From a virus (Duplodnaviria > Caudoviricetes), in IMG/VR virus record IMGVR_UViG_3300025372_000001: 64,000 nt of DNA. One strand, written 5' to 3'. Numbering within the stretch: the first letter of the stretch is position 1; the number at the start of each line of letters is the position of its first letter. The notes beneath the pieces were generated by a model. It did no database searches. It saw only the letters and a list, made by a program, of their open reading frames with translations, and was not told where the DNA came from. This document shows, in pieces, positions 1 through 64,000 of the stretch. The translations under genes were made by a program, and so were the position numbers.

Positions 1-814
1 TTCCATATTCAGTAGAATAAATTGTAACCAATTCATCCAAGTGATCTTTTAGAATATATTTCTTTGCATATTCTCTGCCAAATTCGATTGCCTCTTGATA
101 ATTGGTTTTATTTTTTAATACTTCTTCAATCATCTGCATCATTTGTTCACCAGTATCAAACAGATATTTCCATCCATCAAAATTATAACATTCTAGATTT
201 TGTGCAATCACAGGAATACCAAATGCTCCACCTTCTGTCAATTTAATATTGGATTTGGCTCGATTGAATTCATTTTTCTCTAAAGGAGCAAGCATGATTT
301 GACAATTTAAATTCCTAATAAAATCAGGATATTCAGGAAGAGGAATCCATGGATGAAATTCTACTCCTCTTCCAATAAATTCTCTTAGTCTATAAGGTAA
401 TGCTCCTCCGAGGAATACCCATTCATATTTCTTCTTATTAAGAAGATCATCAATAATGTAGGAATTGATATGTGAAAAATCGTCTTTTTGACCATTTTTA
501 TTAACTACATCGAAATGTGTTGCACTTCCTGCATATAGAATTCTTGGTTTCTTGTTCTTACTTTTCTTATAATTGAAAAGAAGTTTGTCCATGTTGAAAC
601 CAATATCTACTAGATGCTTTGGAGCATAGTTAGGAAGAACGGTAATCTTATGGAAATCTAGTCTTTCTTCATAAAGTTTCTTCATATATGGGGATACAAC
701 TGTTACTTCATCGCAATTTTTAACTAAAATATTATTAGCATAAAAATTATGATTTTTTTCTACGGTTAAATCATAGACAGGTCTTTTCTTCGAAAGCTTT
801 TTTATAGTTATCAT
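1..814 (-). CDS. Split-intein C-fragment (IntC, 33 aa, 716-814) fused to the C-terminal half of a GT-B/GT4-like glycosyltransferase; runs off the window start; absent from the ORF track
   Basis: Manual translation from ATG 814: MITIKKLSKKRPVYDLTVEKNHNFYANNILVKN/CDEVTVVSPYMKKLY...KPRILYAGS...IMLAPLEKNEFNRAKSNIKLTEGGAFGIPVIAQN. Intein block F (VYDLTV) and block G (ILVKN/C) are followed by a GT4-type KSxxKxxE...G.PVIA nucleotide-sugar motif; no stop before base 1. Confidence 0.93.
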   Translation of the reverse strand, partial: MITIKKLSKKRPVYDLTVEKNHNFYANNILVKNCDEVTVVSPYMKKLYEERLDFHKITVLPNYAPKHLVDIGFNMDKLLFNYKKSKNKKPRILYAGSATHFDVVNKNGQKDDFSHINSYIIDDLLNKKKYEWVFLGGALPYRLREFIGRGVEFHPWIPLPEYPDFIRNLNCQIMLAPLEKNEFNRAKSNIKLTEGGAFGIPVIAQNLECYNFDGWKYLFDTGEQMMQMIEEVLKNKTNYQEAIEFGREYAKKYILKDHLDELVTIYSTEYG

Positions 815-1073
815 ATACGTTTAATAAATCAATATTTAATACTTTATTGGGATCAATACAAGTTAGTTGTGAAAGTTCAACTTTGATATTTTGTGCTAAA
901 CATTTTTCCAAAACTTTTTCACACAATCCTACATGTTTTTTACCATTAAACATATAAGGAGAATATGTTTGAGGAAGTCCAACACTTTTTCGAAAATTGC
1001 GCCACTTTTTATAATGTAGATGTTTTTTATCAAGGAAATACTGAAATACAGTATCAATTAATCGTTGTCTATA
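771..1073 (-). pseudogene. Startless in-frame second copy of the C-terminal domain of the adjacent GIY-YIG endonuclease
   Basis: Same frame as 1083..1916, after TAG-GAA-ATT-TAA. LIDTVFQYFLDKKHLHYKKWRNFRKSVGLPQTYSPYMFNGKKHVGLCEKVLEKC aligns by eye with IIDKAIEYFLIRRNIYATPWLKYCKTMGYPQNYDKKSKFRFNGEGTRGFYKAFLAEC. Confidence 0.7.
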
Positions 1074-1082
1074 TTAAATTTC

Positions 1083-1916
1083 CTAGTTTTTTTCCAGTTG
1101 TTCGGCAGTTTTCTCTTTTTTAGATGGCACCTGCTCCCATTTATTTTTATATTTGTCAGGCAAATCTTGTGGCGTAAAGGGAGTAGCATATTCCGCGTAT
1201 ATATTAAAAAGTTCTATGAAACTTCTTCCTCGCATTATATCACATACCATTTCATTGAAAAAAACAGGGATACTTCTTTTTTTGCATTCTGCTAAGAATG
1301 CTTTGTAGAATCCTCTGGTTCCTTCGCCATTAAATCTAAATTTACTTTTTTTATCATAGTTCTGAGGATAACCCATAGTTTTACAATATTTTAGCCAGGG
1401 AGTAGCGTATATATTTCGACGTATCAGAAAATATTCGATGGCTTTATCTATAATCATAACATCAGTTACACCCGTGTATCTACCATTTTTCTCTCCACTA
1501 ACTACTTCTGATCTGATTTTTCTATATTTTTCGTCTTTATAGAAATCTCGATTTCTTGCAAATGGATCGTATACTGCTCCATTTTTTAACATATTGTATC
1601 CTTTTTCACAATTAGTACTATCATATAATGCGATATATTTCTCTTCTATTTCTAATGCCTCATTATGATCGGTGGTGATAGCTAATACTTCGTATGTCAA
1701 ATTCTCTGCCCCATATTTTCGAATAGCATGTTTTAATCTTGTTAAATTTTCGATTTCGTGACTTTTCCCGACACAGTTAGCAACATATATATGCTGTTTA
1801 ATTCGATGTAAAGGTTCTCGCTTTGTATATCCGATATATACTTTATTATTTAAATTAATTTTATATATAGAATATGTGATGGGTTTCTTTTCAGTAGTAA
1901 CAATATCGTCGGACAT
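1083..1916 (-). mobile_element. GIY-YIG homing endonuclease, free-standing between the split-intein halves
   Basis: SIYKINLNNKVYIGYT..R..QH, conserved E (EIEEKYI) and N (GYNM) of the GIY-YIG catalytic domain; own TATAAATA promoter. Confidence 0.9.
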
Positions 1917-1942
1917 TAAAACTATTTATACTACGACGATAT
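1903..1942 (-). promoter_or_regulatory. 9-bp hairpin whose loop contains the late promoter TATAAATA (1923-1930) and the GIY-YIG start codon
   Basis: ATATCGTCG (1903-1911) / CGACGATAT (1934-1942); promoter ends 6 nt before ATG 1916. Confidence 0.75.
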
Positions 1943-1943
1943 A

Positions 1944-2822
1944 TTATACAATATCTAATATATCATTTGATAATAATTCTTCTGCAATAACCCATCCTCT
2001 ATTCTTAGTAAAGATTGGATGATCCGGTGTACAAATAATAGAATGTCCCGAAACACTATCAGTAATCTCTAAAACATCAGCACTATCATTCGTCATCTCG
2101 CATGCTAATAAAGATTTAAATTCTATAACATTGGTATCTAAATCTTTGGACAAAACTTTGATATTTTTGCCTTCATCAAAATATTCTTTAAGTTCTTTAA
2201 GATCAATGTCCATATAAATCCCATCAACTATGGTATTAATGATGGATGATTCATCTACGCATAAATGAACTATTTCTTTTACAATCTTTTCGATTTTATT
2301 ATCTAGGAAACCTTCGCGACAAGCATTATACATTGGCAAGGTGTCAATAAAAATACTATCGTCCACTTCCCACACGATTCTAAATCCCTTACCTGTTTGT
2401 CGCTTAAATTCATTAGAGACTTCTCGTAAAAATTTAACGAATTCTAATTGAGGTTCAGTACATTGTCTCTGAACACGAACGGCATCAATTGCTCCATAGA
2501 AATGAGGAACCATTACCATTTGATATAGGGTCATTACTACTGCTTTATTGTATGCAAGAAGGTCGTCGGCAGGCCAAATCATCCGCCAAAATCCACAACC
2601 AGATTGATCGGCACAATAATGAATGACTCTAGGAAGACCTTCACCAGGAACAGGAATTTTAAAAGGTTCAGGTTTAGGTAGAGGAGTCCAAGGTTTTTTA
2701 GAAATAGGATTATGTCCTATGTGCTTCTTAAAAGGTGTTAAAGGGTGATTATGAGAAGGAGGTTGAGTAGGAACTATACCGGGAACTTTAATATTTGTCT
2801 GGGGTGTAACGAAAGAAGCCAT
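1944..2822 (-). CDS. Glycosyltransferase N-terminal half fused to split-intein N-fragment (IntN, 105 aa, 1947-2261)
   Basis: N-extein VIHYCADQSGCGFWRMIWP...VWEVDD...IVKEIVHL, then Cys1 block A (CVDESSII), block B (CTPDHPIFTKNRGWVIAEEL), ending in a stop with no block F/G. Confidence 0.92.
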   Translation of the reverse strand: MASFVTPQTNIKVPGIVPTQPPSHNHPLTPFKKHIGHNPISKKPWTPLPKPEPFKIPVPGEGLPRVIHYCADQSGCGFWRMIWPADDLLAYNKAVVMTLYQMVMVPHFYGAIDAVRVQRQCTEPQLEFVKFLREVSNEFKRQTGKGFRIVWEVDDSIFIDTLPMYNACREGFLDNKIEKIVKEIVHLCVDESSIINTIVDGIYMDIDLKELKEYFDEGKNIKVLSKDLDTNVIEFKSLLACEMTNDSADVLEITDSVSGHSIICTPDHPIFTKNRGWVIAEELLSNDILDIV

Positions 2823-2849
2823 CTTAAACGTATTTAAGATGGCTTCTTT
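2812..2849 (-). promoter_or_regulatory. 17-bp perfect hairpin covering the ATG of the GT-IntN gene, with late promoter TAAATA (2831-2836) at its apex; may also terminate upstream transcription
   Basis: AAAGAAGCCATCTTAAA-cgta-TTTAAGATGGCTTCTTT; the start codon (2820-2822) lies within the stem. Confidence 0.8.
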
Positions 2850-2870
2850 TTATAATCAATGCTAATTAAA

Positions 2871-3164
2871 TTAACTATTAAAGAATTGAATTAATTGATC
2901 TTTAGTTTTACCGCCAACTTGTCGTCCTACTTCTACCCCATTTTTATAATGGATAATAGTTGGAACGGCACGAATACCTTCTTGAGAAGCTAGATTACTC
3001 GCTTCATCAGTGTCCACTTTAATGATATTAATTTCTTCTGCTGCTTTCTCGATATTGGGGGCCATCATTTTACAAGGTGTGCAAAAACTTGCACTATATA
3101 CAATAATGAGGTTTTCGTCATTTGCGCGTTTAATTATAGCATCTTTTTCTGTTGTGTATTCCAT
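2871..3164 (-). CDS. Thioredoxin
   Basis: SASFCTPCKMMAP active site, IKVDTD, GIRAVPT; TAAATA (3172-3177) 7 nt upstream. Confidence 0.92.
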   Translation of the reverse strand: MEYTTEKDAIIKRANDENLIIVYSASFCTPCKMMAPNIEKAAEEINIIKVDTDEASNLASQEGIRAVPTIIHYKNGVEVGRQVGGKTKDQLIQFFNS

Positions 3165-3973
3165 ACGTGGTTATTTAATCTTTCGTCTTTTCGTGTTAAA
3201 GTAATATGTGGATAATCGTTTATTCCTTTTATGAGAAGTTCCTGAACTGCATCTTTATTGAAATGTAAATCCCAATATTCCTTTTTTCTTTTACTTATTT
3301 TTCCTCCAAAAAAATATTGTAAGTCTTCTATGAATCCTTTACTGGCAGACACTATACTTATACGGTGTCCTGTTTTTGCTACCCAACCATCGCCATCTGT
3401 TACTCCACGTAAAAAACCTAATCTAAAGTTTTCAGTTGCGGTGGAAAAGGTTTCTATATTTATTCGAAGATCATAAGTCTTATTTGTAAATATCAGAAAT
3501 TGGTGAATGACGTTTTCAAATGCAGGCATCGTTGCAGTATATGCAATCTTATCAGTTTTTCCTAAAGTCGGGGGTTTTATACGGAAATCGGAAATATCTA
3601 TATCTTCTAATAAAGTATCAAAAAACTTAAATAAGCAATCCTTATCTTTTATTGCTAAAGTTATATCTATCCTACTAATCGTATTTTTAATCTTAAAATT
3701 GGTGTATAGGCAACCATCTGCGGCAAAAAATCCTAAACACCATCCCAAATCAAAATCGGATATATTTATTTTAGCTTTATGTTTTATTCTGCCACCTTTT
3801 TCAAAAAATGGACTTTTGATACCACTTTTCTTTCTTAACTCTGAAAGAGTTCGAGATTTTATCTCCAATAAATCACATAACTCTTTTCTATTTTTAGAAG
3901 AGTTATAAATTTTTAATAATTCGATTCGTTTTAAATTTATCTCATATTGTTGAGCGTTAGTATATTTTCGCAT
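3134..3973 (-). mobile_element. Free-standing double-motif LAGLIDADG (DOD/intein-type) endonuclease with N-terminal HTH-like segment
   Basis: WCLGFFAADGC and FLRGVTDGDGW motifs; overlaps the thioredoxin 5' end by 31 bp. Confidence 0.85.
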
Positions 3974-4164
3974 TAAATAAAGTTTTGTTTCATAATTGCA
4001 AATTTTTCCAGAAATGGTCGTTCGGGTTCATTAAATCCTCCATTACCAGGAATAGCTAATCCTGTATATCCTTTATCATTTAAATATTTTACTTTAGAAA
4101 TATCCGTCAATAATGAACAATTTAAATAATTAATATCTTCTTCAGTTAATTGTATCTTTTCCAT
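3973..4164 (-). CDS. Hypothetical protein
   Basis: 63-aa ORF, stop/start overlap with next gene; TAAATA 8 nt upstream. Confidence 0.6.
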   Translation of the reverse strand: MEKIQLTEEDINYLNCSLLTDISKVKYLNDKGYTGLAIPGNGGFNEPERPFLEKFAIMKQNFI

Positions 4165-4175
4165 AGTCTTTTTAT

Positions 4176-4484
4176 TTATTCTATTGTTTTTGGTTGAGCT
4201 ACATTAAACCTGTTATTATCAACAATATCAATACCTAATTGTTCCCAGCATTGTACATCTACAATATCAGGCCCAAATATTGCATCAAATGATACTGAGA
4301 CAGCTTCCTCATGAAGGAATTTAAAATCATCTAATCCGTCAAATATCCTTAAATTTCCTTTATAAGGAATATCTCTTACAATTTCGATACAATATCTATC
4401 ATCTAGTATATTTCCGTCTATTACATTTTCTCCACGTTGTACCGGTCCTTTATCAGTTATATCAAATTTACAAATTGGTTTCAT
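4176..4484 (-). CDS. Hypothetical protein
   Basis: 102-aa ORF in operon-like packing. Confidence 0.65.
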   Translation of the reverse strand: MKPICKFDITDKGPVQRGENVIDGNILDDRYCIEIVRDIPYKGNLRIFDGLDDFKFLHEEAVSVSFDAIFGPDIVDVQCWEQLGIDIVDNNRFNVAQPKTIE

Positions 4485-4488
4485 AATT

Positions 4489-6240
4489 TTATTCTACTAT
4501 TCTCGTAAGACCCCTTTCTTTCTCTAATCTAATTACATTCCCATCCGAAATCATAATATTATTCGGATTGTGTGTGATAATATAATATGCCTCATTGTTC
4601 TGTTCACTCATTATTTTCAACAATTCCATAATTTCTTCTGCTGCTTTTGAATCAATGGACGAATCAAACAATTCATCAAACACAGAAATATTAACTGTCA
4701 CATTACTTTGTAATCTTCTAATATCTCTAAAAGTAAACAACATGGAAAAACAAACTCGTCCCTTTTCTCCATCAGATAATCTATCATAAGATATAGTCTT
4801 TCCTTTCGGATTAACCACAGTTTCTTCGAAAAATTCATCAAAGGTAATACTACAAGGCGTATTCAATCTCTTCAAATAGAAATTCAATCTCTCATTAATT
4901 GTATCCAATATCTTACTAGTAATAAATGCCTTTACTCCTGTCGGAGAAAAAGTAATCTTAACTCCTTCCAATATTGCTACTTCTTTTTTTAACTCTTGGA
5001 ACACTGTTCGTCTTGCTTCCAAATAAGTCTTATCATTTGTAACCTTTTCCAAAAACGGATTAACTGATGATTCGATTCTTGCTCGTTCCTTAATAGTTGC
5101 TAAAATTCGATCTTGCGACTTATGATAAACATCTTGCTTTTCTTGTGTCCTTTTCTTCTTTTCTTCTAATGCCTTAAATTCCTTTTCAGTTAAATTATAA
5201 CGTTGTTGAAGAGTATCATAAACATTAACCAATTGAGTAATTTTATTATTTAATTCCTTGATAACTTCTTGAATTTGTTTCTTTTCATCATCGAAGGAAT
5301 GAGTATCATTGTTATCAAAAGAACGTTTACAAGTAGGACAAAAAGTAGGTTTATCTTCTAATTTCTTTAGCTTACTTGTTTCGTTTCTTAATTCGGTTGA
5401 TACTTCTGCTTTTCTGACAGATGCTCGTTGTTTCTTTTCAGTTATATTAGTTAATGATGCTTTCTTTAATTCTAAATCTCTATCCAGTTGTCTTAATTCT
5501 TCGGTTAAGTCAATAGGATGAACTTGTTTCAATTCATTCAATAATTTATCATAATCAAGAAGTGCCTGTTCTTTGCGTTTCTCATGGCTTTCTGCATATG
5601 CTTCATCTTTCTCGATGGACTTTACTAACTCTTGTATTCGAGCCTCTTCTTTGCCCATTTCTGTGCATTTAAGAGCATGTTCATCTTTTGCATCCTTGGC
5701 AAGTTTACTAAACACTTCTAATCCTAGAATACCTTCAATAAATTTAGTTTTTAAAGATTTCTCTTGAGAAAGGAATGCAGAAGATTCTTTACTAGTCATT
5801 ACTAAAGTATTAGTGAATACTTCTTTAGTAATTCCTAGATCATTGAGAATGTCTTTAGTTGTTTCAGGTTTAGTTTTGGTTTTATCTTCTCTAGTACCAT
5901 CAGGATGAACAACGAATCTGGTTAATTCATCGGGGGAAAGAGAACGCATGATTTCATAGTTGATCCCGTTAACTGAATACCAACATTCAACGATACATGC
6001 ATCTTTGGCATGATCATTTTTGATTTCTTTTTGATTGATATTTCGATAGGTTTTACCGAATAGAACGAAAGAGAGCGGTTCAACGATTAGAGAAGTTTTT
6101 CCGACTCCGTTAAAAGAATTATCGTCTTTGTTGAAACCGGTGATGAAGTTGATGCCTTCTTGAAAGATTAATTCAGTTGGTTCATTTCCATATGAGAGGA
6201 AATTTCTAATTCGTATTTTTTCAAATATTACTTTTTTCAT
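4489..6240 (-). CDS. 46: Recombination endonuclease ATPase subunit (T4 gp46 / SbcC / Rad50)
   Basis: IRNFLSYG, Walker A NGVGKTS, coiled coil with CPTC zinc hook, LSDGEK signature, Walker B VFDELFD, IITHN. Confidence 0.95.
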   Translation of the reverse strand: MKKVIFEKIRIRNFLSYGNEPTELIFQEGINFITGFNKDDNSFNGVGKTSLIVEPLSFVLFGKTYRNINQKEIKNDHAKDACIVECWYSVNGINYEIMRSLSPDELTRFVVHPDGTREDKTKTKPETTKDILNDLGITKEVFTNTLVMTSKESSAFLSQEKSLKTKFIEGILGLEVFSKLAKDAKDEHALKCTEMGKEEARIQELVKSIEKDEAYAESHEKRKEQALLDYDKLLNELKQVHPIDLTEELRQLDRDLELKKASLTNITEKKQRASVRKAEVSTELRNETSKLKKLEDKPTFCPTCKRSFDNNDTHSFDDEKKQIQEVIKELNNKITQLVNVYDTLQQRYNLTEKEFKALEEKKKRTQEKQDVYHKSQDRILATIKERARIESSVNPFLEKVTNDKTYLEARRTVFQELKKEVAILEGVKITFSPTGVKAFITSKILDTINERLNFYLKRLNTPCSITFDEFFEETVVNPKGKTISYDRLSDGEKGRVCFSMLFTFRDIRRLQSNVTVNISVFDELFDSSIDSKAAEEIMELLKIMSEQNNEAYYIITHNPNNIMISDGNVIRLEKERGLTRIVE

Positions 6241-6441
6241 TTAAATGTGCTTAAACATTGAACATTTTTCTTGTCCTAAATCTTCATTATCAATAACAAT
6301 GATATTCATTCCAACTTGGAAAGCATTATAATTGTAATAAAGGCATTTCCTGAAATCAGGAGAATCAAAGAACATACCTTTCTTTGTAGTAGGTAATTTA
6401 CTACATTTTCCTTCGTCTGACATAAAAATACATTTATTCAT
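6241..6441 (-). CDS. Small Cys-containing hypothetical protein
   Basis: 66-aa ORF abutting gp46. Confidence 0.55.
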   Translation of the reverse strand: MNKCIFMSDEGKCSKLPTTKKGMFFDSPDFRKCLYYNYNAFQVGMNIIVIDNEDLGQEKCSMFKHI

Positions 6442-6444
6442 AAT

Positions 6445-6744
6445 TTATTCTAATATATAGCAATCTTCATCACCTGTTGCATCTTTGGGACAAATTTCTG
6501 GTTTACAAGAAAGAAAAGTCCGAAGTTCTTCTTTAGTGGAGAATTTAAAAGTGTTCCAACCATCAAATCGAGATTGAATAGCTAATATTGCTTCCTCTGA
6601 ACAATAACCATTTAATAATGCAGCGGTGCAAGGGCCGCTATACTTATAGTGTTCCGAATCTACAGGAAATAAAATTAAAGAATGTAGTAAACACTGCTCA
6701 AAGTTTTCTTGATTTTCTAATATTTGATCTAAGGTATATTTCAT
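6445..6744 (-). CDS. Hypothetical protein
   Basis: 99-aa ORF, ATGA overlap with upstream gene. Confidence 0.6.
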   Translation of the reverse strand: MKYTLDQILENQENFEQCLLHSLILFPVDSEHYKYSGPCTAALLNGYCSEEAILAIQSRFDGWNTFKFSTKEELRTFLSCKPEICPKDATGDEDCYILE

Positions 6745-7751
6745 TGTTTAAAACTTAAAATTAATTCATTCACTTTCTCTTGTGACATATCCGCATATTC
6801 TTGTTTGGTATGAAGTTTACGTAATTCACCCATGACTCTTCCTACTTCTTTACCATCACTAATATTGATAAGTTCCATGACTTTATAACCATTAACCTTT
6901 TCTTTAAAGGCTTTATCAAAAAGATAGCGAACTTTATTCTTTTTGATAGATTCTTTTAAAATAGGAAAACGTTCCGCCCATTCACAAATATAATATTCGC
7001 GTCGTTGAAAAACGTGTCGATTATATTTCCATGAATTCTTTTCAAGCCATTCTACGAAACCCTTGTAAACGATTCTCTTAGAATTTCTCACGCGATTTAC
7101 GTGGTTAAGATTTTCAAATTTGAAGATTTCAGGATCAAAATATTTTGAACTAGCTACCCAATGATATACTTCTTCATTGGTATCAAATCCATTTTTCCAA
7201 TGTTCATAATCGAATCCTAATAAGGGAAGAATAACTGAAAAGTCCTTTGTAAGAATGACCTTTTCCATAATATTATCATTATCTAAGAAGTTTAATTTAC
7301 TTTCAAAGAAACTCTGACGAATCCAATAAGATAAACCCGTGTGTCCTAGATGAACATCCATCTTGTGAGCAATCCTACCTTGAAACATGCCAACGTCGCC
7401 CCAACTAGTATAATCAATAGAAGATTGATAATCCTTCATTGGAACAAAGGTTAAATCTACTTGAAATCCTGCAATAGGAAATGAAATAACATTGGAATTT
7501 ACATGAACCTCCATTTGAAGATATTCTTCTAGTGTACGTCGAGTATCCAGAGAACCATCCATTCCAACAATAATATCTAAGTCTCCGGGAGATTCTTTTA
7601 GTCGAATTGACGGAGCAACACCTAATTTCCAAGTAGAAGGAAATACTTCTTTCATATCACGAAGAATATTATCTTTAAAGATATGATATTCTTCGTTAGA
7701 AAGTCGCTTTTCTGGCAAATCCCAGATTGATTGAATTAGTTTTCCACCCAT
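6741..7751 (-). CDS. Pol-beta-superfamily nucleotidyltransferase (phage type); start revised to MGGK at 7751
   Basis: MGG start typical of this phage family, KESPGDLDIIV and FQVDL acidic motifs; promoter 8 nt upstream of ATG 7751. Confidence 0.75.
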   Translation of the reverse strand: MGGKLIQSIWDLPEKRLSNEEYHIFKDNILRDMKEVFPSTWKLGVAPSIRLKESPGDLDIIVGMDGSLDTRRTLEEYLQMEVHVNSNVISFPIAGFQVDLTFVPMKDYQSSIDYTSWGDVGMFQGRIAHKMDVHLGHTGLSYWIRQSFFESKLNFLDNDNIMEKVILTKDFSVILPLLGFDYEHWKNGFDTNEEVYHWVASSKYFDPEIFKFENLNHVNRVRNSKRIVYKGFVEWLEKNSWKYNRHVFQRREYYICEWAERFPILKESIKKNKVRYLFDKAFKEKVNGYKVMELINISDGKEVGRVMGELRKLHTKQEYADMSQEKVNELILSFKQ

Positions 7752-7788
7752 GATTCCATATACTAACACATGGAATCTATATAGGCAA
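7752..7788 (-). promoter_or_regulatory. Sigma70-like promoter TTGCCT-N17-TAGTAT (extended -10) embedded in an 8-bp hairpin abutting the start codon
   Basis: -35 at 7783-7788, -10 at 7760-7765; GATTCCAT/ATGGAATC arms at 7752-7759 and 7770-7777. Confidence 0.6.
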
Positions 7789-7792
7789 ATTA

Positions 7793-7999
7793 TTAACTAA
7801 GAGTTGCCTTAATTACTTCCAATTGTTTAGCAGAAATTTCCCCCTTAATAAATTTTTCGATATTTTCTCGAAGAATATCTGCTTTAGTAATTTCTTTAGG
7901 AGCAGGGGGGGCAACAGGTTGAGGAGTAGGTCCGAAATTGCCGCGAATTGGATCAGGATAGTTGGATACACCAAAGGTGCTAGAGGTTGTCATGGACAT
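7793..7999 (-). CDS. Small Pro-rich hypothetical protein
   Basis: 68 aa; TAAATA (8009-8014) 9 nt upstream. Confidence 0.65.
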   Translation of the reverse strand: MSMTTSSTFGVSNYPDPIRGNFGPTPQPVAPPAPKEITKADILRENIEKFIKGEISAKQLEVIKATLS

Positions 8000-8020
8000 A
8001 GATGGAGGTATTTATTTCCA

Positions 8021-8749
8021 TCAGATATAACTATCAATTCCTCTGTGCCAAATTCCGTCGTCTCTTCTTTCAATTATTCCTTGCTCAATATGAACCAATT
8101 CTCCTACTCGTTCCCCATTAACCCTCAATAAACAAGTCTTTAAACAATCTAATGTTTCTACTTCTATTCCATGATAATTAACCAGAAACATTAGGAATCT
8201 TTCATAGAAAGAATTTCCGCCCATTCTAATATAATATGGCAATAGATCGTATCCATCAGCAATCAAATCCATATTCGTTGAATTAGTAATATAAAATCTA
8301 TCACATAGTCCGTGCCAATCATCATGGTTCAATGTCCATATTTTTTGGAAATCAAATTCTTCAATATTATCAGGTAAAGCAGTATCTTCTAAGAGAAGTA
8401 AATCGGGTCGAACACGAACAACAATATCATATTTAAAATTATGGGCTTCTTCGTATCTTTGTTTTATTTTATTACATTGTTGTAAGCAATACAATTGTCG
8501 AAACATTCCTTGAGTAGCATGTTCATTGACTAAATCAAGATTAAGGTCTTTTCTCGTTTCGGAATGAAATTTTATAACATGATCATTTACTCCTAAAAAG
8601 GTGTTCATTTTATCAATATGGGGGTCATCTTGCCAGAAAAAGATAAAAATATCATAATCCTTAAATTTAGAGAGTATATTCTTCTCTAATAGATGAAACG
8701 TTTTATCGAGGGAACGAAATTCACCGGAAAAACAAATAGCAGTTCTCAT
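8021..8749 (-). CDS. Putative glycosyltransferase-like protein of viral glyco-islands
   Basis: AICFSGEFR and YDIVVRVRPDL (DxxxRxRxD) motifs, DRFY. Confidence 0.6.
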   Translation of the reverse strand: MRTAICFSGEFRSLDKTFHLLEKNILSKFKDYDIFIFFWQDDPHIDKMNTFLGVNDHVIKFHSETRKDLNLDLVNEHATQGMFRQLYCLQQCNKIKQRYEEAHNFKYDIVVRVRPDLLLLEDTALPDNIEEFDFQKIWTLNHDDWHGLCDRFYITNSTNMDLIADGYDLLPYYIRMGGNSFYERFLMFLVNYHGIEVETLDCLKTCLLRVNGERVGELVHIEQGIIERRDDGIWHRGIDSYI

Positions 8750-9717
8750 TATAAACTATCAAGGAATACTGATTTAAATTTCTTCATCACTTCATTAGGA
8801 GTAAATGCTTTATAGGCATTCCAATCTCTATAAGTCCATTCCTTATTAAATGAGGATAATATCTGATAAACTTCTTCTTTATTAGAATAATAAATTCCTT
8901 TATCTTTCAGGGTAAAGATATGATTTCTTTCAGGACTATTAGCATAAGTGATAACTGGTTTATTGCATAAAGAAAATTCTGCACATGCTGCTCCGAAACT
9001 TTCTCCTACATGTCTAGCATGAATCATTGCATCACAAGTATTAATGAACTTCCTTTTAACGGTTAAATCCGCAAAAGGATGGGTATGAATGATTCGAGGA
9101 TGATTGAAGAATTGAGGAGTTTGAGCAAAAAGAAAGTAAACATCATCTCGTTCAGATAAGATTTTAACTATTGCTTCATTTACGAAATGAATATCCCAGC
9201 CATAATGTCCGCCCATTCTACCAAACACAATTGCATCACGAGGAATACCAATTTGTTCTCTAAAGTCTTCTTGAGTGTCTGGTAAATGAACACAATAAGG
9301 AACAAAAGGATGCTCTCCTTTAGAGCAATGAATGCTTGACCATTCAGAAACATATGCATATACTTTTCCATGAGGTTCGTTGTTCATTCCTACTACATGA
9401 ACAAACATGGGAACATTATTGACCCATCTTCCTTCATTGATTTTACCGTTTTTTTGAAGATAACAAGCGGCAGCATTATGTTGAGTAATTGCATCCTCAA
9501 GAGCAGGCATATTTTGTGTTCCCGGTAATGCAACTAATTCAATATTATGTTGTTTGAATTTCTCAATTACTAAAGGACTGTTATAGGAATTAACTTCATC
9601 ATAAATCATCACAGATTTATTTCCAAGAATGGATTGATTGAAGTGACAATAATCGAAGTAGGAAACTCCTGTTCCTTGGAGGTCCATATGAGGTTGATAA
9701 AATGCTAAAGTGCTCAC
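8749..9717 (-). CDS. GT-B/GT4-like glycosyltransferase
   Basis: CDAMIHARHVGESFGAACAEFSLCNKPVIT motif. Confidence 0.85.
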   Translation of the reverse strand: MSTLAFYQPHMDLQGTGVSYFDYCHFNQSILGNKSVMIYDEVNSYNSPLVIEKFKQHNIELVALPGTQNMPALEDAITQHNAAACYLQKNGKINEGRWVNNVPMFVHVVGMNNEPHGKVYAYVSEWSSIHCSKGEHPFVPYCVHLPDTQEDFREQIGIPRDAIVFGRMGGHYGWDIHFVNEAIVKILSERDDVYFLFAQTPQFFNHPRIIHTHPFADLTVKRKFINTCDAMIHARHVGESFGAACAEFSLCNKPVITYANSPERNHIFTLKDKGIYYSNKEEVYQILSSFNKEWTYRDWNAYKAFTPNEVMKKFKSVFLDSL

Positions 9718-10532
9718 AATAAACTATATTCTTTTTGTTCTCTAATCTGTTCTTTGATACTTTTAGTAACCAACTTAGTAGTATCGTAAATAGAATCAAG
9801 CGTTCGGTAAATGCTCTTTGGCGCAAAAGATGGGATAATATCCACGGTCAAGCCATATAATTCATTGATTTTAGTAATCAAATCAAATTTGGAACAAACA
9901 TCGGGAGAATGAATATGTCGAACTCCTTCCCATATCATATTGTTTTCTATGATATGATGAATAAATTTGCTTAATTCTAAGCAAGTTACGCCATTCCATA
10001 AATGATTATCATAGCCATTTATAGTTTGACCTTTACTAGCTTTTACCCATTCTAATAGGGATTTTTTATGTCTAAGTTCTTCTCCGATAATAGACGTGCG
10101 AATGACACATGCTTTATCTGGTTCTCCTAAGCTTTTACTTTTACCATAAACACTTGTTTCATCGTGTTCATCTTTTTCATCATAACCGCCAGTTCTACCC
10201 GAAAAGACACAATCAGTGGTAATATGAATTAACTTAGCTCCGAGAGCACTACAAAGATATTGCAATTCATGTGGCAGAACAGAATTAATCAATATGCTAT
10301 CTAGAGGATTTGAGTCTTTTCGTTGAGGTACAATACCGATACAATTAATGACAATATCATTTTTAGACAAAACTAGATGTCTATTTAAACATGTAATACT
10401 TTCCCCATTTAGCGACAGGTTATTACGTGTGAAGTGTAATATCCTATAATCTTTAACGGGATTGCGTTTTAGATATGTATACACATATCTTCCTAACATC
10501 CCATTTGCTCCTAATACTAAAATATTATTCAT
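9714..10532 (-). CDS. rmlD: RmlD-like NDP-4-keto-6-deoxysugar reductase (SDR)
   Basis: GANGMLG, INCIG, HITTDCVFSG, YGKSKSLGE, IRTSIIG. Confidence 0.88.
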   Translation of the reverse strand: MNNILVLGANGMLGRYVYTYLKRNPVKDYRILHFTRNNLSLNGESITCLNRHLVLSKNDIVINCIGIVPQRKDSNPLDSILINSVLPHELQYLCSALGAKLIHITTDCVFSGRTGGYDEKDEHDETSVYGKSKSLGEPDKACVIRTSIIGEELRHKKSLLEWVKASKGQTINGYDNHLWNGVTCLELSKFIHHIIENNMIWEGVRHIHSPDVCSKFDLITKINELYGLTVDIIPSFAPKSIYRTLDSIYDTTKLVTKSIKEQIREQKEYSLL

Positions 10533-11476
10533 GGTTTATAAAAATTATGCTCTTCTAAAAATTCATATAATTCTTTTTCATCGATTAAACAATTCCTAGA
10601 CGAATATTCATTATCAGTAAAAGAAAATGCATTGTTTTGTATGTTTTTATGAATATTGAAAACATCATATTGATCATTCCAAGTCGTTCTCGGCATCTCT
10701 TCTGGAGCAATCATCAATTCATGAATCTTTTCATTAGGCCGTGGAACGGTAATATCATACTTTAATTTAAAAATATCATGATATATATTAAACAAATCTT
10801 TAACTTTGAAGCTCATTGCAGCAGGAACAACATTGACATTATTAAATTGCAATGATTTATAAATCAAATCCATTGCTTCTTCAATAGTTAAAAGAAACCT
10901 TGTCATATCCTCCCCAAACAAGGACAAAGTTTTATCATTCTTAATATATTTCCAAATTAAAGGAATAATTGAACCGGTTGAATTAACTACATTGCCATAT
11001 ACAACAGAAACTAATCGAGTAGAAACGTCTTCATTATTAGAAATAAAACTTTCAGAAGCAGTAAATTTCATTGAACCGTAAATGGTACTTGCTGCTCTAC
11101 TTTTATCAGAAGAAATAAAACAAGCAGCTTTCAACTTGTTATCAATTGCTGCCTTCTTTGAATTGAATGCGCCCTGAACAATGATTTGATTGGCTTCTTC
11201 GTAATTAGTTTCACATGCCTCGATTTGCTTCATACTTGCTGCAAAGATACCAATATCCATTCCTCTCATTGATCTATTCAAATGATCAAAATTACGAATA
11301 TCCCCGACAATAAATTTAACCTTGGGAAACTCTTTCTTTAAGAAATAATGTTTGGCTTCATCTCTGGAGAAAACGGTAATTTCATTATTTTGATATAAAT
11401 CCTTGATTAGATTTTTACCAAGATAACCTGCTCCTCCCGTGATAAAAACACGGGAATTTATGGGTCGATAACTCAT
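10529..11476 (-). CDS. UDP-GlcNAc 4,6-dehydratase (PseB/FlaA1/FnlA-like)
   Basis: ITGGAGYLG, FSRDEAKH, GDIR, AASMKQI, SSDKS, YGSMK, YGNVVNSTGSIIP, MTRF, RPNEKIHE. Confidence 0.9.
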   Translation of the reverse strand: MSYRPINSRVFITGGAGYLGKNLIKDLYQNNEITVFSRDEAKHYFLKKEFPKVKFIVGDIRNFDHLNRSMRGMDIGIFAASMKQIEACETNYEEANQIIVQGAFNSKKAAIDNKLKAACFISSDKSRAASTIYGSMKFTASESFISNNEDVSTRLVSVVYGNVVNSTGSIIPLIWKYIKNDKTLSLFGEDMTRFLLTIEEAMDLIYKSLQFNNVNVVPAAMSFKVKDLFNIYHDIFKLKYDITVPRPNEKIHELMIAPEEMPRTTWNDQYDVFNIHKNIQNNAFSFTDNEYSSRNCLIDEKELYEFLEEHNFYKP

Positions 11477-12039
11477 GCTAGGGTCAATATATCATCAATA
11501 CTCTGTCCTTGCAAGATGATACTTTTATTATTAAAGTAATAATCAAAGTCTTTTCTTTCATAAACTAAAATATTCTTATTTGGTTGAACTTTAACAACAC
11601 CTAATACATCATTACTTGGAAAGATATAAGAAAAAGCATTAAAATTCGGATTGCCTCTGATTTCAATAAATGAAATATATGCGGTTCCACTAGCAGTTTG
11701 TTTAGTATTATCTAAATTCTCTGGTCCAACATCATGCATGAAAATAATTCCATCAGGATTTAATGCTTTTACTGCATTCTCAAAATCTTTATTAACTTGC
11801 GAGTATTCGTGGTATGCATCAATATAAATCACATCAAATGTTTGAGTATTCTGTTTAAAGAAATCATCGGTTGTTCCCAAGAAATCAGGTCTTGTCCGAG
11901 GATTAGTATCTATTCCTTTTTTATGTAAACATTTAATTCTATCAAATGTTTCTCTTGCTTCTCCTAATCCTAATTCAAGATAAGAAGAATATTGCTTATG
12001 TTCTATAACTCGGTTGATTAATTCAAATTTATCTTTCAT
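11473..12039 (-). CDS. Class I SAM-dependent methyltransferase (Methyltransf_24-like)
   Basis: YLELGL, FDVIYIDAYHEY, GIIFMHD. Confidence 0.85.
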   Translation of the reverse strand: MKDKFELINRVIEHKQYSSYLELGLGEARETFDRIKCLHKKGIDTNPRTRPDFLGTTDDFFKQNTQTFDVIYIDAYHEYSQVNKDFENAVKALNPDGIIFMHDVGPENLDNTKQTASGTAYISFIEIRGNPNFNAFSYIFPSNDVLGVVKVQPNKNILVYERKDFDYYFNNKSIILQGQSIDDILTLA

Positions 12040-12952
12040 ATTGTTCAATTTTATCCATTACGTATCTGGCTCTGGCAATAGTTGTTCCATTTTCTTTCAA
12101 CCATTTCTGTTGAGCCTCGTATAATTCTATATATTCCTTCGTTGGTTTATTATCAATTACCAATCTATTCATTATCTCATATAATTCTTGTTCAGTATGA
12201 TATGAAATAGTTGGAAGATTTCGAGGTTCCATTAAAGGATGTTTATCTTGGTAATTTTTAAACAATAAAACGGCTCCATTTGCCATTATTTCATAATGAC
12301 GAAGGCATTCCCATCCTCCTTTTACACAAGTCAAACCAAACCAACTTTCTTGAAGGTCTTTATAGTATTCTTCTTCTGCATTGAATTTTTGAGTAGAATT
12401 ATTCCGAAAACAAGCATCAGCAGGAGAAGTTTGTTGAAACAACTGTTTCTTTATTTCTAAATTTATATTTGATATTTTATGAGAAGGAATACCGAAACCA
12501 ATCGGCCAAACAGTATCAAAATCTTCCACTAATTCACGTTTAAAACATTTGGAAAGGAATTGTGTTCCAATAACTTCTTGCCCTTTATACGTTATTTTCC
12601 TTTCTGCATTACCATAAAGATCGTTTCCATCTGTATAGAATTGATTGGGATGATTTACGTTCCATCTGTCTCCGTAAATGAATCCTGAACCGTGAATAAC
12701 TACATCAAAATCAATTACTCTTAGATTATTTCTATCATATGATGCATCTTTGATGGGCGAAGTACAGAAAGTCATACCTTTTCCATGCAGTTTATTCATG
12801 GGAGATTCAGTAAAATCACCATAAAGTATTTTCTTTTTCGGAAATTCAACGAAGTCTTCTCCTAATAGTTCTCTTAATCCATGAACCAAGGTTAACTCAA
12901 GGTAATCGCCTTGAGCATTAGAATTTCTAGTACATAAAAATAAAACTTTCAT
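12029..12952 (-). CDS. Putative GT-B glycosyltransferase
   Basis: GGWECLRHYEIMANGAVLLF, resembling the R.YE..A.G motif of GT-B C-domains; island context. Confidence 0.65.
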   Translation of the reverse strand: MKVLFLCTRNSNAQGDYLELTLVHGLRELLGEDFVEFPKKKILYGDFTESPMNKLHGKGMTFCTSPIKDASYDRNNLRVIDFDVVIHGSGFIYGDRWNVNHPNQFYTDGNDLYGNAERKITYKGQEVIGTQFLSKCFKRELVEDFDTVWPIGFGIPSHKISNINLEIKKQLFQQTSPADACFRNNSTQKFNAEEEYYKDLQESWFGLTCVKGGWECLRHYEIMANGAVLLFKNYQDKHPLMEPRNLPTISYHTEQELYEIMNRLVIDNKPTKEYIELYEAQQKWLKENGTTIARARYVMDKIEQYER

Positions 12953-13713
12953 TATTGTTGAACCAATCTAATATCTGATAAATTATGAATAGGTCGATTT
13001 TGAATCATGCTACTGGCAGAAGGTCCACTATTAGGACGATTATATTCAATATTAAGTTGACTATCATTCCAATTTTTCCATGATTTTTTAATATCTTCTC
13101 GTTCTTTTCCTAAAAATAAATCCCACTGTTCGTATTTCTCTTCGGGAAGATTTTTAATGATAATGTTACTGTATCGCATATCGTATTTTGCATCCCAATG
13201 AGGTTGAGAATAACGACATTTACTGTTTATATCTTGTAAGGGACTTTTTGCTTCCCCATAATTATAATTTGACTCTTGTGATTCATATAATGCTAAATTA
13301 TGTTGTTTTAAACGGAAAACAAAATCTCTATCTTCCCATCCTCCTCCAATAAATCGTTCATCCCACCAACCAATCGTTCTAATTAATTGCTTGGAGAACA
13401 TCATGTACCCAACATTATACATAAAAGAAGCAGCATAACCTTCTTTCATATGATTAATCATTTTCAGTGCTTCTTCTAAAGTGATTATCGATCTATCATT
13501 GACAAAAATCATCCATTCATATTTGGAAGTAGCAATGGCATGATTCATCATTAAGCTATAAGACTTATAGGCATGGGGATAACGTTCCGAGCGTAAATTC
13601 CAATCAATCTCATAATTTCTTTCTAATTCTCCCAGAATATGTTTTTGTTCCTTCTCAATAGAAGATGAATGTCCTACATGTAAATTTATACTAATTTCTC
13701 CAATATCAATCAT
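12952..13713 (-). CDS. GT-A/GT2-like glycosyltransferase
   Basis: WMIFVND, WWDERFIGGGWEDRDFVFR. Confidence 0.75.
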   Translation of the reverse strand: MIDIGEISINLHVGHSSSIEKEQKHILGELERNYEIDWNLRSERYPHAYKSYSLMMNHAIATSKYEWMIFVNDRSIITLEEALKMINHMKEGYAASFMYNVGYMMFSKQLIRTIGWWDERFIGGGWEDRDFVFRLKQHNLALYESQESNYNYGEAKSPLQDINSKCRYSQPHWDAKYDMRYSNIIIKNLPEEKYEQWDLFLGKEREDIKKSWKNWNDSQLNIEYNRPNSGPSASSMIQNRPIHNLSDIRLVQQ

Positions 13714-14624
13714 AATTTTTTAAAGTCGGTATATGCTAATTCTATTCCTTGTTCCAATTTAACCATTGGTTTCCATCCTAATGATTTAATAATATCCACA
13801 TTCATCAATTTAGAATAAGTTCCGTCTGGTTTAGTTGTATCCCAAATAATCTTTCCTTTATATCCAACTACTTTCTTAATAGTGTTTGCTAATTGGTTAA
13901 TAGATACATTTATTCCTGAACCAATATTGACTATATGAAATTCTGGTCTAGATTCAAGAACTTTATAACAACCTTTGGCAAGATCATCTGCCCAAAGAAA
14001 CTCTCTCAACGGTTTACCTGATCCCCACAAGGTAACAGTTGGTTTCTTTTCAATTTTTGCTTGATGAAATTTCTTAATTAAACCAGGAATAACATGAGAA
14101 TTTTGTTCATGATAATTATCACCAATTCCGTATAAGTTACAAGGCATCACTGATCTATAATTTAATCCATATTGTTGTGAATAATATTCACAAAGTTTAA
14201 TTCCGGCTATCTTGGCAATTGCATAAGGTTCATTAGTAGGTTCTAGTGAACTAGTTAATAATTGCTCTTCTTTAATGGGATTAGGAGTAACTTTGGGATA
14301 GATACAAGAGCTTCCTAAGTAGAGCAGGTCTTTGACTTGAGTTTTATATGCGGAATGAATGCAATTGGCAGCAATCATTAAGTTTTCATAAATGAAATCG
14401 GCAGGAAAGGTGGAATTGGCGAGTATGCCTCCTACTTTTCCTGCCGCAATGATTACCGAATCAATTTCTTCTGATTGAAAGAAATCTTCTACATCTTCTT
14501 GAGAGGTTAGATCAAGTTCTGAATGGGTTTTATAGACAGGTTCATATCTGGTTAAATCTAAGTTTTTTAGTAGGGAAGTTCCTACTAAACCTTTATGTCC
14601 TGCTATGAAAATCCTCTTACGCAT
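13710..14624 (-). CDS. fcl: GDP-L-fucose synthase
   Basis: IAGHKGLVG, AAGKVGGILAN, LGSSCIYPK, LEPTNEPYAIAK, PCNLYG, SHVIPG, WGSGKPLREF, KPDG. Confidence 0.95.
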   Translation of the reverse strand: MRKRIFIAGHKGLVGTSLLKNLDLTRYEPVYKTHSELDLTSQEDVEDFFQSEEIDSVIIAAGKVGGILANSTFPADFIYENLMIAANCIHSAYKTQVKDLLYLGSSCIYPKVTPNPIKEEQLLTSSLEPTNEPYAIAKIAGIKLCEYYSQQYGLNYRSVMPCNLYGIGDNYHEQNSHVIPGLIKKFHQAKIEKKPTVTLWGSGKPLREFLWADDLAKGCYKVLESRPEFHIVNIGSGINVSINQLANTIKKVVGYKGKIIWDTTKPDGTYSKLMNVDIIKSLGWKPMVKLEQGIELAYTDFKKL

Positions 14625-15589
14625 CAAATAATTATATAGTCACATGCTTTGAGACTATCAAGGTTCTTCCCGCCTGAATAACTTACACTAGATTTCAGAC
14701 TATCTTCAATTAATTTAATTTGCTCTTTTAAAGTTAATCCATTGGTATCAGTATGAATGATGGTTCCTTCGACATTAGAGGAATGACCTTTTGCTTTGGC
14801 GGTAGAATTACCGTAATAACCTTCACGAATGGCAGGAGAGTCGATACATTGAGAGAATAAGAATCCACTACAGACATAATTTGCTCCGAATCGAATAGCT
14901 TTGGCAATATCACCGATTGCAGGTTCTCTTGTTGCACATTTAGTAATACCTCCATCAGAGATGATTTTAATCTTATTTTTAGCTTGGGCCATTCGATAAA
15001 GATCACCAATAGAGGTCGAACCAAAACCGGTGAATTGACGGGTTCTACAACTTTGACTAATTCCAATATTAACCTTTGCAGCATCTACACCTAAATCTTC
15101 TAACCATCTGATCCAATCAGGATGATCCCCATTACCAACAATTAAATAAGCAGCAGGAAGATGTTCTTTAATATATTTGATCATTCTTTCTACTTGATCT
15201 TGCCAAGATAATGCAACATCAATAGTGATATAAAGATTATTTTTTTTATAATGGTCTTTAATCCATTGAACTAATTCATAATCAGAATCTTTAACTCCGA
15301 TAGAGACGGATGCAATATTCCAATTATCTTTTTCGACTCTGGTAAGGAAATCTTTAATTTGAGAATAGGGGCAAGTACGATGAAAGATATAGAACCACCC
15401 TGCTTTATCAAAGATTTCGCAAATATCTTCATTGATAATGGCTTTCATATTTGCAGGGAAAACCGGTGAATTGATTTTGATATGGCCTATAAGGGTAGAA
15501 ATATCACATTCTTTTCGTGAATTTATAATACATCTACCATGTTTAAGTAGAATATTTTCATAGGTTAGGTGTTGGGGTATGTTATTCAT
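14624..15589 (-). CDS. guaC: GMP reductase (IMPDH/GMPR family), divergent
   Basis: SPVFPANM, SIGVK, TIDVA, GNG, KVNIGISQSCRTR (catalytic Cys loop), IISDGGI, GDIAKA, YYGNST, NVEG, SSVSYSG. Confidence 0.85.
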   Translation of the reverse strand: MNNIPQHLTYENILLKHGRCIINSRKECDISTLIGHIKINSPVFPANMKAIINEDICEIFDKAGWFYIFHRTCPYSQIKDFLTRVEKDNWNIASVSIGVKDSDYELVQWIKDHYKKNNLYITIDVALSWQDQVERMIKYIKEHLPAAYLIVGNGDHPDWIRWLEDLGVDAAKVNIGISQSCRTRQFTGFGSTSIGDLYRMAQAKNKIKIISDGGITKCATREPAIGDIAKAIRFGANYVCSGFLFSQCIDSPAIREGYYGNSTAKAKGHSSNVEGTIIHTDTNGLTLKEQIKLIEDSLKSSVSYSGGKNLDSLKACDYIII

Positions 15590-15590
15590 A

Positions 15591-16370
15591 TTAGTTAATC
15601 CAAGATTTTGCTACATTCCAATTACTTCCGGTAAAGTGCCGGAATTTTACTTTACTTCTATCATCAAACTTATTGATATAGAAAGTAGTATCAGATTCAC
15701 CGGGCCAAATAGTTAGGTTATATTCTACGGGAAGAATTTGCACATGTCTATTAAAATCTTCTACCGAATAAAATGTAGTAATCTTCTTGTCGGAATGAAC
15801 TCCATTATTAGGTAATTCTGTGAAGGGAATCCATGAATGACGCTTAATACCGAAAAGATCGTAGAAGACCGCCTGCTCACGGAATTCATTTAAAAATATT
15901 GATGGTGGTCTATTAGGAAATCCTTCATGAATAGTATATTCTCTTGACATTCGCTGAAAGCGATCTTCGTCAAGGATATTATCTACTAACTGTCGAGTCC
16001 AATCATTGATTCTCAATCCAAAAATACCGTGGCAGTACGAGTTTCCAGAGTCTATACAAATTGTCATAGACTTATCCTCGGCAGGTTCATAATCATCTAC
16101 CCAAGATTTTACCACAACATCCGCATCTTGTTGAATAATTATATCATTCTCTTTTAATGTTTCGCTTTTAATTAGTGATTGAATAATGCTCCATTTACAC
16201 CAAGTTAAGTTGCCGCGAAAAGGAACAGGATTATGTTCTTTCCGAATCTCTACATATTTAAATCCATGCAGTTCACAGTAATCTTTATTTCTAGGAGAAA
16301 TAATCTCGTCAAAAATCTTCTGGCGATAATCATTTTCTGGATAGGCACTGATAACAAATAGGTATTTCAT
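15591..16370 (-). CDS. GT-A glycosyltransferase, GT34 (Mnn10/GMA12)-like
   Basis: WCKWSII, QQDADVVV (DxD), EQAVF, LPVEYN, FRHFTG. Confidence 0.7.
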   Translation of the reverse strand: MKYLFVISAYPENDYRQKIFDEIISPRNKDYCELHGFKYVEIRKEHNPVPFRGNLTWCKWSIIQSLIKSETLKENDIIIQQDADVVVKSWVDDYEPAEDKSMTICIDSGNSYCHGIFGLRINDWTRQLVDNILDEDRFQRMSREYTIHEGFPNRPPSIFLNEFREQAVFYDLFGIKRHSWIPFTELPNNGVHSDKKITTFYSVEDFNRHVQILPVEYNLTIWPGESDTTFYINKFDDRSKVKFRHFTGSNWNVAKSWIN

Positions 16371-16537
16371 TCAAATATATAATTCTTTAGATTGTTGAGA
16401 GCTTCTTTATATTCAGCTAATAATTTCTGGAAATGTGCATCATCTATTTCTTCCCAATACGAATACTCGTCCATGGCATAATGAAAGCCTTCAAAACTTA
16501 TAATTTCTTTAATATAATCTTTAGCGTTTTTGTCCAT
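16367..16537 (-). CDS. Hypothetical protein (56 aa, not in ORF track)
   Basis: MDKNAKDYIKEIISFEGF...NYIFE*; ATGA overlap with next gene. Confidence 0.6.
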   Translation of the reverse strand: MDKNAKDYIKEIISFEGFHYAMDEYSYWEEIDDAHFQKLLAEYKEALNNLKNYIFE

Positions 16538-16567
16538 CTTATTTTCTCAAATAAATTAATAGGTATT

Positions 16568-16786
16568 TCATCGATCTAGTAGATATGCTTGATAATATAT
16601 ATCAGCCAAATTCATTATCAATTCTTGAGCACGACTTTCATCCCAATGTTCGGATTTAGACATATTATATGCTATTTTTAAATATTCTCTAATATCAAAT
16701 ATTTTTTCTAATTTCATATTTCTATATTCAATTTGAAACTTTTCATGCTCATACATGGGAGCAGGTACAATTATATCTTCTATCAT
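16568..16786 (-). CDS. Hypothetical protein
   Basis: 72-aa ORF, ATGA overlap. Confidence 0.55.
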   Translation of the reverse strand: MIEDIIVPAPMYEHEKFQIEYRNMKLEKIFDIREYLKIAYNMSKSEHWDESRAQELIMNLADIYYQAYLLDR

Positions 16787-17646
16787 AATCTCTTCAAAAT
16801 CTGATTACAAGTGCCCTCAAGCGTGAACCAATCATCGTATAATTCTTTCGCTTTTCTCAGCATACCATTATATCTTTCTTTATCATTATAAATTTCCATT
16901 AAAATATCATGCATGTGGTAAATTTGATCGGGTTTAATGATAACACAAAAATCTTGCCACTTCAATTGTTCTTCCCAAGGAAGCCAATGTTTATCTGAAA
17001 CATAAACAGGAACAGAATTTAATTGCATTGCCTCATATAATCTAAAACTGGCGGGCGCGTTCCCTCTTATCGCTAAAGTGAAAGCAGATTGTGAAGTTAT
17101 TGTAATAAATTCATCTAATTTTTCTGATGGTAATGTTTGTTGCCAATTTTCCATAGGAGGAAAATAACAATCTTTATATTTTCGTAATACTTCATAAGTG
17201 TATTGTCTTAAAGGGTGTGTCATCCTACCCACAAACGAACAAAGGTATTTTTTGTTGTCGGTGATTATTAGCTTTTCTTGGGGTATTTTAGACACTACTA
17301 ATGGAATAGGCACTTTATATGTTCCCGATCCTCTGTCGCTTGCAGCAGCAAATACAGTGGTATTACGGGGCAATGTATGTAATACCCCATCATCAAACTG
17401 AACAATTGTAAAATATTCTTCATTTTGTGGAAGAGCATTTAAATATTCCTGAACAGGGATAGGATTCTGTTGAACATATATAGGGGTCCACCAAACGGCT
17501 AGATATTTTTTATTAGTTTTAACTTTATCTTTGTTAGCATGAAATGCATTAAAGAAACTTTCCTCCAAATAAGTTTCAGGATTCGCATATGGTGGCATGG
17601 GAGGATACTCGGATTTTATCCTAAGTTTTGAAAAATCGTAAATCAT
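16783..17646 (-). CDS. Exostosin-family (GT47) glycosyltransferase
   Basis: YLCSFVG..T, SAFTLAIRGNAPASFRLYEAMQLNSVPVYVSDKHWLPW..W. Confidence 0.88.
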   Translation of the reverse strand: MIYDFSKLRIKSEYPPMPPYANPETYLEESFFNAFHANKDKVKTNKKYLAVWWTPIYVQQNPIPVQEYLNALPQNEEYFTIVQFDDGVLHTLPRNTTVFAAASDRGSGTYKVPIPLVVSKIPQEKLIITDNKKYLCSFVGRMTHPLRQYTYEVLRKYKDCYFPPMENWQQTLPSEKLDEFITITSQSAFTLAIRGNAPASFRLYEAMQLNSVPVYVSDKHWLPWEEQLKWQDFCVIIKPDQIYHMHDILMEIYNDKERYNGMLRKAKELYDDWFTLEGTCNQILKRL

Positions 17647-17647
17647 A

Positions 17648-18355
17648 TTATTTTAATTTCTCCTTAAAAAGTTCTAACAATTGCTCTTTATGCTCATAAT
17701 GACAATAATTACCATGAAGAAATAATAACTTCTCTTTAAAGGGAATTTCAAAGGTGTTATCTGTTCCATCCCATACTTTACCTGCAATAGACCCATACGT
17801 AAATGCAACATCGAACGGAAGAACATTAAACTTAATGTCTTTTAATTCAAAAAATCTATGTTTATTCACTAAAAGCCAGGTGAATACTTCCTGTTCATTA
17901 GCAAATGTTGGTTGCCCTGGAACAAGAGTTGTGCCATGCATAATAACATTAACTGCCTTCATTAAATTCCTAGTATTTTCCGTGGATTTGATACATATTA
18001 TTCCAGTACAATAATTGGGAAAATGAGGAAAAGGAGAATCAGATTGACATAGAACATCATAATCCTTCATTGCTTTTTGAACATAATCAAAGAAGTTCTG
18101 AACAATGATAATATCAGTATCCACAAAAAGATAATATTCTCCATCAGGAGTAGTCATTAACTCATTGTATAACAGTTCTGATTTTATTTGCATGAAGTTC
18201 TTCCATTCGGAAGAATTAAATTTTGGTTTCTCTCCTGCTAATTGTGGAGCTTCTACTGCTTTTAATTCCAAACGATCATCTTTAGGAAAAGATGGAAGAA
18301 AATATTCTTCATACATTTTTTTATGGCTTGGACTATATAATGTTACGATTTTCAT
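17648..18355 (-). CDS. Nucleotide-diphospho-sugar transferase (GT77-like)
   Basis: LFVDTDII (DxD), YDVLCQSD, CTGIICIKS, NEQEVF, HGNY. Confidence 0.8.
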   Translation of the reverse strand: MKIVTLYSPSHKKMYEEYFLPSFPKDDRLELKAVEAPQLAGEKPKFNSSEWKNFMQIKSELLYNELMTTPDGEYYLFVDTDIIIVQNFFDYVQKAMKDYDVLCQSDSPFPHFPNYCTGIICIKSTENTRNLMKAVNVIMHGTTLVPGQPTFANEQEVFTWLLVNKHRFFELKDIKFNVLPFDVAFTYGSIAGKVWDGTDNTFEIPFKEKLLFLHGNYCHYEHKEQLLELFKEKLK

Positions 18356-18358
18356 CAA

Positions 18359-19225
18359 CTACTCAATATAACGTATTTGCTTTTCCGTATCAAGTCGCAT
18401 CGCTTCAAAAAAGTTTTCAGTAAATTCTTTTTCCCCTTCTGGAACAACTGTAAACTTTCCCCAAGGGCGTCTTTTGCACAGGTTATGTTGCAGGTGAAAA
18501 AACATCAAATTAACCACTAATTGATTAAAAGGACTGTTCTTGATTTTATTTTCATTATATCTCTTCTCTACAGAATCTTTATGAGAAACATTGTCATGAA
18601 ATATATGACAAATAATAGGCTTTTGGGGATCATTTAATAATTTCCCGCCATATAACATAATTAATCCAGCATACAATACATCAAATAAAGGTTGTCCAAT
18701 TAACATCTCGGGGTGCAAGTGGGCATATTTGTTCCACCATTCTTTTTTATAGCAAAAAAAATCGAAGCCAGCCGGTTCACTTCGGATAACATTAATTCCT
18801 TTCTGTTTAATTTCATTAAAACTATCAACTGGTTCAATGTCTAACCGAGATGCAGCAAAAGCAGGAACATCGTTTTGTTGCATATAATCAATAAAATTCT
18901 TAGTTAAGATACAATCACTATTAACATATGCAATATGAGTGATGGTCTTATCTTCTTGAGCTTTTTTATAAAGAATATCCAATATATCTTTAATAGATGG
19001 AATATCTTTTTCTGAATCATCTAGATAAAATCTAGAATTGATGTATAAATCAAATAAGGCAGGAATACCAAATCGAGAAATTTTCCCTTCGTTTTCAAAA
19101 GGAAATTGTAAGGCAACTAATTCAATTAAATCTGGATATTGTTGTTGTAAATGTATCCAAGATTCCCTTGCAATATCTTGTCGAATATTATTTCCGTATA
19201 TGTTCGTGCCTATAAGGATTTTCAT
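18359..19225 (-). CDS. Putative GT-A glycosyltransferase
   Basis: AYVNSDCIL, SRLD, GFDFF, IGQPLFD, CHIFH. Confidence 0.6.
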   Translation of the reverse strand: MKILIGTNIYGNNIRQDIARESWIHLQQQYPDLIELVALQFPFENEGKISRFGIPALFDLYINSRFYLDDSEKDIPSIKDILDILYKKAQEDKTITHIAYVNSDCILTKNFIDYMQQNDVPAFAASRLDIEPVDSFNEIKQKGINVIRSEPAGFDFFCYKKEWWNKYAHLHPEMLIGQPLFDVLYAGLIMLYGGKLLNDPQKPIICHIFHDNVSHKDSVEKRYNENKIKNSPFNQLVVNLMFFHLQHNLCKRRPWGKFTVVPEGEKEFTENFFEAMRLDTEKQIRYIE

Positions 19226-20025
19226 AAATTTCCGTAACCTCCTTTATTACATGCTAAACTTCTCAAATTACTAATTAATTCTTCCTGGGATGGTGCAAGA
19301 ATATTAGGCACATGAACATAATGCTCTGCCATGAATATCTTATAATCATTTTGTAAGGTATCCCATCTGTTTCCATTAGGATCAATCCTACTAATTGCAT
19401 CTGGATTATTCTTTATAAGAGAATCACTTAAACTTAAATCCCCAAAATTCCAAAACCCAAAACCGTATCGAGAAGTAGAGAACCTATATGCCCATTCCGC
19501 ATCAAAAAGACTCTTCATTTGCTCATTATATAATCCAATATCTTCTAATACTCTTAATGACCTATAAGTAAACTCATTGGTCATATTCTTATAGAAATAA
19601 ATGATTAAATCATCATTATATCGAATTTTATGTCTAGGTGTTCTTGCTCCAACTGGTCCACTTTCCCATCCATAACTGGCAAATGAAAAATATTCTATTC
19701 CCGTTATTTTTGCAGCATTAATATATTTCTCAAAAATAGTTTCATCTAGACAAACCATGTCATCTTCGCATAAAAAAATATGCACATTACCTAATTGTTG
19801 GGCAATCTTTAATCCATCATTTCTAGCAGATGCAATATTCTTAACCTTCTCATGTTGAATCCAAATCAATTTATTATCTGGTAGATTATAAGATTTGGTG
19901 TAAGGATTGCCTCCATTTACTACAATAACTTTATCTACTTTATGAAACGGCATACTATTCCATAAGGTATCGAAATAGTTTTCCGAATTAAAAGTAGTAA
20001 TAATTAAGGTAATTTTGTCATTCAT
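19222..20025 (-). CDS. GT2 glycosyltransferase
   Basis: IITTFN, VIVVNGG, NIASARNDGL, FLCEDD. Confidence 0.85.
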   Translation of the reverse strand: MNDKITLIITTFNSENYFDTLWNSMPFHKVDKVIVVNGGNPYTKSYNLPDNKLIWIQHEKVKNIASARNDGLKIAQQLGNVHIFLCEDDMVCLDETIFEKYINAAKITGIEYFSFASYGWESGPVGARTPRHKIRYNDDLIIYFYKNMTNEFTYRSLRVLEDIGLYNEQMKSLFDAEWAYRFSTSRYGFGFWNFGDLSLSDSLIKNNPDAISRIDPNGNRWDTLQNDYKIFMAEHYVHVPNILAPSQEELISNLRSLACNKGGYGNL

Positions 20026-20027
20026 CT

Positions 20028-21233
20028 CTAATGCCCAAATCCTACCTTTCTTACCGGTTTAACTATATTACCATTATCTTCTGCATTATAAATATCAGCA
20101 AGGACCATTCGTTCTTGGGGTGGATCAATACCATATAACTTCTGATACAAGGCTTCTGTCTTTTCTCTAGATAACTTCTCAAAGAAGTGTTTAATGAACA
20201 TTCTTCCTCTGCGTTTTAATGCAGAATCAATTTTATCTTCGGAAGTATTGAATGTTGCAATTATTTTGAAATTTAACACTGATCCCATAATACCATCTGA
20301 TAAATTCAGAATAATGCTCATGGCAGAATTGGTTTCATCTTGTTCCCTTGAAATCAAAACTTTCTCTGCATCTTCAATCAACAACAAGCTGTTGGAATAT
20401 TGTTTAATGAATCCAAGAAAAGCAGGATCACTCAATGCTTCTACATAACAAGGCGGAATATAAATCTTCCGAACAGAAGGAAGTTGATTAAGAAGATACT
20501 TAATATAATTGGTCTTACCTGAACCAGGTTCTCCGTGAAGAAGAGCAATTCTATTATTTTGTAAAGAGAAATCTTGTGCCCAATCTATAATCTTTTCATG
20601 AACCCCTTTAAATTTATCATCATAATTTTCATCAATATCAAGATCAAATCCAGTGATTGTATAAGGGCGAAGAACCATTTCTCCGTATTCATTCTTCTCA
20701 AATAAGTGAATATTATGATTGGTATCTTTTTTGACTTCGAAAAGGTTGCGAAATTCTACAACATTATTCTTATAATCTGTATTGATATTATAATAAACAT
20801 TTACAGTGAAGGTTTTATTATCATCTGCATCATAAGAACGTTCAGTAGAAACGCTTAATTGAATAGTTGCTTCATTAGCAAGATTAACAAATGTGATATT
20901 TTCATTAGAATTATAACGAGAATCACTTGTACAAGTAAAGATTACATAATTCTGTTTTAGAATATATTCTAATACTTTATCTAAGTTTTTCTTAGAGACT
21001 TTGAAACAAACTGTGGATGCAACTTGTTCAAAGAGCATAAAGTAAATACCTTCAGCACTATAAAATAAATCTCTATGAATGAGAAGTTCCTGGGGAAACT
21101 TGTAATCTTCAAATCGAGAAAACTTATTAATGATTTCTGAATTTAAAAAAGAATAATTTTCTAATTCGAATGCTTCTCCTGAAGGAATTGCAGAGGAGGA
21201 AAATCCAGGAACAGTTACATGTGCTCGACTCAT
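20028..21233 (-). CDS. AAA+ ATPase
   Basis: LLHGEPGSGKT, LLIEDAE, LNLSDG, ATFN, IDSALKRRGR. Confidence 0.88.
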   Translation of the reverse strand: MSRAHVTVPGFSSSAIPSGEAFELENYSFLNSEIINKFSRFEDYKFPQELLIHRDLFYSAEGIYFMLFEQVASTVCFKVSKKNLDKVLEYILKQNYVIFTCTSDSRYNSNENITFVNLANEATIQLSVSTERSYDADDNKTFTVNVYYNINTDYKNNVVEFRNLFEVKKDTNHNIHLFEKNEYGEMVLRPYTITGFDLDIDENYDDKFKGVHEKIIDWAQDFSLQNNRIALLHGEPGSGKTNYIKYLLNQLPSVRKIYIPPCYVEALSDPAFLGFIKQYSNSLLLIEDAEKVLISREQDETNSAMSIILNLSDGIMGSVLNFKIIATFNTSEDKIDSALKRRGRMFIKHFFEKLSREKTEALYQKLYGIDPPQERMVLADIYNAEDNGNIVKPVRKVGFGH

Positions 21234-22069
21234 TAGGATAATAGTTGTTTGTTGGCAAAACGTTTTTCAATATCAATTAAAGCAGCAAGAACATCGTCTT
21301 GAGAAAATCTTGGGGCATCTTGAGGAAAGTAACCGAAAGTTTCTTTAAAGAGTTGCCAAGAATAACTAAAATTAGATTTGAATTCAGGATCATTTCTAAT
21401 GACAGATTTTTCATGGTTCGCATCTTGATCAGAGATATATAGGAATGAGTTTAACACATCAGCATGATAAAGTAAAGGGGTTCCTCGTTCATTAAGGAAA
21501 ATCTTTTGATGTTGGGCTAAATGTTCTGCGGCATTTAAATATCTTTCATCAAAATATCCGCCATCTTCAATCATATCTGCTCGAATTAAGGTAAATGCTT
21601 GAAAGGAATGTAGATAAATATCTACTTCTTTATTGGTATATTTAACTGTTGCCCGTTTCTTGGGAGTTCCATCATCATTGACATTTCCGCCACTAATTCC
21701 GCCATGTAAACCGTACGATAGTTGTGCTGCCCATAGTCCGCTATCAGCAGCAGTAAGAATATATTCTTCAAATACTTTATTATCTTTGATAACGATGTCA
21801 TCTTCGGCAAGGAAGATATATTTGAAACCGTCTTGGGAGGCTTTGCGCATTCCCATATTCTTTGCAATTCCGACAGGAACTTTACGTCTGGCTTGAAGAA
21901 CCTCTACATCAGGAGGATAGTTGTCATAGGCTTGACCTGCATTGATGATATAGATTTTTGCAACAGCATCACGGTTAATGGAATTGACGAGGTTTTTACA
22001 AAAATCTGAACGATTGCATGTAATAATGACTACGGCAGTTTCTTCTTTAAATCGATTAATTTCTGACAT
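21233..22069 (-). CDS. GT2 glycosyltransferase, paralogue of 19222..20025
   Basis: VIITCNR, GIAKNMGM, FLAEDD, YFDERY. Confidence 0.85.
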   Translation of the reverse strand: MSEINRFKEETAVVIITCNRSDFCKNLVNSINRDAVAKIYIINAGQAYDNYPPDVEVLQARRKVPVGIAKNMGMRKASQDGFKYIFLAEDDIVIKDNKVFEEYILTAADSGLWAAQLSYGLHGGISGGNVNDDGTPKKRATVKYTNKEVDIYLHSFQAFTLIRADMIEDGGYFDERYLNAAEHLAQHQKIFLNERGTPLLYHADVLNSFLYISDQDANHEKSVIRNDPEFKSNFSYSWQLFKETFGYFPQDAPRFSQDDVLAALIDIEKRFANKQLLS

Positions 22070-22098
22070 TTTAATTATGATAATTTACCATAAATGAT

Positions 22099-22455
22099 TT
22101 AAGGTTTCAATAAATATGTCAGAGTATCAGCATTAATTTTTCTTAACAGTTTAGAATTAGAATTGTTCATTATAGATAAATCTATTGCCATCGTAATAAT
22201 CCGTTCCCATTCTAATTGGGTATCTTTTTCTAAATCTTTGAATCTTCTTCTATCAGGATAGATAATGTTCCATATGATTGAAGTAATTTCCCAGTCAGAT
22301 AATTTATCCGGTTTGGTTTTATCTATATCAAAAGCATTCCAAGATGATCCTGACTTTCCGTTACAAATACAACAAGTATCTTGATATTCTGTTCCAATGG
22401 AGAAGTCGCCCATCCATTGTAACCCTGTTCCGTTACATGCTTTACAGTTATTCAT
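22099..22455 (-). CDS. Hypothetical protein with DnaJ-type CxxCxGxG zinc finger
   Basis: CKACNGTG...CCICNGK; start revised to ATG 22455. Confidence 0.6.
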   Translation of the reverse strand: MNNCKACNGTGLQWMGDFSIGTEYQDTCCICNGKSGSSWNAFDIDKTKPDKLSDWEITSIIWNIIYPDRRRFKDLEKDTQLEWERIITMAIDLSIMNNSNSKLLRKINADTLTYLLKP

Positions 22456-22459
22456 AATA

Positions 22460-22591
22460 TTAAAATAAATCAGAATCGTCAACCGTTTTTGATTTTAAAA
22501 AATCTGTAAATTCTTCTAATGCGAGTATCAACCCTTCTGTGCTCCAATTTCTCATTTGCGGAACATCAAAAAATACTTCGTGTTCATTCAT
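22460..22591 (-). CDS. Hypothetical protein (43 aa, not in ORF track)
   Basis: MNEHEVFFDVPQMRNW...DLF* fills the gap between genes. Confidence 0.45.
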   Translation of the reverse strand: MNEHEVFFDVPQMRNWSTEGLILALEEFTDFLKSKTVDDSDLF

Positions 22592-22608
22592 ATCAGTTAT
22601 TTTTATTC

Positions 22609-23613
22609 TCATGATAACTTATCATACATCAGTTGACACTTTTGTGCAACCTTTTTCTTCAAATCACCCGATAAATTCATCAAATTCTCCATCGGCCAAT
22701 TACCCAATGTCTCTTTAATATCAACAACCTTGAATTCCTTAATCTCACTGGTTTCACTATCTATCTGTTGCACTTTTTCCCTAATAGTATTAGTTCTTAA
22801 TTCCAACGGATTCATTGCTAATACTTTACTCTTCCATTTCTCTCCAACTTCTCCCATCACATAATCAATGGAAACGAAATTACCAGGAACTATGCCTAAT
22901 TGAGATTCATTATGAATATGATAAAATCTAGGAGAAACAGTATTTTCTATTTTTTCTACTTTTAATGTATCAGTATCCAAAATATGGATAAAATTATCAT
23001 TATTAGCTTCACCATAATTTAATTGCATAGGAGAACCTAAATAATGAAAGGTTCTTTCCCCATAAGAACGTTGTTGTGGTTTGTGGTAATGTCCTGAGAA
23101 GGTAATAAGGCATCTTTCCATGAGTTCTGCTGCTTTTAAACCATGAGTAGATAGTTTACCCTTGCTCATTTCAAATGATTGAACATCCCAATGTCCTATT
23201 ACTATTTTAGAATTAAAAGGAATCTGTTCTAGACTTGTTCCCCAAGGACAATATACAATATCATCAATAGTTGTAACTTCTTCATCAATAATTCTAACAT
23301 TCTTTCTTGTTTTAAAAATTGATAGAGAAGTAACTTCTGAATGTTCTAGATAAAAAGAACAATGGTTTCCGCTAGTGATAGTAACATTAAAATCTTTTAA
23401 AATATCTAGAAATAGATGACCAACATTTAAAGTGAGAAGGGAGATTGAACTTCTATTATGAAAGAAATCTCCGGCAATGATAATATCAGAAATATTTAAA
23501 CCTTTTAAGGTGTCTCTTAGCCATCTAGCGTAATCTAAATGGATGGTATGAAACAGAGCGGAATCTTTAAGATTTCCGATATGTAAATCTGATATAATTG
23601 CTTTTTTACTCAT
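22609..23613 (-). CDS. 47: Recombination endonuclease nuclease subunit (T4 gp47 / SbcD / Mre11)
   Basis: ISDLHIG, AGDFFHNR, SGNH, GHWD, SGHYH, YLGSPMQL. Confidence 0.93.
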   Translation of the reverse strand: MSKKAIISDLHIGNLKDSALFHTIHLDYARWLRDTLKGLNISDIIIAGDFFHNRSSISLLTLNVGHLFLDILKDFNVTITSGNHCSFYLEHSEVTSLSIFKTRKNVRIIDEEVTTIDDIVYCPWGTSLEQIPFNSKIVIGHWDVQSFEMSKGKLSTHGLKAAELMERCLITFSGHYHKPQQRSYGERTFHYLGSPMQLNYGEANNDNFIHILDTDTLKVEKIENTVSPRFYHIHNESQLGIVPGNFVSIDYVMGEVGEKWKSKVLAMNPLELRTNTIREKVQQIDSETSEIKEFKVVDIKETLGNWPMENLMNLSGDLKKKVAQKCQLMYDKLS

Positions 23614-23616
23614 TAG

Positions 23617-24381
23617 TTAATTCTCGTAAACAACCTCATCATGATCAGAATCAGAAAACACTTTGGGTCGGCGCACATTGGTATAATTTTCTGTGGATAA
23701 TGTTGCTTCCCATACTTCTTCTTGATAGGCATCAATGGTTTGTTTTGCTAAGTTTTCTTTCTTAATTCTATTAATGAATGAATTGGCACTAATTCCTGTG
23801 AAGTAATTAAATGCATCACTCTTATAGGTAATATACTCTCCATCTGCTCTCATTTCAAATACTGCTCCTTCTTGAATCTTCTTTTTACGAATCTTCTGCC
23901 GTCTATCGAAATGATAAAAATATTGAATCCCATTACTTTCATCTTTCTTAATAATCTTATCAGTAGAATATCCCTTAAACGAACAATCTCTTACTGCTTT
24001 AACCATTTTAAGAATAGCATCGCCAATCATCTCTGCTTTCCATGAATATCTTACAAAGTTAGGAAGATATGCCATTCTATCTGCAATATCATTAATCATT
24101 GTGGCAAGTTTATAAGGAAAAGCAGGATAATCTTTTGTTTTATCAACTATTTTTTGAATCTTCCAATCATAATTATCTCCTAATGCCAAATAATAGTTGC
24201 GAATTTCTTCCCACATCTCTTCTGGTTTAACATAAATGTCGGTTTCTTTCTTCTTTTCTCTTTTCTTCTTTACAATAGGAATATCATCGTCTTCAAGATA
24301 AGCAGCAACAACAGTTGCCTCAATATCTTCAATATTATCTAGTTCAATTTCATCTTCTAAGTCGAGGTTAATTTTTGCCAT
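23617..24381 (-). CDS. 55: Late-transcription sigma factor (T4 gp55-like)
   Basis: IADRMAYLPNFVRYSWKAEMIGDAI and AFNYFTGISANSFINRIKKE match gp55 regions; adjacent to gp47 as in T4-like phages. Confidence 0.85.
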   Translation of the reverse strand: MAKINLDLEDEIELDNIEDIEATVVAAYLEDDDIPIVKKKREKKKETDIYVKPEEMWEEIRNYYLALGDNYDWKIQKIVDKTKDYPAFPYKLATMINDIADRMAYLPNFVRYSWKAEMIGDAILKMVKAVRDCSFKGYSTDKIIKKDESNGIQYFYHFDRRQKIRKKKIQEGAVFEMRADGEYITYKSDAFNYFTGISANSFINRIKKENLAKQTIDAYQEEVWEATLSTENYTNVRRPKVFSDSDHDEVVYEN

Positions 24382-24386
24382 GGTTT

Positions 24387-25826
24387 TTAAATTGTTATCT
24401 TTGTTATTTTAAAAGGAAGCTTTTCCTTACTATAAATTTGTAATCTCTGTTTAAGATGATCTAGCGAATATTCAGTATTATCTGCAATATCATAGATAAT
24501 TGCTTTGGATTTATTCTCATGCAATCTCATTGATCTTCCAATAGATTGAGCAATCTGAACACCACTTTTTCCTATACATACAAAGATTACATAAGGAAGA
24601 TTCTTGATGGATATACCAGTGGAAAATATCTTGGACATACCTACAACAACTACATCATCAGTAGTTTCCATTAATTCAGTAATGGAGGTACGATCTTCTG
24701 TATCCATTGATCCTTGAATGAAATAAACTTTCTTCTTAGTATTTTCAGAAATGAGTTTAAGTAATCTTTCCCCATGATCAATTACATCAACAAGAATAAG
24801 AATATTACCTTGTAATTTATTTGCTAGTTTAAGAATAACGTCATTTCTTCCTGAATGAGAATAGATGAATTGTTGTTCTTTGATATATCTAGCAGTGGGA
24901 AGAAATAATTCGTCCTTGGTAGGTTTATCAGGAGAAGAAAGATGTTTACAGAGGACGACTTTAATTTCTACTTCGGATGCAACGCCTTTTTTACGAGCTT
25001 CATAAGAAGAAAACTCATAAACAATGGGTCCAATTTTACCAATAACATTCCAGATTGCTAGATAACCATTGGGTAATGTTCCGGTAAGACCAAAACGATG
25101 AGAAGTATTCATATTATGAACTACTTTGTTGATTTTATTTTTCTTTTCTCCTAAAGTGTGAACTTCATCGACAATAACCATATCAAAGTCTTTAACTTTA
25201 GAAACGGTGTAAGGAATGTCCGAGATTAGAATTTGACTGTTAGCAACAATGACAGGGGAATTCCAATCAGGTTCAAAACCATCTCCCCAACGAGAAATAA
25301 TAGGCATGTTAAACTCATTATGAAAAGAGTTAAAAAGTTGATTGACAAGACCTACATTTGGAACGATAATAAGACAACGAAAGGTTGGATTATATTTGAG
25401 AATAGTTTTAATTAGTCCTGCTGCCAGGAGGCTCTTTCCCGAAGATACACTAAGCAAACCAATACCTCTGCCGTTCTTTAAAAATTCTTTAATGGTGTCT
25501 TTCTGATGATCATAATAAGTAAATCCTTCAATATTTTCTAATTCATAATTGGAAAAAGCAGGCGAGAATACTTTTTTAAATTCATCGGAAACGTTTACCT
25601 GTACTGGAATTTGTAGAGATGAAATAAAATTATCCATTTCTTCCCAAAGACCGATAGGAAAAACTCCAGAAGGAGTTATAATATATTTCCTTGGCGAAAA
25701 CCTTCTTGCCATATAAGAAGGATTAACAACAGAGAATTTTTCTCGAATTAATTTAAAAATATGAGGAGAACATTTTAAAACTCCGCTATTGTTTTTAAAG
25801 GAAATATCAATAACTTCTTTTACCAT
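24387..25826 (-). CDS. uvsW: UvsW SF2 DNA helicase
   Basis: YDHQ, SVSSGKS, IIVPNVGLVNQ, DEVH, GLTGT, FSTGISI, QSIGRSMR, IYDIADN. Confidence 0.93.
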   Translation of the reverse strand: MVKEVIDISFKNNSGVLKCSPHIFKLIREKFSVVNPSYMARRFSPRKYIITPSGVFPIGLWEEMDNFISSLQIPVQVNVSDEFKKVFSPAFSNYELENIEGFTYYDHQKDTIKEFLKNGRGIGLLSVSSGKSLLAAGLIKTILKYNPTFRCLIIVPNVGLVNQLFNSFHNEFNMPIISRWGDGFEPDWNSPVIVANSQILISDIPYTVSKVKDFDMVIVDEVHTLGEKKNKINKVVHNMNTSHRFGLTGTLPNGYLAIWNVIGKIGPIVYEFSSYEARKKGVASEVEIKVVLCKHLSSPDKPTKDELFLPTARYIKEQQFIYSHSGRNDVILKLANKLQGNILILVDVIDHGERLLKLISENTKKKVYFIQGSMDTEDRTSITELMETTDDVVVVGMSKIFSTGISIKNLPYVIFVCIGKSGVQIAQSIGRSMRLHENKSKAIIYDIADNTEYSLDHLKQRLQIYSKEKLPFKITKITI

Positions 25827-25827
25827 T

Positions 25828-26220
25828 TTATAAAGATTCCATCTTCATCATCTCGACTAAATTTCTAAAGTCAAAACCTATCTGGTTAAGTTGTTTAACC
25901 GCATCATCCAAGTATTCTACAAGAATTTCTTGATCTTGAATTTGTCGATTGATTTGACGAATATCTACGTCTCCTTCTGCTTTTTTCTTTAAGGCAGGAA
26001 CACTAACAGGTAATACATTTCCTTGAATTTTTTGCTGTAATAGAGCCTCTTTAGCATCATATAAGCGTAACATGTGCTGCTTAGCTTGTGTGCGTCTGTA
26101 TAGCCATTTGTGACGCATATTAGGGGCACTGTATTGTTTTTCTAAGAGATTAGTTGCATCTACTTGAGTATCAATCTCAAGTTCCTTAGCATACTTCTCG
26201 GTCAATTCATTTGTTTCCAT
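25828..26220 (-). CDS. uvsY: UvsY recombination mediator
   Basis: Helical protein with KWL, EGDVDI, VEYLDDAVKQLNQIGFDFRNLVEMMK; upstream of uvsW. Confidence 0.8.
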   Translation of the reverse strand: METNELTEKYAKELEIDTQVDATNLLEKQYSAPNMRHKWLYRRTQAKQHMLRLYDAKEALLQQKIQGNVLPVSVPALKKKAEGDVDIRQINRQIQDQEILVEYLDDAVKQLNQIGFDFRNLVEMMKMESL

Positions 26221-26273
26221 TTCAAATACTATAAGGGATAGAATATCACATTTCTAGTAAATATTTGATAATC

Positions 26274-26453
26274 ATGAAAAAATTTAACGATTTCGTAAAG
26301 AAAATTCTGTCAGAGTGTGATGGCGGAATGGGAGTTGCATCAGTATTAGGTAACGATGGGCCTTATGACACATCTGATCCGAGAAATCCTACTGTTCTTG
26401 GTCCAATACAACGTCGGATTAAGTTCAAGAAGAAAAAGAAATCACGTAAATAA
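26274..26453 (+). CDS. Small late protein with capsid-targeting-like N-terminus
   Basis: MKKFNDFVKKILSE; TAAATA (26258-26263) 10 nt upstream. Confidence 0.7.
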   Translation: MKKFNDFVKKILSECDGGMGVASVLGNDGPYDTSDPRNPTVLGPIQRRIKFKKKKKSRK

Positions 26454-26457
26454 TTAT

Positions 26458-26781
26458 ATGACTTCTAAATTTGATTCCTTTTATAAACTATGTAAAGAAC
26501 ATTATGATAGAAGTAATTTATCAAATATGTTTCTCCAGGAATTACAAAAATATCCAAGATCGGAAATCAAGGCAGTTAATGAATGGATTGAAAAGGAATT
26601 AAAATATTTGGCAAATCAGGCAGAGACAGGTCATATTGATGTTTCTATGTGGAAAGTTCCGCATCCGCCCATTTATCGTCGTGATTATAAGAAACATCGG
26701 GAAATATATGATAATGCTGCACATTATATCCAGAGCACAGTTTTAGATTTTCTTGCAAGAAGTCCAAGAAAACGTTATTAA
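26458..26781 (+). CDS. Late hypothetical protein; start revised to ATG 26458
   Basis: MTSKFDSFYKLCKE; TAAATA (26447-26452) 5 nt upstream. Confidence 0.7.
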   Translation: MTSKFDSFYKLCKEHYDRSNLSNMFLQELQKYPRSEIKAVNEWIEKELKYLANQAETGHIDVSMWKVPHPPIYRRDYKKHREIYDNAAHYIQSTVLDFLARSPRKRY

Positions 26782-26799
26782 CTTGCTTAAATATTTCTC

Positions 26800-27234
26800 A
26801 TGTCATGGGAAAATTTACCGCCAGAAGAAGAATTAGAGAATTGGTACGGGTTCGTGTACCGCATCACGAGGTTAAATGCCTTAGAAGGGGAACCCCGATT
26901 TTATCTAGGTTGCAAGAAACTTAAATCAAAAAGAAAACTTCCCCCTCTTAAAGGATCAAAACGTAAAAGAACAGTGATTAAGAAATCCGATTATGAAACT
27001 TATTATGGTTCTTCTAATGAACTTCTAAAAGATATTGAAAAGTATGGAAAAGAAAACTTTAAACGAGAGGTTTTAAAAATGTGTACTTGTCAATGGCAGT
27101 TGAAATATGAAGAGCTTTGGTTCCAAATTCAAGAAAATGCTATTCTTAAAGATACGTACTACAATGGAATATTAAATGCTCGCATCGGAAAGGTTCCCGT
27201 AAAATTAGTGGAAGAATATAAACATCTTTTGTGA
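26800..27234 (+). CDS. GIY-YIG (Seg-like) nuclease
   Basis: YGFVYRIT...FYLGCK...YYGSS...FKREVL...YNG; TAAATA 6 nt upstream. Confidence 0.8.
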   Translation: MSWENLPPEEELENWYGFVYRITRLNALEGEPRFYLGCKKLKSKRKLPPLKGSKRKRTVIKKSDYETYYGSSNELLKDIEKYGKENFKREVLKMCTCQWQLKYEELWFQIQENAILKDTYYNGILNARIGKVPVKLVEEYKHLL

Positions 27235-27246
27235 TATATTATCACC

Positions 27247-27729
27247 ATGCAATACCAATTCATGCTTCTTGAAGAATTCTTCAAATCATGGCAAATAGAA
27301 TATATCAATCTTCTTAATTCTTGCCAATTATTAGGCAAGTTCACTCCTGATTGTAAGAAAATCCTCATTTATCTCTATCTAACCAATATCAATAAACTCT
27401 TAGATAAGAAGGGTTTATTATTTTATCATACTGATGTTCTTTCTCCTAATTTAGAGATTTTTCAATATATTGATTATGAAAAGTTTAACACTTTCTTTAA
27501 TAAAATTTCTAAAAAAGTGAGAAGTTTAACTGGAAAGGTTTTCATTGTGAAAAATAATAAACTTTCCTATGTTCCATCTATGGATAATTACGATAAATTA
27601 GATGGATGTATTCAAGACGAAATCCTTTTACTTAATAATATTAAATCCGATATGAAAGAGTTTAAGAAATTTCTGTCAGAAGTTAATCTGAAACATATTT
27701 TCAATGATATGACAAGAAAGTGTTGCTAA
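27247..27729 (+). CDS. Hypothetical protein
   Basis: 160-aa ORF. Confidence 0.6.
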   Translation: MQYQFMLLEEFFKSWQIEYINLLNSCQLLGKFTPDCKKILIYLYLTNINKLLDKKGLLFYHTDVLSPNLEIFQYIDYEKFNTFFNKISKKVRSLTGKVFIVKNNKLSYVPSMDNYDKLDGCIQDEILLLNNIKSDMKEFKKFLSEVNLKHIFNDMTRKCC

Positions 27730-28253
27730 CCCATAAAATGTGAATCTTTAAAATCCTTATCACCTTCTGGTGTACTATCAGAATTATCTAAGTATTTTAC
27801 GGATAACACATTCCATTTCTTTTTGGCGAAAAATGCCATTAAATGTTGTTTAGTTATATTGCTTTTTGGTTGAGCTTCTTGCCAAATATAGACAGTTCTA
27901 TTGGAGAAATTATATCTCCATTGTATTTCAGTTGGATCATTTAGTAAACCTGCAAATGATCTGGGAACAACAGACCTATCTCCAAGTATATTAACTCTTC
28001 TATCAACTAATGCAGAATGTCCTATTTTTGGATCATATACATAAGCATAAGCAGTTCCTTCATTATTAGTAAATCCAATCAATCCGAGTGCTTCTGCTTC
28101 TAATAACATATCAACGTAAGAATCGAAACTTTCATGAACATTTGCATGTAATGCTTGAATATATTTCTTTGCTTTCTCGACGGAAGAAGAGCAACCTACT
28201 TTCTTTCCACTCTTCTTTAAATAAACGCAATTCCCTTTTCTTATATATGGCAT
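27726..28253 (-). CDS. Late hypothetical protein; start revised to MPYIRKG at 28253
   Basis: TAAATA (28259-28264) 5 nt upstream; internal ESFDSYVDMLLE/A motif. Confidence 0.7.
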   Translation of the reverse strand: MPYIRKGNCVYLKKSGKKVGCSSSVEKAKKYIQALHANVHESFDSYVDMLLEAEALGLIGFTNNEGTAYAYVYDPKIGHSALVDRRVNILGDRSVVPRSFAGLLNDPTEIQWRYNFSNRTVYIWQEAQPKSNITKQHLMAFFAKKKWNVLSVKYLDNSDSTPEGDKDFKDSHFMG

Positions 28254-28264
28254 TAAATTATTTA

Positions 28265-28855
28265 TCAATGACCAGACAAATAAATTTCATCATATTTAGG
28301 AATACGTTTTTGTACATTTTCAACAGTCAATAACTCGGCAGGAACAAGTTCCAATAACCTTGAATCATGGTAATCTACATGATCGTCATAATTCCTTTGT
28401 TCATACATTATGTTATAAGAGTAAATGTATGAATTAGCTTCTTTGATATATTTGGCAAGTTTTACGGGTAACTTATATTTCTGAATCTCTTGTAAAACTC
28501 TTTGTTCACAATCAATTTCCAATAATTGAATATTCAATAAATCCTTTAAAGAATAATCATTGGATTCAAAATTGATATATCTAGTGAATAAAGTATCACT
28601 GGCTACTCCATTCTTCCATATTTCTGTCTGTTCTTTCCATTGTTTGAAATGACAATATTCATGAATGAAATAATGAAAGAAATTCACAAAATCATCATTA
28701 AATGACCTTAAAATAAACTTAGGAAAATTACTAATAGAAGGATCAAAACAACTATAAGAATGTCTGCTTATATTGGTTCTCTTAATCAAAGAAATAGAAA
28801 CACCACTTAGAAACATTTCCTTGATAGCTTTACCAATATATGCTTCCTTTGTCAT
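28265..28855 (-). CDS. Putative zinc metallopeptidase (HExxH)
   Basis: FIHEYCHFKQW, later EIDCE. Confidence 0.55.
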   Translation of the reverse strand: MTKEAYIGKAIKEMFLSGVSISLIKRTNISRHSYSCFDPSISNFPKFILRSFNDDFVNFFHYFIHEYCHFKQWKEQTEIWKNGVASDTLFTRYINFESNDYSLKDLLNIQLLEIDCEQRVLQEIQKYKLPVKLAKYIKEANSYIYSYNIMYEQRNYDDHVDYHDSRLLELVPAELLTVENVQKRIPKYDEIYLSGH

Positions 28856-28861
28856 AGATTA

Positions 28862-29659
28862 TTACTTCTTTTTCTTACCAATCACTTGATCATGAATTAG
28901 TTTACGACATAAGTTAGCATAACCGGGATTCATATCAATGATATTTGCTCCTTCAAAGAACAATACGAAAGGAGAATGAGTTGCAATAATAACTTGAAAA
29001 TGTTCAGATAAAGTTAACAACGTCTTAAATAATTCAAATTGTTTAGGAAGAGCAAGAGCTTTTTCCGGTTCATCAAATAGTAAGGTAATCTTTCCATTGC
29101 GAGGAAGACTTTGAATGTATTGAACTTCTGCAAGAGCGGCTTGTTTATCAGCAATATCTTGAGGAATAGCAGCAAGATTAGGTGGATTTTGAATCACTTG
29201 CATAATCTTGTTGATTTTATGAATACGATATTGTCCGCTAGATGGTTTTGCTGCCATTACATCTAGTTGTTCTGCTCCTGTGGTAATACCATCTTCTGAT
29301 AGTACAGAATTATCAAAGAACCATGTAAAATTGTTCTTGTTGAGCATTTCCGAATCATTATAGAATGTTGGTGTTCCATCCCATACTACTTGGGCATCAA
29401 TGTTAGCAGGAGTATATGCCTTATATACATAAGGAAAATGATTGACATATCTTGATGCTAATTTCATTGGATCAGAAATAGCGGACCATCCCCCTTTTTG
29501 AATACCGCAGTATGCAGCCATAGTTTTTAATGTAGTACTTTTGTTACATCCGTTCTCACCAAAAAGTACGTTCAATGCAGACCCAAACGTAAAAGTTTTA
29601 TCTTTAATATGAGGAAAATTGGTCGGAAAGCCGTTTAGAAATTTAATACTTTTAATCAT
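28862..29659 (-). CDS. Stand-alone ABC-type ATPase with atypical Walker A
   Basis: GENGCNKS, SSGQ signature, LLFDEPE, IIATHSP. Confidence 0.8.
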   Translation of the reverse strand: MIKSIKFLNGFPTNFPHIKDKTFTFGSALNVLFGENGCNKSTTLKTMAAYCGIQKGGWSAISDPMKLASRYVNHFPYVYKAYTPANIDAQVVWDGTPTFYNDSEMLNKNNFTWFFDNSVLSEDGITTGAEQLDVMAAKPSSGQYRIHKINKIMQVIQNPPNLAAIPQDIADKQAALAEVQYIQSLPRNGKITLLFDEPEKALALPKQFELFKTLLTLSEHFQVIIATHSPFVLFFEGANIIDMNPGYANLCRKLIHDQVIGKKKK

Positions 29660-29663
29660 TTAT

Positions 29664-30320
29664 TTAAAAACCAAATTGTTTCTTAATTGAATCAAGGTCT
29701 TCTGTACCTTCAAAGATCATTGACATTTTATCTGCAATCATACCAGATACATCTTCAATAGAAGGAGGATTAGGATTAACTAAATTACTCACTAAATTAA
29801 CATATTGATAATAAGAGATAATAGTTTCAATTCCTAATAGAAGGAATCTACTTTTCTCTTTAATAAAGGTGAAATGACTTTTAATTTGATTACTTTGATC
29901 TACGAATTGTTGAACAGAACTAGGATCATTAGGATTGTAACTTAAAGCAACAGTATAATTCTTTGTTTCATTTTCTTGAGTTTGTTGATTGAAACTTTGA
30001 AAAGAAATATCGAAGTATTTGATATTATCTAATGTTAGATTAGATGAAGCAGTATCACCAACAATGAAGTTTTCCGTAGAAGTGGTTATTTCTGGGATGT
30101 CGGTATTAGCTAGATCGAAGTCTAATTGTTCATAGGCTTCTCTGGTGATGCGGACTTCGGTATCAATATAATCTTTAACCGAGAGGGATAATTCGGTGCA
30201 TCCTCCTGTTGGAGAGTTTAGAATAATTTGATGATTTTGAAGTTCATCATCATCAGGAACGGTTTCAAATCCAAGGGATTTCTTTAAGTCGGTTCGTAGT
30301 TTTTGTTCGTTGAATTGCAT
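29664..30320 (-). CDS. Hypothetical protein
   Basis: 218-aa ORF. Confidence 0.7.
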   Translation of the reverse strand: MQFNEQKLRTDLKKSLGFETVPDDDELQNHQIILNSPTGGCTELSLSVKDYIDTEVRITREAYEQLDFDLANTDIPEITTSTENFIVGDTASSNLTLDNIKYFDISFQSFNQQTQENETKNYTVALSYNPNDPSSVQQFVDQSNQIKSHFTFIKEKSRFLLLGIETIISYYQYVNLVSNLVNPNPPSIEDVSGMIADKMSMIFEGTEDLDSIKKQFGF

Positions 30321-30327
30321 ATATATT

Positions 30328-31167
30328 TTATTGAAAAGGTTTTGCTGGTAACATAAGAGTATTAGCTAAATGTTCATAGCCTTCATTCTTATCGATATTA
30401 GGTACTTCAGTTGTAACATTCTGTTCTTCTGATAGAAGTTTTGACGGTTGTTCAAAATGTGCAAGCAACACTGCCACCTCCTCGGCTATTTTCTTTTCTT
30501 TGGCTATTTTTTCGTCACGTTCTTTTGACCATTGATCGAAATAACTTTCTTTTTTAGCTAAAGGAGTATTGTTTTTAATATACTCTTTGCACATATTTTC
30601 ATATATACTAGCTAGTTGAAAGGGTTTTTCTGGTAAAGACTTAATTGATTTAAATTTCTCTTCAATTTCTTCATTAGTAGGAGTATGAGAATAATTGACT
30701 AGTCGAGTAGGCGTTAAATGTTCTTTAATTTGATCTACATCAGAATCTTTCGCAAAAATTCCTTCATAAAAATTCTTACGATTTTCTTCTTTAGAAAAAT
30801 CTGTTGATGCAGCACTACACTGGAAAACGTTCAAATCGTTTTTAAAGCTATTACATAATTTAAAAAACTCTTCGGTATTCCATGGATCAATATCGACTAA
30901 CTCACAAGAATTCTCTTTCTCAGGAACTACTTCATCTTTATATCCCTTATACTCTTCGCCGGTATATCCCCAAGTATCAACATCTTCTTCCTTCTCTGGA
31001 TGAGAACATTTCTTTTCCTCAAATTTACCATGCTGAATATAATCAAAAAGTAAATCCGTATCATCAATCAATTCTGTGACAGAATGATGCTCAATTGAGC
31101 TATATTTTAGGGTCTTAAGTAATTCTAATCGAATATTACTTGCCTCATTTAAACTATTATATTTCAT
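30328..31167 (-). CDS. Hypothetical acidic/charged protein
   Basis: 279-aa ORF. Confidence 0.7.
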   Translation of the reverse strand: MKYNSLNEASNIRLELLKTLKYSSIEHHSVTELIDDTDLLFDYIQHGKFEEKKCSHPEKEEDVDTWGYTGEEYKGYKDEVVPEKENSCELVDIDPWNTEEFFKLCNSFKNDLNVFQCSAASTDFSKEENRKNFYEGIFAKDSDVDQIKEHLTPTRLVNYSHTPTNEEIEEKFKSIKSLPEKPFQLASIYENMCKEYIKNNTPLAKKESYFDQWSKERDEKIAKEKKIAEEVAVLLAHFEQPSKLLSEEQNVTTEVPNIDKNEGYEHLANTLMLPAKPFQ

Positions 31168-31343
31168 ACTTTTTCTGGTAACTCTATTTCCTTAATATTA
31201 ATCGAAGCCTTATTGATATATTCTAAATTATACAAATACTTCTCCAATTCTTCTTTATCTTCATTTAAACGGGTAATGTTCCACGTCTTCGTATCATCAT
31301 ATTGGTAAAATCCAATGTAATATGTTTTAAAATTCTTTGACAT
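31164..31343 (-). CDS. Hypothetical protein (59 aa, not in ORF track)
   Basis: MSKNFKTYYIGFYQY...ELPEKV*; ATGA overlap with next gene. Confidence 0.6.
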   Translation of the reverse strand: MSKNFKTYYIGFYQYDDTKTWNITRLNEDKEELEKYLYNLEYINKASINIKEIELPEKV

Positions 31344-31358
31344 TCCTATATATTAACA

Positions 31359-31601
31359 TTAATACAGTTGAGATTCAAGGATTTCCGTATTATCAACTGA
31401 AATTTCTTGAATTGCTTCAGGAGAATAATTCTTTAAATGTTCCGTGTAAGGAATAAACAAATAACCGTGACATTCAGGACATAATTGTTCATCTTCAAAA
31501 CAAATTAAATCGCATCCTTGACATTTTTTATTGGATTTGAAAAGAACATAACGAATAAATTCGCTTAAAGATTCATTGGGAAGAGTGGTTGAGATATTCA
31601 T
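31359..31601 (-). CDS. Small zinc-ribbon protein
   Basis: CQGC...CPEC. Confidence 0.6.
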   Translation of the reverse strand: MNISTTLPNESLSEFIRYVLFKSNKKCQGCDLICFEDEQLCPECHGYLFIPYTEHLKNYSPEAIQEISVDNTEILESQLY

Positions 31602-32944
31602 AAAATATAAAGAAGTTTCTTGGGTCGAGTTACAGCAGTATAAAGGATTCTTTTACGTTCATCAGGTCTATTATTCCTCATAATATCATTATAAACAATA
31701 AAAGAATTTTCATATGTACTGCCTTGCCCGCAATGGGCAGTTATTGCGTAGTTAAAATTCACCGCAGAAAACTGCTCAATGAATCTGTAATACACTTTCC
31801 ATTTATTGATTTTTTTCTTTATATCAACCTCTTTTATTGCATTATTCGATAATCCTTGTAAAGTAATATTATATAATCTCTCTGACTTCTCATGTAAAAT
31901 ATGAATCCAGAATTCTTGATCTTCGTCTCCTCTTACTAAACAATTATAATATTGAAAAGTTCCTTCTGGTAATACTTTAGTCTGCTCATTAATCTCCAAT
32001 ACAACTAAATCTTCATTAGTATTGAAAATAATTTCATCTTCATTATGATTAGCAACATCTTTAATAGGTTTATCAGCAATCAATTTCTCTCCTAATACAA
32101 TTTTATTACATTTTCCATATTTCATATTCCTAATGATGGAATTGAACATATCAACCGTTGCATTGGTCCATGCAATAACCTTGGCATGATTAGCATCCTT
32201 ATCAAATGCTTCTGAACAAAAATAATGTCTCAATAAAGTATTAAGAATCTGCTTATCACCATTAAGCATCACTACTCCAGTTTTATCAACTAATTCCTTT
32301 TGTCCAGGAATAAAATTAAATTTATCAGTTAAAATACTTTGGGAACATTTAATGATAGGATTTCCTGCTGCTTGACGAACAATTTGAGTCAATTGAAAAT
32401 GTGAAATATTGTATAATGCTCTTTTTTCTTCAAGCATAGGAATTGCATGTGTGTGATTAACCGGATTAATCTGATTAGCATCTCCTACAAATAGAACCTT
32501 GGTGCCTCTAAAATTCTGCTTTTCGATTTCATGAAATAATTCATCGGAAACCATTGATGCTTCATCGACAATAATCAAATCATAGAAAGAAAGTTTACAG
32601 GGAGATTTAGCATCTTTCTTATAAATCTCTTTACCATCTTTAGTAATTAAGTGTTTAAGACCTAAAAGAGAATGTAAAGAAGAGAAATCAATTCTATCTT
32701 TATTTTCGTCTTTGCACATGGCTTTTGCAACTTTAACAGCTTTATTCGTAGTTGCCGTTAGAGCAATTTTGCCGAATAGGCCATGATTAACCATATAATC
32801 AACAATTAACGAACATAAAGTAGACTTACCACTTCCAGCTTGGCCAGCAAGCAATGCCATATCATTATCTCCCCTTTCAATAAAATTAATAATATTATCG
32901 TATGCTTTTTGTTGGTCCTCTGTTAAGACAATATCCATACTCAA
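31598..32944 (-). CDS. dda: Dda-like SF1B DNA helicase
   Basis: LTEDQ, GQAGSGKS, ATTNKA, LHSLLGL, IIVDEASMV, GDANQI, LTQIVRQ, YAITAHCGQGSTY, LYTAVTR. Confidence 0.92.
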   Translation of the reverse strand: MSMDIVLTEDQQKAYDNIINFIERGDNDMALLAGQAGSGKSTLCSLIVDYMVNHGLFGKIALTATTNKAVKVAKAMCKDENKDRIDFSSLHSLLGLKHLITKDGKEIYKKDAKSPCKLSFYDLIIVDEASMVSDELFHEIEKQNFRGTKVLFVGDANQINPVNHTHAIPMLEEKRALYNISHFQLTQIVRQAAGNPIIKCSQSILTDKFNFIPGQKELVDKTGVVMLNGDKQILNTLLRHYFCSEAFDKDANHAKVIAWTNATVDMFNSIIRNMKYGKCNKIVLGEKLIADKPIKDVANHNEDEIIFNTNEDLVVLEINEQTKVLPEGTFQYYNCLVRGDEDQEFWIHILHEKSERLYNITLQGLSNNAIKEVDIKKKINKWKVYYRFIEQFSAVNFNYAITAHCGQGSTYENSFIVYNDIMRNNRPDERKRILYTAVTRPKKLLYIL

Positions 32945-32951
32945 CTATACA

Positions 32952-33968
32952 TTAATGAACACTTGGTATCAATTTATTAATATAATCTTTTACAGTATCC
33001 ACTAATCCATCTTCAATTTTAATCAATGGTTCCCATCCTAATTCCCTCTTTGATTTACTATAATCAATTAAATATGTTTTATCATAACCGGGACGATCTT
33101 TAACAAATGTCTTCAAGGTATGATAACTTTTTTCTTTGGGATGAGTTTTATCAAAATAATCACAAATAATATCACAGATGTTTAGATTGGTTACATTCTT
33201 ATTTGTTCCAAATAGATAAGACTCTCCATTCTTACCGGCTTGTATTGCTCTTATAATGCCTCTACAATGATCCGTAACATGAATCCAATCCCTTTGGTGC
33301 AGACCGTCCCCATGAAGCGGAATTTCCTGCCAATTAACGCAACTATCAATAATCTTGGGAATCAACTTCTCTGTGTGTTGTCCCAATCCATAATTATTGG
33401 AACAATTAGTCACAATAACTGGAAAATTATAGGTATTATAATAAGCCTTTGCAATATGATCTGCTGCGGCTTTTGATGCAGAATAAGGATTATTAGGATG
33501 ATAAGGAGTTTCTTCAGTAAATGCTTTTCCTCCTTGATCTTCAACTGAGCCAAAGCACTCGTCCGTACTAACTGCTATCATTTTTCCTTGAATATTTTCA
33601 TCTGTCCAATAATATCTTGCTTCTTCTAAGATATTATATGTTCCCCAGATGTTAGATTCTAAGAAAGGTTTTGGTCCTTCAATAGAATTACAAACGTGTG
33701 TTTGGGCAGCAAAATGAACAATTAAATCAATCTTATATTTGCTTAAAATTTTATAAACAACATCAGTTGTGATATTGCCTCGAACAAATTCATATCTTTC
33801 ATCATACCAAGGTTCATGAGAAGGATTAGTTGCTGCATAATTCAGAATATCTAAATTAACAACTTTATTGAATTTAATTGGTTCTTCTTTGAAAAGAAGT
33901 TTAAGAAAATTCCATCCAATAAATCCACATCCACCTGTTACCAATACATTAAATCTTTTTTGTTCCAT
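32952..33968 (-). CDS. rmlB: (d)TDP/UDP-glucose 4,6-dehydratase
   Basis: TGGCGFIG, HFAAQTHV, STDE, YSASK, TNCSNNYG, EKLIPK, GDGLHQRDWIHV, DRPGYD. Confidence 0.95.
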   Translation of the reverse strand: MEQKRFNVLVTGGCGFIGWNFLKLLFKEEPIKFNKVVNLDILNYAATNPSHEPWYDERYEFVRGNITTDVVYKILSKYKIDLIVHFAAQTHVCNSIEGPKPFLESNIWGTYNILEEARYYWTDENIQGKMIAVSTDECFGSVEDQGGKAFTEETPYHPNNPYSASKAAADHIAKAYYNTYNFPVIVTNCSNNYGLGQHTEKLIPKIIDSCVNWQEIPLHGDGLHQRDWIHVTDHCRGIIRAIQAGKNGESYLFGTNKNVTNLNICDIICDYFDKTHPKEKSYHTLKTFVKDRPGYDKTYLIDYSKSKRELGWEPLIKIEDGLVDTVKDYINKLIPSVH

Positions 33969-34801
33969 GAGTCTAATGTTTTATTTAGGGACTCATATAT
34001 ATCAGGTAAAGGGATACCAAGATTAATTATTTTAGAAGAATCAAGAGTACAATTTGACCTTGGTACTTTTTCAATCTTTTTAATTTCATTAATATCGTCT
34101 AATATTTCCCATTTCCTATTTTTAGGAACTAATCCTTTTTCTTTTAACAAATTAGCAATATCTTGTGCTCTAACCTTTCCAGGATTAGTTACATTATATA
34201 CCCCGTAGGGGTGTTTATTAAGATAACATTCGGTTGTTGCCCTAACAAAATCATTAATATTAGAAATAGAATTATATTGATTTGTTAATTTATCAAATTT
34301 AATTATTTTAGAAATGAAATTCTTGGGATGATCGATATAATCAAAAGGAATACGTAGTCGCCAAATATAAGAATTATCTAAATAAAAAAATTTAATACCT
34401 TTCTCTCCTCCTATCTTGGTGGAAGAATACCACGATTTATCAAAATTAGGAATATCTTCTTCATTGAAATTATCATCACCGGAATATATGCAACCGGAGG
34501 AGACATGACCGAATCCAATTCCAAGGATTTTACAAGCCCATGCAAGAGTATGAGGAAGATAAGTGTTTGCATCTAAGCAAACGTGTTTATTATCTTCACA
34601 TGCATCAACATTAGGGATTCCTGTATATCCTGAACAATTGATAACAAATGATGGATTATATTTGGAAATTAAATCAAGAATTTCTCCTTTTAGGAAATTT
34701 TCATATCGAATAGATTCTGTTTTATATGGAATATTTTTAAATTTAAAATATTCTTGGTACTTCTTTCCTACGTAACCTGTTGCGCCGAATAATAAAATCA
34801 T
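33938..34801 (-). CDS. RmlD-family 3,5-epimerase/4-reductase (NRS/ER, UGER-like)
   Basis: GATGYVG, INCSGYTG.PNVDACE, SSGCIY, YSSTK, RLRIPF, NSISN, YNVTNPG. Confidence 0.8.
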   Translation of the reverse strand: MILLFGATGYVGKKYQEYFKFKNIPYKTESIRYENFLKGEILDLISKYNPSFVINCSGYTGIPNVDACEDNKHVCLDANTYLPHTLAWACKILGIGFGHVSSGCIYSGDDNFNEEDIPNFDKSWYSSTKIGGEKGIKFFYLDNSYIWRLRIPFDYIDHPKNFISKIIKFDKLTNQYNSISNINDFVRATTECYLNKHPYGVYNVTNPGKVRAQDIANLLKEKGLVPKNRKWEILDDINEIKKIEKVPRSNCTLDSSKIINLGIPLPDIYESLNKTLDSWNKKDLMYW

Positions 34802-34998
34802 GGGTATTTATATATAAAAGTTTTATTATTATTATTAATATCGTTATCAATAAAAGTTTTAGCTTCAGCAAGAGTCGGAAAATGAATTACTTTTAATGAA
34901 GGAGATGGCTGATAAAATTTCCATCCCCATAGAAACCATTTAATTTTATACTGAGGATAAAATTTTGATCCTTGTTGAAAAATTCTATATGAATACAT
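34798..34998 (-). CDS. Small hypothetical protein, paralogue of 35318..35512
   Basis: YRIFQQGSKFYP...LAEAKTFID. Confidence 0.65.
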   Translation of the reverse strand: MYSYRIFQQGSKFYPQYKIKWFLWGWKFYQPSPSLKVIHFPTLAEAKTFIDNDINNNNKTFIYKYP

Positions 34999-34999
34999 A

Positions 35000-35314
35000 T
35001 TAAAAAATTAATGCTTTGTTTAGTTTCTTTTCTTCTATTAATTTAATTAATACTCCTCCATGACATTTATTCTCTGATTGACACCAACAAAGTAAATCTT
35101 TATCTTCTAATTCCTCTAATGAATCCCATAGTTCAGGGGTATTTCTTACTCTTTCTTCATATAAATTTAAATTTTCATCCAATGTCATTTCAGAAGTAAT
35201 TGGATTAGGATTGTGCCACTTTGACTCACTTACCCCATAAGTTACATTCTTACGTCCAATATAAATTACATTATCGGAAGGTCTAATATTATTTCTTATA
35301 TTTAAGACTTTCAT
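35000..35314 (-). CDS. DUF4326-like protein
   Basis: YIGR, SKWHNP, LEELEDKDLLCWC, CHGGVL. Confidence 0.8.
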   Translation of the reverse strand: MKVLNIRNNIRPSDNVIYIGRKNVTYGVSESKWHNPNPITSEMTLDENLNLYEERVRNTPELWDSLEELEDKDLLCWCQSENKCHGGVLIKLIEEKKLNKALIF

Positions 35315-35317
35315 TGA

Positions 35318-35512
35318 TTAGTAAGGGTGTATAATCTCTTTAAGATGGTATTGTTTAAGTTTGAAATGATCAATTTTATTTTTAGCTTCGTTAAGAGAAC
35401 TACATTTTACATATTCATGTTTTTCATCATCCCAGAAACGAGAATAAATTATTCCCCAATTACTCCATTCAGGATAAAAAGTATATCCTTTTTGACTTAT
35501 TCTATATTTCAT
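35318..35512 (-). CDS. Small hypothetical protein; start revised to MKYRIS at 35512
   Basis: YRISQKGYTFYP...LNEAKNKID. Confidence 0.65.
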   Translation of the reverse strand: MKYRISQKGYTFYPEWSNWGIIYSRFWDDEKHEYVKCSSLNEAKNKIDHFKLKQYHLKEIIHPY

Positions 35513-35516
35513 AATT

Positions 35517-35990
35517 TTAATTAATAACACTAAAATTCTTTTGATAAACAGATTGAACCAATTTATCCACATAATCGTTCCAACTATTGTTATTTTGATG
35601 CGCTTTTATCCACTTAAACTTTACATTTGGAAATTTTTGTAATAGTTCCCATAATACTTTCCAATGTTTTGCATTAGGAATATCTTCTGTACCATTTTTC
35701 CTAGTAAAGTTCTTTGTTGCCCATTTATTAATCCAATTCAAATTAATTGCATTTACCACATAATTACTATCACACCTAATTAAAATTTCTTCATTTTTAT
35801 CAGATAATGATTGTAAGGCAGAAATAACACCTAATAATTCCATTTCATTATTTGTAGTGTTGTTTACTTTCTTAACTGATTCTCTCATTTTAATTCCAGA
35901 TTCATTAATAATGGCATAAGCATATCCACCAATATTATTTGCTCCTCTTCGATTAATATCGCATCCTCCATCTGTAAAAATTGTTATCAT
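35517..35990 (-). CDS. rnhA: Ribonuclease HI
   Basis: FTDGG, TTNNEMEL, CDSNYVVN, WIKAH, NDYVDKL (D-E-D-D catalytic set). Confidence 0.93.
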   Translation of the reverse strand: MITIFTDGGCDINRRGANNIGGYAYAIINESGIKMRESVKKVNNTTNNEMELLGVISALQSLSDKNEEILIRCDSNYVVNAINLNWINKWATKNFTRKNGTEDIPNAKHWKVLWELLQKFPNVKFKWIKAHQNNNSWNDYVDKLVQSVYQKNFSVIN

Positions 35991-36076
35991 ATACAACTAA
36001 TATAACCTATTCGTCAACTTATTTCCACATTTTTCTCCATCAAATTTCGTTATGGAAATTATAAAATCAGCTAATA

Positions 36077-36109
36077 ATATTCTAATATTTTAATTATATA
36101 TTCTAATAT
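36077..36109. repeat. Two 12-bp direct repeats (ATATTCTAATAT) 21 bp apart in a very AT-rich tract
   Basis: Copies at 36077-36088 and 36098-36109. Confidence 0.7.
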
Positions 36110-36148
36110 ATTAGTTACATTTTATTTCAAGGTTTGTTTGCGACTGTT

Positions 36149-36239
36149 TTCTGATTCAGTTTTAACAATGGAAATCCCTACCTTTTAAAAAAATTTTATT
36201 AATTAAAAAGTAGTAACCATTGTTAAAACTGAATCAGAA
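36149..36239. repeat. 23-bp perfect inverted repeat with a partly self-complementary spacer (long hairpin/cruciform)
   Basis: TTCTGATTCAGTTTTAACAATGG (36149-36171) / CCATTGTTAAAACTGAATCAGAA (36217-36239); inner CTACCTTTTAA / TTAAAAAGTAG. Confidence 0.95.
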
Positions 36240-36249
36240 CCAGAAGCAA

Positions 36250-36390
36250 TATGCCACTTGTTACTTTCATCAGGGAAACCGTTCTGCATACGTAAGTCAA
36301 CCAATTAACACTTAGAACGTTTTCCTTAATCCAGACTGCAAATCCCTAAAAGCTTGTTCTAGAGTTGAGTTTATGAATGTATGCATAGAC
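36250..36390 (-). ncRNA. Candidate structured (pseudoknotted) RNA, possibly carrying a 24-codon leaderless ORF (36312-36386)
   Basis: Several long-range complementarities downstream of a sigma70-like promoter; no family recognised. Confidence 0.35.
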
Positions 36391-36419
36391 AATTTAAACA
36401 AGTAAAACCAGGTTGTCAA
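36391..36419 (-). promoter_or_regulatory. Sigma70-like promoter TTGACA-N17-TAAATT firing leftward into the intergenic region
   Basis: -35 at 36414-36419, -10 at 36391-36396. Confidence 0.6.
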
Positions 36420-36456
36420 CAATTATTTTAACTTTTTCGTCATAAATATTAGCATC

Positions 36457-36909
36457 ATGAGTTATTTTAACGAAACAATAGAAAAAATCCTTCAAGAAGA
36501 GAAAAGCCGCACAGATGCCCTTATTCTTGAGTTAAACCAAGGCAAAGGCGGAATGGCTAACCAATCAGGCACAACCACTCCAAATGCGTCAAATCCAGCG
36601 CAAATGCAAAATAGCCCTAATCCAGCAAATACAACAGGAAGTCCTAGTACAAATCCTGCTTCTTCTAACACTAATACTCCTGTGACGGCTAATTCCAATC
36701 AACCCACTGCTAATACTGGAATGAATACTAACCAAACCTCTCAAAATACAGGAAATCCACAAGAAGATGAAACAACTGAATTTAATAATTTGGTGGCAAT
36801 GCAACAAAAGAATCCGGCAATGTTCAATCAACAAGCAAAAATATTAGCAGGTGATCCTAATAAGTTTAGTCGGTTTATTGCTCATTTGACTCAACCAATG
36901 AACGGTTAA
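36457..36909 (+). CDS. Late N/T/P/Q-rich low-complexity protein, capsid-targeting-like N-terminus
   Basis: MSYFNETIEKILQE; TAAATA (36443-36448) 8 nt upstream. Confidence 0.75.
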   Translation: MSYFNETIEKILQEEKSRTDALILELNQGKGGMANQSGTTTPNASNPAQMQNSPNPANTTGSPSTNPASSNTNTPVTANSNQPTANTGMNTNQTSQNTGNPQEDETTEFNNLVAMQQKNPAMFNQQAKILAGDPNKFSRFIAHLTQPMNG

Positions 36910-36929
36910 TTATAAATAGGATTAATAAA

Positions 36930-37610
36930 ATGAAAAAATTTCTTGCAGAATATCAAAGATTATTAACAGAAGCAGAACAACCACCTTCTCCTCCTGGAGC
37001 AAATAGTATGGGACAAGCCCCTGCTCCCAACGAAGGCGAACAAGGAAGTCAATCTGCTGATGAAGATAATTTAGATGAAGAACCTATTACGGACGTAGAA
37101 GATCGTCCTGTTTCTCCTGAAGAAATTGAATTGGCAAAATTAGCAGTAAGGGCATTATATTTTAATACTGATTCAAAAGATGTTCATCAATTTTCCCTTA
37201 AAGTAGGAGATGATCGTATTCCTTTTGAAAAGATTCCTGATTTCTATGAAGCAACTAAACAATGGAAACCAGTTATTGCTTTCGTTGAATATGTAATGGA
37301 TAAATTTGAAGGCTTTTCTTCTAAATGGACCGAACAAGATGATATTAAAGGAAAGAATATTTTAGATAAAATTAAATTGTTTAATAAGAAAGCAAAAGGT
37401 GATGAAAAATTAGACAATGGCAAAAGATTATATTGGATAAGAATTATTCTTAATTGTCTGTTACATGGAAAACCTACGGAGAATTTAACTATTGCAGATG
37501 TTAATGAGAAGAATATTAATGAAATATTTGATATGTTGAAAATGCATTATGGTATGGATACCAGAGGATTAACCCCTGGAAAAGATGTACGTGCTCCCGG
37601 TATTTTCTAG
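36930..37610 (+). CDS. Late hypothetical (probable virion/internal) protein
   Basis: MKKFLAEYQRLLTE/A; TATAAATA (36911-36918) 11 nt upstream. Confidence 0.75.
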   Translation: MKKFLAEYQRLLTEAEQPPSPPGANSMGQAPAPNEGEQGSQSADEDNLDEEPITDVEDRPVSPEEIELAKLAVRALYFNTDSKDVHQFSLKVGDDRIPFEKIPDFYEATKQWKPVIAFVEYVMDKFEGFSSKWTEQDDIKGKNILDKIKLFNKKAKGDEKLDNGKRLYWIRIILNCLLHGKPTENLTIADVNEKNINEIFDMLKMHYGMDTRGLTPGKDVRAPGIF

Positions 37611-37659
37611 AATTGTCTTGAAACTGTTATTGTGGTCGGTTATTATGTAAATAACCATC

Positions 37660-38967
37660 ATGGCAACTTCAAACGAGTCCACATTACAGGTATCAAAAGA
37701 TTATATTTTTAATCCAAAAACAAATAAATATGTTTTTCAAACAGAGAAAAAGTTTGGGAGAAATTTAGTTTTTTCCAAGGACAAAATTGATACAATTATT
37801 AAGTTGTATTCAAATTTTGATAAGCAACCAGCAACGGCAGGAGAGATTGCATTAAAAATGGGTATTCCAAAAGAAACCATTGTGCATATTCTCCGTGTAT
37901 TAAAAATTACACATGATGCATTGCCCTTCTCTAAGGAAAAAATTGAAGAAGTGGAAGAAGATGTATTGGTGGAAGAAATGGCGAATTCTAAGTCATTTAA
38001 TATTCAACAGAAGTTTGAAAAGAGGGATTGGAAACAGACACAAGAAGATGCCGAGAAATGGCGGGAATTACAGTATAATGTGATTCAACCAATTGAGAGA
38101 AAATTAAGTAATTGGAATCCCCCAAAGTATATCCCGCTTAAAAAGAAAGTAACAAAGGGCAAAGTTGATATTATTTGCGCTCTCAGTGATTTACATGTGG
38201 GGGAATTTACCAATAGTGAGAAATTATTTCATGGAAGAGATTATAATAGTCAGATTGCAGAAAAGATTATTAATGATTACTGTGAGAATGTTATTTCTGA
38301 TTTAAAGGAAAAGAATCAATCGGTGGATACTGCTTATTTGTGTGTGTTGGGTGATTTTTTGCATTCGGCATTTAATGGAACTACTGCCCAAGGAACAAAG
38401 TTGACCAGTGATTTGATCAATGAAGAACTTTTTGAAAAAGGACTGAATATTTTAACTAAGTTTATTAGTAGATTTAATGAAGCCTTTCCAAAAGTGGTGG
38501 TTAAGGTCCAGCGCGGCAATCACGAGGGGGTAGTTGCATCATATATTGGATATGCTCTGCAACAATATTTTAGATTAGATAAGGCTATTGATATTGAAGT
38601 GGTTAAATCATGGGCAACCATTTTTAAAGTTAAGAAGTTAGCAGTATTAGCATTTCATGGCGGAAGTGATACATTAAAACATGCAAATGTTCCTAGACAA
38701 GATGGGCAAATGCGGTCATATATTCAGGAATTGTTTTTAGCTAAACAGAAGGATATTGCTGATTGTACTGACCGGATAGTTATTTCTGGTCATACGCATG
38801 CCTTTACTCATAAAGACATGGGATCATTTGATTTCTATGTCATGGGAACAAGTGTCATTGGAGATTGTTATGCTGATACAATGAATTTTCCTAGATCAAA
38901 GGCTAGACAAAATTGTCTTATTATTAAGGATAGTAAAGTAGCAGAAACTCTTCATTATTACTTTTAA
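37660..38967 (+). CDS. Calcineurin-like metallophosphoesterase with N-terminal HTH-like region
   Basis: LSDLHVGE, LGDFLH, RGNHE, FHGG, SGHTH; TAAATA 6 nt upstream. Confidence 0.85.
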   Translation: MATSNESTLQVSKDYIFNPKTNKYVFQTEKKFGRNLVFSKDKIDTIIKLYSNFDKQPATAGEIALKMGIPKETIVHILRVLKITHDALPFSKEKIEEVEEDVLVEEMANSKSFNIQQKFEKRDWKQTQEDAEKWRELQYNVIQPIERKLSNWNPPKYIPLKKKVTKGKVDIICALSDLHVGEFTNSEKLFHGRDYNSQIAEKIINDYCENVISDLKEKNQSVDTAYLCVLGDFLHSAFNGTTAQGTKLTSDLINEELFEKGLNILTKFISRFNEAFPKVVVKVQRGNHEGVVASYIGYALQQYFRLDKAIDIEVVKSWATIFKVKKLAVLAFHGGSDTLKHANVPRQDGQMRSYIQELFLAKQKDIADCTDRIVISGHTHAFTHKDMGSFDFYVMGTSVIGDCYADTMNFPRSKARQNCLIIKDSKVAETLHYYF

Positions 38968-38968
38968 T

Positions 38969-39583
38969 ATGGGCGAATCGTTTAAAGAATTTTTTCTTAC
39001 CAGAAATCCTGAAATGCGAAAGATTTATCAGGTTATTCAGGAAATGTCTGCCCAGATAACTGAATATCGGGACATTCTAAAGGATAATTATGAGAATTTG
39101 GTTATTACCAAAAAAGTAGTAGAAGAAGGAGATTATATCGGCACATTTGAATGGAATCAAAATAAATTAGAGATTTATGAATATGATTTTTCGGAAACCG
39201 GGACAGACGAAAGAAAATTATTTTTTGTTTTGAATAAACAGATTACATATGTGAAATTATTTTTCTTTGAACATAAAGGCGCAGCATATATTAATGATGT
39301 AAATTCAAGGGGAGGGGATTTTAGAAGAATTGTTCCCGAAATTTATATTAGATATTTGTTGACTAGAAATGATCGTATTATTTCCGACAATATTCAGACT
39401 CGAAGCGGATTTAATATGTATCGATATATGTTGTTAGAGAAAGAACGATATGATATTGTAATGAATGTATTAGATGTACGAACAAATAAAGAGATTCCTA
39501 TTAATGACGTTACAGAATTGGAGAAATATTTCGGGGATGCAACAGAGTTTGTTAACTATAGATTTGTAATCAGAAAGAAATAA
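38969..39583 (+). CDS. Hypothetical protein
   Basis: 204 aa; MGESFKEFF N-terminus. Confidence 0.7.
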   Translation: MGESFKEFFLTRNPEMRKIYQVIQEMSAQITEYRDILKDNYENLVITKKVVEEGDYIGTFEWNQNKLEIYEYDFSETGTDERKLFFVLNKQITYVKLFFFEHKGAAYINDVNSRGGDFRRIVPEIYIRYLLTRNDRIISDNIQTRSGFNMYRYMLLEKERYDIVMNVLDVRTNKEIPINDVTELEKYFGDATEFVNYRFVIRKK

Positions 39584-39706
39584 TATGGGAAGAAGCATGA
39601 TAACATGGATTTAACTAATTTTACAGAATTCGATGTATTCGATTTAAATCCGAAAACTTTTAATCTCCTCACCTTAAGAGATTATAAAGAATAATTAGAT
39701 GATTAT

Positions 39707-39949
39707 ATGTTAGATGATTGTTCTAAATTGGTGAGGATTTTCAGGAAATATGATTTATTTATCAATCCTATGCAAGCCTATTTTATATGGCTTGAACGAT
39801 CCGCTGCATATAATGCAACATGGTTAATTGATATTGAAGAAGTTACTGATATTAATGATAAGAATCAAACTGATGCAATCATGCGCAGTATTATCCGCTT
39901 TACAGATTATTTGATTTATGAACCTTATAAGGAGGGTTACAATGATTGA
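39707..39949 (+). CDS. Hypothetical protein
   Basis: 80-aa ORF. Confidence 0.55.
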   Translation: MLDDCSKLVRIFRKYDLFINPMQAYFIWLERSAAYNATWLIDIEEVTDINDKNQTDAIMRSIIRFTDYLIYEPYKEGYND

Positions 39950-40460
39950 TTTGCTATATCAATATAAAATGTGTGAGGAGAACGGCCATGATTGGAGTAT
40001 CTCATTTGAGAAAACTCAACAATGTACTAAGTGTAGAGGAATACGATTTCGTGAAAATGGGTTATCTTTTTTAGATAATTTTCAAAAATCAGCTAAAGAT
40101 GAATTGGATAAAATACTATCTAATCCTTTTCATAAAAAGTTATATAATTATATTCGCAATGACTTATCTGGTATTCTTAACGGTTTAGGAGATAAATTTG
40201 CCACTTTTGAATATAACGATTTTCTAATATCAGAAAAGTTTCAGATGAAGATGGTGGAATTATTTCAGTTAAATAATTTTCATGAACAGCGTTTTGATAA
40301 AAGAAAGTTAAAAGAAGAAATAATAGATTTTTTGATGGAATCACAGTTAAATGAAGAGTTTATTATTGGCGATAAACAAGTGTCTTTCTTTGATATTTGG
40401 CCATTTAATGATAGAGAGTTGAATTTTTTTACATATATTAAAAATAATTATGAAATTTAA
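39942..40460 (+). CDS. Hypothetical protein with N-terminal Cys/His cluster; start revised to 39942
   Basis: GGAGG Shine-Dalgarno just upstream; C.ENGH.W...CTKC. Confidence 0.6.
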   Translation: MIDLLYQYKMCEENGHDWSISFEKTQQCTKCRGIRFRENGLSFLDNFQKSAKDELDKILSNPFHKKLYNYIRNDLSGILNGLGDKFATFEYNDFLISEKFQMKMVELFQLNNFHEQRFDKRKLKEEIIDFLMESQLNEEFIIGDKQVSFFDIWPFNDRELNFFTYIKNNYEI

Positions 40461-40836
40461 TATTGATGAATTAGTAGTTTTTAGTCCTAAAGTATATGCT
40501 CCGCCATATAAACCTTATTATGATAATTATGTTGAGCAGATTTTTAAAATTGTTGCCTTTCATGAAGGGGATCATATAGAGTTAGAATGTATATCTGATA
40601 GTAATATCATTGTAAACGGTTATATTCATCCCGACGAAATTCTTAATATTTCTGATTATTTTCAGATTCTTTCCGAATATCATAATTCAGGATGGCAGGA
40701 TTTATGGTTAAATATGAGTGAATATATTAATGCTTCTAATGAAAATAAAGAAAACTTCAAAAAATCATTTACTGGAATAATCATAGAAAGAATTAACAAA
40801 TTATTGGATTATCATAATTCGATAAAAGCCATTTAA
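40450..40836 (+). CDS. Hypothetical protein
   Basis: 128-aa ORF. Confidence 0.6.
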   Translation: MKFNIDELVVFSPKVYAPPYKPYYDNYVEQIFKIVAFHEGDHIELECISDSNIIVNGYIHPDEILNISDYFQILSEYHNSGWQDLWLNMSEYINASNENKENFKKSFTGIIIERINKLLDYHNSIKAI

Positions 40837-40839
40837 AAT

Positions 40840-41319
40840 ATGCCGAAAGTAATATATAATTTCCTAAAAAATGCTGATAAAATTGTTTCCCTTGCTAAAG
40901 AGCATGATTCATTATTTGTGAAACGTTCGGGAGAAGATGCCCATGCAGGATTTATTCCAGGAGTTTGTTCCCGTTTCCAAACTCTTAAAGATGAACATAT
41001 GTCTGCTGAATTAAAAGAAGCAATTTTTGATGAAGCAAATGAATGGGACGAAGATACCCGAGATTTCTGGGAATTTATTCAAATACAAAAATATGAACCA
41101 GGAGATTATATTGTTCCTCACCGGGATTCATATCGTGTTAGAAAACTTCATTTAATTACCTTGACAAGTGGTAAATTTGATGGATTAGTATGTGAGAAAG
41201 ATCAAGAACTTATTTTTATTCCAGATGAAGCAGGACAATATGTGGACTTTCCTTATACGGCAGCACATTATGTTTCCCCTGTTAAAGAGTTAAGATATAG
41301 TTTAGTTATGGGAATTTAA
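40840..41319 (+). CDS. 2OG-Fe(II) dioxygenase
   Basis: IQIQKYEPGDYIVPHRD (HxD), distal H (HYVSPV), RYSLV. Confidence 0.82.
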   Translation: MPKVIYNFLKNADKIVSLAKEHDSLFVKRSGEDAHAGFIPGVCSRFQTLKDEHMSAELKEAIFDEANEWDEDTRDFWEFIQIQKYEPGDYIVPHRDSYRVRKLHLITLTSGKFDGLVCEKDQELIFIPDEAGQYVDFPYTAAHYVSPVKELRYSLVMGI

Positions 41320-41687
41320 TGAAAATATCTAAAATATTATATACCGATGATAGGTCTTATACGGCTGCATTCAGTCTCGCCCATAAAAGAATATTTGCTA
41401 ATGTGGAAAATATTATATTGAATGGGCAGTACGGATTTACCTTTAAATCGACTATAAGACATGAGTTAATTCATTATCTTCAAGATAAAAAAGGTTACGA
41501 TTTACATCATCCTTTAATATTATTTGGATGCGAATTTGTTGCGAATTGGAAATCACAGAGGAGAGAGCGAGATATATTTTATAGGGTGAAAAATATACCA
41601 AACTATATAGAACGTTCCATGCTATCCTTTTCATACGTCTATAAAAGGGCAGGAAAACTAAAAAGGTTGTTTAATTTAAAATCATGA
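41319..41687 (+). CDS. Small HExxH protein (putative zinc peptidase)
   Basis: IRHELIHYLQ...E. Confidence 0.55.
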   Translation: MKISKILYTDDRSYTAAFSLAHKRIFANVENIILNGQYGFTFKSTIRHELIHYLQDKKGYDLHHPLILFGCEFVANWKSQRRERDIFYRVKNIPNYIERSMLSFSYVYKRAGKLKRLFNLKS

Positions 41688-42067
41688 ATGTAGATAAACT
41701 AATATTAAAATATAATCTGAAAGCAGATTCGTACTATACCGAAAGTCCTTATAAAAAGCCACGAAACGTGGAGGAATCACAATATGTTTTTAGTGAGATA
41801 AAGCGACTTAATGAGAAATACAAGAAGCATATTCCTAAAGGTTGGACCGGTTTTAATGGACTTGGTTATCCCATGCCTTTATTCTGGATTTCCGTATTAG
41901 AAGAATTTACGGATGACTTGGTGGAGAATTTTCCCGATATTGAATTATACCAACAAAAGATAAAATTTGGGGGTTTAAGATACTATACAAATAATAATTC
42001 TCCAGAAGTAAGAGAAGATATTTCTAAATTAGAAAAGGTACTAAGTGATAAACATTTAATTTACTGA
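41684..42067 (+). CDS. Conserved phage hypothetical protein
   Basis: QQKIKFGGLRYY motif, common in phage proteins. Confidence 0.7.
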   Translation: MNVDKLILKYNLKADSYYTESPYKKPRNVEESQYVFSEIKRLNEKYKKHIPKGWTGFNGLGYPMPLFWISVLEEFTDDLVENFPDIELYQQKIKFGGLRYYTNNNSPEVREDISKLEKVLSDKHLIY

Positions 42068-42071
42068 GATT

Positions 42072-42629
42072 ATGATTAACTATAAACTTTTAGATGATTC
42101 TATCAGCTTTTATACCTCGAAAGGTTATAACAGAATCGAAGCACCCTGGACCACTTCTGAGTATATTAATAATATTACTGCTCCGAAAGGAGTAACACAA
42201 TTTCAATTTAAACATAATGATAAATGTTTAGTTGCATCAGGAGAACAATCGTTTTTATATCTTTATCTTAAAGGGTTTCTCCCTAAAGGTAAGTACCAAA
42301 CGACCACTCCGTGTTTCCGAATGGAAACATTCGATCTTACTCATACCAAATACTTCATTAAGAATGAGTTAATTATTACTGATGATGTAAATTTGGACAA
42401 TTTGTTAGATATGGTTTCATATGCTAAAACGTTTTATTCTCGCTATTTAAACAATGTTACCAAAGAAAAGACTGAGAATGGGTATGATTTGGTATGTAAG
42501 GGCGTTGAATTAGGCTCTTATGGAATTAGACGCTGCGAATTCTTAGAATGGATATATGGTACTGGATGCGCAGAACCGAGGTTATCCACCGTTATTAAAT
42601 TACAAAATAAAAGATATGGGCTATCATAA
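42072..42629 (+). CDS. Stand-alone class II aminoacyl-tRNA synthetase-like catalytic core
   Basis: Motif 1 GYNRIEAPW, motif 2 PCFRME...YFIKNEL, motif 3 GTGCAEPRL; no anticodon-binding domain. Confidence 0.75.
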   Translation: MINYKLLDDSISFYTSKGYNRIEAPWTTSEYINNITAPKGVTQFQFKHNDKCLVASGEQSFLYLYLKGFLPKGKYQTTTPCFRMETFDLTHTKYFIKNELIITDDVNLDNLLDMVSYAKTFYSRYLNNVTKEKTENGYDLVCKGVELGSYGIRRCEFLEWIYGTGCAEPRLSTVIKLQNKRYGLS

Positions 42630-42861
42630 AACACAAATTCCTAAAGGAACTATTGGACAATTTTCCAAAATCGAAGAAGAATTTTTGGAATTAAAAGACG
42701 GAGTTGAACAGGGAGATAAAATTCTTCAAATAGTAGAATTAACTGATTTGATTGGAGCAATTGATTCTTATGGTTTTTATCAATTTGGTCTTTCTTTAGA
42801 AGATTTAATTAAATTCACACGGAAAACTCAACAAGCCTTTAAAGATGGAAGCCGAGAATAA
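42616..42861 (+). CDS. MazG/dimeric dUTPase-like NTP pyrophosphatase; start revised to 42616
   Basis: SKIEEEFLEL.D...VELTDL acidic all-alpha motif. Confidence 0.6.
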   Translation: MGYHKTQIPKGTIGQFSKIEEEFLELKDGVEQGDKILQIVELTDLIGAIDSYGFYQFGLSLEDLIKFTRKTQQAFKDGSRE

Positions 42862-43006
42862 ACAAAGTGTAACTCTTGAAGAAGCTCTTACTCAAGTAAG
42901 GAAATCTGAAGAAGTACAACGGAAAGCATTTGAAGAAAAACGAAAGAAACAAAGAAACGGATTAATAAGAAGCGGAGAAGCGCATAAAGAAACCGAAAAG
43001 ATTTGA
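42845..43006 (+). CDS. Small charged helical protein (53 aa, not in ORF track)
   Basis: MEAENKQSVTLEEAL...ETEKI*. Confidence 0.5.
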   Translation: MEAENKQSVTLEEALTQVRKSEEVQRKAFEEKRKKQRNGLIRSGEAHKETEKI

Positions 43007-43031
43007 CTCAAACCCATAAACATGTTATAAT
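43003..43031 (+). promoter_or_regulatory. Near-consensus sigma70 promoter TTGACT-N17-(TGn)TATAAT
   Basis: -10 ends 8 nt before ATG 43040. Confidence 0.85.
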
Positions 43032-43039
43032 AACTCACG

Positions 43040-45034
43040 ATGAAAATCATTCTTGAAAAAACACAAAACTCTATTAATAAGCCGACTAACTATATCTTTG
43101 TCGGGGACTGCTCAGGCTCCATGTGGTCTTCAATTAAGACTCTCAGAGATACATTGCTTGCCACTAAGAATTTAATTGGGCCACAAGACACTGTTTCCCT
43201 TGGCTGGTTCAGTGGCTATAATAAATTTGACTGGATCATTAAAGGTGCATCTAATCTCACAAACTTTGATGCCCTAATTGAACAAAACGTTTATGCTCGC
43301 GGAGCGACACATTACGAACAAATCCTCAAGAGTATTGACGAAGTTATTCAAAATGTCTCCACTTTAACAGGCCATAACAATATTAATTTCATGTTTCTTT
43401 CAGATGGTCAACCAAATGACCGTTCTTCTGAACGAGACATTCTTTCCATTTGTAAAGAATTAAATGGTAAGTTTGCTTCGGCAAAAATTATCGGTTATTC
43501 TGGTTATTATAACCGTAAACTTCTGCTCGATATGGCAGAAGCAATTGGCGGTCAAATGTCCCACATTTCCGACCATTATGAACTAGATACGGATTATAAG
43601 ACCTTCTTCTCTAATCGTGTTCAAGTTAAGAATATTCCTCTTATCAAGAAATTTGATCTAGTTTGGCAAGTATCTACTAACGATGTTCTACTTCTAAATC
43701 AAAAAGAAGATAATTCTGTTGATATTCAAGATAACGGTGAAGAAAGCGAACTATTTGCTATTGATTATTCTGAATTGAATGGATTAACAAGTATCAATGA
43801 TGCAAAGTTTGTTTATTCTCTCGCTTATATTCTAAGTCAGAAGAATAAGGCGAATCTAGGCGTTCAATTACTTCGGACAGTAGGAGATTATAAGATGGCA
43901 CAATCCCTCCGTAAATCCTTCACTGTTGCTCAGAAAGGTGCAATCGAGAACATGATTCGGACTTTTGCTCTTCTTGGCGGAACACCCGTTATTACTGAAC
44001 AACCTAATACAACCAAACTAGAAACCTTCTTAGAAGAACTGGATTCTAAAGAAGTATATCTAGACACTAGTAATAGTGATTATACTTCTATTTCTCGCAA
44101 AGGAACAAATGTTTCTAAAGTGGAATGGAAATTAACGGATGAAAAGGCAAAGATTATTCAAGTTGTTCCTAATGAGAATCGCCCAAATATTTCTCTTCTT
44201 ACTGTTCGCCAAGGGGAAATTACTAATGTAACTGATGAAGATTTAGCCAATAGAATTACTTCTTTTAATGCTACTGCTCCTAATCCTATTATTTTTCCGA
44301 TCAAATCAACAACATATCGTAACTATTCTTTAGTTGCTAATGGTGATTTTAATTTCAAGAAACTTGTTCTTGAGGAGAACGGACAAACTTCCGTGATTTA
44401 TCCTGATAATGATCTTGATATTTTTGACGAAGAAGTGAAATCAATTCATATCAAGGATTTCGTTAATCTTAATAAGACCTTGATTAAGGAGAAAGCACAT
44501 GTATCTACTTTAAACTTCTTTATTAAGAATAATTCAGAACAAAAGCATGCAGAAGATTGGAGAGTTAGTAATTATGGAGCAGAAGGTGCTAAATTACTTG
44601 AAGAAATGGGCATTGATTATGCTGGACGGTATTCTCCTAAGAAGGAATCTATTCCAGTTGCAGAAGATGGTGATTATTTAGAATTTCTTGAAATTGACGG
44701 ATATATTAAAGGAGCATCTACTGTTTCTGCTTCTGCCTCATTTAAGAAGTGGGAGAAGAAAGCAAAGCCAAATGCTGCTGATGAAATATTATATCCTCTC
44801 TTTGAGAAATATACTGAAATGCAAAAAGCATTATCTAAAGAGCTGTTTGTTGAGATGCTTCAAGGTATTTTAGAAGGAGTTCAAAAGACTACTAAGATTC
44901 TATCCAGAAAATTAGCTGCAATGAAGTTCTATCTTGCTACAACGAATTCGTGGTTCGAAGGAATTGATAAAGCGGATGAATTTGAATATGATGGATTTGT
45001 GGTGAAAGTTAAAACTGCTAAAGAATATATCTAA
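43040..45034 (+). CDS. von Willebrand factor A (MIDAS) domain protein with large unknown C-terminal region
   Basis: FVGDCSGSM, GAT.Y, FLSDGQPND. Confidence 0.82.
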   Translation: MKIILEKTQNSINKPTNYIFVGDCSGSMWSSIKTLRDTLLATKNLIGPQDTVSLGWFSGYNKFDWIIKGASNLTNFDALIEQNVYARGATHYEQILKSIDEVIQNVSTLTGHNNINFMFLSDGQPNDRSSERDILSICKELNGKFASAKIIGYSGYYNRKLLLDMAEAIGGQMSHISDHYELDTDYKTFFSNRVQVKNIPLIKKFDLVWQVSTNDVLLLNQKEDNSVDIQDNGEESELFAIDYSELNGLTSINDAKFVYSLAYILSQKNKANLGVQLLRTVGDYKMAQSLRKSFTVAQKGAIENMIRTFALLGGTPVITEQPNTTKLETFLEELDSKEVYLDTSNSDYTSISRKGTNVSKVEWKLTDEKAKIIQVVPNENRPNISLLTVRQGEITNVTDEDLANRITSFNATAPNPIIFPIKSTTYRNYSLVANGDFNFKKLVLEENGQTSVIYPDNDLDIFDEEVKSIHIKDFVNLNKTLIKEKAHVSTLNFFIKNNSEQKHAEDWRVSNYGAEGAKLLEEMGIDYAGRYSPKKESIPVAEDGDYLEFLEIDGYIKGASTVSASASFKKWEKKAKPNAADEILYPLFEKYTEMQKALSKELFVEMLQGILEGVQKTTKILSRKLAAMKFYLATTNSWFEGIDKADEFEYDGFVVKVKTAKEYI

Positions 45035-45035
45035 T

Positions 45036-45245
45036 ATGAACACATGGCCCAAACACATGATTAATGATCTTGATCAATTGTATAGTCAACATACGGTAGT
45101 CGGCACTAAAGGGAAATTGAAGTTTTGGAATGAATTAAATCCGAATACTTTTTTCTCGAAAGAGTTAACCGATGAAGGTTATATAGGAGCATTCGAGCAC
45201 GAATATTTATCCAATTTATATCCAGGAGAATTTGAATATTATTGA
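45036..45245 (+). CDS. Hypothetical protein
   Basis: 69-aa ORF. Confidence 0.55.
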   Translation: MNTWPKHMINDLDQLYSQHTVVGTKGKLKFWNELNPNTFFSKELTDEGYIGAFEHEYLSNLYPGEFEYY

Positions 45246-45248
45246 AAT

Positions 45249-45731
45249 ATGAGTAAAACCGTTATATATGCATTATTCAATCCTAAGAATAAGCAATTCA
45301 CTGCATGGATGAATGACCTCTCTTCAATGCCTGAAGCGGTATTGAATACCCTTCTCTTTCATGAAATCAATTTAGAAGAATACGGTGTTACTGATGCCAT
45401 GTTCAATCCTGAAAGATATAGATGGATTGGCGATTATGATACAGGAAAGTTTACTGATTTATTAGCAGATAATAAAGCCATTGTCACAGAGACAGAAGTG
45501 AATGAAAAATATGATTCAATTTTCTTTAGAAAATATCCAATTAAAGATGTTCTGTTTACTTTAATTGAGAATACTCAGATGAGGACTAAAGAGGGATTGG
45601 AGATGCAAGCTTTTCTGAGAAAGATGTTGCATAGGAAGAAAACAGATGTAGAATATTATAAGACTTCTGGTGTTCATATCTATGAAACCGAAGAAGAACA
45701 GAAACAAAGAGAAAAGAAAGCATTTGAATAA
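45249..45731 (+). CDS. Hypothetical protein
   Basis: 160-aa ORF. Confidence 0.65.
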   Translation: MSKTVIYALFNPKNKQFTAWMNDLSSMPEAVLNTLLFHEINLEEYGVTDAMFNPERYRWIGDYDTGKFTDLLADNKAIVTETEVNEKYDSIFFRKYPIKDVLFTLIENTQMRTKEGLEMQAFLRKMLHRKKTDVEYYKTSGVHIYETEEEQKQREKKAFE

Positions 45732-45732
45732 A

Positions 45733-46434
45733 ATGGAAGAATTGACCGCAGATAATATAATCCTAATTGGAGACACTCACGAGCTTACGTTCGTCGATCT
45801 TTTGGAGCATTATAAATTAGAGAATTTCATCATGCTCGGGGTTGGCGATCACGGCCTGGGGTTCGCCCCTCATTTATTCGATATGATTAATATCAATAAA
45901 TTAAATGATTATTGTAAAGAACATAATGGGAAGATATTAGTATGCCGGGGCAATCACGATCTTCCATCTGCATTTATCGAGAATTCTCCATATAATACCG
46001 AATTTGTTAAATTTCTTCCCGATTACACTTATAAACTAATCAACGGAAAAGTATTTCTATTTGCGGGTGGAGCAATATCCATTGATCGGCAATTGAGAAC
46101 AGAAGGAATCGATTATTGGAAAGATGAAGGATTTGTTCTTCCACAGGATTATCAAGAGTTGCCTCCCTGTGACGTTCTAATCACCCATTCTGCGCCTTCT
46201 GACGTTCTTGAGTATGAAGACCTTACTCGTATCTCAGGATGGTTTAAAAACGATCCTAGCCTTAAAGAAGAGCTGATAGAAGAAAGACGATTGATTAGGA
46301 AGTTATATGAACATGTTAATTGTTCTAACAACTGGTTTGGGCATTTCCATGCAGTGTCAAGTGTTCGAATAGATGGAACATGGTTTAGAGGATTAGATAT
46401 TAATGAAGTTTTAGACATTACAAGAGATATTTAA
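45733..46434 (+). CDS. Calcineurin-like metallophosphoesterase; start revised to 45733
   Basis: IGDTH, GVGD, RGNHD, FAGGAISIDR, ITHSAP, FGHFH. Confidence 0.88.
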   Translation: MEELTADNIILIGDTHELTFVDLLEHYKLENFIMLGVGDHGLGFAPHLFDMININKLNDYCKEHNGKILVCRGNHDLPSAFIENSPYNTEFVKFLPDYTYKLINGKVFLFAGGAISIDRQLRTEGIDYWKDEGFVLPQDYQELPPCDVLITHSAPSDVLEYEDLTRISGWFKNDPSLKEELIEERRLIRKLYEHVNCSNNWFGHFHAVSSVRIDGTWFRGLDINEVLDITRDI

Positions 46435-46437
46435 ATT

Positions 46438-46605
46438 ATGAAAATTAAAGAATTAATTGAACGTTTACAGAAATATGATCAAGAGAAAGAAGTTAGGATC
46501 ATATCAAAAAATCATAAATCATGGATGCCTATAACGGAAGCTATTGCCGACGTTACTGTTAGTGTTAATACTAATTTAAATGCAATTTTAATTGAAGGAG
46601 TTTAA
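46438..46605 (+). CDS. Small phage protein (55 aa, not in ORF track)
   Basis: MKIKELIERLQKYDQEKEV, a common phage N-terminus. Confidence 0.6.
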   Translation: MKIKELIERLQKYDQEKEVRIISKNHKSWMPITEAIADVTVSVNTNLNAILIEGV

Positions 46606-46821
46606 ATGAACAATAAATTTAAAAAAATAGTAGATTTAGGATTTGACGGAGCAACTTTTTATGCGGACATTCGGATAGAAATACCAAAAAAGAGAATCAC
46701 TCCAGAATTTATCAAAGATTTAATGGATAATAAAGATAAGATCATTAATGGTGAAATTATTATAGGACAGCCTTCTAATTATATCGAAACTCGTCTATTG
46801 GTGGATAATATTGATGGGTAA
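46606..46821 (+). CDS. Hypothetical protein
   Basis: 71-aa ORF. Confidence 0.55.
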   Translation: MNNKFKKIVDLGFDGATFYADIRIEIPKKRITPEFIKDLMDNKDKIINGEIIIGQPSNYIETRLLVDNIDG

Positions 46822-46873
46822 GATATTCTTAAGTTTCAAAAAGGTATAACGCCTATCTAATAAATACTTCGAT

Positions 46874-47410
46874 ATGAAGTTTTTAGAATTTGTTAAATTG
46901 ATTCAGGAAGGAAGCGCAATTCGATCCTTTTCTTGTTTAATGTTGGATTGTCAGGACTTATATCTACATATTGCCAAGATACATGAGCAGATTGCTCCAG
47001 AAGATGTTTTTGACGATGAACCGGGACACGGGTACGAATTAGAATCACACGTTACTTGCGCGTATGGATTTTCAGAGACTAAACCTCAAGATGTTATCCC
47101 TAAATTAGACCTTGTTCCTTGTAGATATAAGATCAAGGGATTATCATTATTTGAGAATGAGAAGTTTGATGTTTTGAAATTCGATATTCAATCAGCAGAA
47201 TTGAATAAATTAAATAAACAGATTATGGATAATTTTGATATTACCACTTCGCATAAGGTGTATCATGCCCATCTAACGATTTTTTACGCTAAAAAGGGGA
47301 TGGGTGAAAAATATTTAAAAATTAAATCCCCTTTAATTGGTGAAACTTTTATTTCAAATCGCTACATATTTTCTAATCCAAACAGTGAAAAAGTTTGGAT
47401 AGATGTCTAA
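46874..47410 (+). CDS. 2H phosphodiesterase (Acb1/T4 57B-like) with capsid-targeting-like N-terminus
   Basis: Two HxT motifs (SHVTCAYG, YHAHLTIFY); MKFLEFVKLIQE/G; TAAATA (46861-46866) 7 nt upstream. Confidence 0.8.
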   Translation: MKFLEFVKLIQEGSAIRSFSCLMLDCQDLYLHIAKIHEQIAPEDVFDDEPGHGYELESHVTCAYGFSETKPQDVIPKLDLVPCRYKIKGLSLFENEKFDVLKFDIQSAELNKLNKQIMDNFDITTSHKVYHAHLTIFYAKKGMGEKYLKIKSPLIGETFISNRYIFSNPNSEKVWIDV

Positions 47411-47862
47411 TCCTCTTCCCATCTACTCATCATACGTTTGATTCCTTCAAACGGCACACCATGAGTATTCTTCTCCACGAAAACCTTTACATCTTCATCT
47501 GTAAAGGTTTTATCCTTTAGTCGAGGATGAACGTCTTTAAACCAGGGAGAATCAGGAAAAACAATTTCCACTTCATATCCATATTCCTTGGCAAGATTAT
47601 GATAAACTTGTCGATCTTTTCTAGTTATATTTGTATTAGAAACTACTAAAGGAGTATTACCTATCTCCATAGCTTTCCTTACTTCGGATTGACACCATGC
47701 ATGCGCTTTTCCGATTTTTTCAGGAACGAAAAGATATTCTCCAACACAATTGAGCCAATAGTTATCAGCTTCAAAAATGTTTTCAGGAGCAGCAAGAGTT
47801 TTAGCCTTTGTGGTTTTACCACCACCAGCAGGCGAACATAAACAATACAGTATTTTACTCAT
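47407..47862 (-). CDS. P-loop kinase (AAA_33, polynucleotide-kinase-like)
   Basis: SPAGGGKTT, FEADNY, AHAWCQ, VVSNTN, NTHGVP...RM. Confidence 0.82.
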   Translation of the reverse strand: MSKILYCLCSPAGGGKTTKAKTLAAPENIFEADNYWLNCVGEYLFVPEKIGKAHAWCQSEVRKAMEIGNTPLVVSNTNITRKDRQVYHNLAKEYGYEVEIVFPDSPWFKDVHPRLKDKTFTDEDVKVFVEKNTHGVPFEGIKRMMSRWEED

Positions 47863-48427
47863 TGTTTAAATCCTCTCTAACACTCATTAATACTCGTCCT
47901 AATAGGTTGTGCCCTTGCCATGTAGAAACATCGTGAGCAAGGGGATTATCCGCAGATAGACCGCAAGACCATACTGGATCAACGGGATTTGCTTCGCAAA
48001 GTATTAAATGTCCAGTTGATAACAAATATTCTTTCAATTCTGGATTTTGTTGATATTTGAATTTGTTAATTCTCCGAACAGCAGCAAAGCGTTGTTTAGC
48101 CCAAACTTCTTCATTATAGTTTTTGACTTCTCTGCCCAATCGTTTCTGTTCTTTCGGATGTTTTTCTTTTAGAATTTTATCAGCAGTTTCACAGTCATTG
48201 AATAAACATGCTTTATAATACATCATTGCTTGTTCACAGCAATTGAAGGAAATATTACTAGTAATATCTAAACCATCTAGATATGAATATTGTTTAATAT
48301 CAGGAAAGAATAATCGAGGAATCACTAGTTTATGTTCTTGTCCTTTAAATCCTCCGTACCATTGGCTGAAAATTCCACGGAAGAAGAAAAGTATATTATT
48401 GTGAATAGGATAATCGGGTTTAATCAT
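47855..48427 (-). CDS. NADAR (YbiA-like) ADP-ribosyl glycohydrolase
   Basis: FSQWY, EQAMMYYKA, LGREV, KYQQNPEL, EANPVDPVWSCG, NLLGRVLMSVR. Confidence 0.92.
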   Translation of the reverse strand: MIKPDYPIHNNILFFFRGIFSQWYGGFKGQEHKLVIPRLFFPDIKQYSYLDGLDITSNISFNCCEQAMMYYKACLFNDCETADKILKEKHPKEQKRLGREVKNYNEEVWAKQRFAAVRRINKFKYQQNPELKEYLLSTGHLILCEANPVDPVWSCGLSADNPLAHDVSTWQGHNLLGRVLMSVREDLNNE

Positions 48428-49209
48428 AAAGGTTTTCTATCTTGTATATGATAGGTATCTGCTAATGTTTTATAAATTTTGTTCAAATCTGCACCATAAA
48501 ATGAACTACATTCAAAGCTGTTAATTTCTAGCAAGTATAAACTACCACGACTTTCACAAATATCAATACAAAAATTTGATATATTTTGAAAATAAGTATG
48601 TTTAGCAATTTCTTTAGCAAACCAAATAACATGTTCAGGAATTTCCGAAGAAATAATCAATTCATCATTAACCATATATTGACTACCCGAACAATATTCA
48701 TTATTGATAAAAATGGTTCGCCATTCTTTATGAATGGATTTAACTGGCGACGACATGCATATAATAGATTCTTTAATATTCTTATTCTTTTGAATAAAAT
48801 TATATTCTTCAATCAGTTTATCCTTAGAAGGAAATACTTGTCCTGAAAAGGTTTTGAAGCCATTAGTAGGACGAAGGAACAGAGGGAAATCGAAAGAACT
48901 ATAATGATCAATGAAGAATTTCAAATCGTTGAAATAAGTGTTTTTCGGAGATAATGTGTAGTTACGTAAAGCCGGAAGCCAATGTAATGCATCAAATTCT
49001 TTGAATTTTTTTCCAATATATTTGGCAATATTTAAAGAATAACGTCCAAATAAAGCATGGCGAAGTTTCTCAGGATTAATGCGAGAACTTACAATACTCA
49101 TCATATCAATTTCTCGAATATCGAAATATTGAGAAATGATAGAAGGAGTATCCTGTCGTTCATCCTCGGTAAACAAATCTTTTTCTAAGTAAATTATAGG
49201 TTTATTCAT
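48424..49209 (-). CDS. ATP-grasp ligase (R2K-like)
   Basis: LFLRP...KTFSGQV, EWRTIF, IDI, LLEINS. Confidence 0.8.
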   Translation of the reverse strand: MNKPIIYLEKDLFTEDERQDTPSIISQYFDIREIDMMSIVSSRINPEKLRHALFGRYSLNIAKYIGKKFKEFDALHWLPALRNYTLSPKNTYFNDLKFFIDHYSSFDFPLFLRPTNGFKTFSGQVFPSKDKLIEEYNFIQKNKNIKESIICMSSPVKSIHKEWRTIFINNEYCSGSQYMVNDELIISSEIPEHVIWFAKEIAKHTYFQNISNFCIDICESRGSLYLLEINSFECSSFYGADLNKIYKTLADTYHIQDRKPL

Positions 49210-49212
49210 TGG

Positions 49213-49404
49213 TTAAAAAACGGTAGGTTTAATGTCGGAAAGAACAGCATCTTTTAAATAAAATTCGCCAGTAAAATCTCTATAAATCTCGGTTGAAATT
49301 TCAAATAAAATATCAGTAATATAATTTGAACTAAAAGACCATGTAACCATTTCCTCTCCTTTATAAAGATCAGAATACATTAATATAAAAATGGGAATTT
49401 TCAT
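49213..49404 (-). CDS. Hypothetical protein
   Basis: 63-aa ORF. Confidence 0.5.
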   Translation of the reverse strand: MKIPIFILMYSDLYKGEEMVTWSFSSNYITDILFEISTEIYRDFTGEFYLKDAVLSDIKPTVF

Positions 49405-49406
49405 GG

Positions 49407-49835
49407 TTATTTCATCCAGATATAAGGTTTAACTCCTCCTTTGGAATTGCAAAGCGTAGCGTGAAAATTTTTATCAGGAGGAGGAATATTACAGATTTTA
49501 GCAATGTCGTCTAGTATTTCTCCTCGAACAATTACATACCAATTACGGAAATTCTTAGTAAATCCGCCCATTTTAATAAATGGATCATATTCAAGAGTTA
49601 ACGGAATTCTGCCATATAATCTCCATACTTCATCAAAACTTTCATCAAATACTTTAGTATGTAATTTACTTGAGATTAGGGTTATATGGCTGCCGTGCAT
49701 GGGTAAATTAGAGAATATTTTATATTCTTTATCAACGAATTGTTTATAATATGCAACGAAATCATTCGGAAGTTTAATCCGAATGTTTCCGTTTTCAATT
49801 TCTAATCGTCCTGTTACTGGAAGCCAAGTTTTCAT
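49407..49835 (-). CDS. Second 2H phosphoesterase
   Basis: GSHITL and FHATL motifs. Confidence 0.75.
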   Translation of the reverse strand: MKTWLPVTGRLEIENGNIRIKLPNDFVAYYKQFVDKEYKIFSNLPMHGSHITLISSKLHTKVFDESFDEVWRLYGRIPLTLEYDPFIKMGGFTKNFRNWYVIVRGEILDDIAKICNIPPPDKNFHATLCNSKGGVKPYIWMK

Positions 49836-49836
49836 T

Positions 49837-50601
49837 TTAATGATGATCCAATTTTAGACTAATCTTATGTTTCATAATTTCATTAATTTCTTCGATGGTG
49901 AAGAAGCATGTTCCATTATATTTCTTTGCATTATCAACACCAACATCTAGAATTCTACCTTGGGTATCTTCTGGTTGCGAATCTATTAAATTACCATGGC
50001 TATGCCCATGGATCATATAGGAGTGCTCATATGACATTGTAGGCCAAATAGGAGCAACTATATGCCTCCCATAATAGAAATGATTTCCAATATTAAAGGT
50101 AGCAGATTCCCCCATAAAAGTGATATTATGTTGCATTTTTCTATCCAACTTTTCAGAAGGATGAACAATACCCACTTCTTCTCCTTTTTCAAAAATAGAT
50201 AAAGGATATAATTCGATGAAACGCTTTCTGGTATTTATAATAGGCGACAATTCTTCTGTTACTCCTAATTCATGCCAAAACTTATGCAATGCTTCCCAAT
50301 AAATTTTAGAAGTAAAAGAACAATGATTTCCCCAAATCAAGAGATGTCTTGCCTTAATATTATTAATAATTTCTTTAGTATCTTCCACAGAAGACATTAG
50401 AGTAAAATCGCCTAGATTAATTAGAAGATCATCCTCTGTCAGAGAATATAATTGATCAAGAATCCATTTATCATGTTCTTGAATAGTGTTGAATCCTCTT
50501 GCTTGGACAATCCAAGGACGATTATGACGGATGTGTAAATCTGAACACAGATATATGTTTTTATAATCGTTTCGGTTAATTTTATATGGTTTATCGTTCA
50601 T
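49837..50601 (-). CDS. Calcineurin-like metallophosphoesterase
   Basis: CSDLHIRH, LGDF, WGNH, HGHSH, DVGVD. Confidence 0.88.
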   Translation of the reverse strand: MNDKPYKINRNDYKNIYLCSDLHIRHNRPWIVQARGFNTIQEHDKWILDQLYSLTEDDLLINLGDFTLMSSVEDTKEIINNIKARHLLIWGNHCSFTSKIYWEALHKFWHELGVTEELSPIINTRKRFIELYPLSIFEKGEEVGIVHPSEKLDRKMQHNITFMGESATFNIGNHFYYGRHIVAPIWPTMSYEHSYMIHGHSHGNLIDSQPEDTQGRILDVGVDNAKKYNGTCFFTIEEINEIMKHKISLKLDHH

Positions 50602-50612
50602 GATATATTCAT

Positions 50613-50677
50613 ATTATAACATAATTCATCCTCATGTCAAACCATCTCTTGACATTTTCATCTCTTTATAGTAATAT
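50613..50677. promoter_or_regulatory. Back-to-back divergent sigma70-like promoters
   Basis: Minus strand: TTGACA (50635-50640)-N16-TATAAT (50613-50618). Plus strand: TTGACA (50649-50654)-N17-TAATAT (50672-50677). Confidence 0.75.
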
Positions 50678-50683
50678 AATAAT

Positions 50684-50866
50684 ATGAACGGCAAAGGGTC
50701 AAAACCGAGAAAAGGTGCAAACAATCAAGCATATTACAACAATTATGATTCCATTTTTCGTAAACCGAAGGAATTAACACAAGAAGAAAAAGATGAAATG
50801 GAAGAGAATAAAGCTTCTATGAGTCATTCCGAATTTGTTAAAATAAGTAAAAGAAATGAATACTAA
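50684..50866 (+). CDS. Small hypothetical protein
   Basis: MNGKGSKPR...YDSIFRK, a frequent phage motif. Confidence 0.65.
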   Translation: MNGKGSKPRKGANNQAYYNNYDSIFRKPKELTQEEKDEMEENKASMSHSEFVKISKRNEY

Positions 50867-51164
50867 TATTGACAGATATAATGCTGAAACCAAAAAATAT
50901 GAAAATAATAAAGAGGTTTCCGATTTCTTTAAAGATATTTTAAAAGTTATTGATAAGCATAAATTAACGATTGCACATGAAGATGTTCATGGAGCATTTG
51001 TGGTGGTTCCTGCAAATAAACCTGATGTAGATTGGTTATTAAATGCAACATTTAATTTCGGTAAACATAAACCAAATAAGAAAAAAGTGGATAAGCCCGA
51101 AATTCCTAAGATTGATAAGAGAGTAAAGTTTAAATTTTATAAACCAAAAGAAAAAGAGAAATAA
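50856..51164 (+). CDS. Hypothetical protein with basic tail
   Basis: 102-aa ORF. Confidence 0.6.
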   Translation: MNTNIDRYNAETKKYENNKEVSDFFKDILKVIDKHKLTIAHEDVHGAFVVVPANKPDVDWLLNATFNFGKHKPNKKKVDKPEIPKIDKRVKFKFYKPKEKEK

Positions 51165-51165
51165 T

Positions 51166-51194
51166 TTGATTCTAATATAACAATAGCTTAACTT
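51166..51194 (+). promoter_or_regulatory. Sigma70-like promoter TTGATT-N17-TAACTT
   Basis: -10 ends 8 nt before ATG 51203. Confidence 0.5.
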
Positions 51195-51202
51195 ACCTTT
51201 CA

Positions 51203-51832
51203 ATGAAAAACATCACAGACATTAACATTCTCGTAGACAGAAGCGGTTCAATGACATCAATCGCAAAAGATATGATTGGTGGTTTAATCACCTTTATTCA
51301 AACTCAGCGCGAACTGAAACAAGAAGCAAATATTTCTTATTATCTATTCGATGACCAATATGAAGTAGTATTTGAGAATAAACCTCTAGCAGAAGTGAAA
51401 GATTCTGATGTAACATTGGTTCCCCGTGGATGGACTGCATTGATTGATTCTCTAGGTAAAACCATTAATACAGTGGGAGAACGACTTAGTAAATTGCCCG
51501 AAGAAGATCGTCCTAATCGTGTTCTTATTGTAACTATCACTGATGGAGCAGATAATAGGTCTAAAGAGTTTACTAATGCAAAACTTAAAGAAATGATTCA
51601 ACATCAACGAGATGTATATGCATGGGACTTCGTGTTTCTTGGAGCAAATATTGATTCGTTCTCTACTGGTGGAAGTATCGGTATTACCAAAGGTTCCACT
51701 ATGAATTATTCTGCTGATAGCGCGGGAGTTTGTGTAGCATTCGAATCTCTCACAAGAGACTTTAGTAGTTATTCTGCTTTAGATCGAACTAAAGATCGTC
51801 GTTCCACCTTTGAATTCACAGAAACTAAGTAA
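51203..51832 (+). CDS. vWA (MIDAS) domain protein
   Basis: LVDRSGSM, WTALID, ITDGADN.S, FVFLGAN. Confidence 0.88.
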   Translation: MKNITDINILVDRSGSMTSIAKDMIGGLITFIQTQRELKQEANISYYLFDDQYEVVFENKPLAEVKDSDVTLVPRGWTALIDSLGKTINTVGERLSKLPEEDRPNRVLIVTITDGADNRSKEFTNAKLKEMIQHQRDVYAWDFVFLGANIDSFSTGGSIGITKGSTMNYSADSAGVCVAFESLTRDFSSYSALDRTKDRRSTFEFTETK

Positions 51833-51850
51833 ACTTATAAATATAACAAC

Positions 51851-52528
51851 ATGAGAATTGGAATTGTCGGAACACAAAGCAACGGAAAAACCACATTAGT
51901 TCAAGCCATTAAACAAATTTGGCCTAACTATAAAGTAATCGAAGGAAAATATCGTCAATATGTCACCGAACACCGTGACGAATTAAATCAAAACGGAACA
52001 CTTGAAACTCAAAAGAAATTACGTGATTTTCTTTGTGATGATGCCATTGATAACTCTTCTGAAAAATATACAGTAACAGATCGAACCATTCTAGATAATG
52101 TAGTTTATACTCTTTGGTTAGGCGGAAAAGATAAGTTAACTGATGATGAATTTATTTCCACTTCGATTAATATTTGTCGAGAAACTATTAAGATGTATGA
52201 TCTTATTCTTTGGCTTCCTTTAAATGAAGATATTCTATTGACAGAGGAAAAGGTTAATCGGGATTTAGATGCAACATATCGAGAAGAGATTGATTATATT
52301 TTTCAAGCAGTATATGATGGATATTTGAAGCATGATGGTATTTTATTTGATGTAAACGATCAACCGCCAATGATTCCATTGATGGGGGATTTATCAGAAA
52401 AGATTGCTACATTGAAAGAATATATTGATGAAAACGGGGATTCGATTGTGACAGAGCAATCCGTGTTAGCAGGATTGGAAGATATTTACGATAAAGCTGC
52501 ATTATTTAAACAATTAAGTGGAAAGTAG
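51851..52528 (+). CDS. P-loop nucleoside/nucleotide kinase (AAA_28/dNMP-kinase-like)
   Basis: GTQSNGKTTL, DRTILD, YDLI; TATAAATA (51836-51843) 7 nt upstream. Confidence 0.8.
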   Translation: MRIGIVGTQSNGKTTLVQAIKQIWPNYKVIEGKYRQYVTEHRDELNQNGTLETQKKLRDFLCDDAIDNSSEKYTVTDRTILDNVVYTLWLGGKDKLTDDEFISTSINICRETIKMYDLILWLPLNEDILLTEEKVNRDLDATYREEIDYIFQAVYDGYLKHDGILFDVNDQPPMIPLMGDLSEKIATLKEYIDENGDSIVTEQSVLAGLEDIYDKAALFKQLSGK

Positions 52529-52567
52529 TTGAATGAGACATAACATCAATGGTAAATAATTGGTGTT

Positions 52568-52768
52568 ATGCAATTTCTAAATCCTGCTCAATCCCGTGTC
52601 CTATTATGCTGCCGTGCCGGTTCATGCCCCATTGTTGAACGTGTAGATGATAAAGAGTTTACCATTACTGATGATTATAATGGTAAAGTCCGAATCACTC
52701 ACGAAGAAATGGGTATTCTGAAACGAACCATTGAACACTTTGAATCCAAAGGTGAACTGTCAGTTTAA
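52568..52768 (+). CDS. Small Cys-containing protein
   Basis: LLCCRAGSCP; TAAATA 9 nt upstream. Confidence 0.65.
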   Translation: MQFLNPAQSRVLLCCRAGSCPIVERVDDKEFTITDDYNGKVRITHEEMGILKRTIEHFESKGELSV

Positions 52769-52795
52769 AATAAATTAAAATAAAGATTAAATCAA

Positions 52796-52841
52796 AGCCG
52801 CCCCGCCTCTTCAAGAATGCGTAATTGGGCGGCTCTTTTTT
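52796..52841 (+). terminator. GC-rich stem with internal hairpin and U-tract (module 1; terminator and/or sRNA 3' end)
   Basis: GCCGCCC-CGC-CTCTTCAAGAAT-GCG-TAATT-GGGCGGC-TCTTTTTT. Confidence 0.8.
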
Positions 52842-52842
52842 G

Positions 52843-52931
52843 TTGATTTTAGTATCATTCTGTGGTAAATAATACTTAACAATACCCCCGACGGCTCTTC
52901 ATATCCGCACCACCGGGGGTTACTCTTTTTT
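52843..52931 (+). ncRNA. Candidate ~55-nt small RNA gene (module 2) with its own promoter and terminator
   Basis: TTGATT-N17-TAAATA (52843-52871), then CCCCCG-A-CGG-CTCTTCATAT-CCG-CACCAC-CGGGGG-TTACTCTTTTTT; no ORF. Confidence 0.55.
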
Positions 52932-52932
52932 G

Positions 52933-52960
52933 TTGACAGATGATTGTTTTGGGTTAAAGT
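52933..52960 (+). promoter_or_regulatory. Sigma70-like promoter TTGACA-N16-TAAAGT fused to the preceding U-tract
   Basis: -10 ends 5 nt before ATG 52966. Confidence 0.65.
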
Positions 52961-52965
52961 GGAGT

Positions 52966-53304
52966 ATGGAAACGCTCACAAGAAAACAGGCAATCAATAT
53001 TTTACGTTCAAATAAATGGAAATATTGTGGGTGTGAAACCGTATCACAAGATGATATTTGGTCGATTTTTTATGATGGTGTTCTAGTCGAACCCACTTTA
53101 TATTTTAAGTATAAAGGGGTATCAGTAGGAGATTTCCGGTTAAAAACGACAGGTTGGTTTATTTTTAAGAAACTTGCTCCCGACGATGAATTATATATTG
53201 AATATTTAGCGGTTCTAACTGAAATTGAACAGGAAAAAGACGATCAACGAATTGCCAAGAGGAATCAAATGCTAAAAGAAATCGAACAAACTTATTTTAG
53301 ATAA
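52966..53304 (+). CDS. Hypothetical protein; start revised to METLTRK at 52966
   Basis: The track's upstream TTG start falls within the promoter. Confidence 0.65.
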   Translation: METLTRKQAINILRSNKWKYCGCETVSQDDIWSIFYDGVLVEPTLYFKYKGVSVGDFRLKTTGWFIFKKLAPDDELYIEYLAVLTEIEQEKDDQRIAKRNQMLKEIEQTYFR

Positions 53305-53307
53305 TTT

Positions 53308-53589
53308 ATGGACAAAACCAAATTAAATTTCTTCACTGTTGAAGAAATGACAACACCAAAGGAAGGATACGTATGCTATCTCAATAGACATTGGTGTTTA
53401 TCAGAAGATAGTAGAATTATATGCTATAAAACCTATTCATGGCAATGTAATCCAAACGAGAAAATAGCTAAACAAATTTCTAAGAAATTGTACAGTGGCA
53501 ATACTATATTTCTTCCTATTGCATATGTTCCAAATGAATTCATGGAAACTTATAATCAGCCTTGTTATCCGTCTTGTTATCAACCGTAA
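53308..53589 (+). CDS. Hypothetical protein
   Basis: 93-aa ORF. Confidence 0.6.
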   Translation: MDKTKLNFFTVEEMTTPKEGYVCYLNRHWCLSEDSRIICYKTYSWQCNPNEKIAKQISKKLYSGNTIFLPIAYVPNEFMETYNQPCYPSCYQP

Positions 53590-53595
53590 TCAATT

Positions 53596-54600
53596 ATGGC
53601 TAAATCTACCATCATTTCAAATTTAGAAGAACTTTATAAGCCTCTTGATAATAAATGGGTCAGTCAAAACTCTCTTGTTATCAACTATGCAAAAGGCGCA
53701 GGATTATCAGTAGGAGGATCAATTGCAATGGCTATTTCTAATAGAAAGCCTCATAAGATTCCTGGTGATTTTGATTTCTTTACAGATGATAATGAAAAAT
53801 CTTTGAAATTTATTCAAAATATTATTTTCTGGTTATCTCAAAGAGCAAATACTCATTATAAGATTCAGTTTAATACCAAGACTGAATTTACTCTTCCTGG
53901 TGTTTCGCATCATGTTAGAATTACTGTTCCTTTTTGGAAACCGATTTGTGTAATGACATTAGAAAATCCAATTAGATCATTCTTCTATCACGGACTGAAA
54001 GTTCAGTATTTCGATGATGTCGTTCAAGCAGCAAAAGAAGCAACTGCAAAAGATGGAAAGAAAAGAATTACTTTTGATGAAGAAGAGGCGAAAAAGAATA
54101 TTAGAGCGCGGTATTGTGAAAGAGGAACATACGACATAAACAATGATAGTACTTCTCCGATTAGAGAGAATTCAACTCCTTCTAGGAGGTTAGCTACTAG
54201 ATGGGCAGAAGAACTAGCACAAGATATTGAAAGAGTATATGATCCATTAACCGGAGATTTGCAAGGAGTGGCGACTAATAATATAGTTGATTGGAATCAG
54301 GAGTATCGCGCAATTCCTGCCATTTCTTCAAGAGTTGACGAAGATAATTTCTATTCGTCTATTGAAGCAGCATCAAATAGGATTAATGAAGCAAGAAGAA
54401 ATGGTCCTGCTATAGAATTTCCGACAATAGATAATACTCAACTAGAAAGATGTGAAAATGATGCTCCCGACACATCATTACCCACCGGGACAGCATATTT
54501 TCCAACAATAAATCAAGACAATAATCTATATTCGAGAATAGTTATACCGGCCAACAGACTTAATGCAGCAAGAAGAGGTGAAGATAATTTAACTTCCTAA
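53596..54600 (+). CDS. Putative pol-beta-fold nucleotidyltransferase with low-complexity repetitive tail
   Basis: VGGSIAMA...IPGDFDFFT (GGS...DxD). Confidence 0.6.
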   Translation: MAKSTIISNLEELYKPLDNKWVSQNSLVINYAKGAGLSVGGSIAMAISNRKPHKIPGDFDFFTDDNEKSLKFIQNIIFWLSQRANTHYKIQFNTKTEFTLPGVSHHVRITVPFWKPICVMTLENPIRSFFYHGLKVQYFDDVVQAAKEATAKDGKKRITFDEEEAKKNIRARYCERGTYDINNDSTSPIRENSTPSRRLATRWAEELAQDIERVYDPLTGDLQGVATNNIVDWNQEYRAIPAISSRVDEDNFYSSIEAASNRINEARRNGPAIEFPTIDNTQLERCENDAPDTSLPTGTAYFPTINQDNNLYSRIVIPANRLNAARRGEDNLTS

Positions 54601-55314
54601 CTTTTCGATTTCTCCAACAACAAATTTACAAAATTCACTTCTTTTAATATCTTCGACACTGAATTGTCTGCAATAGATACCAAAACTTTGTGCTCTTTCT
54701 GTATCGAAAATTTTATTAAATTTAAGAATATCTTGTTGAACCGCTTTTGATTTTAAATCAGATTGTTTAGGATCATAAATAAAGATAATCTTTGATTTCT
54801 CTCCAATTCTAGTAATTAAACTGGTTAAACTATGTAGATCAAGATTTTGGGCTTCATCAACAATAACTAAGGCATTTTTCATGGTTTTACCCCGAATAAA
54901 TGATGTAGAAATAGTCATTAGCTTTCCTTCTGCAAAGAGATTCTTAGTTTGTTCTTCTGTAAGAATTTGATCTAAGGTATCATATAGAACTTCCATATAA
55001 GGAGCTTCTTTATCAGAAAGTGTTCCCGGTAAGAAACCCATTGGATTGTGAGAGGCTTCAACAATACTTCTAACATAAATGACTTTTTCAATTAAGTTTT
55101 GTTGTAGAAGAAGTAAACCAGCAAAAATGGTTAAATGGGTTTTACCTGTTCCCGGTTTTCCCGCAATAAAGACAGATTTGGTAGAGTCTTCTCTAATTAG
55201 ATCAATTATCTCTTGTTGTTTTTCCGTCCATTGAAACGGTTCAGATAATAATAGATCGCTTTTATATTTTTTACCCTTGATGCCTGACTTTCTGCGGTGG
55301 TATTGTGTTGCCAT
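54589..55314 (-). CDS. phoH: PhoH family ATPase
   Basis: TEKQ, GKPGTGKTHL, RSIVE, GFLPG, FIRGKT, VDEAQNL, TRIG, Q.D. Confidence 0.95.
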   Translation of the reverse strand: MATQYHRRKSGIKGKKYKSDLLLSEPFQWTEKQQEIIDLIREDSTKSVFIAGKPGTGKTHLTIFAGLLLLQQNLIEKVIYVRSIVEASHNPMGFLPGTLSDKEAPYMEVLYDTLDQILTEEQTKNLFAEGKLMTISTSFIRGKTMKNALVIVDEAQNLDLHSLTSLITRIGEKSKIIFIYDPKQSDLKSKAVQQDILKFNKIFDTERAQSFGIYCRQFSVEDIKRSEFCKFVVGEIEKLGS

Positions 55315-55342
55315 TTGATAAAATTGTTGGACTATCTATAAC

Positions 55343-55825
55343 TTATTTACCTATGATTTGATCAATGTTCTTTTCTGTGATGATAAGGAAATCAATCTTT
55401 CTTCCTTTTTTAGTTTGCTCTTGACACCACTTTTTTGCTGCTTCCCATTTACATTGATTATTAGAAAATTCAATAGCCGCATATGCAACCGTACTAGGTT
55501 TGGCACGACTACTGTACTCCTTTAACACGGTCTGGTTTGAAGGCTTTGTTTCCACTATATATTCCTTAATTTCTTCTCCTATTTTAATAGCAAAATAAAA
55601 ATCTACAAAGTAACGAGCCATGCGGTTTTCTGTCTTTTTGAAGTAAGGTAAAACTATACTTTCACTCGACCACTTCACGACATTTGGGTTTGAATCTAAA
55701 ATAACCATCAATTGACTTTCTAAGCCACTTCTAAAAACAGGAAGAGTTTTATTTAAACATTTGGATTTATTCTTAGGAGTAAAAATACCTTGTTTAAATT
55801 CTCTGAAAGTTCTCTTCTTTCCCAT
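55343..55825 (-). CDS. 4: Head completion nuclease (T4 gp4, TnsA-like)
   Basis: FRSGLE, VVKWSSE..LPY, RYFVDF, ETKP, KWEAAK.WC, IITE; TATAAATA 5 nt upstream. Confidence 0.9.
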   Translation of the reverse strand: MGKKRTFREFKQGIFTPKNKSKCLNKTLPVFRSGLESQLMVILDSNPNVVKWSSESIVLPYFKKTENRMARYFVDFYFAIKIGEEIKEYIVETKPSNQTVLKEYSSRAKPSTVAYAAIEFSNNQCKWEAAKKWCQEQTKKGRKIDFLIITEKNIDQIIGK

Positions 55826-55844
55826 GGTTATATTTATAAAAGAA

Positions 55845-55872
55845 AAAGTCGATATATTTCTATATCGACTTT
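55845..55872 (-). terminator. Intrinsic terminator after 55905..56246, directly followed by the gp4 late promoter
   Basis: 12-bp perfect stem AAAGTCGATATA-tttc-TATATCGACTTT with U-tract on the minus strand. Confidence 0.85.
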
Positions 55873-55904
55873 CGAGGGATAGAATATTAATTAATTAATT
55901 AACA

Positions 55905-56246
55905 TTATAGATGAACGGCAAGAGCATCATTAGCAACACTGAGAACGGTTTGAGCATTAGTTACTGGAACTGCCCCAACAGAAGCAACAGATACACCGGA
56001 ACTTACAGTTAAACCAAAGATAGGTGCATACTTTTCTGCAAGAGATTTGATTGTATTTAGAGAACCAATGGCAGTAGGTAGATATTTATCTAGTTCTTTT
56101 GCAACAGGAGTTCCTGCGATTTGTTGATCAACTACTTGAAGAACGACAATGAGTTTACCAATAACTTCATAGCTTGCTTGCACAGCCGCTTTGATTTTAG
56201 AGATATTCGATAATACAGAGAAGGCACTTAATAGGGAGGAAAACAT
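55905..56246 (-). CDS. Small hydrophobic, Ala/Val/Ser-rich protein (membrane or virion)
   Basis: 113 aa, amphipathic; TAAATA at 56270-56275. Confidence 0.7.
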   Translation of the reverse strand: MFSSLLSAFSVLSNISKIKAAVQASYEVIGKLIVVLQVVDQQIAGTPVAKELDKYLPTAIGSLNTIKSLAEKYAPIFGLTVSSGVSVASVGAVPVTNAQTVLSVANDALAVHL

Positions 56247-56320
56247 AATTTTAATTTCTTTCTAATAGATATTTACCAGTTTCGTCTTGACAATCGAAAA
56301 GAATGGGTTAATATACTCTT

Positions 56321-56857
56321 ATGAAAACAATTATTACATCTATTTTATTTCTATTAACCCTAAATCTCTTTGCGGATGATTTGACTGATTTACAAAATCA
56401 GTATAACCGAGCAATTGCAAAAGTATCTGAGCCTATTAATAAAGTATATGTGAAAGAATTACAAGCATTATTAGAAAAGGTTTCCAAAGAGGGCAATCTG
56501 GATAAAGTTGCAGCGGTTACTACGGAATTGAAAAAGTTCTCAGAAGGAGAGAGTAGAGGGATTTTACTAGTAACCGAAAAAGGCAAAATTGAACGATTCT
56601 TTGTGGATAAGAAATGGCGAACCCCTTTTGGTACTACTTTTTGGTTTCAGAAAAACGGTCAAGGAATGAAAACTACTGGAACGGATACTTCTCCTTTTAC
56701 TTGGAGAATCATTGAAAATGGTATTGTTGAATATAATGGTCGAGTAGTTTCTTCCGAACCCATTAAAACTGAATATATTAAATTTCTTTCAAAGAAAGAA
56801 GCATACATAGGTAAATCTTCAGATAAAATTGATATTCCCCTTAGTCCCGGAAATTAG
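56321..56857 (+). CDS. Secreted protein with signal peptide and Verrucomicrobia/PVC-type helical domain
   Basis: MKTIITSILFLLTLNLFA/DD signal; YVKELQALLEKVSKEGNLDKVAAVTTEL; TTGACA at 56287-56292. Confidence 0.7.
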   Translation: MKTIITSILFLLTLNLFADDLTDLQNQYNRAIAKVSEPINKVYVKELQALLEKVSKEGNLDKVAAVTTELKKFSEGESRGILLVTEKGKIERFFVDKKWRTPFGTTFWFQKNGQGMKTTGTDTSPFTWRIIENGIVEYNGRVVSSEPIKTEYIKFLSKKEAYIGKSSDKIDIPLSPGN

Positions 56858-57773
56858 ACGCATATGAGAAATCATCATTCATAGGAAACAAATCACAAGA
56901 TTCACTAAAATGTTTGATCATTTTAGTGAATTTTTCTTTAGAAACATCTTTTTTATAACAGTAACGATGTATCAAGAAATCTGGTAATTTATGTGCATCA
57001 GGAAGATTATTAATTGTTGAAGGAAAGGTATGATTGGAATAGTTTACGCCAAAAGTATTATAGAATGTTCCTAAACCATATTGAACATATGGAACATCTC
57101 GAAGGATACAATCAATGACAAAAGATGAATTATATGCAATTACAAATTCACAATTATCAATTACTGACATATTAGTTATCCCGTAAGGACAATTGTATTT
57201 GTTTGCTATTTCTGAAATTAGCTGATATGATTCTCCTCGATTCCAAGGATGCAATTTCAAAAATAAATTTTTCCCATAGAATTTACAGCAGTCTTCTATA
57301 AATTCATAATATTTTTTTGTACTAGTTACACTTTGAATAGCTCTGTCAGTTGGATGTTGAACAGCCAAAATTATTTTATCCCATACCAAATTCCTTTTAC
57401 CGTTTTCATGGTATTCTGTATCAAATTTTGATTGCAAATTTTTAGGTAAGCCGAATACAATGTCCTTGGCGCTTTTTCTATTTCCTAAATCAAAATTTGA
57501 AATAGTATCATATGCAGATTTGGTATTCAACGAAGAAGTGTGATAATTTCCGATAGTATCAATATATGCTGCTTCATTGAAAAATCCGGTTTCCATTATA
57601 CCATATTTCCTACCATGATTAGGAATAAATTCTTTATTGCCCCAATAAATAACATAATTGAATTCTTTATAAGGAACATTTTGGGTAGTTACTCCATATG
57701 AAATAACTTCTGCTTCAGTTTTAAAAGGCATTAAATTATAATTTAATGCATAATCAGGTATGAGAATATCCAT
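56841..57773 (-). CDS. Capsule-synthesis-type (KpsS/KpsC, GT107-like) glycosyltransferase
   Basis: IMETGFF, LAVQHPTD, LKLHPW, AYNSSFVIDCILRDVP.V.YG. Confidence 0.65.
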   Translation of the reverse strand: MDILIPDYALNYNLMPFKTEAEVISYGVTTQNVPYKEFNYVIYWGNKEFIPNHGRKYGIMETGFFNEAAYIDTIGNYHTSSLNTKSAYDTISNFDLGNRKSAKDIVFGLPKNLQSKFDTEYHENGKRNLVWDKIILAVQHPTDRAIQSVTSTKKYYEFIEDCCKFYGKNLFLKLHPWNRGESYQLISEIANKYNCPYGITNMSVIDNCEFVIAYNSSFVIDCILRDVPYVQYGLGTFYNTFGVNYSNHTFPSTINNLPDAHKLPDFLIHRYCYKKDVSKEKFTKMIKHFSESCDLFPMNDDFSYASNFRD

Positions 57774-58621
57774 TATACGTTATATAATTTCTTAGCATTT
57801 TCAAAAAGTTTATCCATTGTTGCCTTTGGTACTTCTTTAAATTCTTCAAAAATCTTTGGAAAGATTTGATGATTCGGATTCTTGGTTATTTCCATCCATC
57901 CCACGAAATAATTCCAAACTCTATCTTCTAATATATTAGTATAAGGTACTCCCAATGGTCGATCAAATCTGTGATTCCATTTGACATCAGGCAAGCACAT
58001 ACACCTATTTCCCGCATCTCTAAACTTTTGATGAATATACCCTTCTTCTCCCCCAAATCCTTTAAAATGGGGATTAAACCCTAACCATGCATCTTTCTTA
58101 CAAGAGAACATACCAAGTCCCATCATAGGTATTTCAAAAGGAACATTCATATCCAATGCAAAGGAATTAGTTGCCCAAACACCAAACATATGACTTCTCC
58201 AAATAGGATCAAAATGAGTAGAAATATTCTTTAAATCATCATAAATTAATGGTCCTTGAATCAAATCTTTTGTATTTGGATTTTTTTGATAATAACTTAA
58301 AAGGTTTTGAATTGCATAAGGTTCAAATAACACATGAGAATCTATACATAAAACAAATTCCCCTTGAGCATGTTTAAAGATTTGTTCTCTGGAAGAAGTA
58401 CTTTGTTTATCAATATAAGGAATATATTTCGTTCCACTGGATAAACAAAAACGTCGCAAGGCATCCGAATGTTTACCGTTTGGATTATTGTCAATGACAA
58501 TGATTTCTACTAAATGTTCTAATCCTTTTAATTGATAAAGGCGAAGGGATTGAATGGTGAAGAAAACACCATCATAATCATCATATGTTGCCATACCAAT
58601 AGTTAACCATTTTTGATTCAT
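57773..58621 (-). CDS. GT2 glycosyltransferase
   Basis: LTIGMATYDD, IIVIDNNP, VLCIDSHV, GFGGEEGY, W.HRF; TAAATA 11 nt upstream. Confidence 0.85.
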   Translation of the reverse strand: MNQKWLTIGMATYDDYDGVFFTIQSLRLYQLKGLEHLVEIIVIDNNPNGKHSDALRRFCLSSGTKYIPYIDKQSTSSREQIFKHAQGEFVLCIDSHVLFEPYAIQNLLSYYQKNPNTKDLIQGPLIYDDLKNISTHFDPIWRSHMFGVWATNSFALDMNVPFEIPMMGLGMFSCKKDAWLGFNPHFKGFGGEEGYIHQKFRDAGNRCMCLPDVKWNHRFDRPLGVPYTNILEDRVWNYFVGWMEITKNPNHQIFPKIFEEFKEVPKATMDKLFENAKKLYNV

Positions 58622-58623
58622 AA

Positions 58624-58648
58624 TTTGACAATTATTTAATATGTCAAA
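58624..58648 (-). promoter_or_regulatory. 7-bp hairpin with late promoter TAAATA (58633-58638) in the loop, 2 nt before the start codon
   Basis: TTTGACA (58624-58630) / TGTCAAA (58642-58648). Confidence 0.5.
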
Positions 58649-58666
58649 GGCTGACTAGCTATTGAA

Positions 58667-60730
58667 TTAAGGCGAATAACCACAACTTATATCATTAGCA
58701 TTAATGAGTTCGTCATAGGTGTTACAAAATCCATCTGCATAATTCCCATGTAAATCAAACCCGACACAAAAAGTAGACATCAATGTTCCGGCTGGAGGAC
58801 AAGTAGTAGTGGTTGTGGTAGTTGTCGTAGTTGTGGTGGTTGTTGTAGTAGTAGGAGCAATTGTTGTCGTAGTTGTCGTAGTTGTGGTGGTTGTTGTAGT
58901 AGTAGGAGCAATTGTTGTCGTAGTAGGTGGAGGAGTTGTTGAGGTTGTGGAACAAGATGCTCCCACGGAATAACAACCGGCTTCTACGTGTAAATTAGTA
59001 CTACCTGCAACACAATTTGAACTATGAACAGAAAAAGGAGTTCCTGTTGAAGGTCCAATGGTTATAGGGAATAATGGATTACTATAAGGACTATACACCA
59101 TACTAATATTACCGTATCCATCAAAAGAGAAAGTATAAGTGGCAGTAGAACCTACGGCGAAATCACCTACAGGACATGGAGTTGGAGTGGTAGAAGAGGT
59201 TGTAGTTGTAGTTGGTGGAACATAATAATAACAAGTTTTTGTTCCAAATCCACCTGCACAAGATACAACAATATCAGCATAATTTGATCCCCAACTACCA
59301 TCTGGAGCAGGCAAATAACCATAAGTCGAACAACATTCAGGAGGAACAGTAGTGGTAGTCGGCATAGGACAACTTCCCGTAACACTGATAAGTCCTCCAA
59401 CTATTTCATATTTTGTTCTTCCTGGATAATTAGTACCGTAAACAATTACACCATCCACCACACCAGAAGGAACGCTATCAGGATTAGTTGGATCATAATT
59501 GGCACAATCACTCGGTTCAAAGAAATAAACACCCGATTTGACATAATAGGTGACAGTACTTGCCCCTTCTGTGCAATCTAAATAATATGTTTCGGTAAAA
59601 CATGCAGGACATACTGATAAAGACACTACTACTCCTGATGCAAAAACATATTTATTACCATCTTTGCTATATGTTCCTGTCACTAATTTATCAGGGGCAG
59701 GAGGAGTATTGGTGTACCAATAAGGCCCACATTGATAAAGCGTAGAAGTTCCTCCTGTTTCCCCACAGTTATTGAAGAACGTAGTTCCAATACAAGGAGG
59801 AGGAGTCGTGGTAGTACACATAGTTCCATCCCCTTGAATAACTCCGCCAACGAATTGATACCTATATCCTCCTCTATAACCATAACCATCATATTTGCTC
59901 ATTCCTTCATAGAAATAACCACAACAATAAGATAAGGTAAATCCTTCATCACTCTCAGGAGGAAAACATTCTGAATAGAAAAGATAGTTAGTGCATGGAC
60001 AAGGAGTTGTTGTAGGAGCAGGAGTAGTTGTTACAGGAATTAATGGATCAGTCCATTGATTATAAGGAGGAGTATGCCCCGCTGCACTAATACAAGAAAG
60101 ACTCGTATGCGTAATACTTCCGTCTGTAAATGTATAAACTCTTGAATAATTGATCCAATTACCATTTACTAAATCTCCTAAGAAATTATTATAACGATAT
60201 AAATGATCTTCTAAACTATAATTGAATAAATTATCGGGACGAATACCACATGCAGTTGCAAAATATTGTTGAGTTCCCAGCCATATTTTATTTTCACTAT
60301 AAGCAGTATTACATAAACCGGTGACTCCGACACCATAAGTTGAACCGTTATCTTCTAATACTACTGGAGGAATGACAAAATTATCAGCAGTTGCTCCATA
60401 TATATTAGTTCCATTATGGTTCCATTGATAAACCAATCCGGCAGTATTTCCTCTAGTAGTTATAGATAATCTAGCTCTATCCCCTAATGCTAAATATTGT
60501 TCTTGTACCCCGTCCCAAATAACGAACGTTGCAGAACATGGCGGACAATCTTGTATAGTTGCTAATCCTAATAAATGATATTGATTATTCAATAATATTG
60601 CAGAAGAAGGATATACTAATGTATTATCCACGGGCTGAATAGTGAATTTCTTATGTGTTCCTTCTAGATCAACAATGACGAATTTGTTGATATAATCTTG
60701 TAAATCGACATTAGCACTTATACGATTCAT
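58667..60730 (-). CDS. Cys-rich, mucin-like (poly-Thr/Pro) putative virion fibre/decoration protein with an Ig-like segment
   Basis: YQWNHNGTNIYGAT...YGVGVT Ig-like strand pattern; Cys-rich modules separated by PTTTT linkers; long poly-Thr tract. Confidence 0.8.
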   Translation of the reverse strand: MNRISANVDLQDYINKFVIVDLEGTHKKFTIQPVDNTLVYPSSAILLNNQYHLLGLATIQDCPPCSATFVIWDGVQEQYLALGDRARLSITTRGNTAGLVYQWNHNGTNIYGATADNFVIPPVVLEDNGSTYGVGVTGLCNTAYSENKIWLGTQQYFATACGIRPDNLFNYSLEDHLYRYNNFLGDLVNGNWINYSRVYTFTDGSITHTSLSCISAAGHTPPYNQWTDPLIPVTTTPAPTTTPCPCTNYLFYSECFPPESDEGFTLSYCCGYFYEGMSKYDGYGYRGGYRYQFVGGVIQGDGTMCTTTTPPPCIGTTFFNNCGETGGTSTLYQCGPYWYTNTPPAPDKLVTGTYSKDGNKYVFASGVVVSLSVCPACFTETYYLDCTEGASTVTYYVKSGVYFFEPSDCANYDPTNPDSVPSGVVDGVIVYGTNYPGRTKYEIVGGLISVTGSCPMPTTTTVPPECCSTYGYLPAPDGSWGSNYADIVVSCAGGFGTKTCYYYVPPTTTTTSSTTPTPCPVGDFAVGSTATYTFSFDGYGNISMVYSPYSNPLFPITIGPSTGTPFSVHSSNCVAGSTNLHVEAGCYSVGASCSTTSTTPPPTTTTIAPTTTTTTTTTTTTTTIAPTTTTTTTTTTTTTTTTTCPPAGTLMSTFCVGFDLHGNYADGFCNTYDELINANDISCGYSP
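58818..58919 (-). repeat. Exact 51-bp tandem duplication (17 aa, TTIAP + 12 Thr)
   Basis: Copies at 58818-58868 and 58869-58919. Confidence 0.92.
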
Positions 60731-61764
60731 GGTATTAGAGTTTCTCCATAAGATGCATTAGGCAATTCACACTCAATAAGTTCAAATGTCGCTGCATATT
60801 TGCAATTTCTATCATTATAAATTTTATCTAAATCAACATAATCAAAACAAGAATTACAGTTAATAACTTGTGGAACAGAAGATAAAATATTAGGAATATA
60901 TTGCCACGTTCCTTTGTCATTCACAAAAGTAAAATGCCCAACAAAATTAGTATAAATGAATTTATTATCAAACATTATTAATACATCCGCAGGAATATCT
61001 GTTGCAACAGATAGCAAGCCTTTTTGCTTAGGAACGAACAAGGTATAATGTTGATCTAATAAACTATAAATTAATTGAATATCAGAAATACTAAAATTAG
61101 TTAATAAACTAGTACTAGAGAAAACATTATTAGAGAATACTATATCATTGAAGATCAAAAGTAATTGATCAGGAGTAGTGACTAATAGATCAGGACGTTT
61201 ATTTCTAACTAGAATAGCATTAACGGCATTGACGACTGTTGCCATTTGATTAGTAACACATAGATAATCTGTAATATCTTTCACCGAATGTCCGTAACTA
61301 TTAGCAATAGCAGTTAAGGAAGTGTAAGATAATTCTCCAATCGGATAGTTATCCATAATAACTGGATCATAAGATTTAATTAAAAATTCTAAACGAATAT
61401 GTTGATTATCAAGAAAGTTGGAAGCAGGAAAGGTGTTATTTAACCATAATAATGCATCCACATAATTTCCTACTGTTGCAAATCCTGGTCCATAAACAAT
61501 ATTAATCGGTTCTTTCCAAAATTCTTGAGAATTAAATACAATATTAGAAGTATCAGTATATCTTTGTTTATTTCTATCTAGGAAATTCTTTTGATCAATT
61601 AAATCATTTTTGATACTGTTAATAGTGTCAGAGAAACTTTGCCATTTATTAATGGTTTGTTGCAGAACACAAATACGATTATTCATTAGATGGAAATTAC
61701 GATTAATATCCTCTAATGTATTGCCAATTGGCGTGTATTCTGTTAATTCAGTAATCGTTGACAT
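60727..61764 (-). CDS. Putative virion structural protein, paralogue of 61768..62472
   Basis: IGNTLEDINRNF...FWKEPINIVY...WLNNTFP. Confidence 0.7.
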   Translation of the reverse strand: MSTITELTEYTPIGNTLEDINRNFHLMNNRICVLQQTINKWQSFSDTINSIKNDLIDQKNFLDRNKQRYTDTSNIVFNSQEFWKEPINIVYGPGFATVGNYVDALLWLNNTFPASNFLDNQHIRLEFLIKSYDPVIMDNYPIGELSYTSLTAIANSYGHSVKDITDYLCVTNQMATVVNAVNAILVRNKRPDLLVTTPDQLLLIFNDIVFSNNVFSSTSLLTNFSISDIQLIYSLLDQHYTLFVPKQKGLLSVATDIPADVLIMFDNKFIYTNFVGHFTFVNDKGTWQYIPNILSSVPQVINCNSCFDYVDLDKIYNDRNCKYAATFELIECELPNASYGETLIP

Positions 61765-61767
61765 TTA

Positions 61768-62472
61768 TTAATTAAAAAGAAGCGTATCTTGTTGCCAGAC
61801 CAAATTGATTGGATCAATGATATATTTATAACCTACTAATCTATCAATATATTTGTCAGGAACATCAATGGAAGCAGTGATACTTCCACAATCAACATTA
61901 CCATAGTTGACATAAGAATAAGTTCCTCGTTTGATACAAGAACAGAAACAATTAACCCCAACAGTCTTAATACCTTGATTTACTGTTTTGGTTAAATAAC
62001 GGTTGATTTCTTGATATTCTGGCGTAAAAATGTATAATTCTTGTCCTACAATAAAATTGAAACATAATCCATTTCTAATAGGGAAATTCTCATTTAACCA
62101 TGCAGTTACATTAGCCGTAATTTGATCAGTGTTGTTTGCATCAAATGGAAAAGGATAAATGATAGTGATCGGTTTTAACCAAAATGCCGAAGATTGTGAA
62201 ACAGTCGTAAATGTTTCTTGCCAACAAGAACTAAGGGTTGCAACGGTTTGTTGAGATTGAACCCAATTTGCACTAAGATTAGCAAAGGTATTAAAGGCAG
62301 AATTCCATAGATTTGTTGCACTGTATTCCAAATTACAAGTTTGAATATCTAAATTACGGAAATTATAAGTGATAGATGAAAGAGAATTACCGATACTTTC
62401 TCCATATGCAATAGGAATAACGTGTTGGCAAGTATCATCTACTTTACAAAGTTGATTATTTAAATAGTTCAT
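61768..62472 (-). CDS. Putative virion structural protein
   Basis: IGNSLSSITYNF...FWLKPITIIY...WLNENFP; TAAATA (62482-62487) 9 nt upstream. Confidence 0.7.
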   Translation of the reverse strand: MNYLNNQLCKVDDTCQHVIPIAYGESIGNSLSSITYNFRNLDIQTCNLEYSATNLWNSAFNTFANLSANWVQSQQTVATLSSCWQETFTTVSQSSAFWLKPITIIYPFPFDANNTDQITANVTAWLNENFPIRNGLCFNFIVGQELYIFTPEYQEINRYLTKTVNQGIKTVGVNCFCSCIKRGTYSYVNYGNVDCGSITASIDVPDKYIDRLVGYKYIIDPINLVWQQDTLLFN

Positions 62473-62480
62473 TGTTTAAA

Positions 62481-64000
62481 TTATTTACAGAGGTCGATGC
62501 AGTTATCAAAGATTTCATAAGGTTGTTGGCAGCAATTATTTTCCAAATCTTTCCACGATTTAGTGAATCGTGTTCCTGGTAAGGTGTCATCCCAAGTAAC
62601 AGGATGGATACATTGGCAACACATTTGTTCCCAAACCCAACAAATAGGAAATTGATTATCTATTCCTGGTTGAACGAAAGAAATATTTCCCCATGTAATT
62701 CCACTAACATCAGGATTAATCACAGATTGCACATCAGTTAATTCTTTCCATGTATAAGGATTCTTGTATTTGCTAGTAAATTGTGGTCCGCTGATTCTAT
62801 GATAATCCCACGTCCAAATAATATTAGAAGCCGTAACACAAACAAATCTAACATCCAACATCCCCCGCAATGCTTCCAAATTATCCCTAATGATACCAAA
62901 ATTTCTATTAATGGTTTCCCAGTTAACCACCTCATTAACCCCTAATAATTGTAAACCAGATAATGTAGGTATCTCATTACTGTTAATAGGAAGAATAGAT
63001 TGACTAATAAAGTTACCTAATGCATCTGTATTATACACGAACTTATAATTAATATCATTCTTGAAATTACAAATATTATTATAAATCTTTTGAAAGCTAT
63101 TATTGAAGGTTACATCGGAAACCATTTCATCTGCAACAATCTCACAAGCAGAAACATTCCAAGAACTTAAAGTGTAATTAGGTGTTAATACCGAACTAGT
63201 AGTCAAGTAATCAATTGCTTTAATAATGATTCCGTCACAAACAATATATAACTCTTGATTCTTAACTTTAATAGAATTAATGGTTGTAACATTGGTTAAG
63301 GATTGACTACCTAAATATGATCCATTTAGATAATAGAAATACAAAGTATTGCCGTCAAATGTGATGATTCGATAGGAATGATTATCAGGAATAATAAATC
63401 CGGTTCCTTGAATATTGTTTAGAATGTTAAGGAGATTATGGTTACTATCCAGAATAATGATGGTTTGATTATCAGTTAGAATATAAATGTTATCTTGAAA
63501 GAAGTCAATAGCAACAGGCAAGTCGGAGACGGAATAATCAGTAAGAGTGATTGATTGGGTCCAATTGAGATATTTGTTATAAACCTTGATATTTCCGCTG
63601 TCTTTATCAACAACGTATAGATTGCCCGTAGAATCCATTTTAAAGTCCGTAGGATTGTTTAAACGGGTGCGACTGTCTCGTTTACCTACTCCTCCCCAAT
63701 AATGCGTTAAAACCACCGTACTATTCAAAGAATCAATATTGAAAACAAATACCTGTTTAAGAGTATTATCTAATAAAAATAATCTATCATCTTTAACCAG
63801 CATTCTTGTTGGATTGGTGAATAATTCTGCATTAGGAATACGATCAACTTCAAAGATTTCAGAAAGATGAATATCATCATTTTGGAAGGTTACTTTGTTA
63901 TCAGCAAGAAGCACATAATTATCCCCAAAGAAAGCCAAGTCTTTGATATTTTTTAAAGTGTAATTTTGGTATTCGGTTTGATAAGAATTGTCGAATCTCC
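62481..64000 (-). CDS. NHL-repeat beta-propeller virion protein with Trp/Cys-rich C-terminus; 5' end lies beyond the window
   Basis: LNNPTDFKMDSTGNLYVVDKDSGNIKVY NHL repeat; frame stays open from the track's TTG (63938) to the window end (RFDNSYQTEYQNYTLKNIKDL). Confidence 0.75.
   Translation of the reverse strand, partial: RFDNSYQTEYQNYTLKNIKDLAFFGDNYVLLADNKVTFQNDDIHLSEIFEVDRIPNAELFTNPTRMLVKDDRLFLLDNTLKQVFVFNIDSLNSTVVLTHYWGGVGKRDSRTRLNNPTDFKMDSTGNLYVVDKDSGNIKVYNKYLNWTQSITLTDYSVSDLPVAIDFFQDNIYILTDNQTIIILDSNHNLLNILNNIQGTGFIIPDNHSYRIITFDGNTLYFYYLNGSYLGSQSLTNVTTINSIKVKNQELYIVCDGIIIKAIDYLTTSSVLTPNYTLSSWNVSACEIVADEMVSDVTFNNSFQKIYNNICNFKNDINYKFVYNTDALGNFISQSILPINSNEIPTLSGLQLLGVNEVVNWETINRNFGIIRDNLEALRGMLDVRFVCVTASNIIWTWDYHRISGPQFTSKYKNPYTWKELTDVQSVINPDVSGITWGNISFVQPGIDNQFPICWVWEQMCCQCIHPVTWDDTLPGTRFTKSWKDLENNCCQQPYEIFDNCIDLCK

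Follow-up and report, generated by a model that had tools for sequence, protein, structure and literature searches.

A glycosyltransferase gene of a freshwater T4-like phage that appears to be fractured by a naturally split intein with a homing endonuclease gene between the halves

How can a phage make a glycosyltransferase (GT) that it encodes in two pieces? This question is raised by one end of the window, the stretch of 64,000 nucleotides that was analysed here and that belongs to an uncultured freshwater T4-like phage. In this phage, the GT is carried by two separate co-oriented genes with an endonuclease gene between them, and the locus is part of the replication module, with gp46 on one side and the DNA polymerase gene on the other. 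Inteins and fractured genes show a strong bias towards proteins of replication, repair and nucleotide metabolism. We propose that the locus is very probably a fractured gene, composed of two GT halves, a split intein and a free-standing homing endonuclease gene, and that its product would be assembled by trans-splicing. This was already the proposal of a sequence-only reading of the window, and it is now strengthened by intein-less alleles, independent assemblies, diverged lineages under selection and a complex prediction with controls.

All parts of the locus are on the minus strand. The ORF 1944..2822(-) encodes 292 aa, of which the first 187 are GT residues 1-187, ending in KEIVHL (N-extein, 2262..2822), and the last 105 form the N-terminal intein fragment (IntN, 1947..2261), which begins with CVDE and is closed by a stop codon at 1944-1946. 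A spacer (1917..1943) leads from this stop to the ATG of a GIY-YIG homing endonuclease gene (771..1916). The second half of the GT gene starts at ATG 814 with a 33-aa C-terminal intein fragment (IntC, 716..814) that ends in NILVKN, and continues with Cys+1 (CDEVTVVS) and the C-terminal half of the GT (C-extein, 2..715). This second ORF is absent from the program-made ORF track because it runs off the start of the window: 238 of the 257 C-extein residues are inside, the final 19 residues and the stop codon being past the window start. The full C-half, IntC plus C-extein, is 290 aa long (L090:8009-8881, on a contig that matches the window with 100% identity). For both ORFs, the coordinates of the sequence-only reading hold, as do the features it had recognised there, with Cys1 and a T-P-D-H block B in IntN and IntC followed by Cys+1 in the untracked ORF.

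The two exteins match the same glycosyltransferase family, PHROG 7162 (309 positions; E=8e-17), the N-half over positions 6-96 and the C-half over positions 90-299. These matches are collinear and therefore both ORFs are consecutive parts of one gene. Indeed, intact 455-aa GTs (L001-L003) share 73% identity with the N-extein in their N-terminal part and 79% with the C-extein over residues 201-438. In Pfam, the C-extein gave weak matches to Glyco_trans_1_2, Glyco_trans_1_4 and Glyco_transf_4, below their gathering scores (E 2e-4 to 7e-3). The family is present in at least 243 viral contigs. With tblastn, the GT had only distant matches in phage records (Streptomyces phage Zuko and phi92-like phages), and the intein matched the NrdA of a Yersinia phage; in a megablast search, the region matched none of 50,697 phage records.

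The predicted model of the intact L001 homologue (pLDDT 85.3) was compared with the PDB using Foldseek and retrieved BshA, MshA, PimB', HepE and WaaG (E ~1e-10 to 1e-8, TM 0.5-0.68); among the Swiss-Prot models, SQD2 and MshA were found. On this model, the enzyme is predicted to adopt a GT-B fold of the GT4-like type, with two Rossmann-like domains and sugar-transfer activity. Because the GT sits in the replication module, base glycosylation as in T4 was also considered. Glucosylation of hydroxymethylated bases is not supported, as five relatives (three of them complete, ~225 kb) have no gene of the thymidylate-synthase/hydroxymethylase family. A likeness to the T4 alpha- or beta-glucosyltransferase is not supported either, the top Foldseek matches being GT4 enzymes instead. 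Finally, the thioredoxin gene that lies directly upstream (2871..3164) was not linked to redox control of the intein because the intein-less L001 carries the same thioredoxin gene upstream.

The site at which the gene is broken can be read from relatives that lack the intein. A total of 63 distinct intein-less homologues are contiguous across the junction and collinear with both extein halves, and in one of them, L005, this stretch is IVHLCDEVSVVS, which corresponds to the sequence predicted after splicing. These alleles confirm the HL/C insertion site deduced earlier from the window. The break lies one residue ahead of D-E, which is invariant, and of a T-V that is nearly so; of 66 aligned members of the GT family, 38 have a native Cys at position +1. 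In the L001 model, the insertion point corresponds to a turn between helix 185-197 and strand 200-203. Over the 12 extein residues before the junction, the window and the intein-containing L095 share 11/12 (57% identity overall), and the window and the intein-less L001 share 6/12 (76% overall). Among the contigs of four DNA runs, no joined form of the window's own strain was found; in pond metagenomes, a 90-95% relative spans the junction between IntC and the endonuclease tail. A search of JGI metagenomes for contiguous or endonuclease-less versions yielded 597 pattern matches and no confirmed relative.

The two fragments that flank the break support the assignment of the element to the naturally split class 1 inteins, with a HINT splicing domain that would act by trans-splicing. 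They match complementary parts of the Pfam Intein_splicing profile (PF14890, 155 positions), IntN covering positions 11-92 and IntC positions 125-155; each scores under the whole-domain cut-off, which is expected because each query is half a domain. A comparison with intein profiles had been recommended by the sequence-only reading and recovers both halves in NCBIfam, with IntC above the cut-off of intein_Cterm (TIGR01443; 35.3 bits vs 15.6) and IntN slightly below that of intein_Nterm (TIGR01445; 22.4 bits vs 24.5), the full profile (1-83) being covered.

The catalytic motifs can be followed in the window and in two diverged lineages, L094 and L095. Cys1, at position 188 of the N-half (CVDE), is the same in all three. 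Block B is T-P-D-H in the window and varies at its second position only, to Ser in L094 (T-S-D-H) and to Glu in L095 (T-E-D-H); it aligns with CTPDHP of the NrdJ-1 intein. In block F, contained in VYDLTVEKNHNF, the Asp (F:4; VYD) and the His (F:13; NHNF) are kept in all three lineages, with roles as given in PMC4031507. Block G has the terminal Asn and is followed by Cys+1, and its penultimate residue is a Lys (VKN/C) in the window, L094 and L095 alike, so that the replacement of the usual His, first noticed in the window, extends to its relatives. The penultimate His is an assisting residue and not universal, and splicing without it is documented for other inteins (Chen, Benner & Perler 2000; Sun et al. 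2005 for Ssp DnaE; both listed in PMC4031507). From the sequences compared, the Lys appears to be a conserved trait of this clade and not a defect.

Among solved structures, the closest to IntN is the NrdJ-1 split intein 8UBS (E=4e-17, ~42% identity); IntC also has weak sequence matches to the DnaE split-intein structures 4KL5 and 4LX3. The earlier suggestion of a candidate new orthogonal split intein stands for the split intein, but orthogonality is not assured for a member of the NrdJ-1/NrdA family. With 22 acidic and 8 basic residues, IntN is acidic, and IntC is basic (7 basic, 2 acidic residues), a pairing also described for NrdJ-1, NrdA-2 and IMPDH-1 (PMC2677866). A structure prediction of the IntN and IntC complex scored 0.75, with the best of 3 controls at 0.01, a mark that is reached by 51 of 78 solved complexes and by 2 of 108 mismatched pairs. 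As there are split-intein complexes among the solved structures, this pass may reflect likeness to them and not binding of this copy.

The gene between the halves matches Pfam GIY-YIG (PF01541; 28.1 bits vs a cut-off of 22.6) and PHROG homing endonuclease families, and its L094 orthologue matches the group I intron endonuclease profile TIGR01453 below the cut-off (E=8e-10). The GIY-YIG domain previously seen here is present, but the ORF 1083..1916 that carries it is not the whole gene. Indeed, this ORF continues in the same frame into the ORF 771..953 across a TAG (1083-1085) and a TAA (1074-1076), which gives a frame of 381 codons and a terminal stop with two in-frame stops. The TAG comes after residue 277 and the TAA three codons on; the 277-aa N-terminal part keeps the catalytic domain and the C-terminal (DNA-binding) part is lost, the last 101 codons persisting in frame as a remnant that includes the ORF 771..953. 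Intact orthologues are 373-386 aa long. The gene is intact in L094, where the 386-aa protein aligns across 1853..774 with 63% identity, and in L095, and an uninterrupted 382-aa gene is called in a further strain, which shares 99% identity with the window in the IntN region of its N-half protein. By this comparison, the endonuclease of the window appears to be decaying.

The endonuclease tail (ORF 771..953) overlaps the start of IntC by 44 nt, and no Shine-Dalgarno-like sequence is evident upstream of the IntC ATG. In relatives, IntC might be translated by coupling to the endonuclease frame that overlaps it; in the window, this frame is broken. At the other end of the gene, the spacer contains a T4 late-promoter-like TATAAATA motif, and a flanking 9-bp inverted repeat encloses the endonuclease ATG. 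A hairpin acting as a translational lock at the endonuclease start was considered and is left as a lead, its folding energy of -12.6 kcal/mol (z=-1.6) being weak and not significant; L094 and L095 have a similar repeat, with minimum-energy folds that differ.

An identical N-half ORF is found in eight contigs, and the four contigs that were fetched (two from JGI and two from Logan, from different samples) are 100% identical to the window. The lineages L094 and L095 have the same insertion site and the same layout at greater distance. Compared with the window, IntN is 84% and IntC 94% identical in L094, and IntN is 61% and IntC about 79% identical in L095 (IntC 73-94% over L094/L095). Between the three lineages, dN/dS is 0.07-0.22 for IntN, 0.05-0.22 for IntC and 0.07-0.22 for the exteins, figures that are rough because dS (~0.5-2.8) is near saturation. 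No stop codon or frameshift occurs in the intein or extein halves of the three lineages, and no change is seen at Cys1, TxxH, the Asp and His of block F, the terminal Asn, Cys+1 or the penultimate Lys. Altogether, these comparisons support purifying selection on both intein halves. Where IntC overlaps the endonuclease frame (~44-50 nt), this stretch is also constrained by the overlap. In the RNA sequencing runs searched for this stretch, no matching run was found.

We can propose the following mechanism. The first gene would be translated into GT residues 1-187 fused to the acidic 105-aa IntN, and the second into the basic 33-aa IntC fused to GT residues 188-444. After translation, complementary charges and an exchange of strands would bring the intein fragments together in a class-1 HINT fold, and splicing would proceed via Cys1, Cys+1 and the terminal Asn, creating the peptide bond KEIVHL-CDEVTVVS of a 444-aa enzyme. 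Presumably, the composite element owes its spread to the GIY-YIG endonuclease, which would cleave alleles lacking the intein when phages co-infect a cell. In the strain of the window, this endonuclease would have been recently inactivated or truncated by the two stops, and the intein halves would stay under selection because the GT depends on them.

A different outcome, which we regard as unlikely, is that the intein fragments serve as a non-covalent dimerisation device only and that the GT works as two chains with no peptide bond between them. This would fit the Lys in place of the penultimate His and the complex prediction, which speaks for association and not for chemistry, and there is a precedent in the split ribonucleotide reductase Aeh1 NrdA, which assembles without splicing (PMC3045599, also cited in Dassa et al. 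2009). However, all the residues needed for the chemistry are invariant in three lineages despite near-saturated synonymous divergence. The conservation of Cys1, the block B and F residues, the Asn and Cys+1 speaks against pure docking because docking would not need them. Moreover, NrdJ-1 and related inteins ending in VHN, which belong to the same family, are active splicers.

The same conservation weighs on the idea that the GT gene is dead, destroyed by a selfish element that left decaying remnants. While the window's endonuclease already has two stop codons and the intein-less relatives show that an unbroken gene is possible, the low dN/dS of both extein and intein halves, their freedom from stops and frameshifts in every one of the three lineages and the wide occurrence of the GT family make this idea very improbable. 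It is more improbable still, to the point of being nearly negligible, that the break is an assembly or chimera artefact or that an intron joins the halves at the RNA level. The sequence does come from metagenomes, with no isolate, but an assembly artefact, which the sequence-only reading had itself named as a danger, is excluded by the identical JGI and Logan assemblies of different samples. In addition, the diverged lineages have the same layout, the intein blocks lie exactly at both junctions, and an Rfam search of the region found no group I intron or other family (E<=1). We therefore retain the fractured GT gene assembled by trans-splicing, as put forward above.

Fractured loci of this kind were described in GOS metagenomes by Dassa, London, Stoddard, Schueler-Furman & Pietrokovski in 2009 for gp41, NrdA, NrdJ, IMPDH, DnaE, ligase and terminase (PMC2677866). 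As in these loci, the GT locus has a host N-half with IntN, a free-standing endonuclease gene (GIY-YIG here, GIY-YIG or Vsr-like there) and IntC with the host C-half in one orientation, in a mainly phage context and with a possible hairpin in the 5′ region of the endonuclease gene. It differs from them by its GT4-like host, which is not among the eight hosts reported there, all enzymes of DNA synthesis, DNA repair or nucleotide metabolism, by a block G that reads VKN and not VHN, and by a natural series comprising intact endonucleases, an endonuclease with stops and intein-less alleles. That known hosts are mainly enzymes of replication and nucleotide metabolism agrees with Dassa et al. 2009, and the surprise expressed earlier at a GT host was justified, as our literature search found no report of a split-intein fractured gene in a glycosyltransferase. 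Layout, intein family and endonuclease family have all been known since 2009 (PMC2677866), and the GT is a new host for this arrangement and not a new mechanism.

Within the family, the nearest natural relatives are the ribonucleotide reductase inteins of L097 and L098, also in fractured genes, whose IntN is ~50% identical to that of the GT and whose GIY-YIG gene is homologous to that of the GT locus over ~200 aa (E down to 4e-27). An IntN of 105 aa is common to the L084-L086 inteins and all GT lineages, and the IntC of NrdJ-1/NrdA-type inteins is nearly the same as the GT one (DLTV..NHNFYANNILV.N/C). Unlike the GT element, which is inserted at VHL/CDEV and has the penultimate Lys, NrdJ-1 (PDB 8UBS/9OMB) and the NrdA-type inteins (L084, L097, L098) occupy the ribonucleotide reductase active-site motif SNL/CVEI and have a penultimate His. 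Cyanobacterial DnaE inteins (Ssp, Npu) are also naturally split class-1 inteins, with fragments of ~100 and 35 aa, Cys1 and Cys+1, and Ssp DnaE dispenses with the penultimate His for splicing (Sun et al. 2005, a reference of PMC4031507); they differ by their distant sequence, their cellular context and halves that lie at distant genome positions and do not enclose an endonuclease gene. Phage genes broken by a free-standing homing endonuclease gene, whose product is put together from two polypeptides, are found in Aeh1 NrdA (HNH; PMC3045599) and in Aeromonas phage 25 gp43 (GIY-YIG). In these two cases there is no intein and assembly is non-covalent, whereas complete intein blocks flank the break at the GT locus.

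The origin of the element might be sought in these relatives. A tentative scenario, which we consider possible and nonetheless less probable than not, is that an NrdJ/NrdA-type split intein and its GIY-YIG gene moved as a unit from the ribonucleotide reductase site NL/C-V-E-I to the GT look-alike HL/C-D-E-V and then adapted. In this scenario, the adaptation would consist of the change of the penultimate His to Lys and the fixation of the extein context at -12..-1. Of the 24 central bases, 13-14 agree between the ribonucleotide reductase and GT junctions, which is suggestive only. If the scenario is true, the locus would offer a natural example in which the switch of an intein to a host protein outside nucleic-acid metabolism can be traced. 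The alleles would then be snapshots of a homing cycle: an allele that is empty and looks susceptible (L005, IVHLCDEV), empty alleles whose site is changed (L001, KYVDEM; L004, SLTDEM), occupied alleles with a live endonuclease (L094, L095 and the strain with 99% identity over the IntN region) and an occupied allele with a dying one (the window).

NrdJ-1 inteins are a family of fast split inteins. The GT locus offers tool material from this family, with a conserved Lys for the penultimate His and native HL/CDE junction residues, and its three natural variants (IntN 56-84% identical) could be of use for tests of block G and extein context and for sets of split-intein tools. For the phages themselves, several states of the homing cycle are found among close relatives, with empty alleles both with and without a target-like sequence. 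Finally, the GT is a conserved and selected example, which indicates that the fractured-gene arrangement is not confined to hosts of replication, repair and nucleotide metabolism.

Three co-oriented reading frames on the minus strand of window 1-2822 carry a glycosyltransferase (GT) broken at a split intein. The first (2822..1944, -; 292 aa) consists of 187 GT residues and then a 105-aa segment, IntN, whose first residue is Cys (CVDE...) and which contains T-P-D-H. Two stops and a 27-nt spacer separate it from a GIY-YIG gene that starts at 1916 (-) between the GT halves and scores above the Pfam GIY-YIG cut-off. The third frame (ATG 814, -) runs beyond the first window base and comprises the 33 residues of IntC, ending in ...NHNFYANNILVKN, then CDEVTVVS... 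and the remaining GT. On L090, a contig 100% identical to the window that reaches past its start, the full C-half ORF is 290 aa, and the predicted spliced enzyme would have 187 + 257 = 444 aa. The sequence-only reading, which had noticed this fractured GT, was right in every coordinate, and the intein HMM search that it proposed gave matches for both halves. Pfam Intein_splicing matches the end of the GT-N ORF and the start of the IntC ORF at complementary parts of its profile (11-92 and 125-155 of 155), PHROG 7162 (glycosyltransferase) matches the two ORFs at 6-96 and 90-299 of 309, and NCBIfam intein_Cterm exceeds its cut-off, with intein_Nterm slightly under and its full profile covered.

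An assembly artefact, which would have undone this reading, is ruled out by identical JGI and Logan assemblies. The 292-aa ORF is present letter for letter on eight contigs. Four of these, two JGI and two Logan assemblies of different samples, were compared with the window and match it at 100% identity. Runs containing the sequence are freshwater, pond and peat metagenomes. The neighbours on L090 are a gp46-like SbcC/Rad50, a LAGLIDADG gene, thioredoxin, the fractured GT, a small ORF, family B DNA polymerase and UvsX. The phage is T4-like.

Several other features lie in this neighbourhood. After gp46, window 6241-22608 is a long series of co-oriented minus-strand ORFs; the fractured GT belongs not to this run but to the replication module and, unlike the run, is conserved across hundreds of T4-like contigs. 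The LAGLIDADG gene between gp46 and thioredoxin (3134-3973, -; Pfam LAGLIDADG_3, E=3e-11) is free-standing. The window has it, as does L094, a diverged lineage with the intein-split GT; it is absent from the intein-less relative L001 and from the ERZ1426848 strain (99% over the IntN region). It is a second polymorphic selfish gene at most 2 kb from the fractured GT. A perfect 17-bp hairpin at 2812-2849 (-; -23.2 kcal/mol, z=-6.9, 0/200 shuffles as good) holds the GT-N start codon in its 3′ arm and includes a TAAATA motif; an equivalent hairpin lies over the GT start codon of L094 (GGCCATGTTAAATATTTTTAACATGGCC). It has the look of T4-style control of a late gene, here the GT. In L094 the adjacent family B DNA polymerase is also fractured (L094:5001-7821): a 667-aa ORF has polymerase residues 1-554 and then, directly after the DTDS motif, a tail of ~113 aa with ...VTEDHS... 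near its end, presumably an IntN of the known PolB split-intein type, and the next ORF is unrelated. The polymerase call is 552 aa in the ERZ1426848 strain, and the window's polymerase is intact (862 aa; L090:9239-11827).

The HL/CD insertion site was borne out by intein-less relatives, which are contiguous there. An IMG/VR scan with the N-half as query gave 243 stretches with relatives of the GT; among the 80 loci retained, on which the intein-less count is based, all full-length copies are single contiguous genes of ~410-460 aa (63 distinct sequences). The closest, L001-L003 (73% identity in the N-extein, 79% in the C-extein), read ...REIVKYVDEMTVVS... at the junction and L004 reads ...AIVSLTDEMTVVS..., while L005 (...RIVHLCDEVSVVS...) has exactly the predicted spliced product, ...EIVHL-CDEVTVVS.... 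The break falls one residue ahead of an Asp-Glu pair that is invariant and a Thr-Val pair that is nearly so, and a native Cys occupies +1 in 38/66 aligned GT sequences. AlphaFold modelling of the intact L001 GT (pLDDT 85.3) places the site at the turn from helix 185-197 to strand 200-203, which is the final turn of this kind in the N-terminal half ahead of the 206-233 segment. The top structural matches of this model are the GT4 retaining glycosyltransferases BshA, MshA, PimB', HepE and WaaG. The description as GT4-type is supported at the level of the modelled fold; Pfam sequence matches all lie under gathering scores.

The arrangement recurs. A protein search restricted to the IntN region brought up three intein-bearing GT N-halves, at 99% (P0001, on a 25,115-bp ENA contig), 85% (P0002, layout from L094) and 63% identity to the window (P0003, layout from L095 and also a 245-kb contig). 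All have the order GT-N+IntN, a 373-386-aa gene and IntC+GT-C, the last overlapping the end of the middle gene by about 45-50 nt, and all share the HL/C junction. Cys1, the block B Thr and His, the block F Asp and His, the terminal Asn, Cys+1 and the penultimate Lys are invariant. Pairwise Nei-Gojobori dN/dS is 0.07-0.22 for IntN, 0.05-0.22 for IntC, 0.07-0.22 for the exteins and 0.23-0.38 for the endonuclease, rough values as dS (~0.5-2.8) is near saturation and one extein pair is saturated; this notwithstanding, conservation of the intein halves equals or exceeds that of the enzyme which they interrupt. IntN is acidic (22 D/E vs 8 K/R) and IntC basic (7 vs 2), as in the NrdJ-1, NrdA-2 and IMPDH-1 fractured-gene inteins (PMC2677866). 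The predicted IntN-IntC complex scored 0.75 vs 0.01 for the best of three controls, a score reached by 51/78 solved complexes and 2/108 mismatched pairs. Since split-intein complexes are already solved, this prediction shows likeness to them, not proof of binding by this copy.

All three intein-bearing GTs group in one well-supported seven-member subclade of the GT tree, where they are interleaved with the intein-less L004 and L001/L002; this requires two or more gains or losses. The intein-less members of the subclade have changed residues at -2, -1 and +1 (KY/V, SL/T), and HL/C is kept in the outgroup L005. Over the 12 residues before the junction, the window and L095 share 11/12 (57% identity overall), and the window and L001 6/12 (76% overall). 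Such a pattern would be expected either from homing co-conversion or from an intein selecting its junction context.

Among solved structures, the NrdJ-1 split intein comes nearest (8UBS; E=4e-17, ~42% identity over 91 residues), and the nearest natural relatives beyond the GT are N-halves of fractured ribonucleotide reductases (IntN identity ~50%). The version in L084-L086 has an IntN of exactly 105 aa (41% identity) and an IntC at 73%, and its intervening gene differs from that of the GT locus. The gene between the halves in L097 and L098 encodes a GIY-YIG protein of 251 aa that shares a homologous stretch of ~200 residues with the endonuclease of the GT locus (31-37% identity, E down to 4e-27), so that the intein and its endonuclease probably moved as a pair. 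The reductase and GT junctions (...SNL/CVEI... vs ...VHL/CDEV...) have L/C-x-E-[IV] in common, and match at only 13-14/24 nucleotides; this likeness may have guided ectopic insertion, a lead, not a result. The large subunit at L097:1777-7024 is in three pieces (356 + 380 + 357 aa), separated by a 376-aa gene and a GIY-YIG gene; its middle piece begins with one intein's end and finishes with another's IntN.

A GIY-YIG gene between the halves was correctly noticed, but the annotated ORF is incomplete. The 277-aa ORF (1916..1083) and a 60-aa ORF (953..771) share one frame which, read through, has 381 codons and a terminal stop, interrupted at codons 278 (TAG, 1083-1085) and 281 (TAA, 1074-1076). 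Given this in-frame remnant, the alignment of the intact 386-aa L094 orthologue over all of 1853..774 (63% identity) and an uninterrupted 382-aa call in a strain with a 99%-identical protein, the window's endonuclease has lost its C-terminal third very recently. Homing endonucleases are usually lost after their element is fixed, and this loss fits that fate. In GIY-YIG homing enzymes, the C-terminal part binds DNA (Dassa et al. 2009, PMC2677866). No Shine-Dalgarno-like sequence was found ahead of the IntC ATG (window 815-830, -; L094:3940-3960). In all lineages IntC starts 44-50 nt inside the endonuclease frame, and its translation may thus be coupled to that frame. In the window the upstream frame is stop-broken, and only the 60-aa remnant ORF could be left for coupling.

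The Npu DnaE intein ends in Ser-Asn and the Ssp DnaE intein in Ala-Asn. The Lys replacing the penultimate His, which the sequence-only reading had singled out, is indeed unusual but need not be disqualifying: there are documented cases of splicing without this His (Chen et al. 2000; Sun et al. 2005 on Ssp DnaE, both as cited in PMC4031507). Predicted protein trans-splicing is the most likely mechanism, and we hold this with high confidence. The arrangement is that of the 'fractured gene' of Dassa et al. 2009 (PMC2677866), who described 26 loci, mainly phage, in which the gene halves carry a split intein and flank a free-standing endonuclease gene of GIY-YIG or Vsr-like type. As anticipated, their hosts are replication and nucleotide enzymes: eight types that serve DNA synthesis, repair or nucleotide metabolism, among them gp41, IMPDH, DnaE, NrdA, NrdJ, ligase and terminase. 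A literature search of incomplete coverage found no intein in a glycosyltransferase, which is absence of evidence only. The fractured GT is real and well supported, and it adds a new host protein for an element of a known kind; the locus offers a conserved block G variant together with a useful natural allele series.

Follow-up and report, generated by a model that had tools for sequence, protein, structure and literature searches.

A probable phage-borne member of the abiF RNA family and its diverged neighbour: candidate decoy antitoxins in terminator–promoter cassettes

Introduction

The window analysed here, a 64,000-nucleotide stretch of phage DNA with a GC content of about 32%, contains two GC hairpins on the + strand (unit 1, 52797–52834; unit 2, 52885–52920) that, read from the sequence, have one unusual shape in common. 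Both are located between ORF66 (52568–52768, + strand) and ORF115 (52957–53304, + strand). What these hairpins are, and what a phage may gain from them, is the question raised by this locus. An initial annotation had taken them for small structured RNAs and had listed several possible functions, which are considered below together with the results that bear on them.

The RNA family that turned out to be relevant is that of the abiF RNA, for which the names AbiFr and RCd22 are also in use. The toxin AbiF belongs to the HEPN RNases, and the abiF RNA, of ~37 nt and located just upstream of the abiF/Abi_2 genes, neutralises it in cis and in trans through tight direct binding, with nucleotides of the single-stranded bulge of the RNA blocking the AbiF active site; the two constitute a type III toxin–antitoxin/abortive-infection system that is regarded as the ancestor of Cas13 (bioRxiv 10.1101/2025.04.15.648962; PMC12737573; PMC13064643; PMC12165695). 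Because of this proposed ancestry, the abiF RNA is considered to be related to the crRNA repeat (PMC12737573). The AbiFr of a Prevotellaceae AbiF is available as PDB 8VZ6, as cited in PMC12737573. In C. difficile, RCd22 contains two abiF motifs, and complete phage-encoded AbiF systems exist (bioRxiv 10.1101/2025.04.15.648962). A review describes inhibition of AbiF by an unrelated hairpin from phage sk1's cos site (PMC13064643).

Results

Shape and fold of the two hairpins

Unit 1 has an outer stem of 6–7 bp (GCCGCC(C)/(G)GGCGGC, 52797–52803 with 52827–52833), an inner stem CGC/GCG, a 12-nt loop (CTCTTCAAGAAT, from 52807), and a 3′ bulge TAATT(G) followed by TCTTTTTTG. Written as RNA, it reads GCCGCC-C-CGC-CUCUUCAAGAAU-GCG-UAAUUG-GGCGGC. 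In unit 2, the outer stem CCCCCG/CGGGGG (52885–52890 with 52914–52919) carries a 5′ bulge A and encloses an inner stem CGG/CCG, a 10-nt loop (CTCTTCATAT, from 52895), and a 3′ bulge CACCAC followed by TTACTCTTTTTTG, giving CCCCCG-A-CGG-CUCUUCAUAU-CCG-CACCAC-CGGGGG. The 14-mer CTCTTTTTTGTTGA was found in exactly two copies in the window (52833–52846 and 52923–52936), one behind each hairpin and each leading into a −35-like TTGA, just as the initial annotation had described.

The two units were also the only sites found by a shape scan of both strands of the 64 kb, which looked for a 6-bp stem, a 0–1-nt bulge, a 3-bp GC-rich stem, a CTCT loop of 10–12 nt, and a 4–7-nt 3′ bulge. Shuffled windows averaged 0.27 sites, so a second same-strand site within 100 nt is very unlikely to have arisen by chance. 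The folding energies calculated with RNAfold were −18.8 kcal/mol for unit 1 (z −3.1, with none of 200 shuffles as good) and −14.8 kcal/mol for unit 2 (z −2.6, with 3 of 200 shuffles as good). The earlier claim that unit 2 has the same inner-stem architecture as unit 1 agrees with the shape scan, but, in unit 2, folding with the abiF-like inner stem costs 2.4 kcal/mol relative to the minimum-free-energy fold.

Probable membership of unit 1 in the abiF RNA family

In the Rfam consensus of the abiF RNA (RF03085), a 1-nt bulge separates a 6-bp stem from a 3-bp stem, and these are followed by an 11-nt loop CUCUCAACGAU and a 6-nt bulge; the initial annotation had given this same architecture for the hairpins. 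Both units display this architecture (6-bp stem, 1-nt 5′ bulge, 3-bp stem, loop of ~11 nt, and 6-nt 3′ bulge), with a 12-nt loop in unit 1 and a 10-nt loop in unit 2. The conserved unpaired positions of the family (CUCU..A..AU in the loop and an A-rich 3′ bulge) are present in unit 1, as CUCUUCAAGAAU and UAAUUG. Unit 2 has them in part: CUCUU.A.AU is kept, and the bulge is CACCAC. The likeness to the known RNA extends to its length of ~37 nt, the 6-bp outer stem, the 1-nt 5′ bulge, the 3-bp inner stem, the 11-nt loop CUCUyAAyrAU, the 6-nt 3′ bulge, and the U-tract that often follows.

A covariance model search, which the initial annotation had suggested, was carried out over the window and its relatives and had a divided outcome. 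Two positional orthologues, in L018 and L014, scored 42.3 and 40.3 bits with RF03085, both above the gathering cut-off of 37 bits. Unit 1 itself, having a 12-nt loop, aligned with the full model at 26.1 bits (E 0.017 in a 501-nt search), which is below the cut-off, and unit 2 was recognised neither by Rfam nor by our hairpin-only model R2. No hit was obtained when the whole window was scanned with Rfam at gathering thresholds and for tRNAs. The curated cut-off was also passed by copies in unrelated phages. RF03085 scored 38.8–42.7 bits in the unrelated viral contigs L025, L026, L028, L030, L032, and L033, and 58 bits in an unannotated sequence of the T4-like Acinetobacter phage Acj61. Scores below the cut-off were obtained for L024 (32.5 bits), hairpin A of L020 (27.2 bits), and the Streptococcus prophage Javan132 (30 bits). 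In Staphylococcus phage Stau2, a TTGACA-17-TATATT promoter, a hairpin whose stem is AU-rich but whose core is the same, and a U-tract were found together.

The core of the hairpin, CCGCCUCU-N5-6-AUGCGUAAUUG, is present in 12 IMG/VR contigs with GC contents of 0.34–0.61, and at least six phage lineages unrelated to one another (GC 34–61%) have it. With a search pattern taken from the invariant core (CCGCCTCT, 4–8 nt, ATGCGTAATTG), the hairpin was found in ten further contigs. The exact hairpin-plus-tail pattern had no match in IMG/VR. Another pattern, CCCCCGNCGNCTCTTCAT, matched seven loci, five of which were chance matches in GC-rich DNA. The outer stems of the further copies differ and yet pair, as in L025 (CCUCCC/GGGAGG), and in L024 and L027 the hairpin, here lacking a U-tract, either follows tRNA genes or lies between them. 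The identity between the hairpin and the copies in relatives and unrelated phages is 87–95%. Between unit 1 and the copies of unrelated phages the identity is 87–90%; for the adjacent ORF it is no more than 54%, even among sister phages.

To evaluate conservation of the structure, 12 phage copies were aligned. Pairing is complete (100% of stem cells), five of the nine pairs are changed on both sides, and the covariation score is 0.43, compared with 0.11 in shuffles, none of 500 of which scored as high. In slid controls, 31–57% of the cells pair. The G-U pairs fit only the transcribed strand, and each copy is oriented like its neighbouring genes, which shows that the structure is read as RNA on that strand. 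These data, together with the copies at tRNA genes that have no U-tract, uphold the earlier proposal of selection on RNA structure beyond termination. The conserved loop CUCUUCA, which had been proposed as well, needs some revision: the loop is kept, but the motif across relatives is CUCU...A..AU, with positions 5–8 varying. An antisense or seed function of this loop had also been considered; CTCTTCA and its complement occur 11 times in the window against 9.7 expected, which is chance frequency. Nothing was found in support of the antisense, anti-CRISPR repeat, and tRNA-loop mimic readings.

Taking the architecture, the conserved unpaired positions, and the scores of its orthologues, we assign unit 1 to the abiF RNA family (RF03085) as a phage-borne, toxin-less member. 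Model R2 was built from 12 sequences with unit 1 among them, and the 57.5 bits obtained for unit 1 with this model are a score by construction.

The abiF RNA has an inner stem AGC/GCU and a bulge CAAAUC, whereas the freshwater-phage subtype has CGC/GCG and UAAUUG. A search of 185,579 representative bacterial and archaeal genomes did not find this phage-type core (CGC/GCG inner stem and UAAUUG bulge), and so yielded no host RNA for it to mimic. Four genome matches to the core pattern (L034–L037) lie in stemless, coding-like sequence and were dismissed as chance.

Unit 2 as a diverged derivative

Unit 2 (52885–52920, + strand), which fits the shape scan, is the positional orthologue of hairpin A of the sister phage L020. 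The two regions have the same flanks and are 88% identical over 164 columns; the −10 region upstream, the flanks ATACCCCCG and CGGGGGT, TTGACAGATGA, and the first part of ORF115 are common to both. Going from hairpin A to unit 2, the shape is kept, while A takes the place of C in the 5′ bulge, the third inner pair goes from C-G to G-C in a compensatory manner, the 3′ bulge goes from UAAUUG to CACCAC, and one loop base is lost.

Unit 2 gave no match to RF03085 at E ≤ 10, and its score with R2 was 12.6 bits, no better than that of the reverse complement of unit 1. Because Rfam is silent, R2 gives 12.6 bits, and the inner stem is off the minimum-energy fold, we regard unit 2 as a diverged derivative of the abiF hairpin and not as a demonstrated member of the family. 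Model R1, which includes the flanks, was uninformative on this point since it scored the plain terminator–promoter of L016 equally high. A bacterial locus, L042, has a CACCC bulge and a sub-threshold score of 35.4 bits; it has no Abi_2 neighbour and was dropped as evidence for a unit 2-like subtype.

The orthologue with UAAUUG belongs to a phage with a 96% identical neighbouring protein. In the published structure it is the bulge that touches the toxin active site, and its wholesale exchange therefore fits retargeting. The bulge exchange of unit 2 could reflect retargeting or, equally, decay.

Predicted terminators and promoters, and gene gain and loss

ORF66 is the last gene of the upstream early operon in the ORF list. 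No Pfam, PHROG, or PADLOC family was found for it, and a homologous ORF of 63–66 aa precedes the hairpin or terminator in all relatives. Directly behind the stem of unit 1 lies the U-tract UCUUUUUUG (52834–52842, + strand), and the run UCUUUUUU immediately following the stem is what is expected of an intrinsic terminator. Unit 1 is the predicted 3′ end of the ORF66 transcript. The U-rich tail of unit 2, UUACUCUUUUUUG (52920–52932, + strand), contains the 14-mer that is common with the unit 1 tail. Its U run begins 6 nt past the stem, which agrees only partly with an intrinsic terminator, and termination is for this reason probably weaker. A terminator scan missed both hairpins because its loop limit was 3–8 nt.

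Between the units, a promoter-like site (52843–52871, + strand) consists of a −35 element TTGATT, a 17-nt spacer, and an extended −10 element TGgTAAATA. The consensus promoter scan did not list this site, and we regard a promoter at this position as plausible. The orthologous hairpin of L020 is preceded by a site of the same geometry (TTGTTC, 17 nt, TAAATA) within TATAAATA. The initial annotation had stated that unit 2 has its own promoter and no ORF; the lack of an ORF is clear, and the promoter, TTGATT-17-TGgTAAATA, is plausible but unlisted by the consensus scan. The second promoter-like site (52933–52960, + strand; TTGACA, 16 nt, TAAAGT) matches the consensus at 10 of 12 positions in the scan and would serve the downstream variable genes. 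Downstream of unit 2 lies ORF115, a variable gene of the cassette, for which no family was found in Pfam, PHROG, or PADLOC. ORF115 is missing in L019 and L022, where the hairpin–promoter cassette directly adjoins the next gene.

Relatives were gathered via homologues of the AAA_28 protein (51851–52528), which are 96% to 58% identical. The gene order is kept in all of them: VWA, AAA_28, the 63–66-aa ORF, an intergenic element, variable genes, and PhoH on the opposite strand. The intergenic element contains the same complex hairpin in L014 (75% aa identity) and L018 (71%), and an ordinary terminator fused to TTGACA at the same site in L013 (73%) and L016 (58%), indicating that termination alone can suffice at that site in these phages. 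In the sister phages L019–L023 (96%), hairpin A lies behind an inserted minus-strand ORF of 325 aa, and L020 and L021 have a second hairpin, B, behind a DUF1501 gene. In L019 and L022, which do not have the DUF1501 module, hairpin A adjoins the gene that otherwise follows B, and the junction is inside TTGACAGATGA, a sequence common to all cassette copies in the sister phages. Phages with 96% identical AAA_28 proteins thus differ in the presence of the ORF325(−) cassette, of the DUF1501 cassette, and of ORF115, with junctions at the cassettes, so that the hairpin–promoter cassettes mark indel boundaries. In this phage clade, the hairpins appear to double as intrinsic terminators fused to the next promoter. 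The earlier description of same-shaped tandem units of ~90 bp holds for the shape but not for the layout, as the sister phages have two hairpins 2 kb apart or one only. With models R1 and R2, neither the 64-kb window nor the 20-kb loci of the relatives yielded another copy.

The window encodes PhoH, a head-closure protein, Dda-like and other helicases, and SbcC-like proteins. An RNA-repair/anti-defence cluster (RNA ligase, kinase, 2H, NADAR, and phosphoesterases) is located 2 kb upstream, both in the window and in its relatives. A blastn search of the region against cultured phages gave no match. The sequencing runs that contain the window DNA are freshwater metagenomes. DNA contigs over the region displayed no joints and no variants, and one further hairpin copy was found in unrelated GC-rich flanks; pattern searches with these flanks in the viral and genome collections gave no match.

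Search for a toxin gene

In the bacterial control locus L041, the hairpin and UUUUUU are located 15 nt ahead of an Abi_2 gene (E 3.6e-57). In contrast, no abiF/Abi_2 gene (PF07751), which completes an AbiF system, was found immediately downstream of the phage RNA. Abi_2 was not detected in the ORFs on either side of the copies in the window and in every other phage, nor among 39 further window ORFs in a PADLOC scan, and tblastn with bacterial AbiF against the window and the relatives gave nothing (best E 0.33). PF07751 was likewise absent from ten carrier records, among them three complete genomes (Acj61, Stau2, and Javan132) and a contig of 212 kb that is rated complete; in this search the control genomes matched. 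The 325-aa ORF beside hairpin A was rejected as a candidate because Pfam and PADLOC give no Abi_2 for it. No gene is common to the surroundings of the phage copies. As Abi_2 is found neither near the phage copies nor in the carriers, the element is, as judged by these searches, a member of an RNA family and not a complete AbiF type III toxin–antitoxin system. Among the functions listed in the initial annotation, antitoxin mimicry is thereby favoured: the family is that of the abiF/AbiFr type III antitoxin RNA, and no toxin gene lies alongside.

Discussion

Both hairpins are probably toxin-less phage versions of the AbiF-silencing RNA that would be made early as decoy antitoxins and would also act as terminators within promoter cassettes. 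The most likely reading of the locus is that the phage makes the hairpins as decoys to disarm the AbiF defence. According to this proposal, both would be transcribed early in infection, unit 1 as the stable 3′ end of the ORF66 operon transcript and unit 2 as an RNA of ~55 nt arising from its own promoter or by read-through. The hairpin RNAs would bind host AbiF once the labile host antitoxin runs out, and with AbiF occupied, the cell would not abort the infection. The repeated terminator–promoter cassettes mark points at which neighbouring genes are gained or lost. What the data show is the resemblance to the family, the covariation, the occurrence in unrelated phages, the lack of a toxin gene, and the location at indel boundaries; discrete transcription of the RNAs, AbiF binding, and a benefit to the phage are what we infer.

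Such decoys would have precedents. The proposed logic is that of pseudo-ToxI against ToxIN, where the lytic phage PhiTE has a toxin-less RNA antitoxin of a type III defence (PMC3475682), although pseudo-ToxI belongs to another RNA family and its toxin is ToxN, not a HEPN RNase. That the PhiTE RNA antitoxin mimic defeats ToxIN was shown by genetics (PMC3475682), while a decoy role of the abiF hairpins described here is predicted from sequence. The Racrs, RNA anti-CRISPRs that mimic CRISPR repeats and act similarly against Cas proteins (PMC10651486), are also solitary copies, carried by phages, of an RNA that partners a defence nuclease, and serve as decoys; the present hairpins differ from them in that they are not CRISPR repeats and involve no Cas protein. 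Compared with the abiF RNA of complete systems, the phage copy has no abiF/Abi_2 gene behind it, and the phage hairpin closes an operon and is fused to a promoter.

A different partner could be envisaged. The phage-type hairpin may represent a separate subfamily that binds not host AbiF but a Cas13-lineage or other HEPN RNase, an RNA-processing enzyme, or a phage protein, and that acts as a sponge, as a signal for processing, or as an element that confers stability. In favour of such a partner, the exact phage-type core was found in 12 viral contigs but at no genuine bacterial locus, and some copies lie within tRNA arrays, where processing enzymes act; the bulges also vary by lineage (UAAUUG, CAAAUU, AAACAC, ACCAGC, and CACCAC). 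However, the loop and architecture are those of RF03085, whose sole known partner is AbiF, and Acj61 has a bacterial-type version (AGC/GCU, CAAAUU; 58 bits) that is toxin-less as well. A common gene is not found beside the phage copies. We consider this explanation unlikely.

The locus might also be accounted for by gene shuffling. The units would then be mere duplicated cassettes of the PeSL (promoter-early stem-loop) type, insulating transcription units and providing homology for shuffling, with the inner sequence kept by recent descent or gene conversion. The PeSLs of T4-like phages have been described as just such composites of a stem-loop terminator and a sigma-70-like promoter, located between genes in hypervariable regions of T4-like phages at indel boundaries among close relatives (PMC2839356, PMC4122927). 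In agreement with this, a U-rich tail fused to a −35 box ends both units, cassette copies flank the DUF1501 module that is lost in L019 and L022 with the junction within TTGACAGATGA, and the corresponding site of L013 and L016 holds plain terminators. PeSLs, however, have simple G/C-run stems and number ~50 per genome as published, whereas only two copies are present in the 64 kb and none in the 20-kb flanks of the relatives. Moreover, the stem-loop here is a conserved structured RNA common to unrelated phages: loop, inner stem, and bulge are kept at GC contents of 0.34–0.61, a curated RNA family is matched, and two copies among tRNA genes have no U-tract. Cassette function thus accounts for where the hairpin is located but not for which hairpin was chosen, and as the whole explanation it appears quite improbable to us.

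It is very unlikely that the hairpins are the antitoxin half of an AbiF-like system of the phage's own, with the toxin gene outside the 64-kb window and a role in superinfection exclusion as in the C. difficile phi027 prophage: complete phage AbiF systems are known (bioRxiv 10.1101/2025.04.15.648962) and the window is only part of a large genome, but known systems place the RNA directly upstream of abiF, as in L041, and Abi_2 is missing from three complete carrier genomes, the complete 212-kb contig, the window, and the loci of the relatives.

Decoy antitoxins directed against AbiF thus remain our preferred reading. A more specific version of it is tentative and, in our estimation, rather doubtful. 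The phage-only subtype (CGC/GCG, UAAUUG), found in large lytic phages of very different hosts, might have evolved into a broad-spectrum inhibitor of AbiF and the Cas13-lineage HEPN RNases instead of being a copy of the antitoxin of one host; it would travel as a terminator–promoter or tRNA-array module and would possibly be retargeted by bulge swap.

The RNA family itself is known, and phage matches are already recorded in Rfam. In the T4-like cyanophage S-CREM1, an abiF sRNA that scores 51.6 bits with RF03085 is annotated as an sRNA gene (PMC9964418); its authors offer neither a toxin-less or decoy reading of it nor a comparative analysis. Our literature search, whose coverage of the 2025 AbiF literature was incomplete, found no paper that proposes toxin-less phage abiF RNAs as decoys. 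This locus contributes the fusion of the hairpin with terminator–promoter cassettes at indel boundaries, a phage-only sequence subtype that very different phages have in common, and the swap of the bulge from one orthologue to another.

As an RNase of abortive infection, AbiF is widespread; it is also the proposed ancestor of Cas13, and how phages escape it is largely unknown. Antitoxin RNAs of AbiF without the toxin occur in T4-like, jumbo, and Staphylococcus phages. If these RNAs are decoys, they would be the second natural case of counter-defence by RNA antitoxin mimicry after the pseudo-ToxI of PhiTE, and a far more widespread one. They would then provide compact natural RNA inhibitors of HEPN RNases, and the locus would illustrate that a counter-defence RNA can sit inside the ordinary terminator–promoter cassettes by which phages shuffle genes.

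Repeated elements in the window and its lake samples

The extended −10-like 11-mer TGGTAAATAAT is present in exactly two copies in the window, one upstream of ORF66 (52550–52560) and the other upstream of unit 2, the second abiF-type hairpin (52863–52873). Since the leader would be almost nil, the copy preceding ORF66 may not be a functional promoter. Comparison of positions 52794–52841 of the window with contigs from the DNA runs X1 and X2 showed another copy of the hairpin, 48 nt long with 6 differences. This copy is derived from the same lake samples, and its GC-rich flanks are unrelated to the window and similar to viral contigs of the L028–L033 group, which carry abiF hairpins.

abiF hairpins in other phages

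In Staphylococcus phage Stau2, an unannotated stand-alone unit (L039, about 2450–2545; near 118985 in NC_030933.1) consists, in order, of a promoter (TTGACA-17-TATATT), a hairpin, and a U-tract; the hairpin combines the abiF core CGCCUCUUAACAAUGCG with an outer stem rich in A and U. A Blast search found the 20-nt core of this hairpin again in phage records of Staphylococcus (36), Bacillus (30), and Enterococcus (12). Acinetobacter phage Acj61 possesses a 58-bit abiF RNA (L038, 2502–2560) followed by UUUUG and then TATAAATA, the T4 late-promoter box. A hypothetical gene flanks this RNA on one side and a GIY-YIG homing endonuclease on the other, with the tRNA cluster upstream.

The hairpin of viral contig L027 is flanked by tRNA-His and tRNA-Thr, and the region 5383–8791 of this contig encodes over 20 tRNAs along with a GIY-YIG endonuclease resembling SegE. 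In another unrelated contig, L024, ARAGORN predicted a tRNA-like gene of 99 nt (997–1095) whose anticodon has four bases (gctg). It lies immediately 5′ of the hairpin, and Rfam gave only a weak tmRNA-like score for it.

Relatives of the window phage

In the more distant relative L018, positions 6375–6449 matched the cyanobacterial sRNA PsrR1 in Rfam at 35.8 bits, below the cut-off of 42. The match sits close to a terminator, and probably reflects resemblance to it.

All five sister phages (L019–L023) carry a 325-aa ORF on the minus strand (1268–2245 in L020), which the window lacks. This inserted ORF separates the small ORF from hairpin A, the orthologue of unit 2, and is equipped with a promoter of its own and a bidirectional terminator rich in AT. 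No convincing family was found for it in Pfam or PADLOC, which returned only weak DUF2726 and PDC-M38B matches.

L020 also contains a DUF1501 gene module (3098–4357) with an abiF-type hairpin–promoter cassette on either side (2318–2354 and 4373–4410). The module is absent from L019 and L022, where the junction falls within the common TTGACAGATGA. Its presence or absence looks like the outcome of a deletion or insertion mediated by the cassettes.
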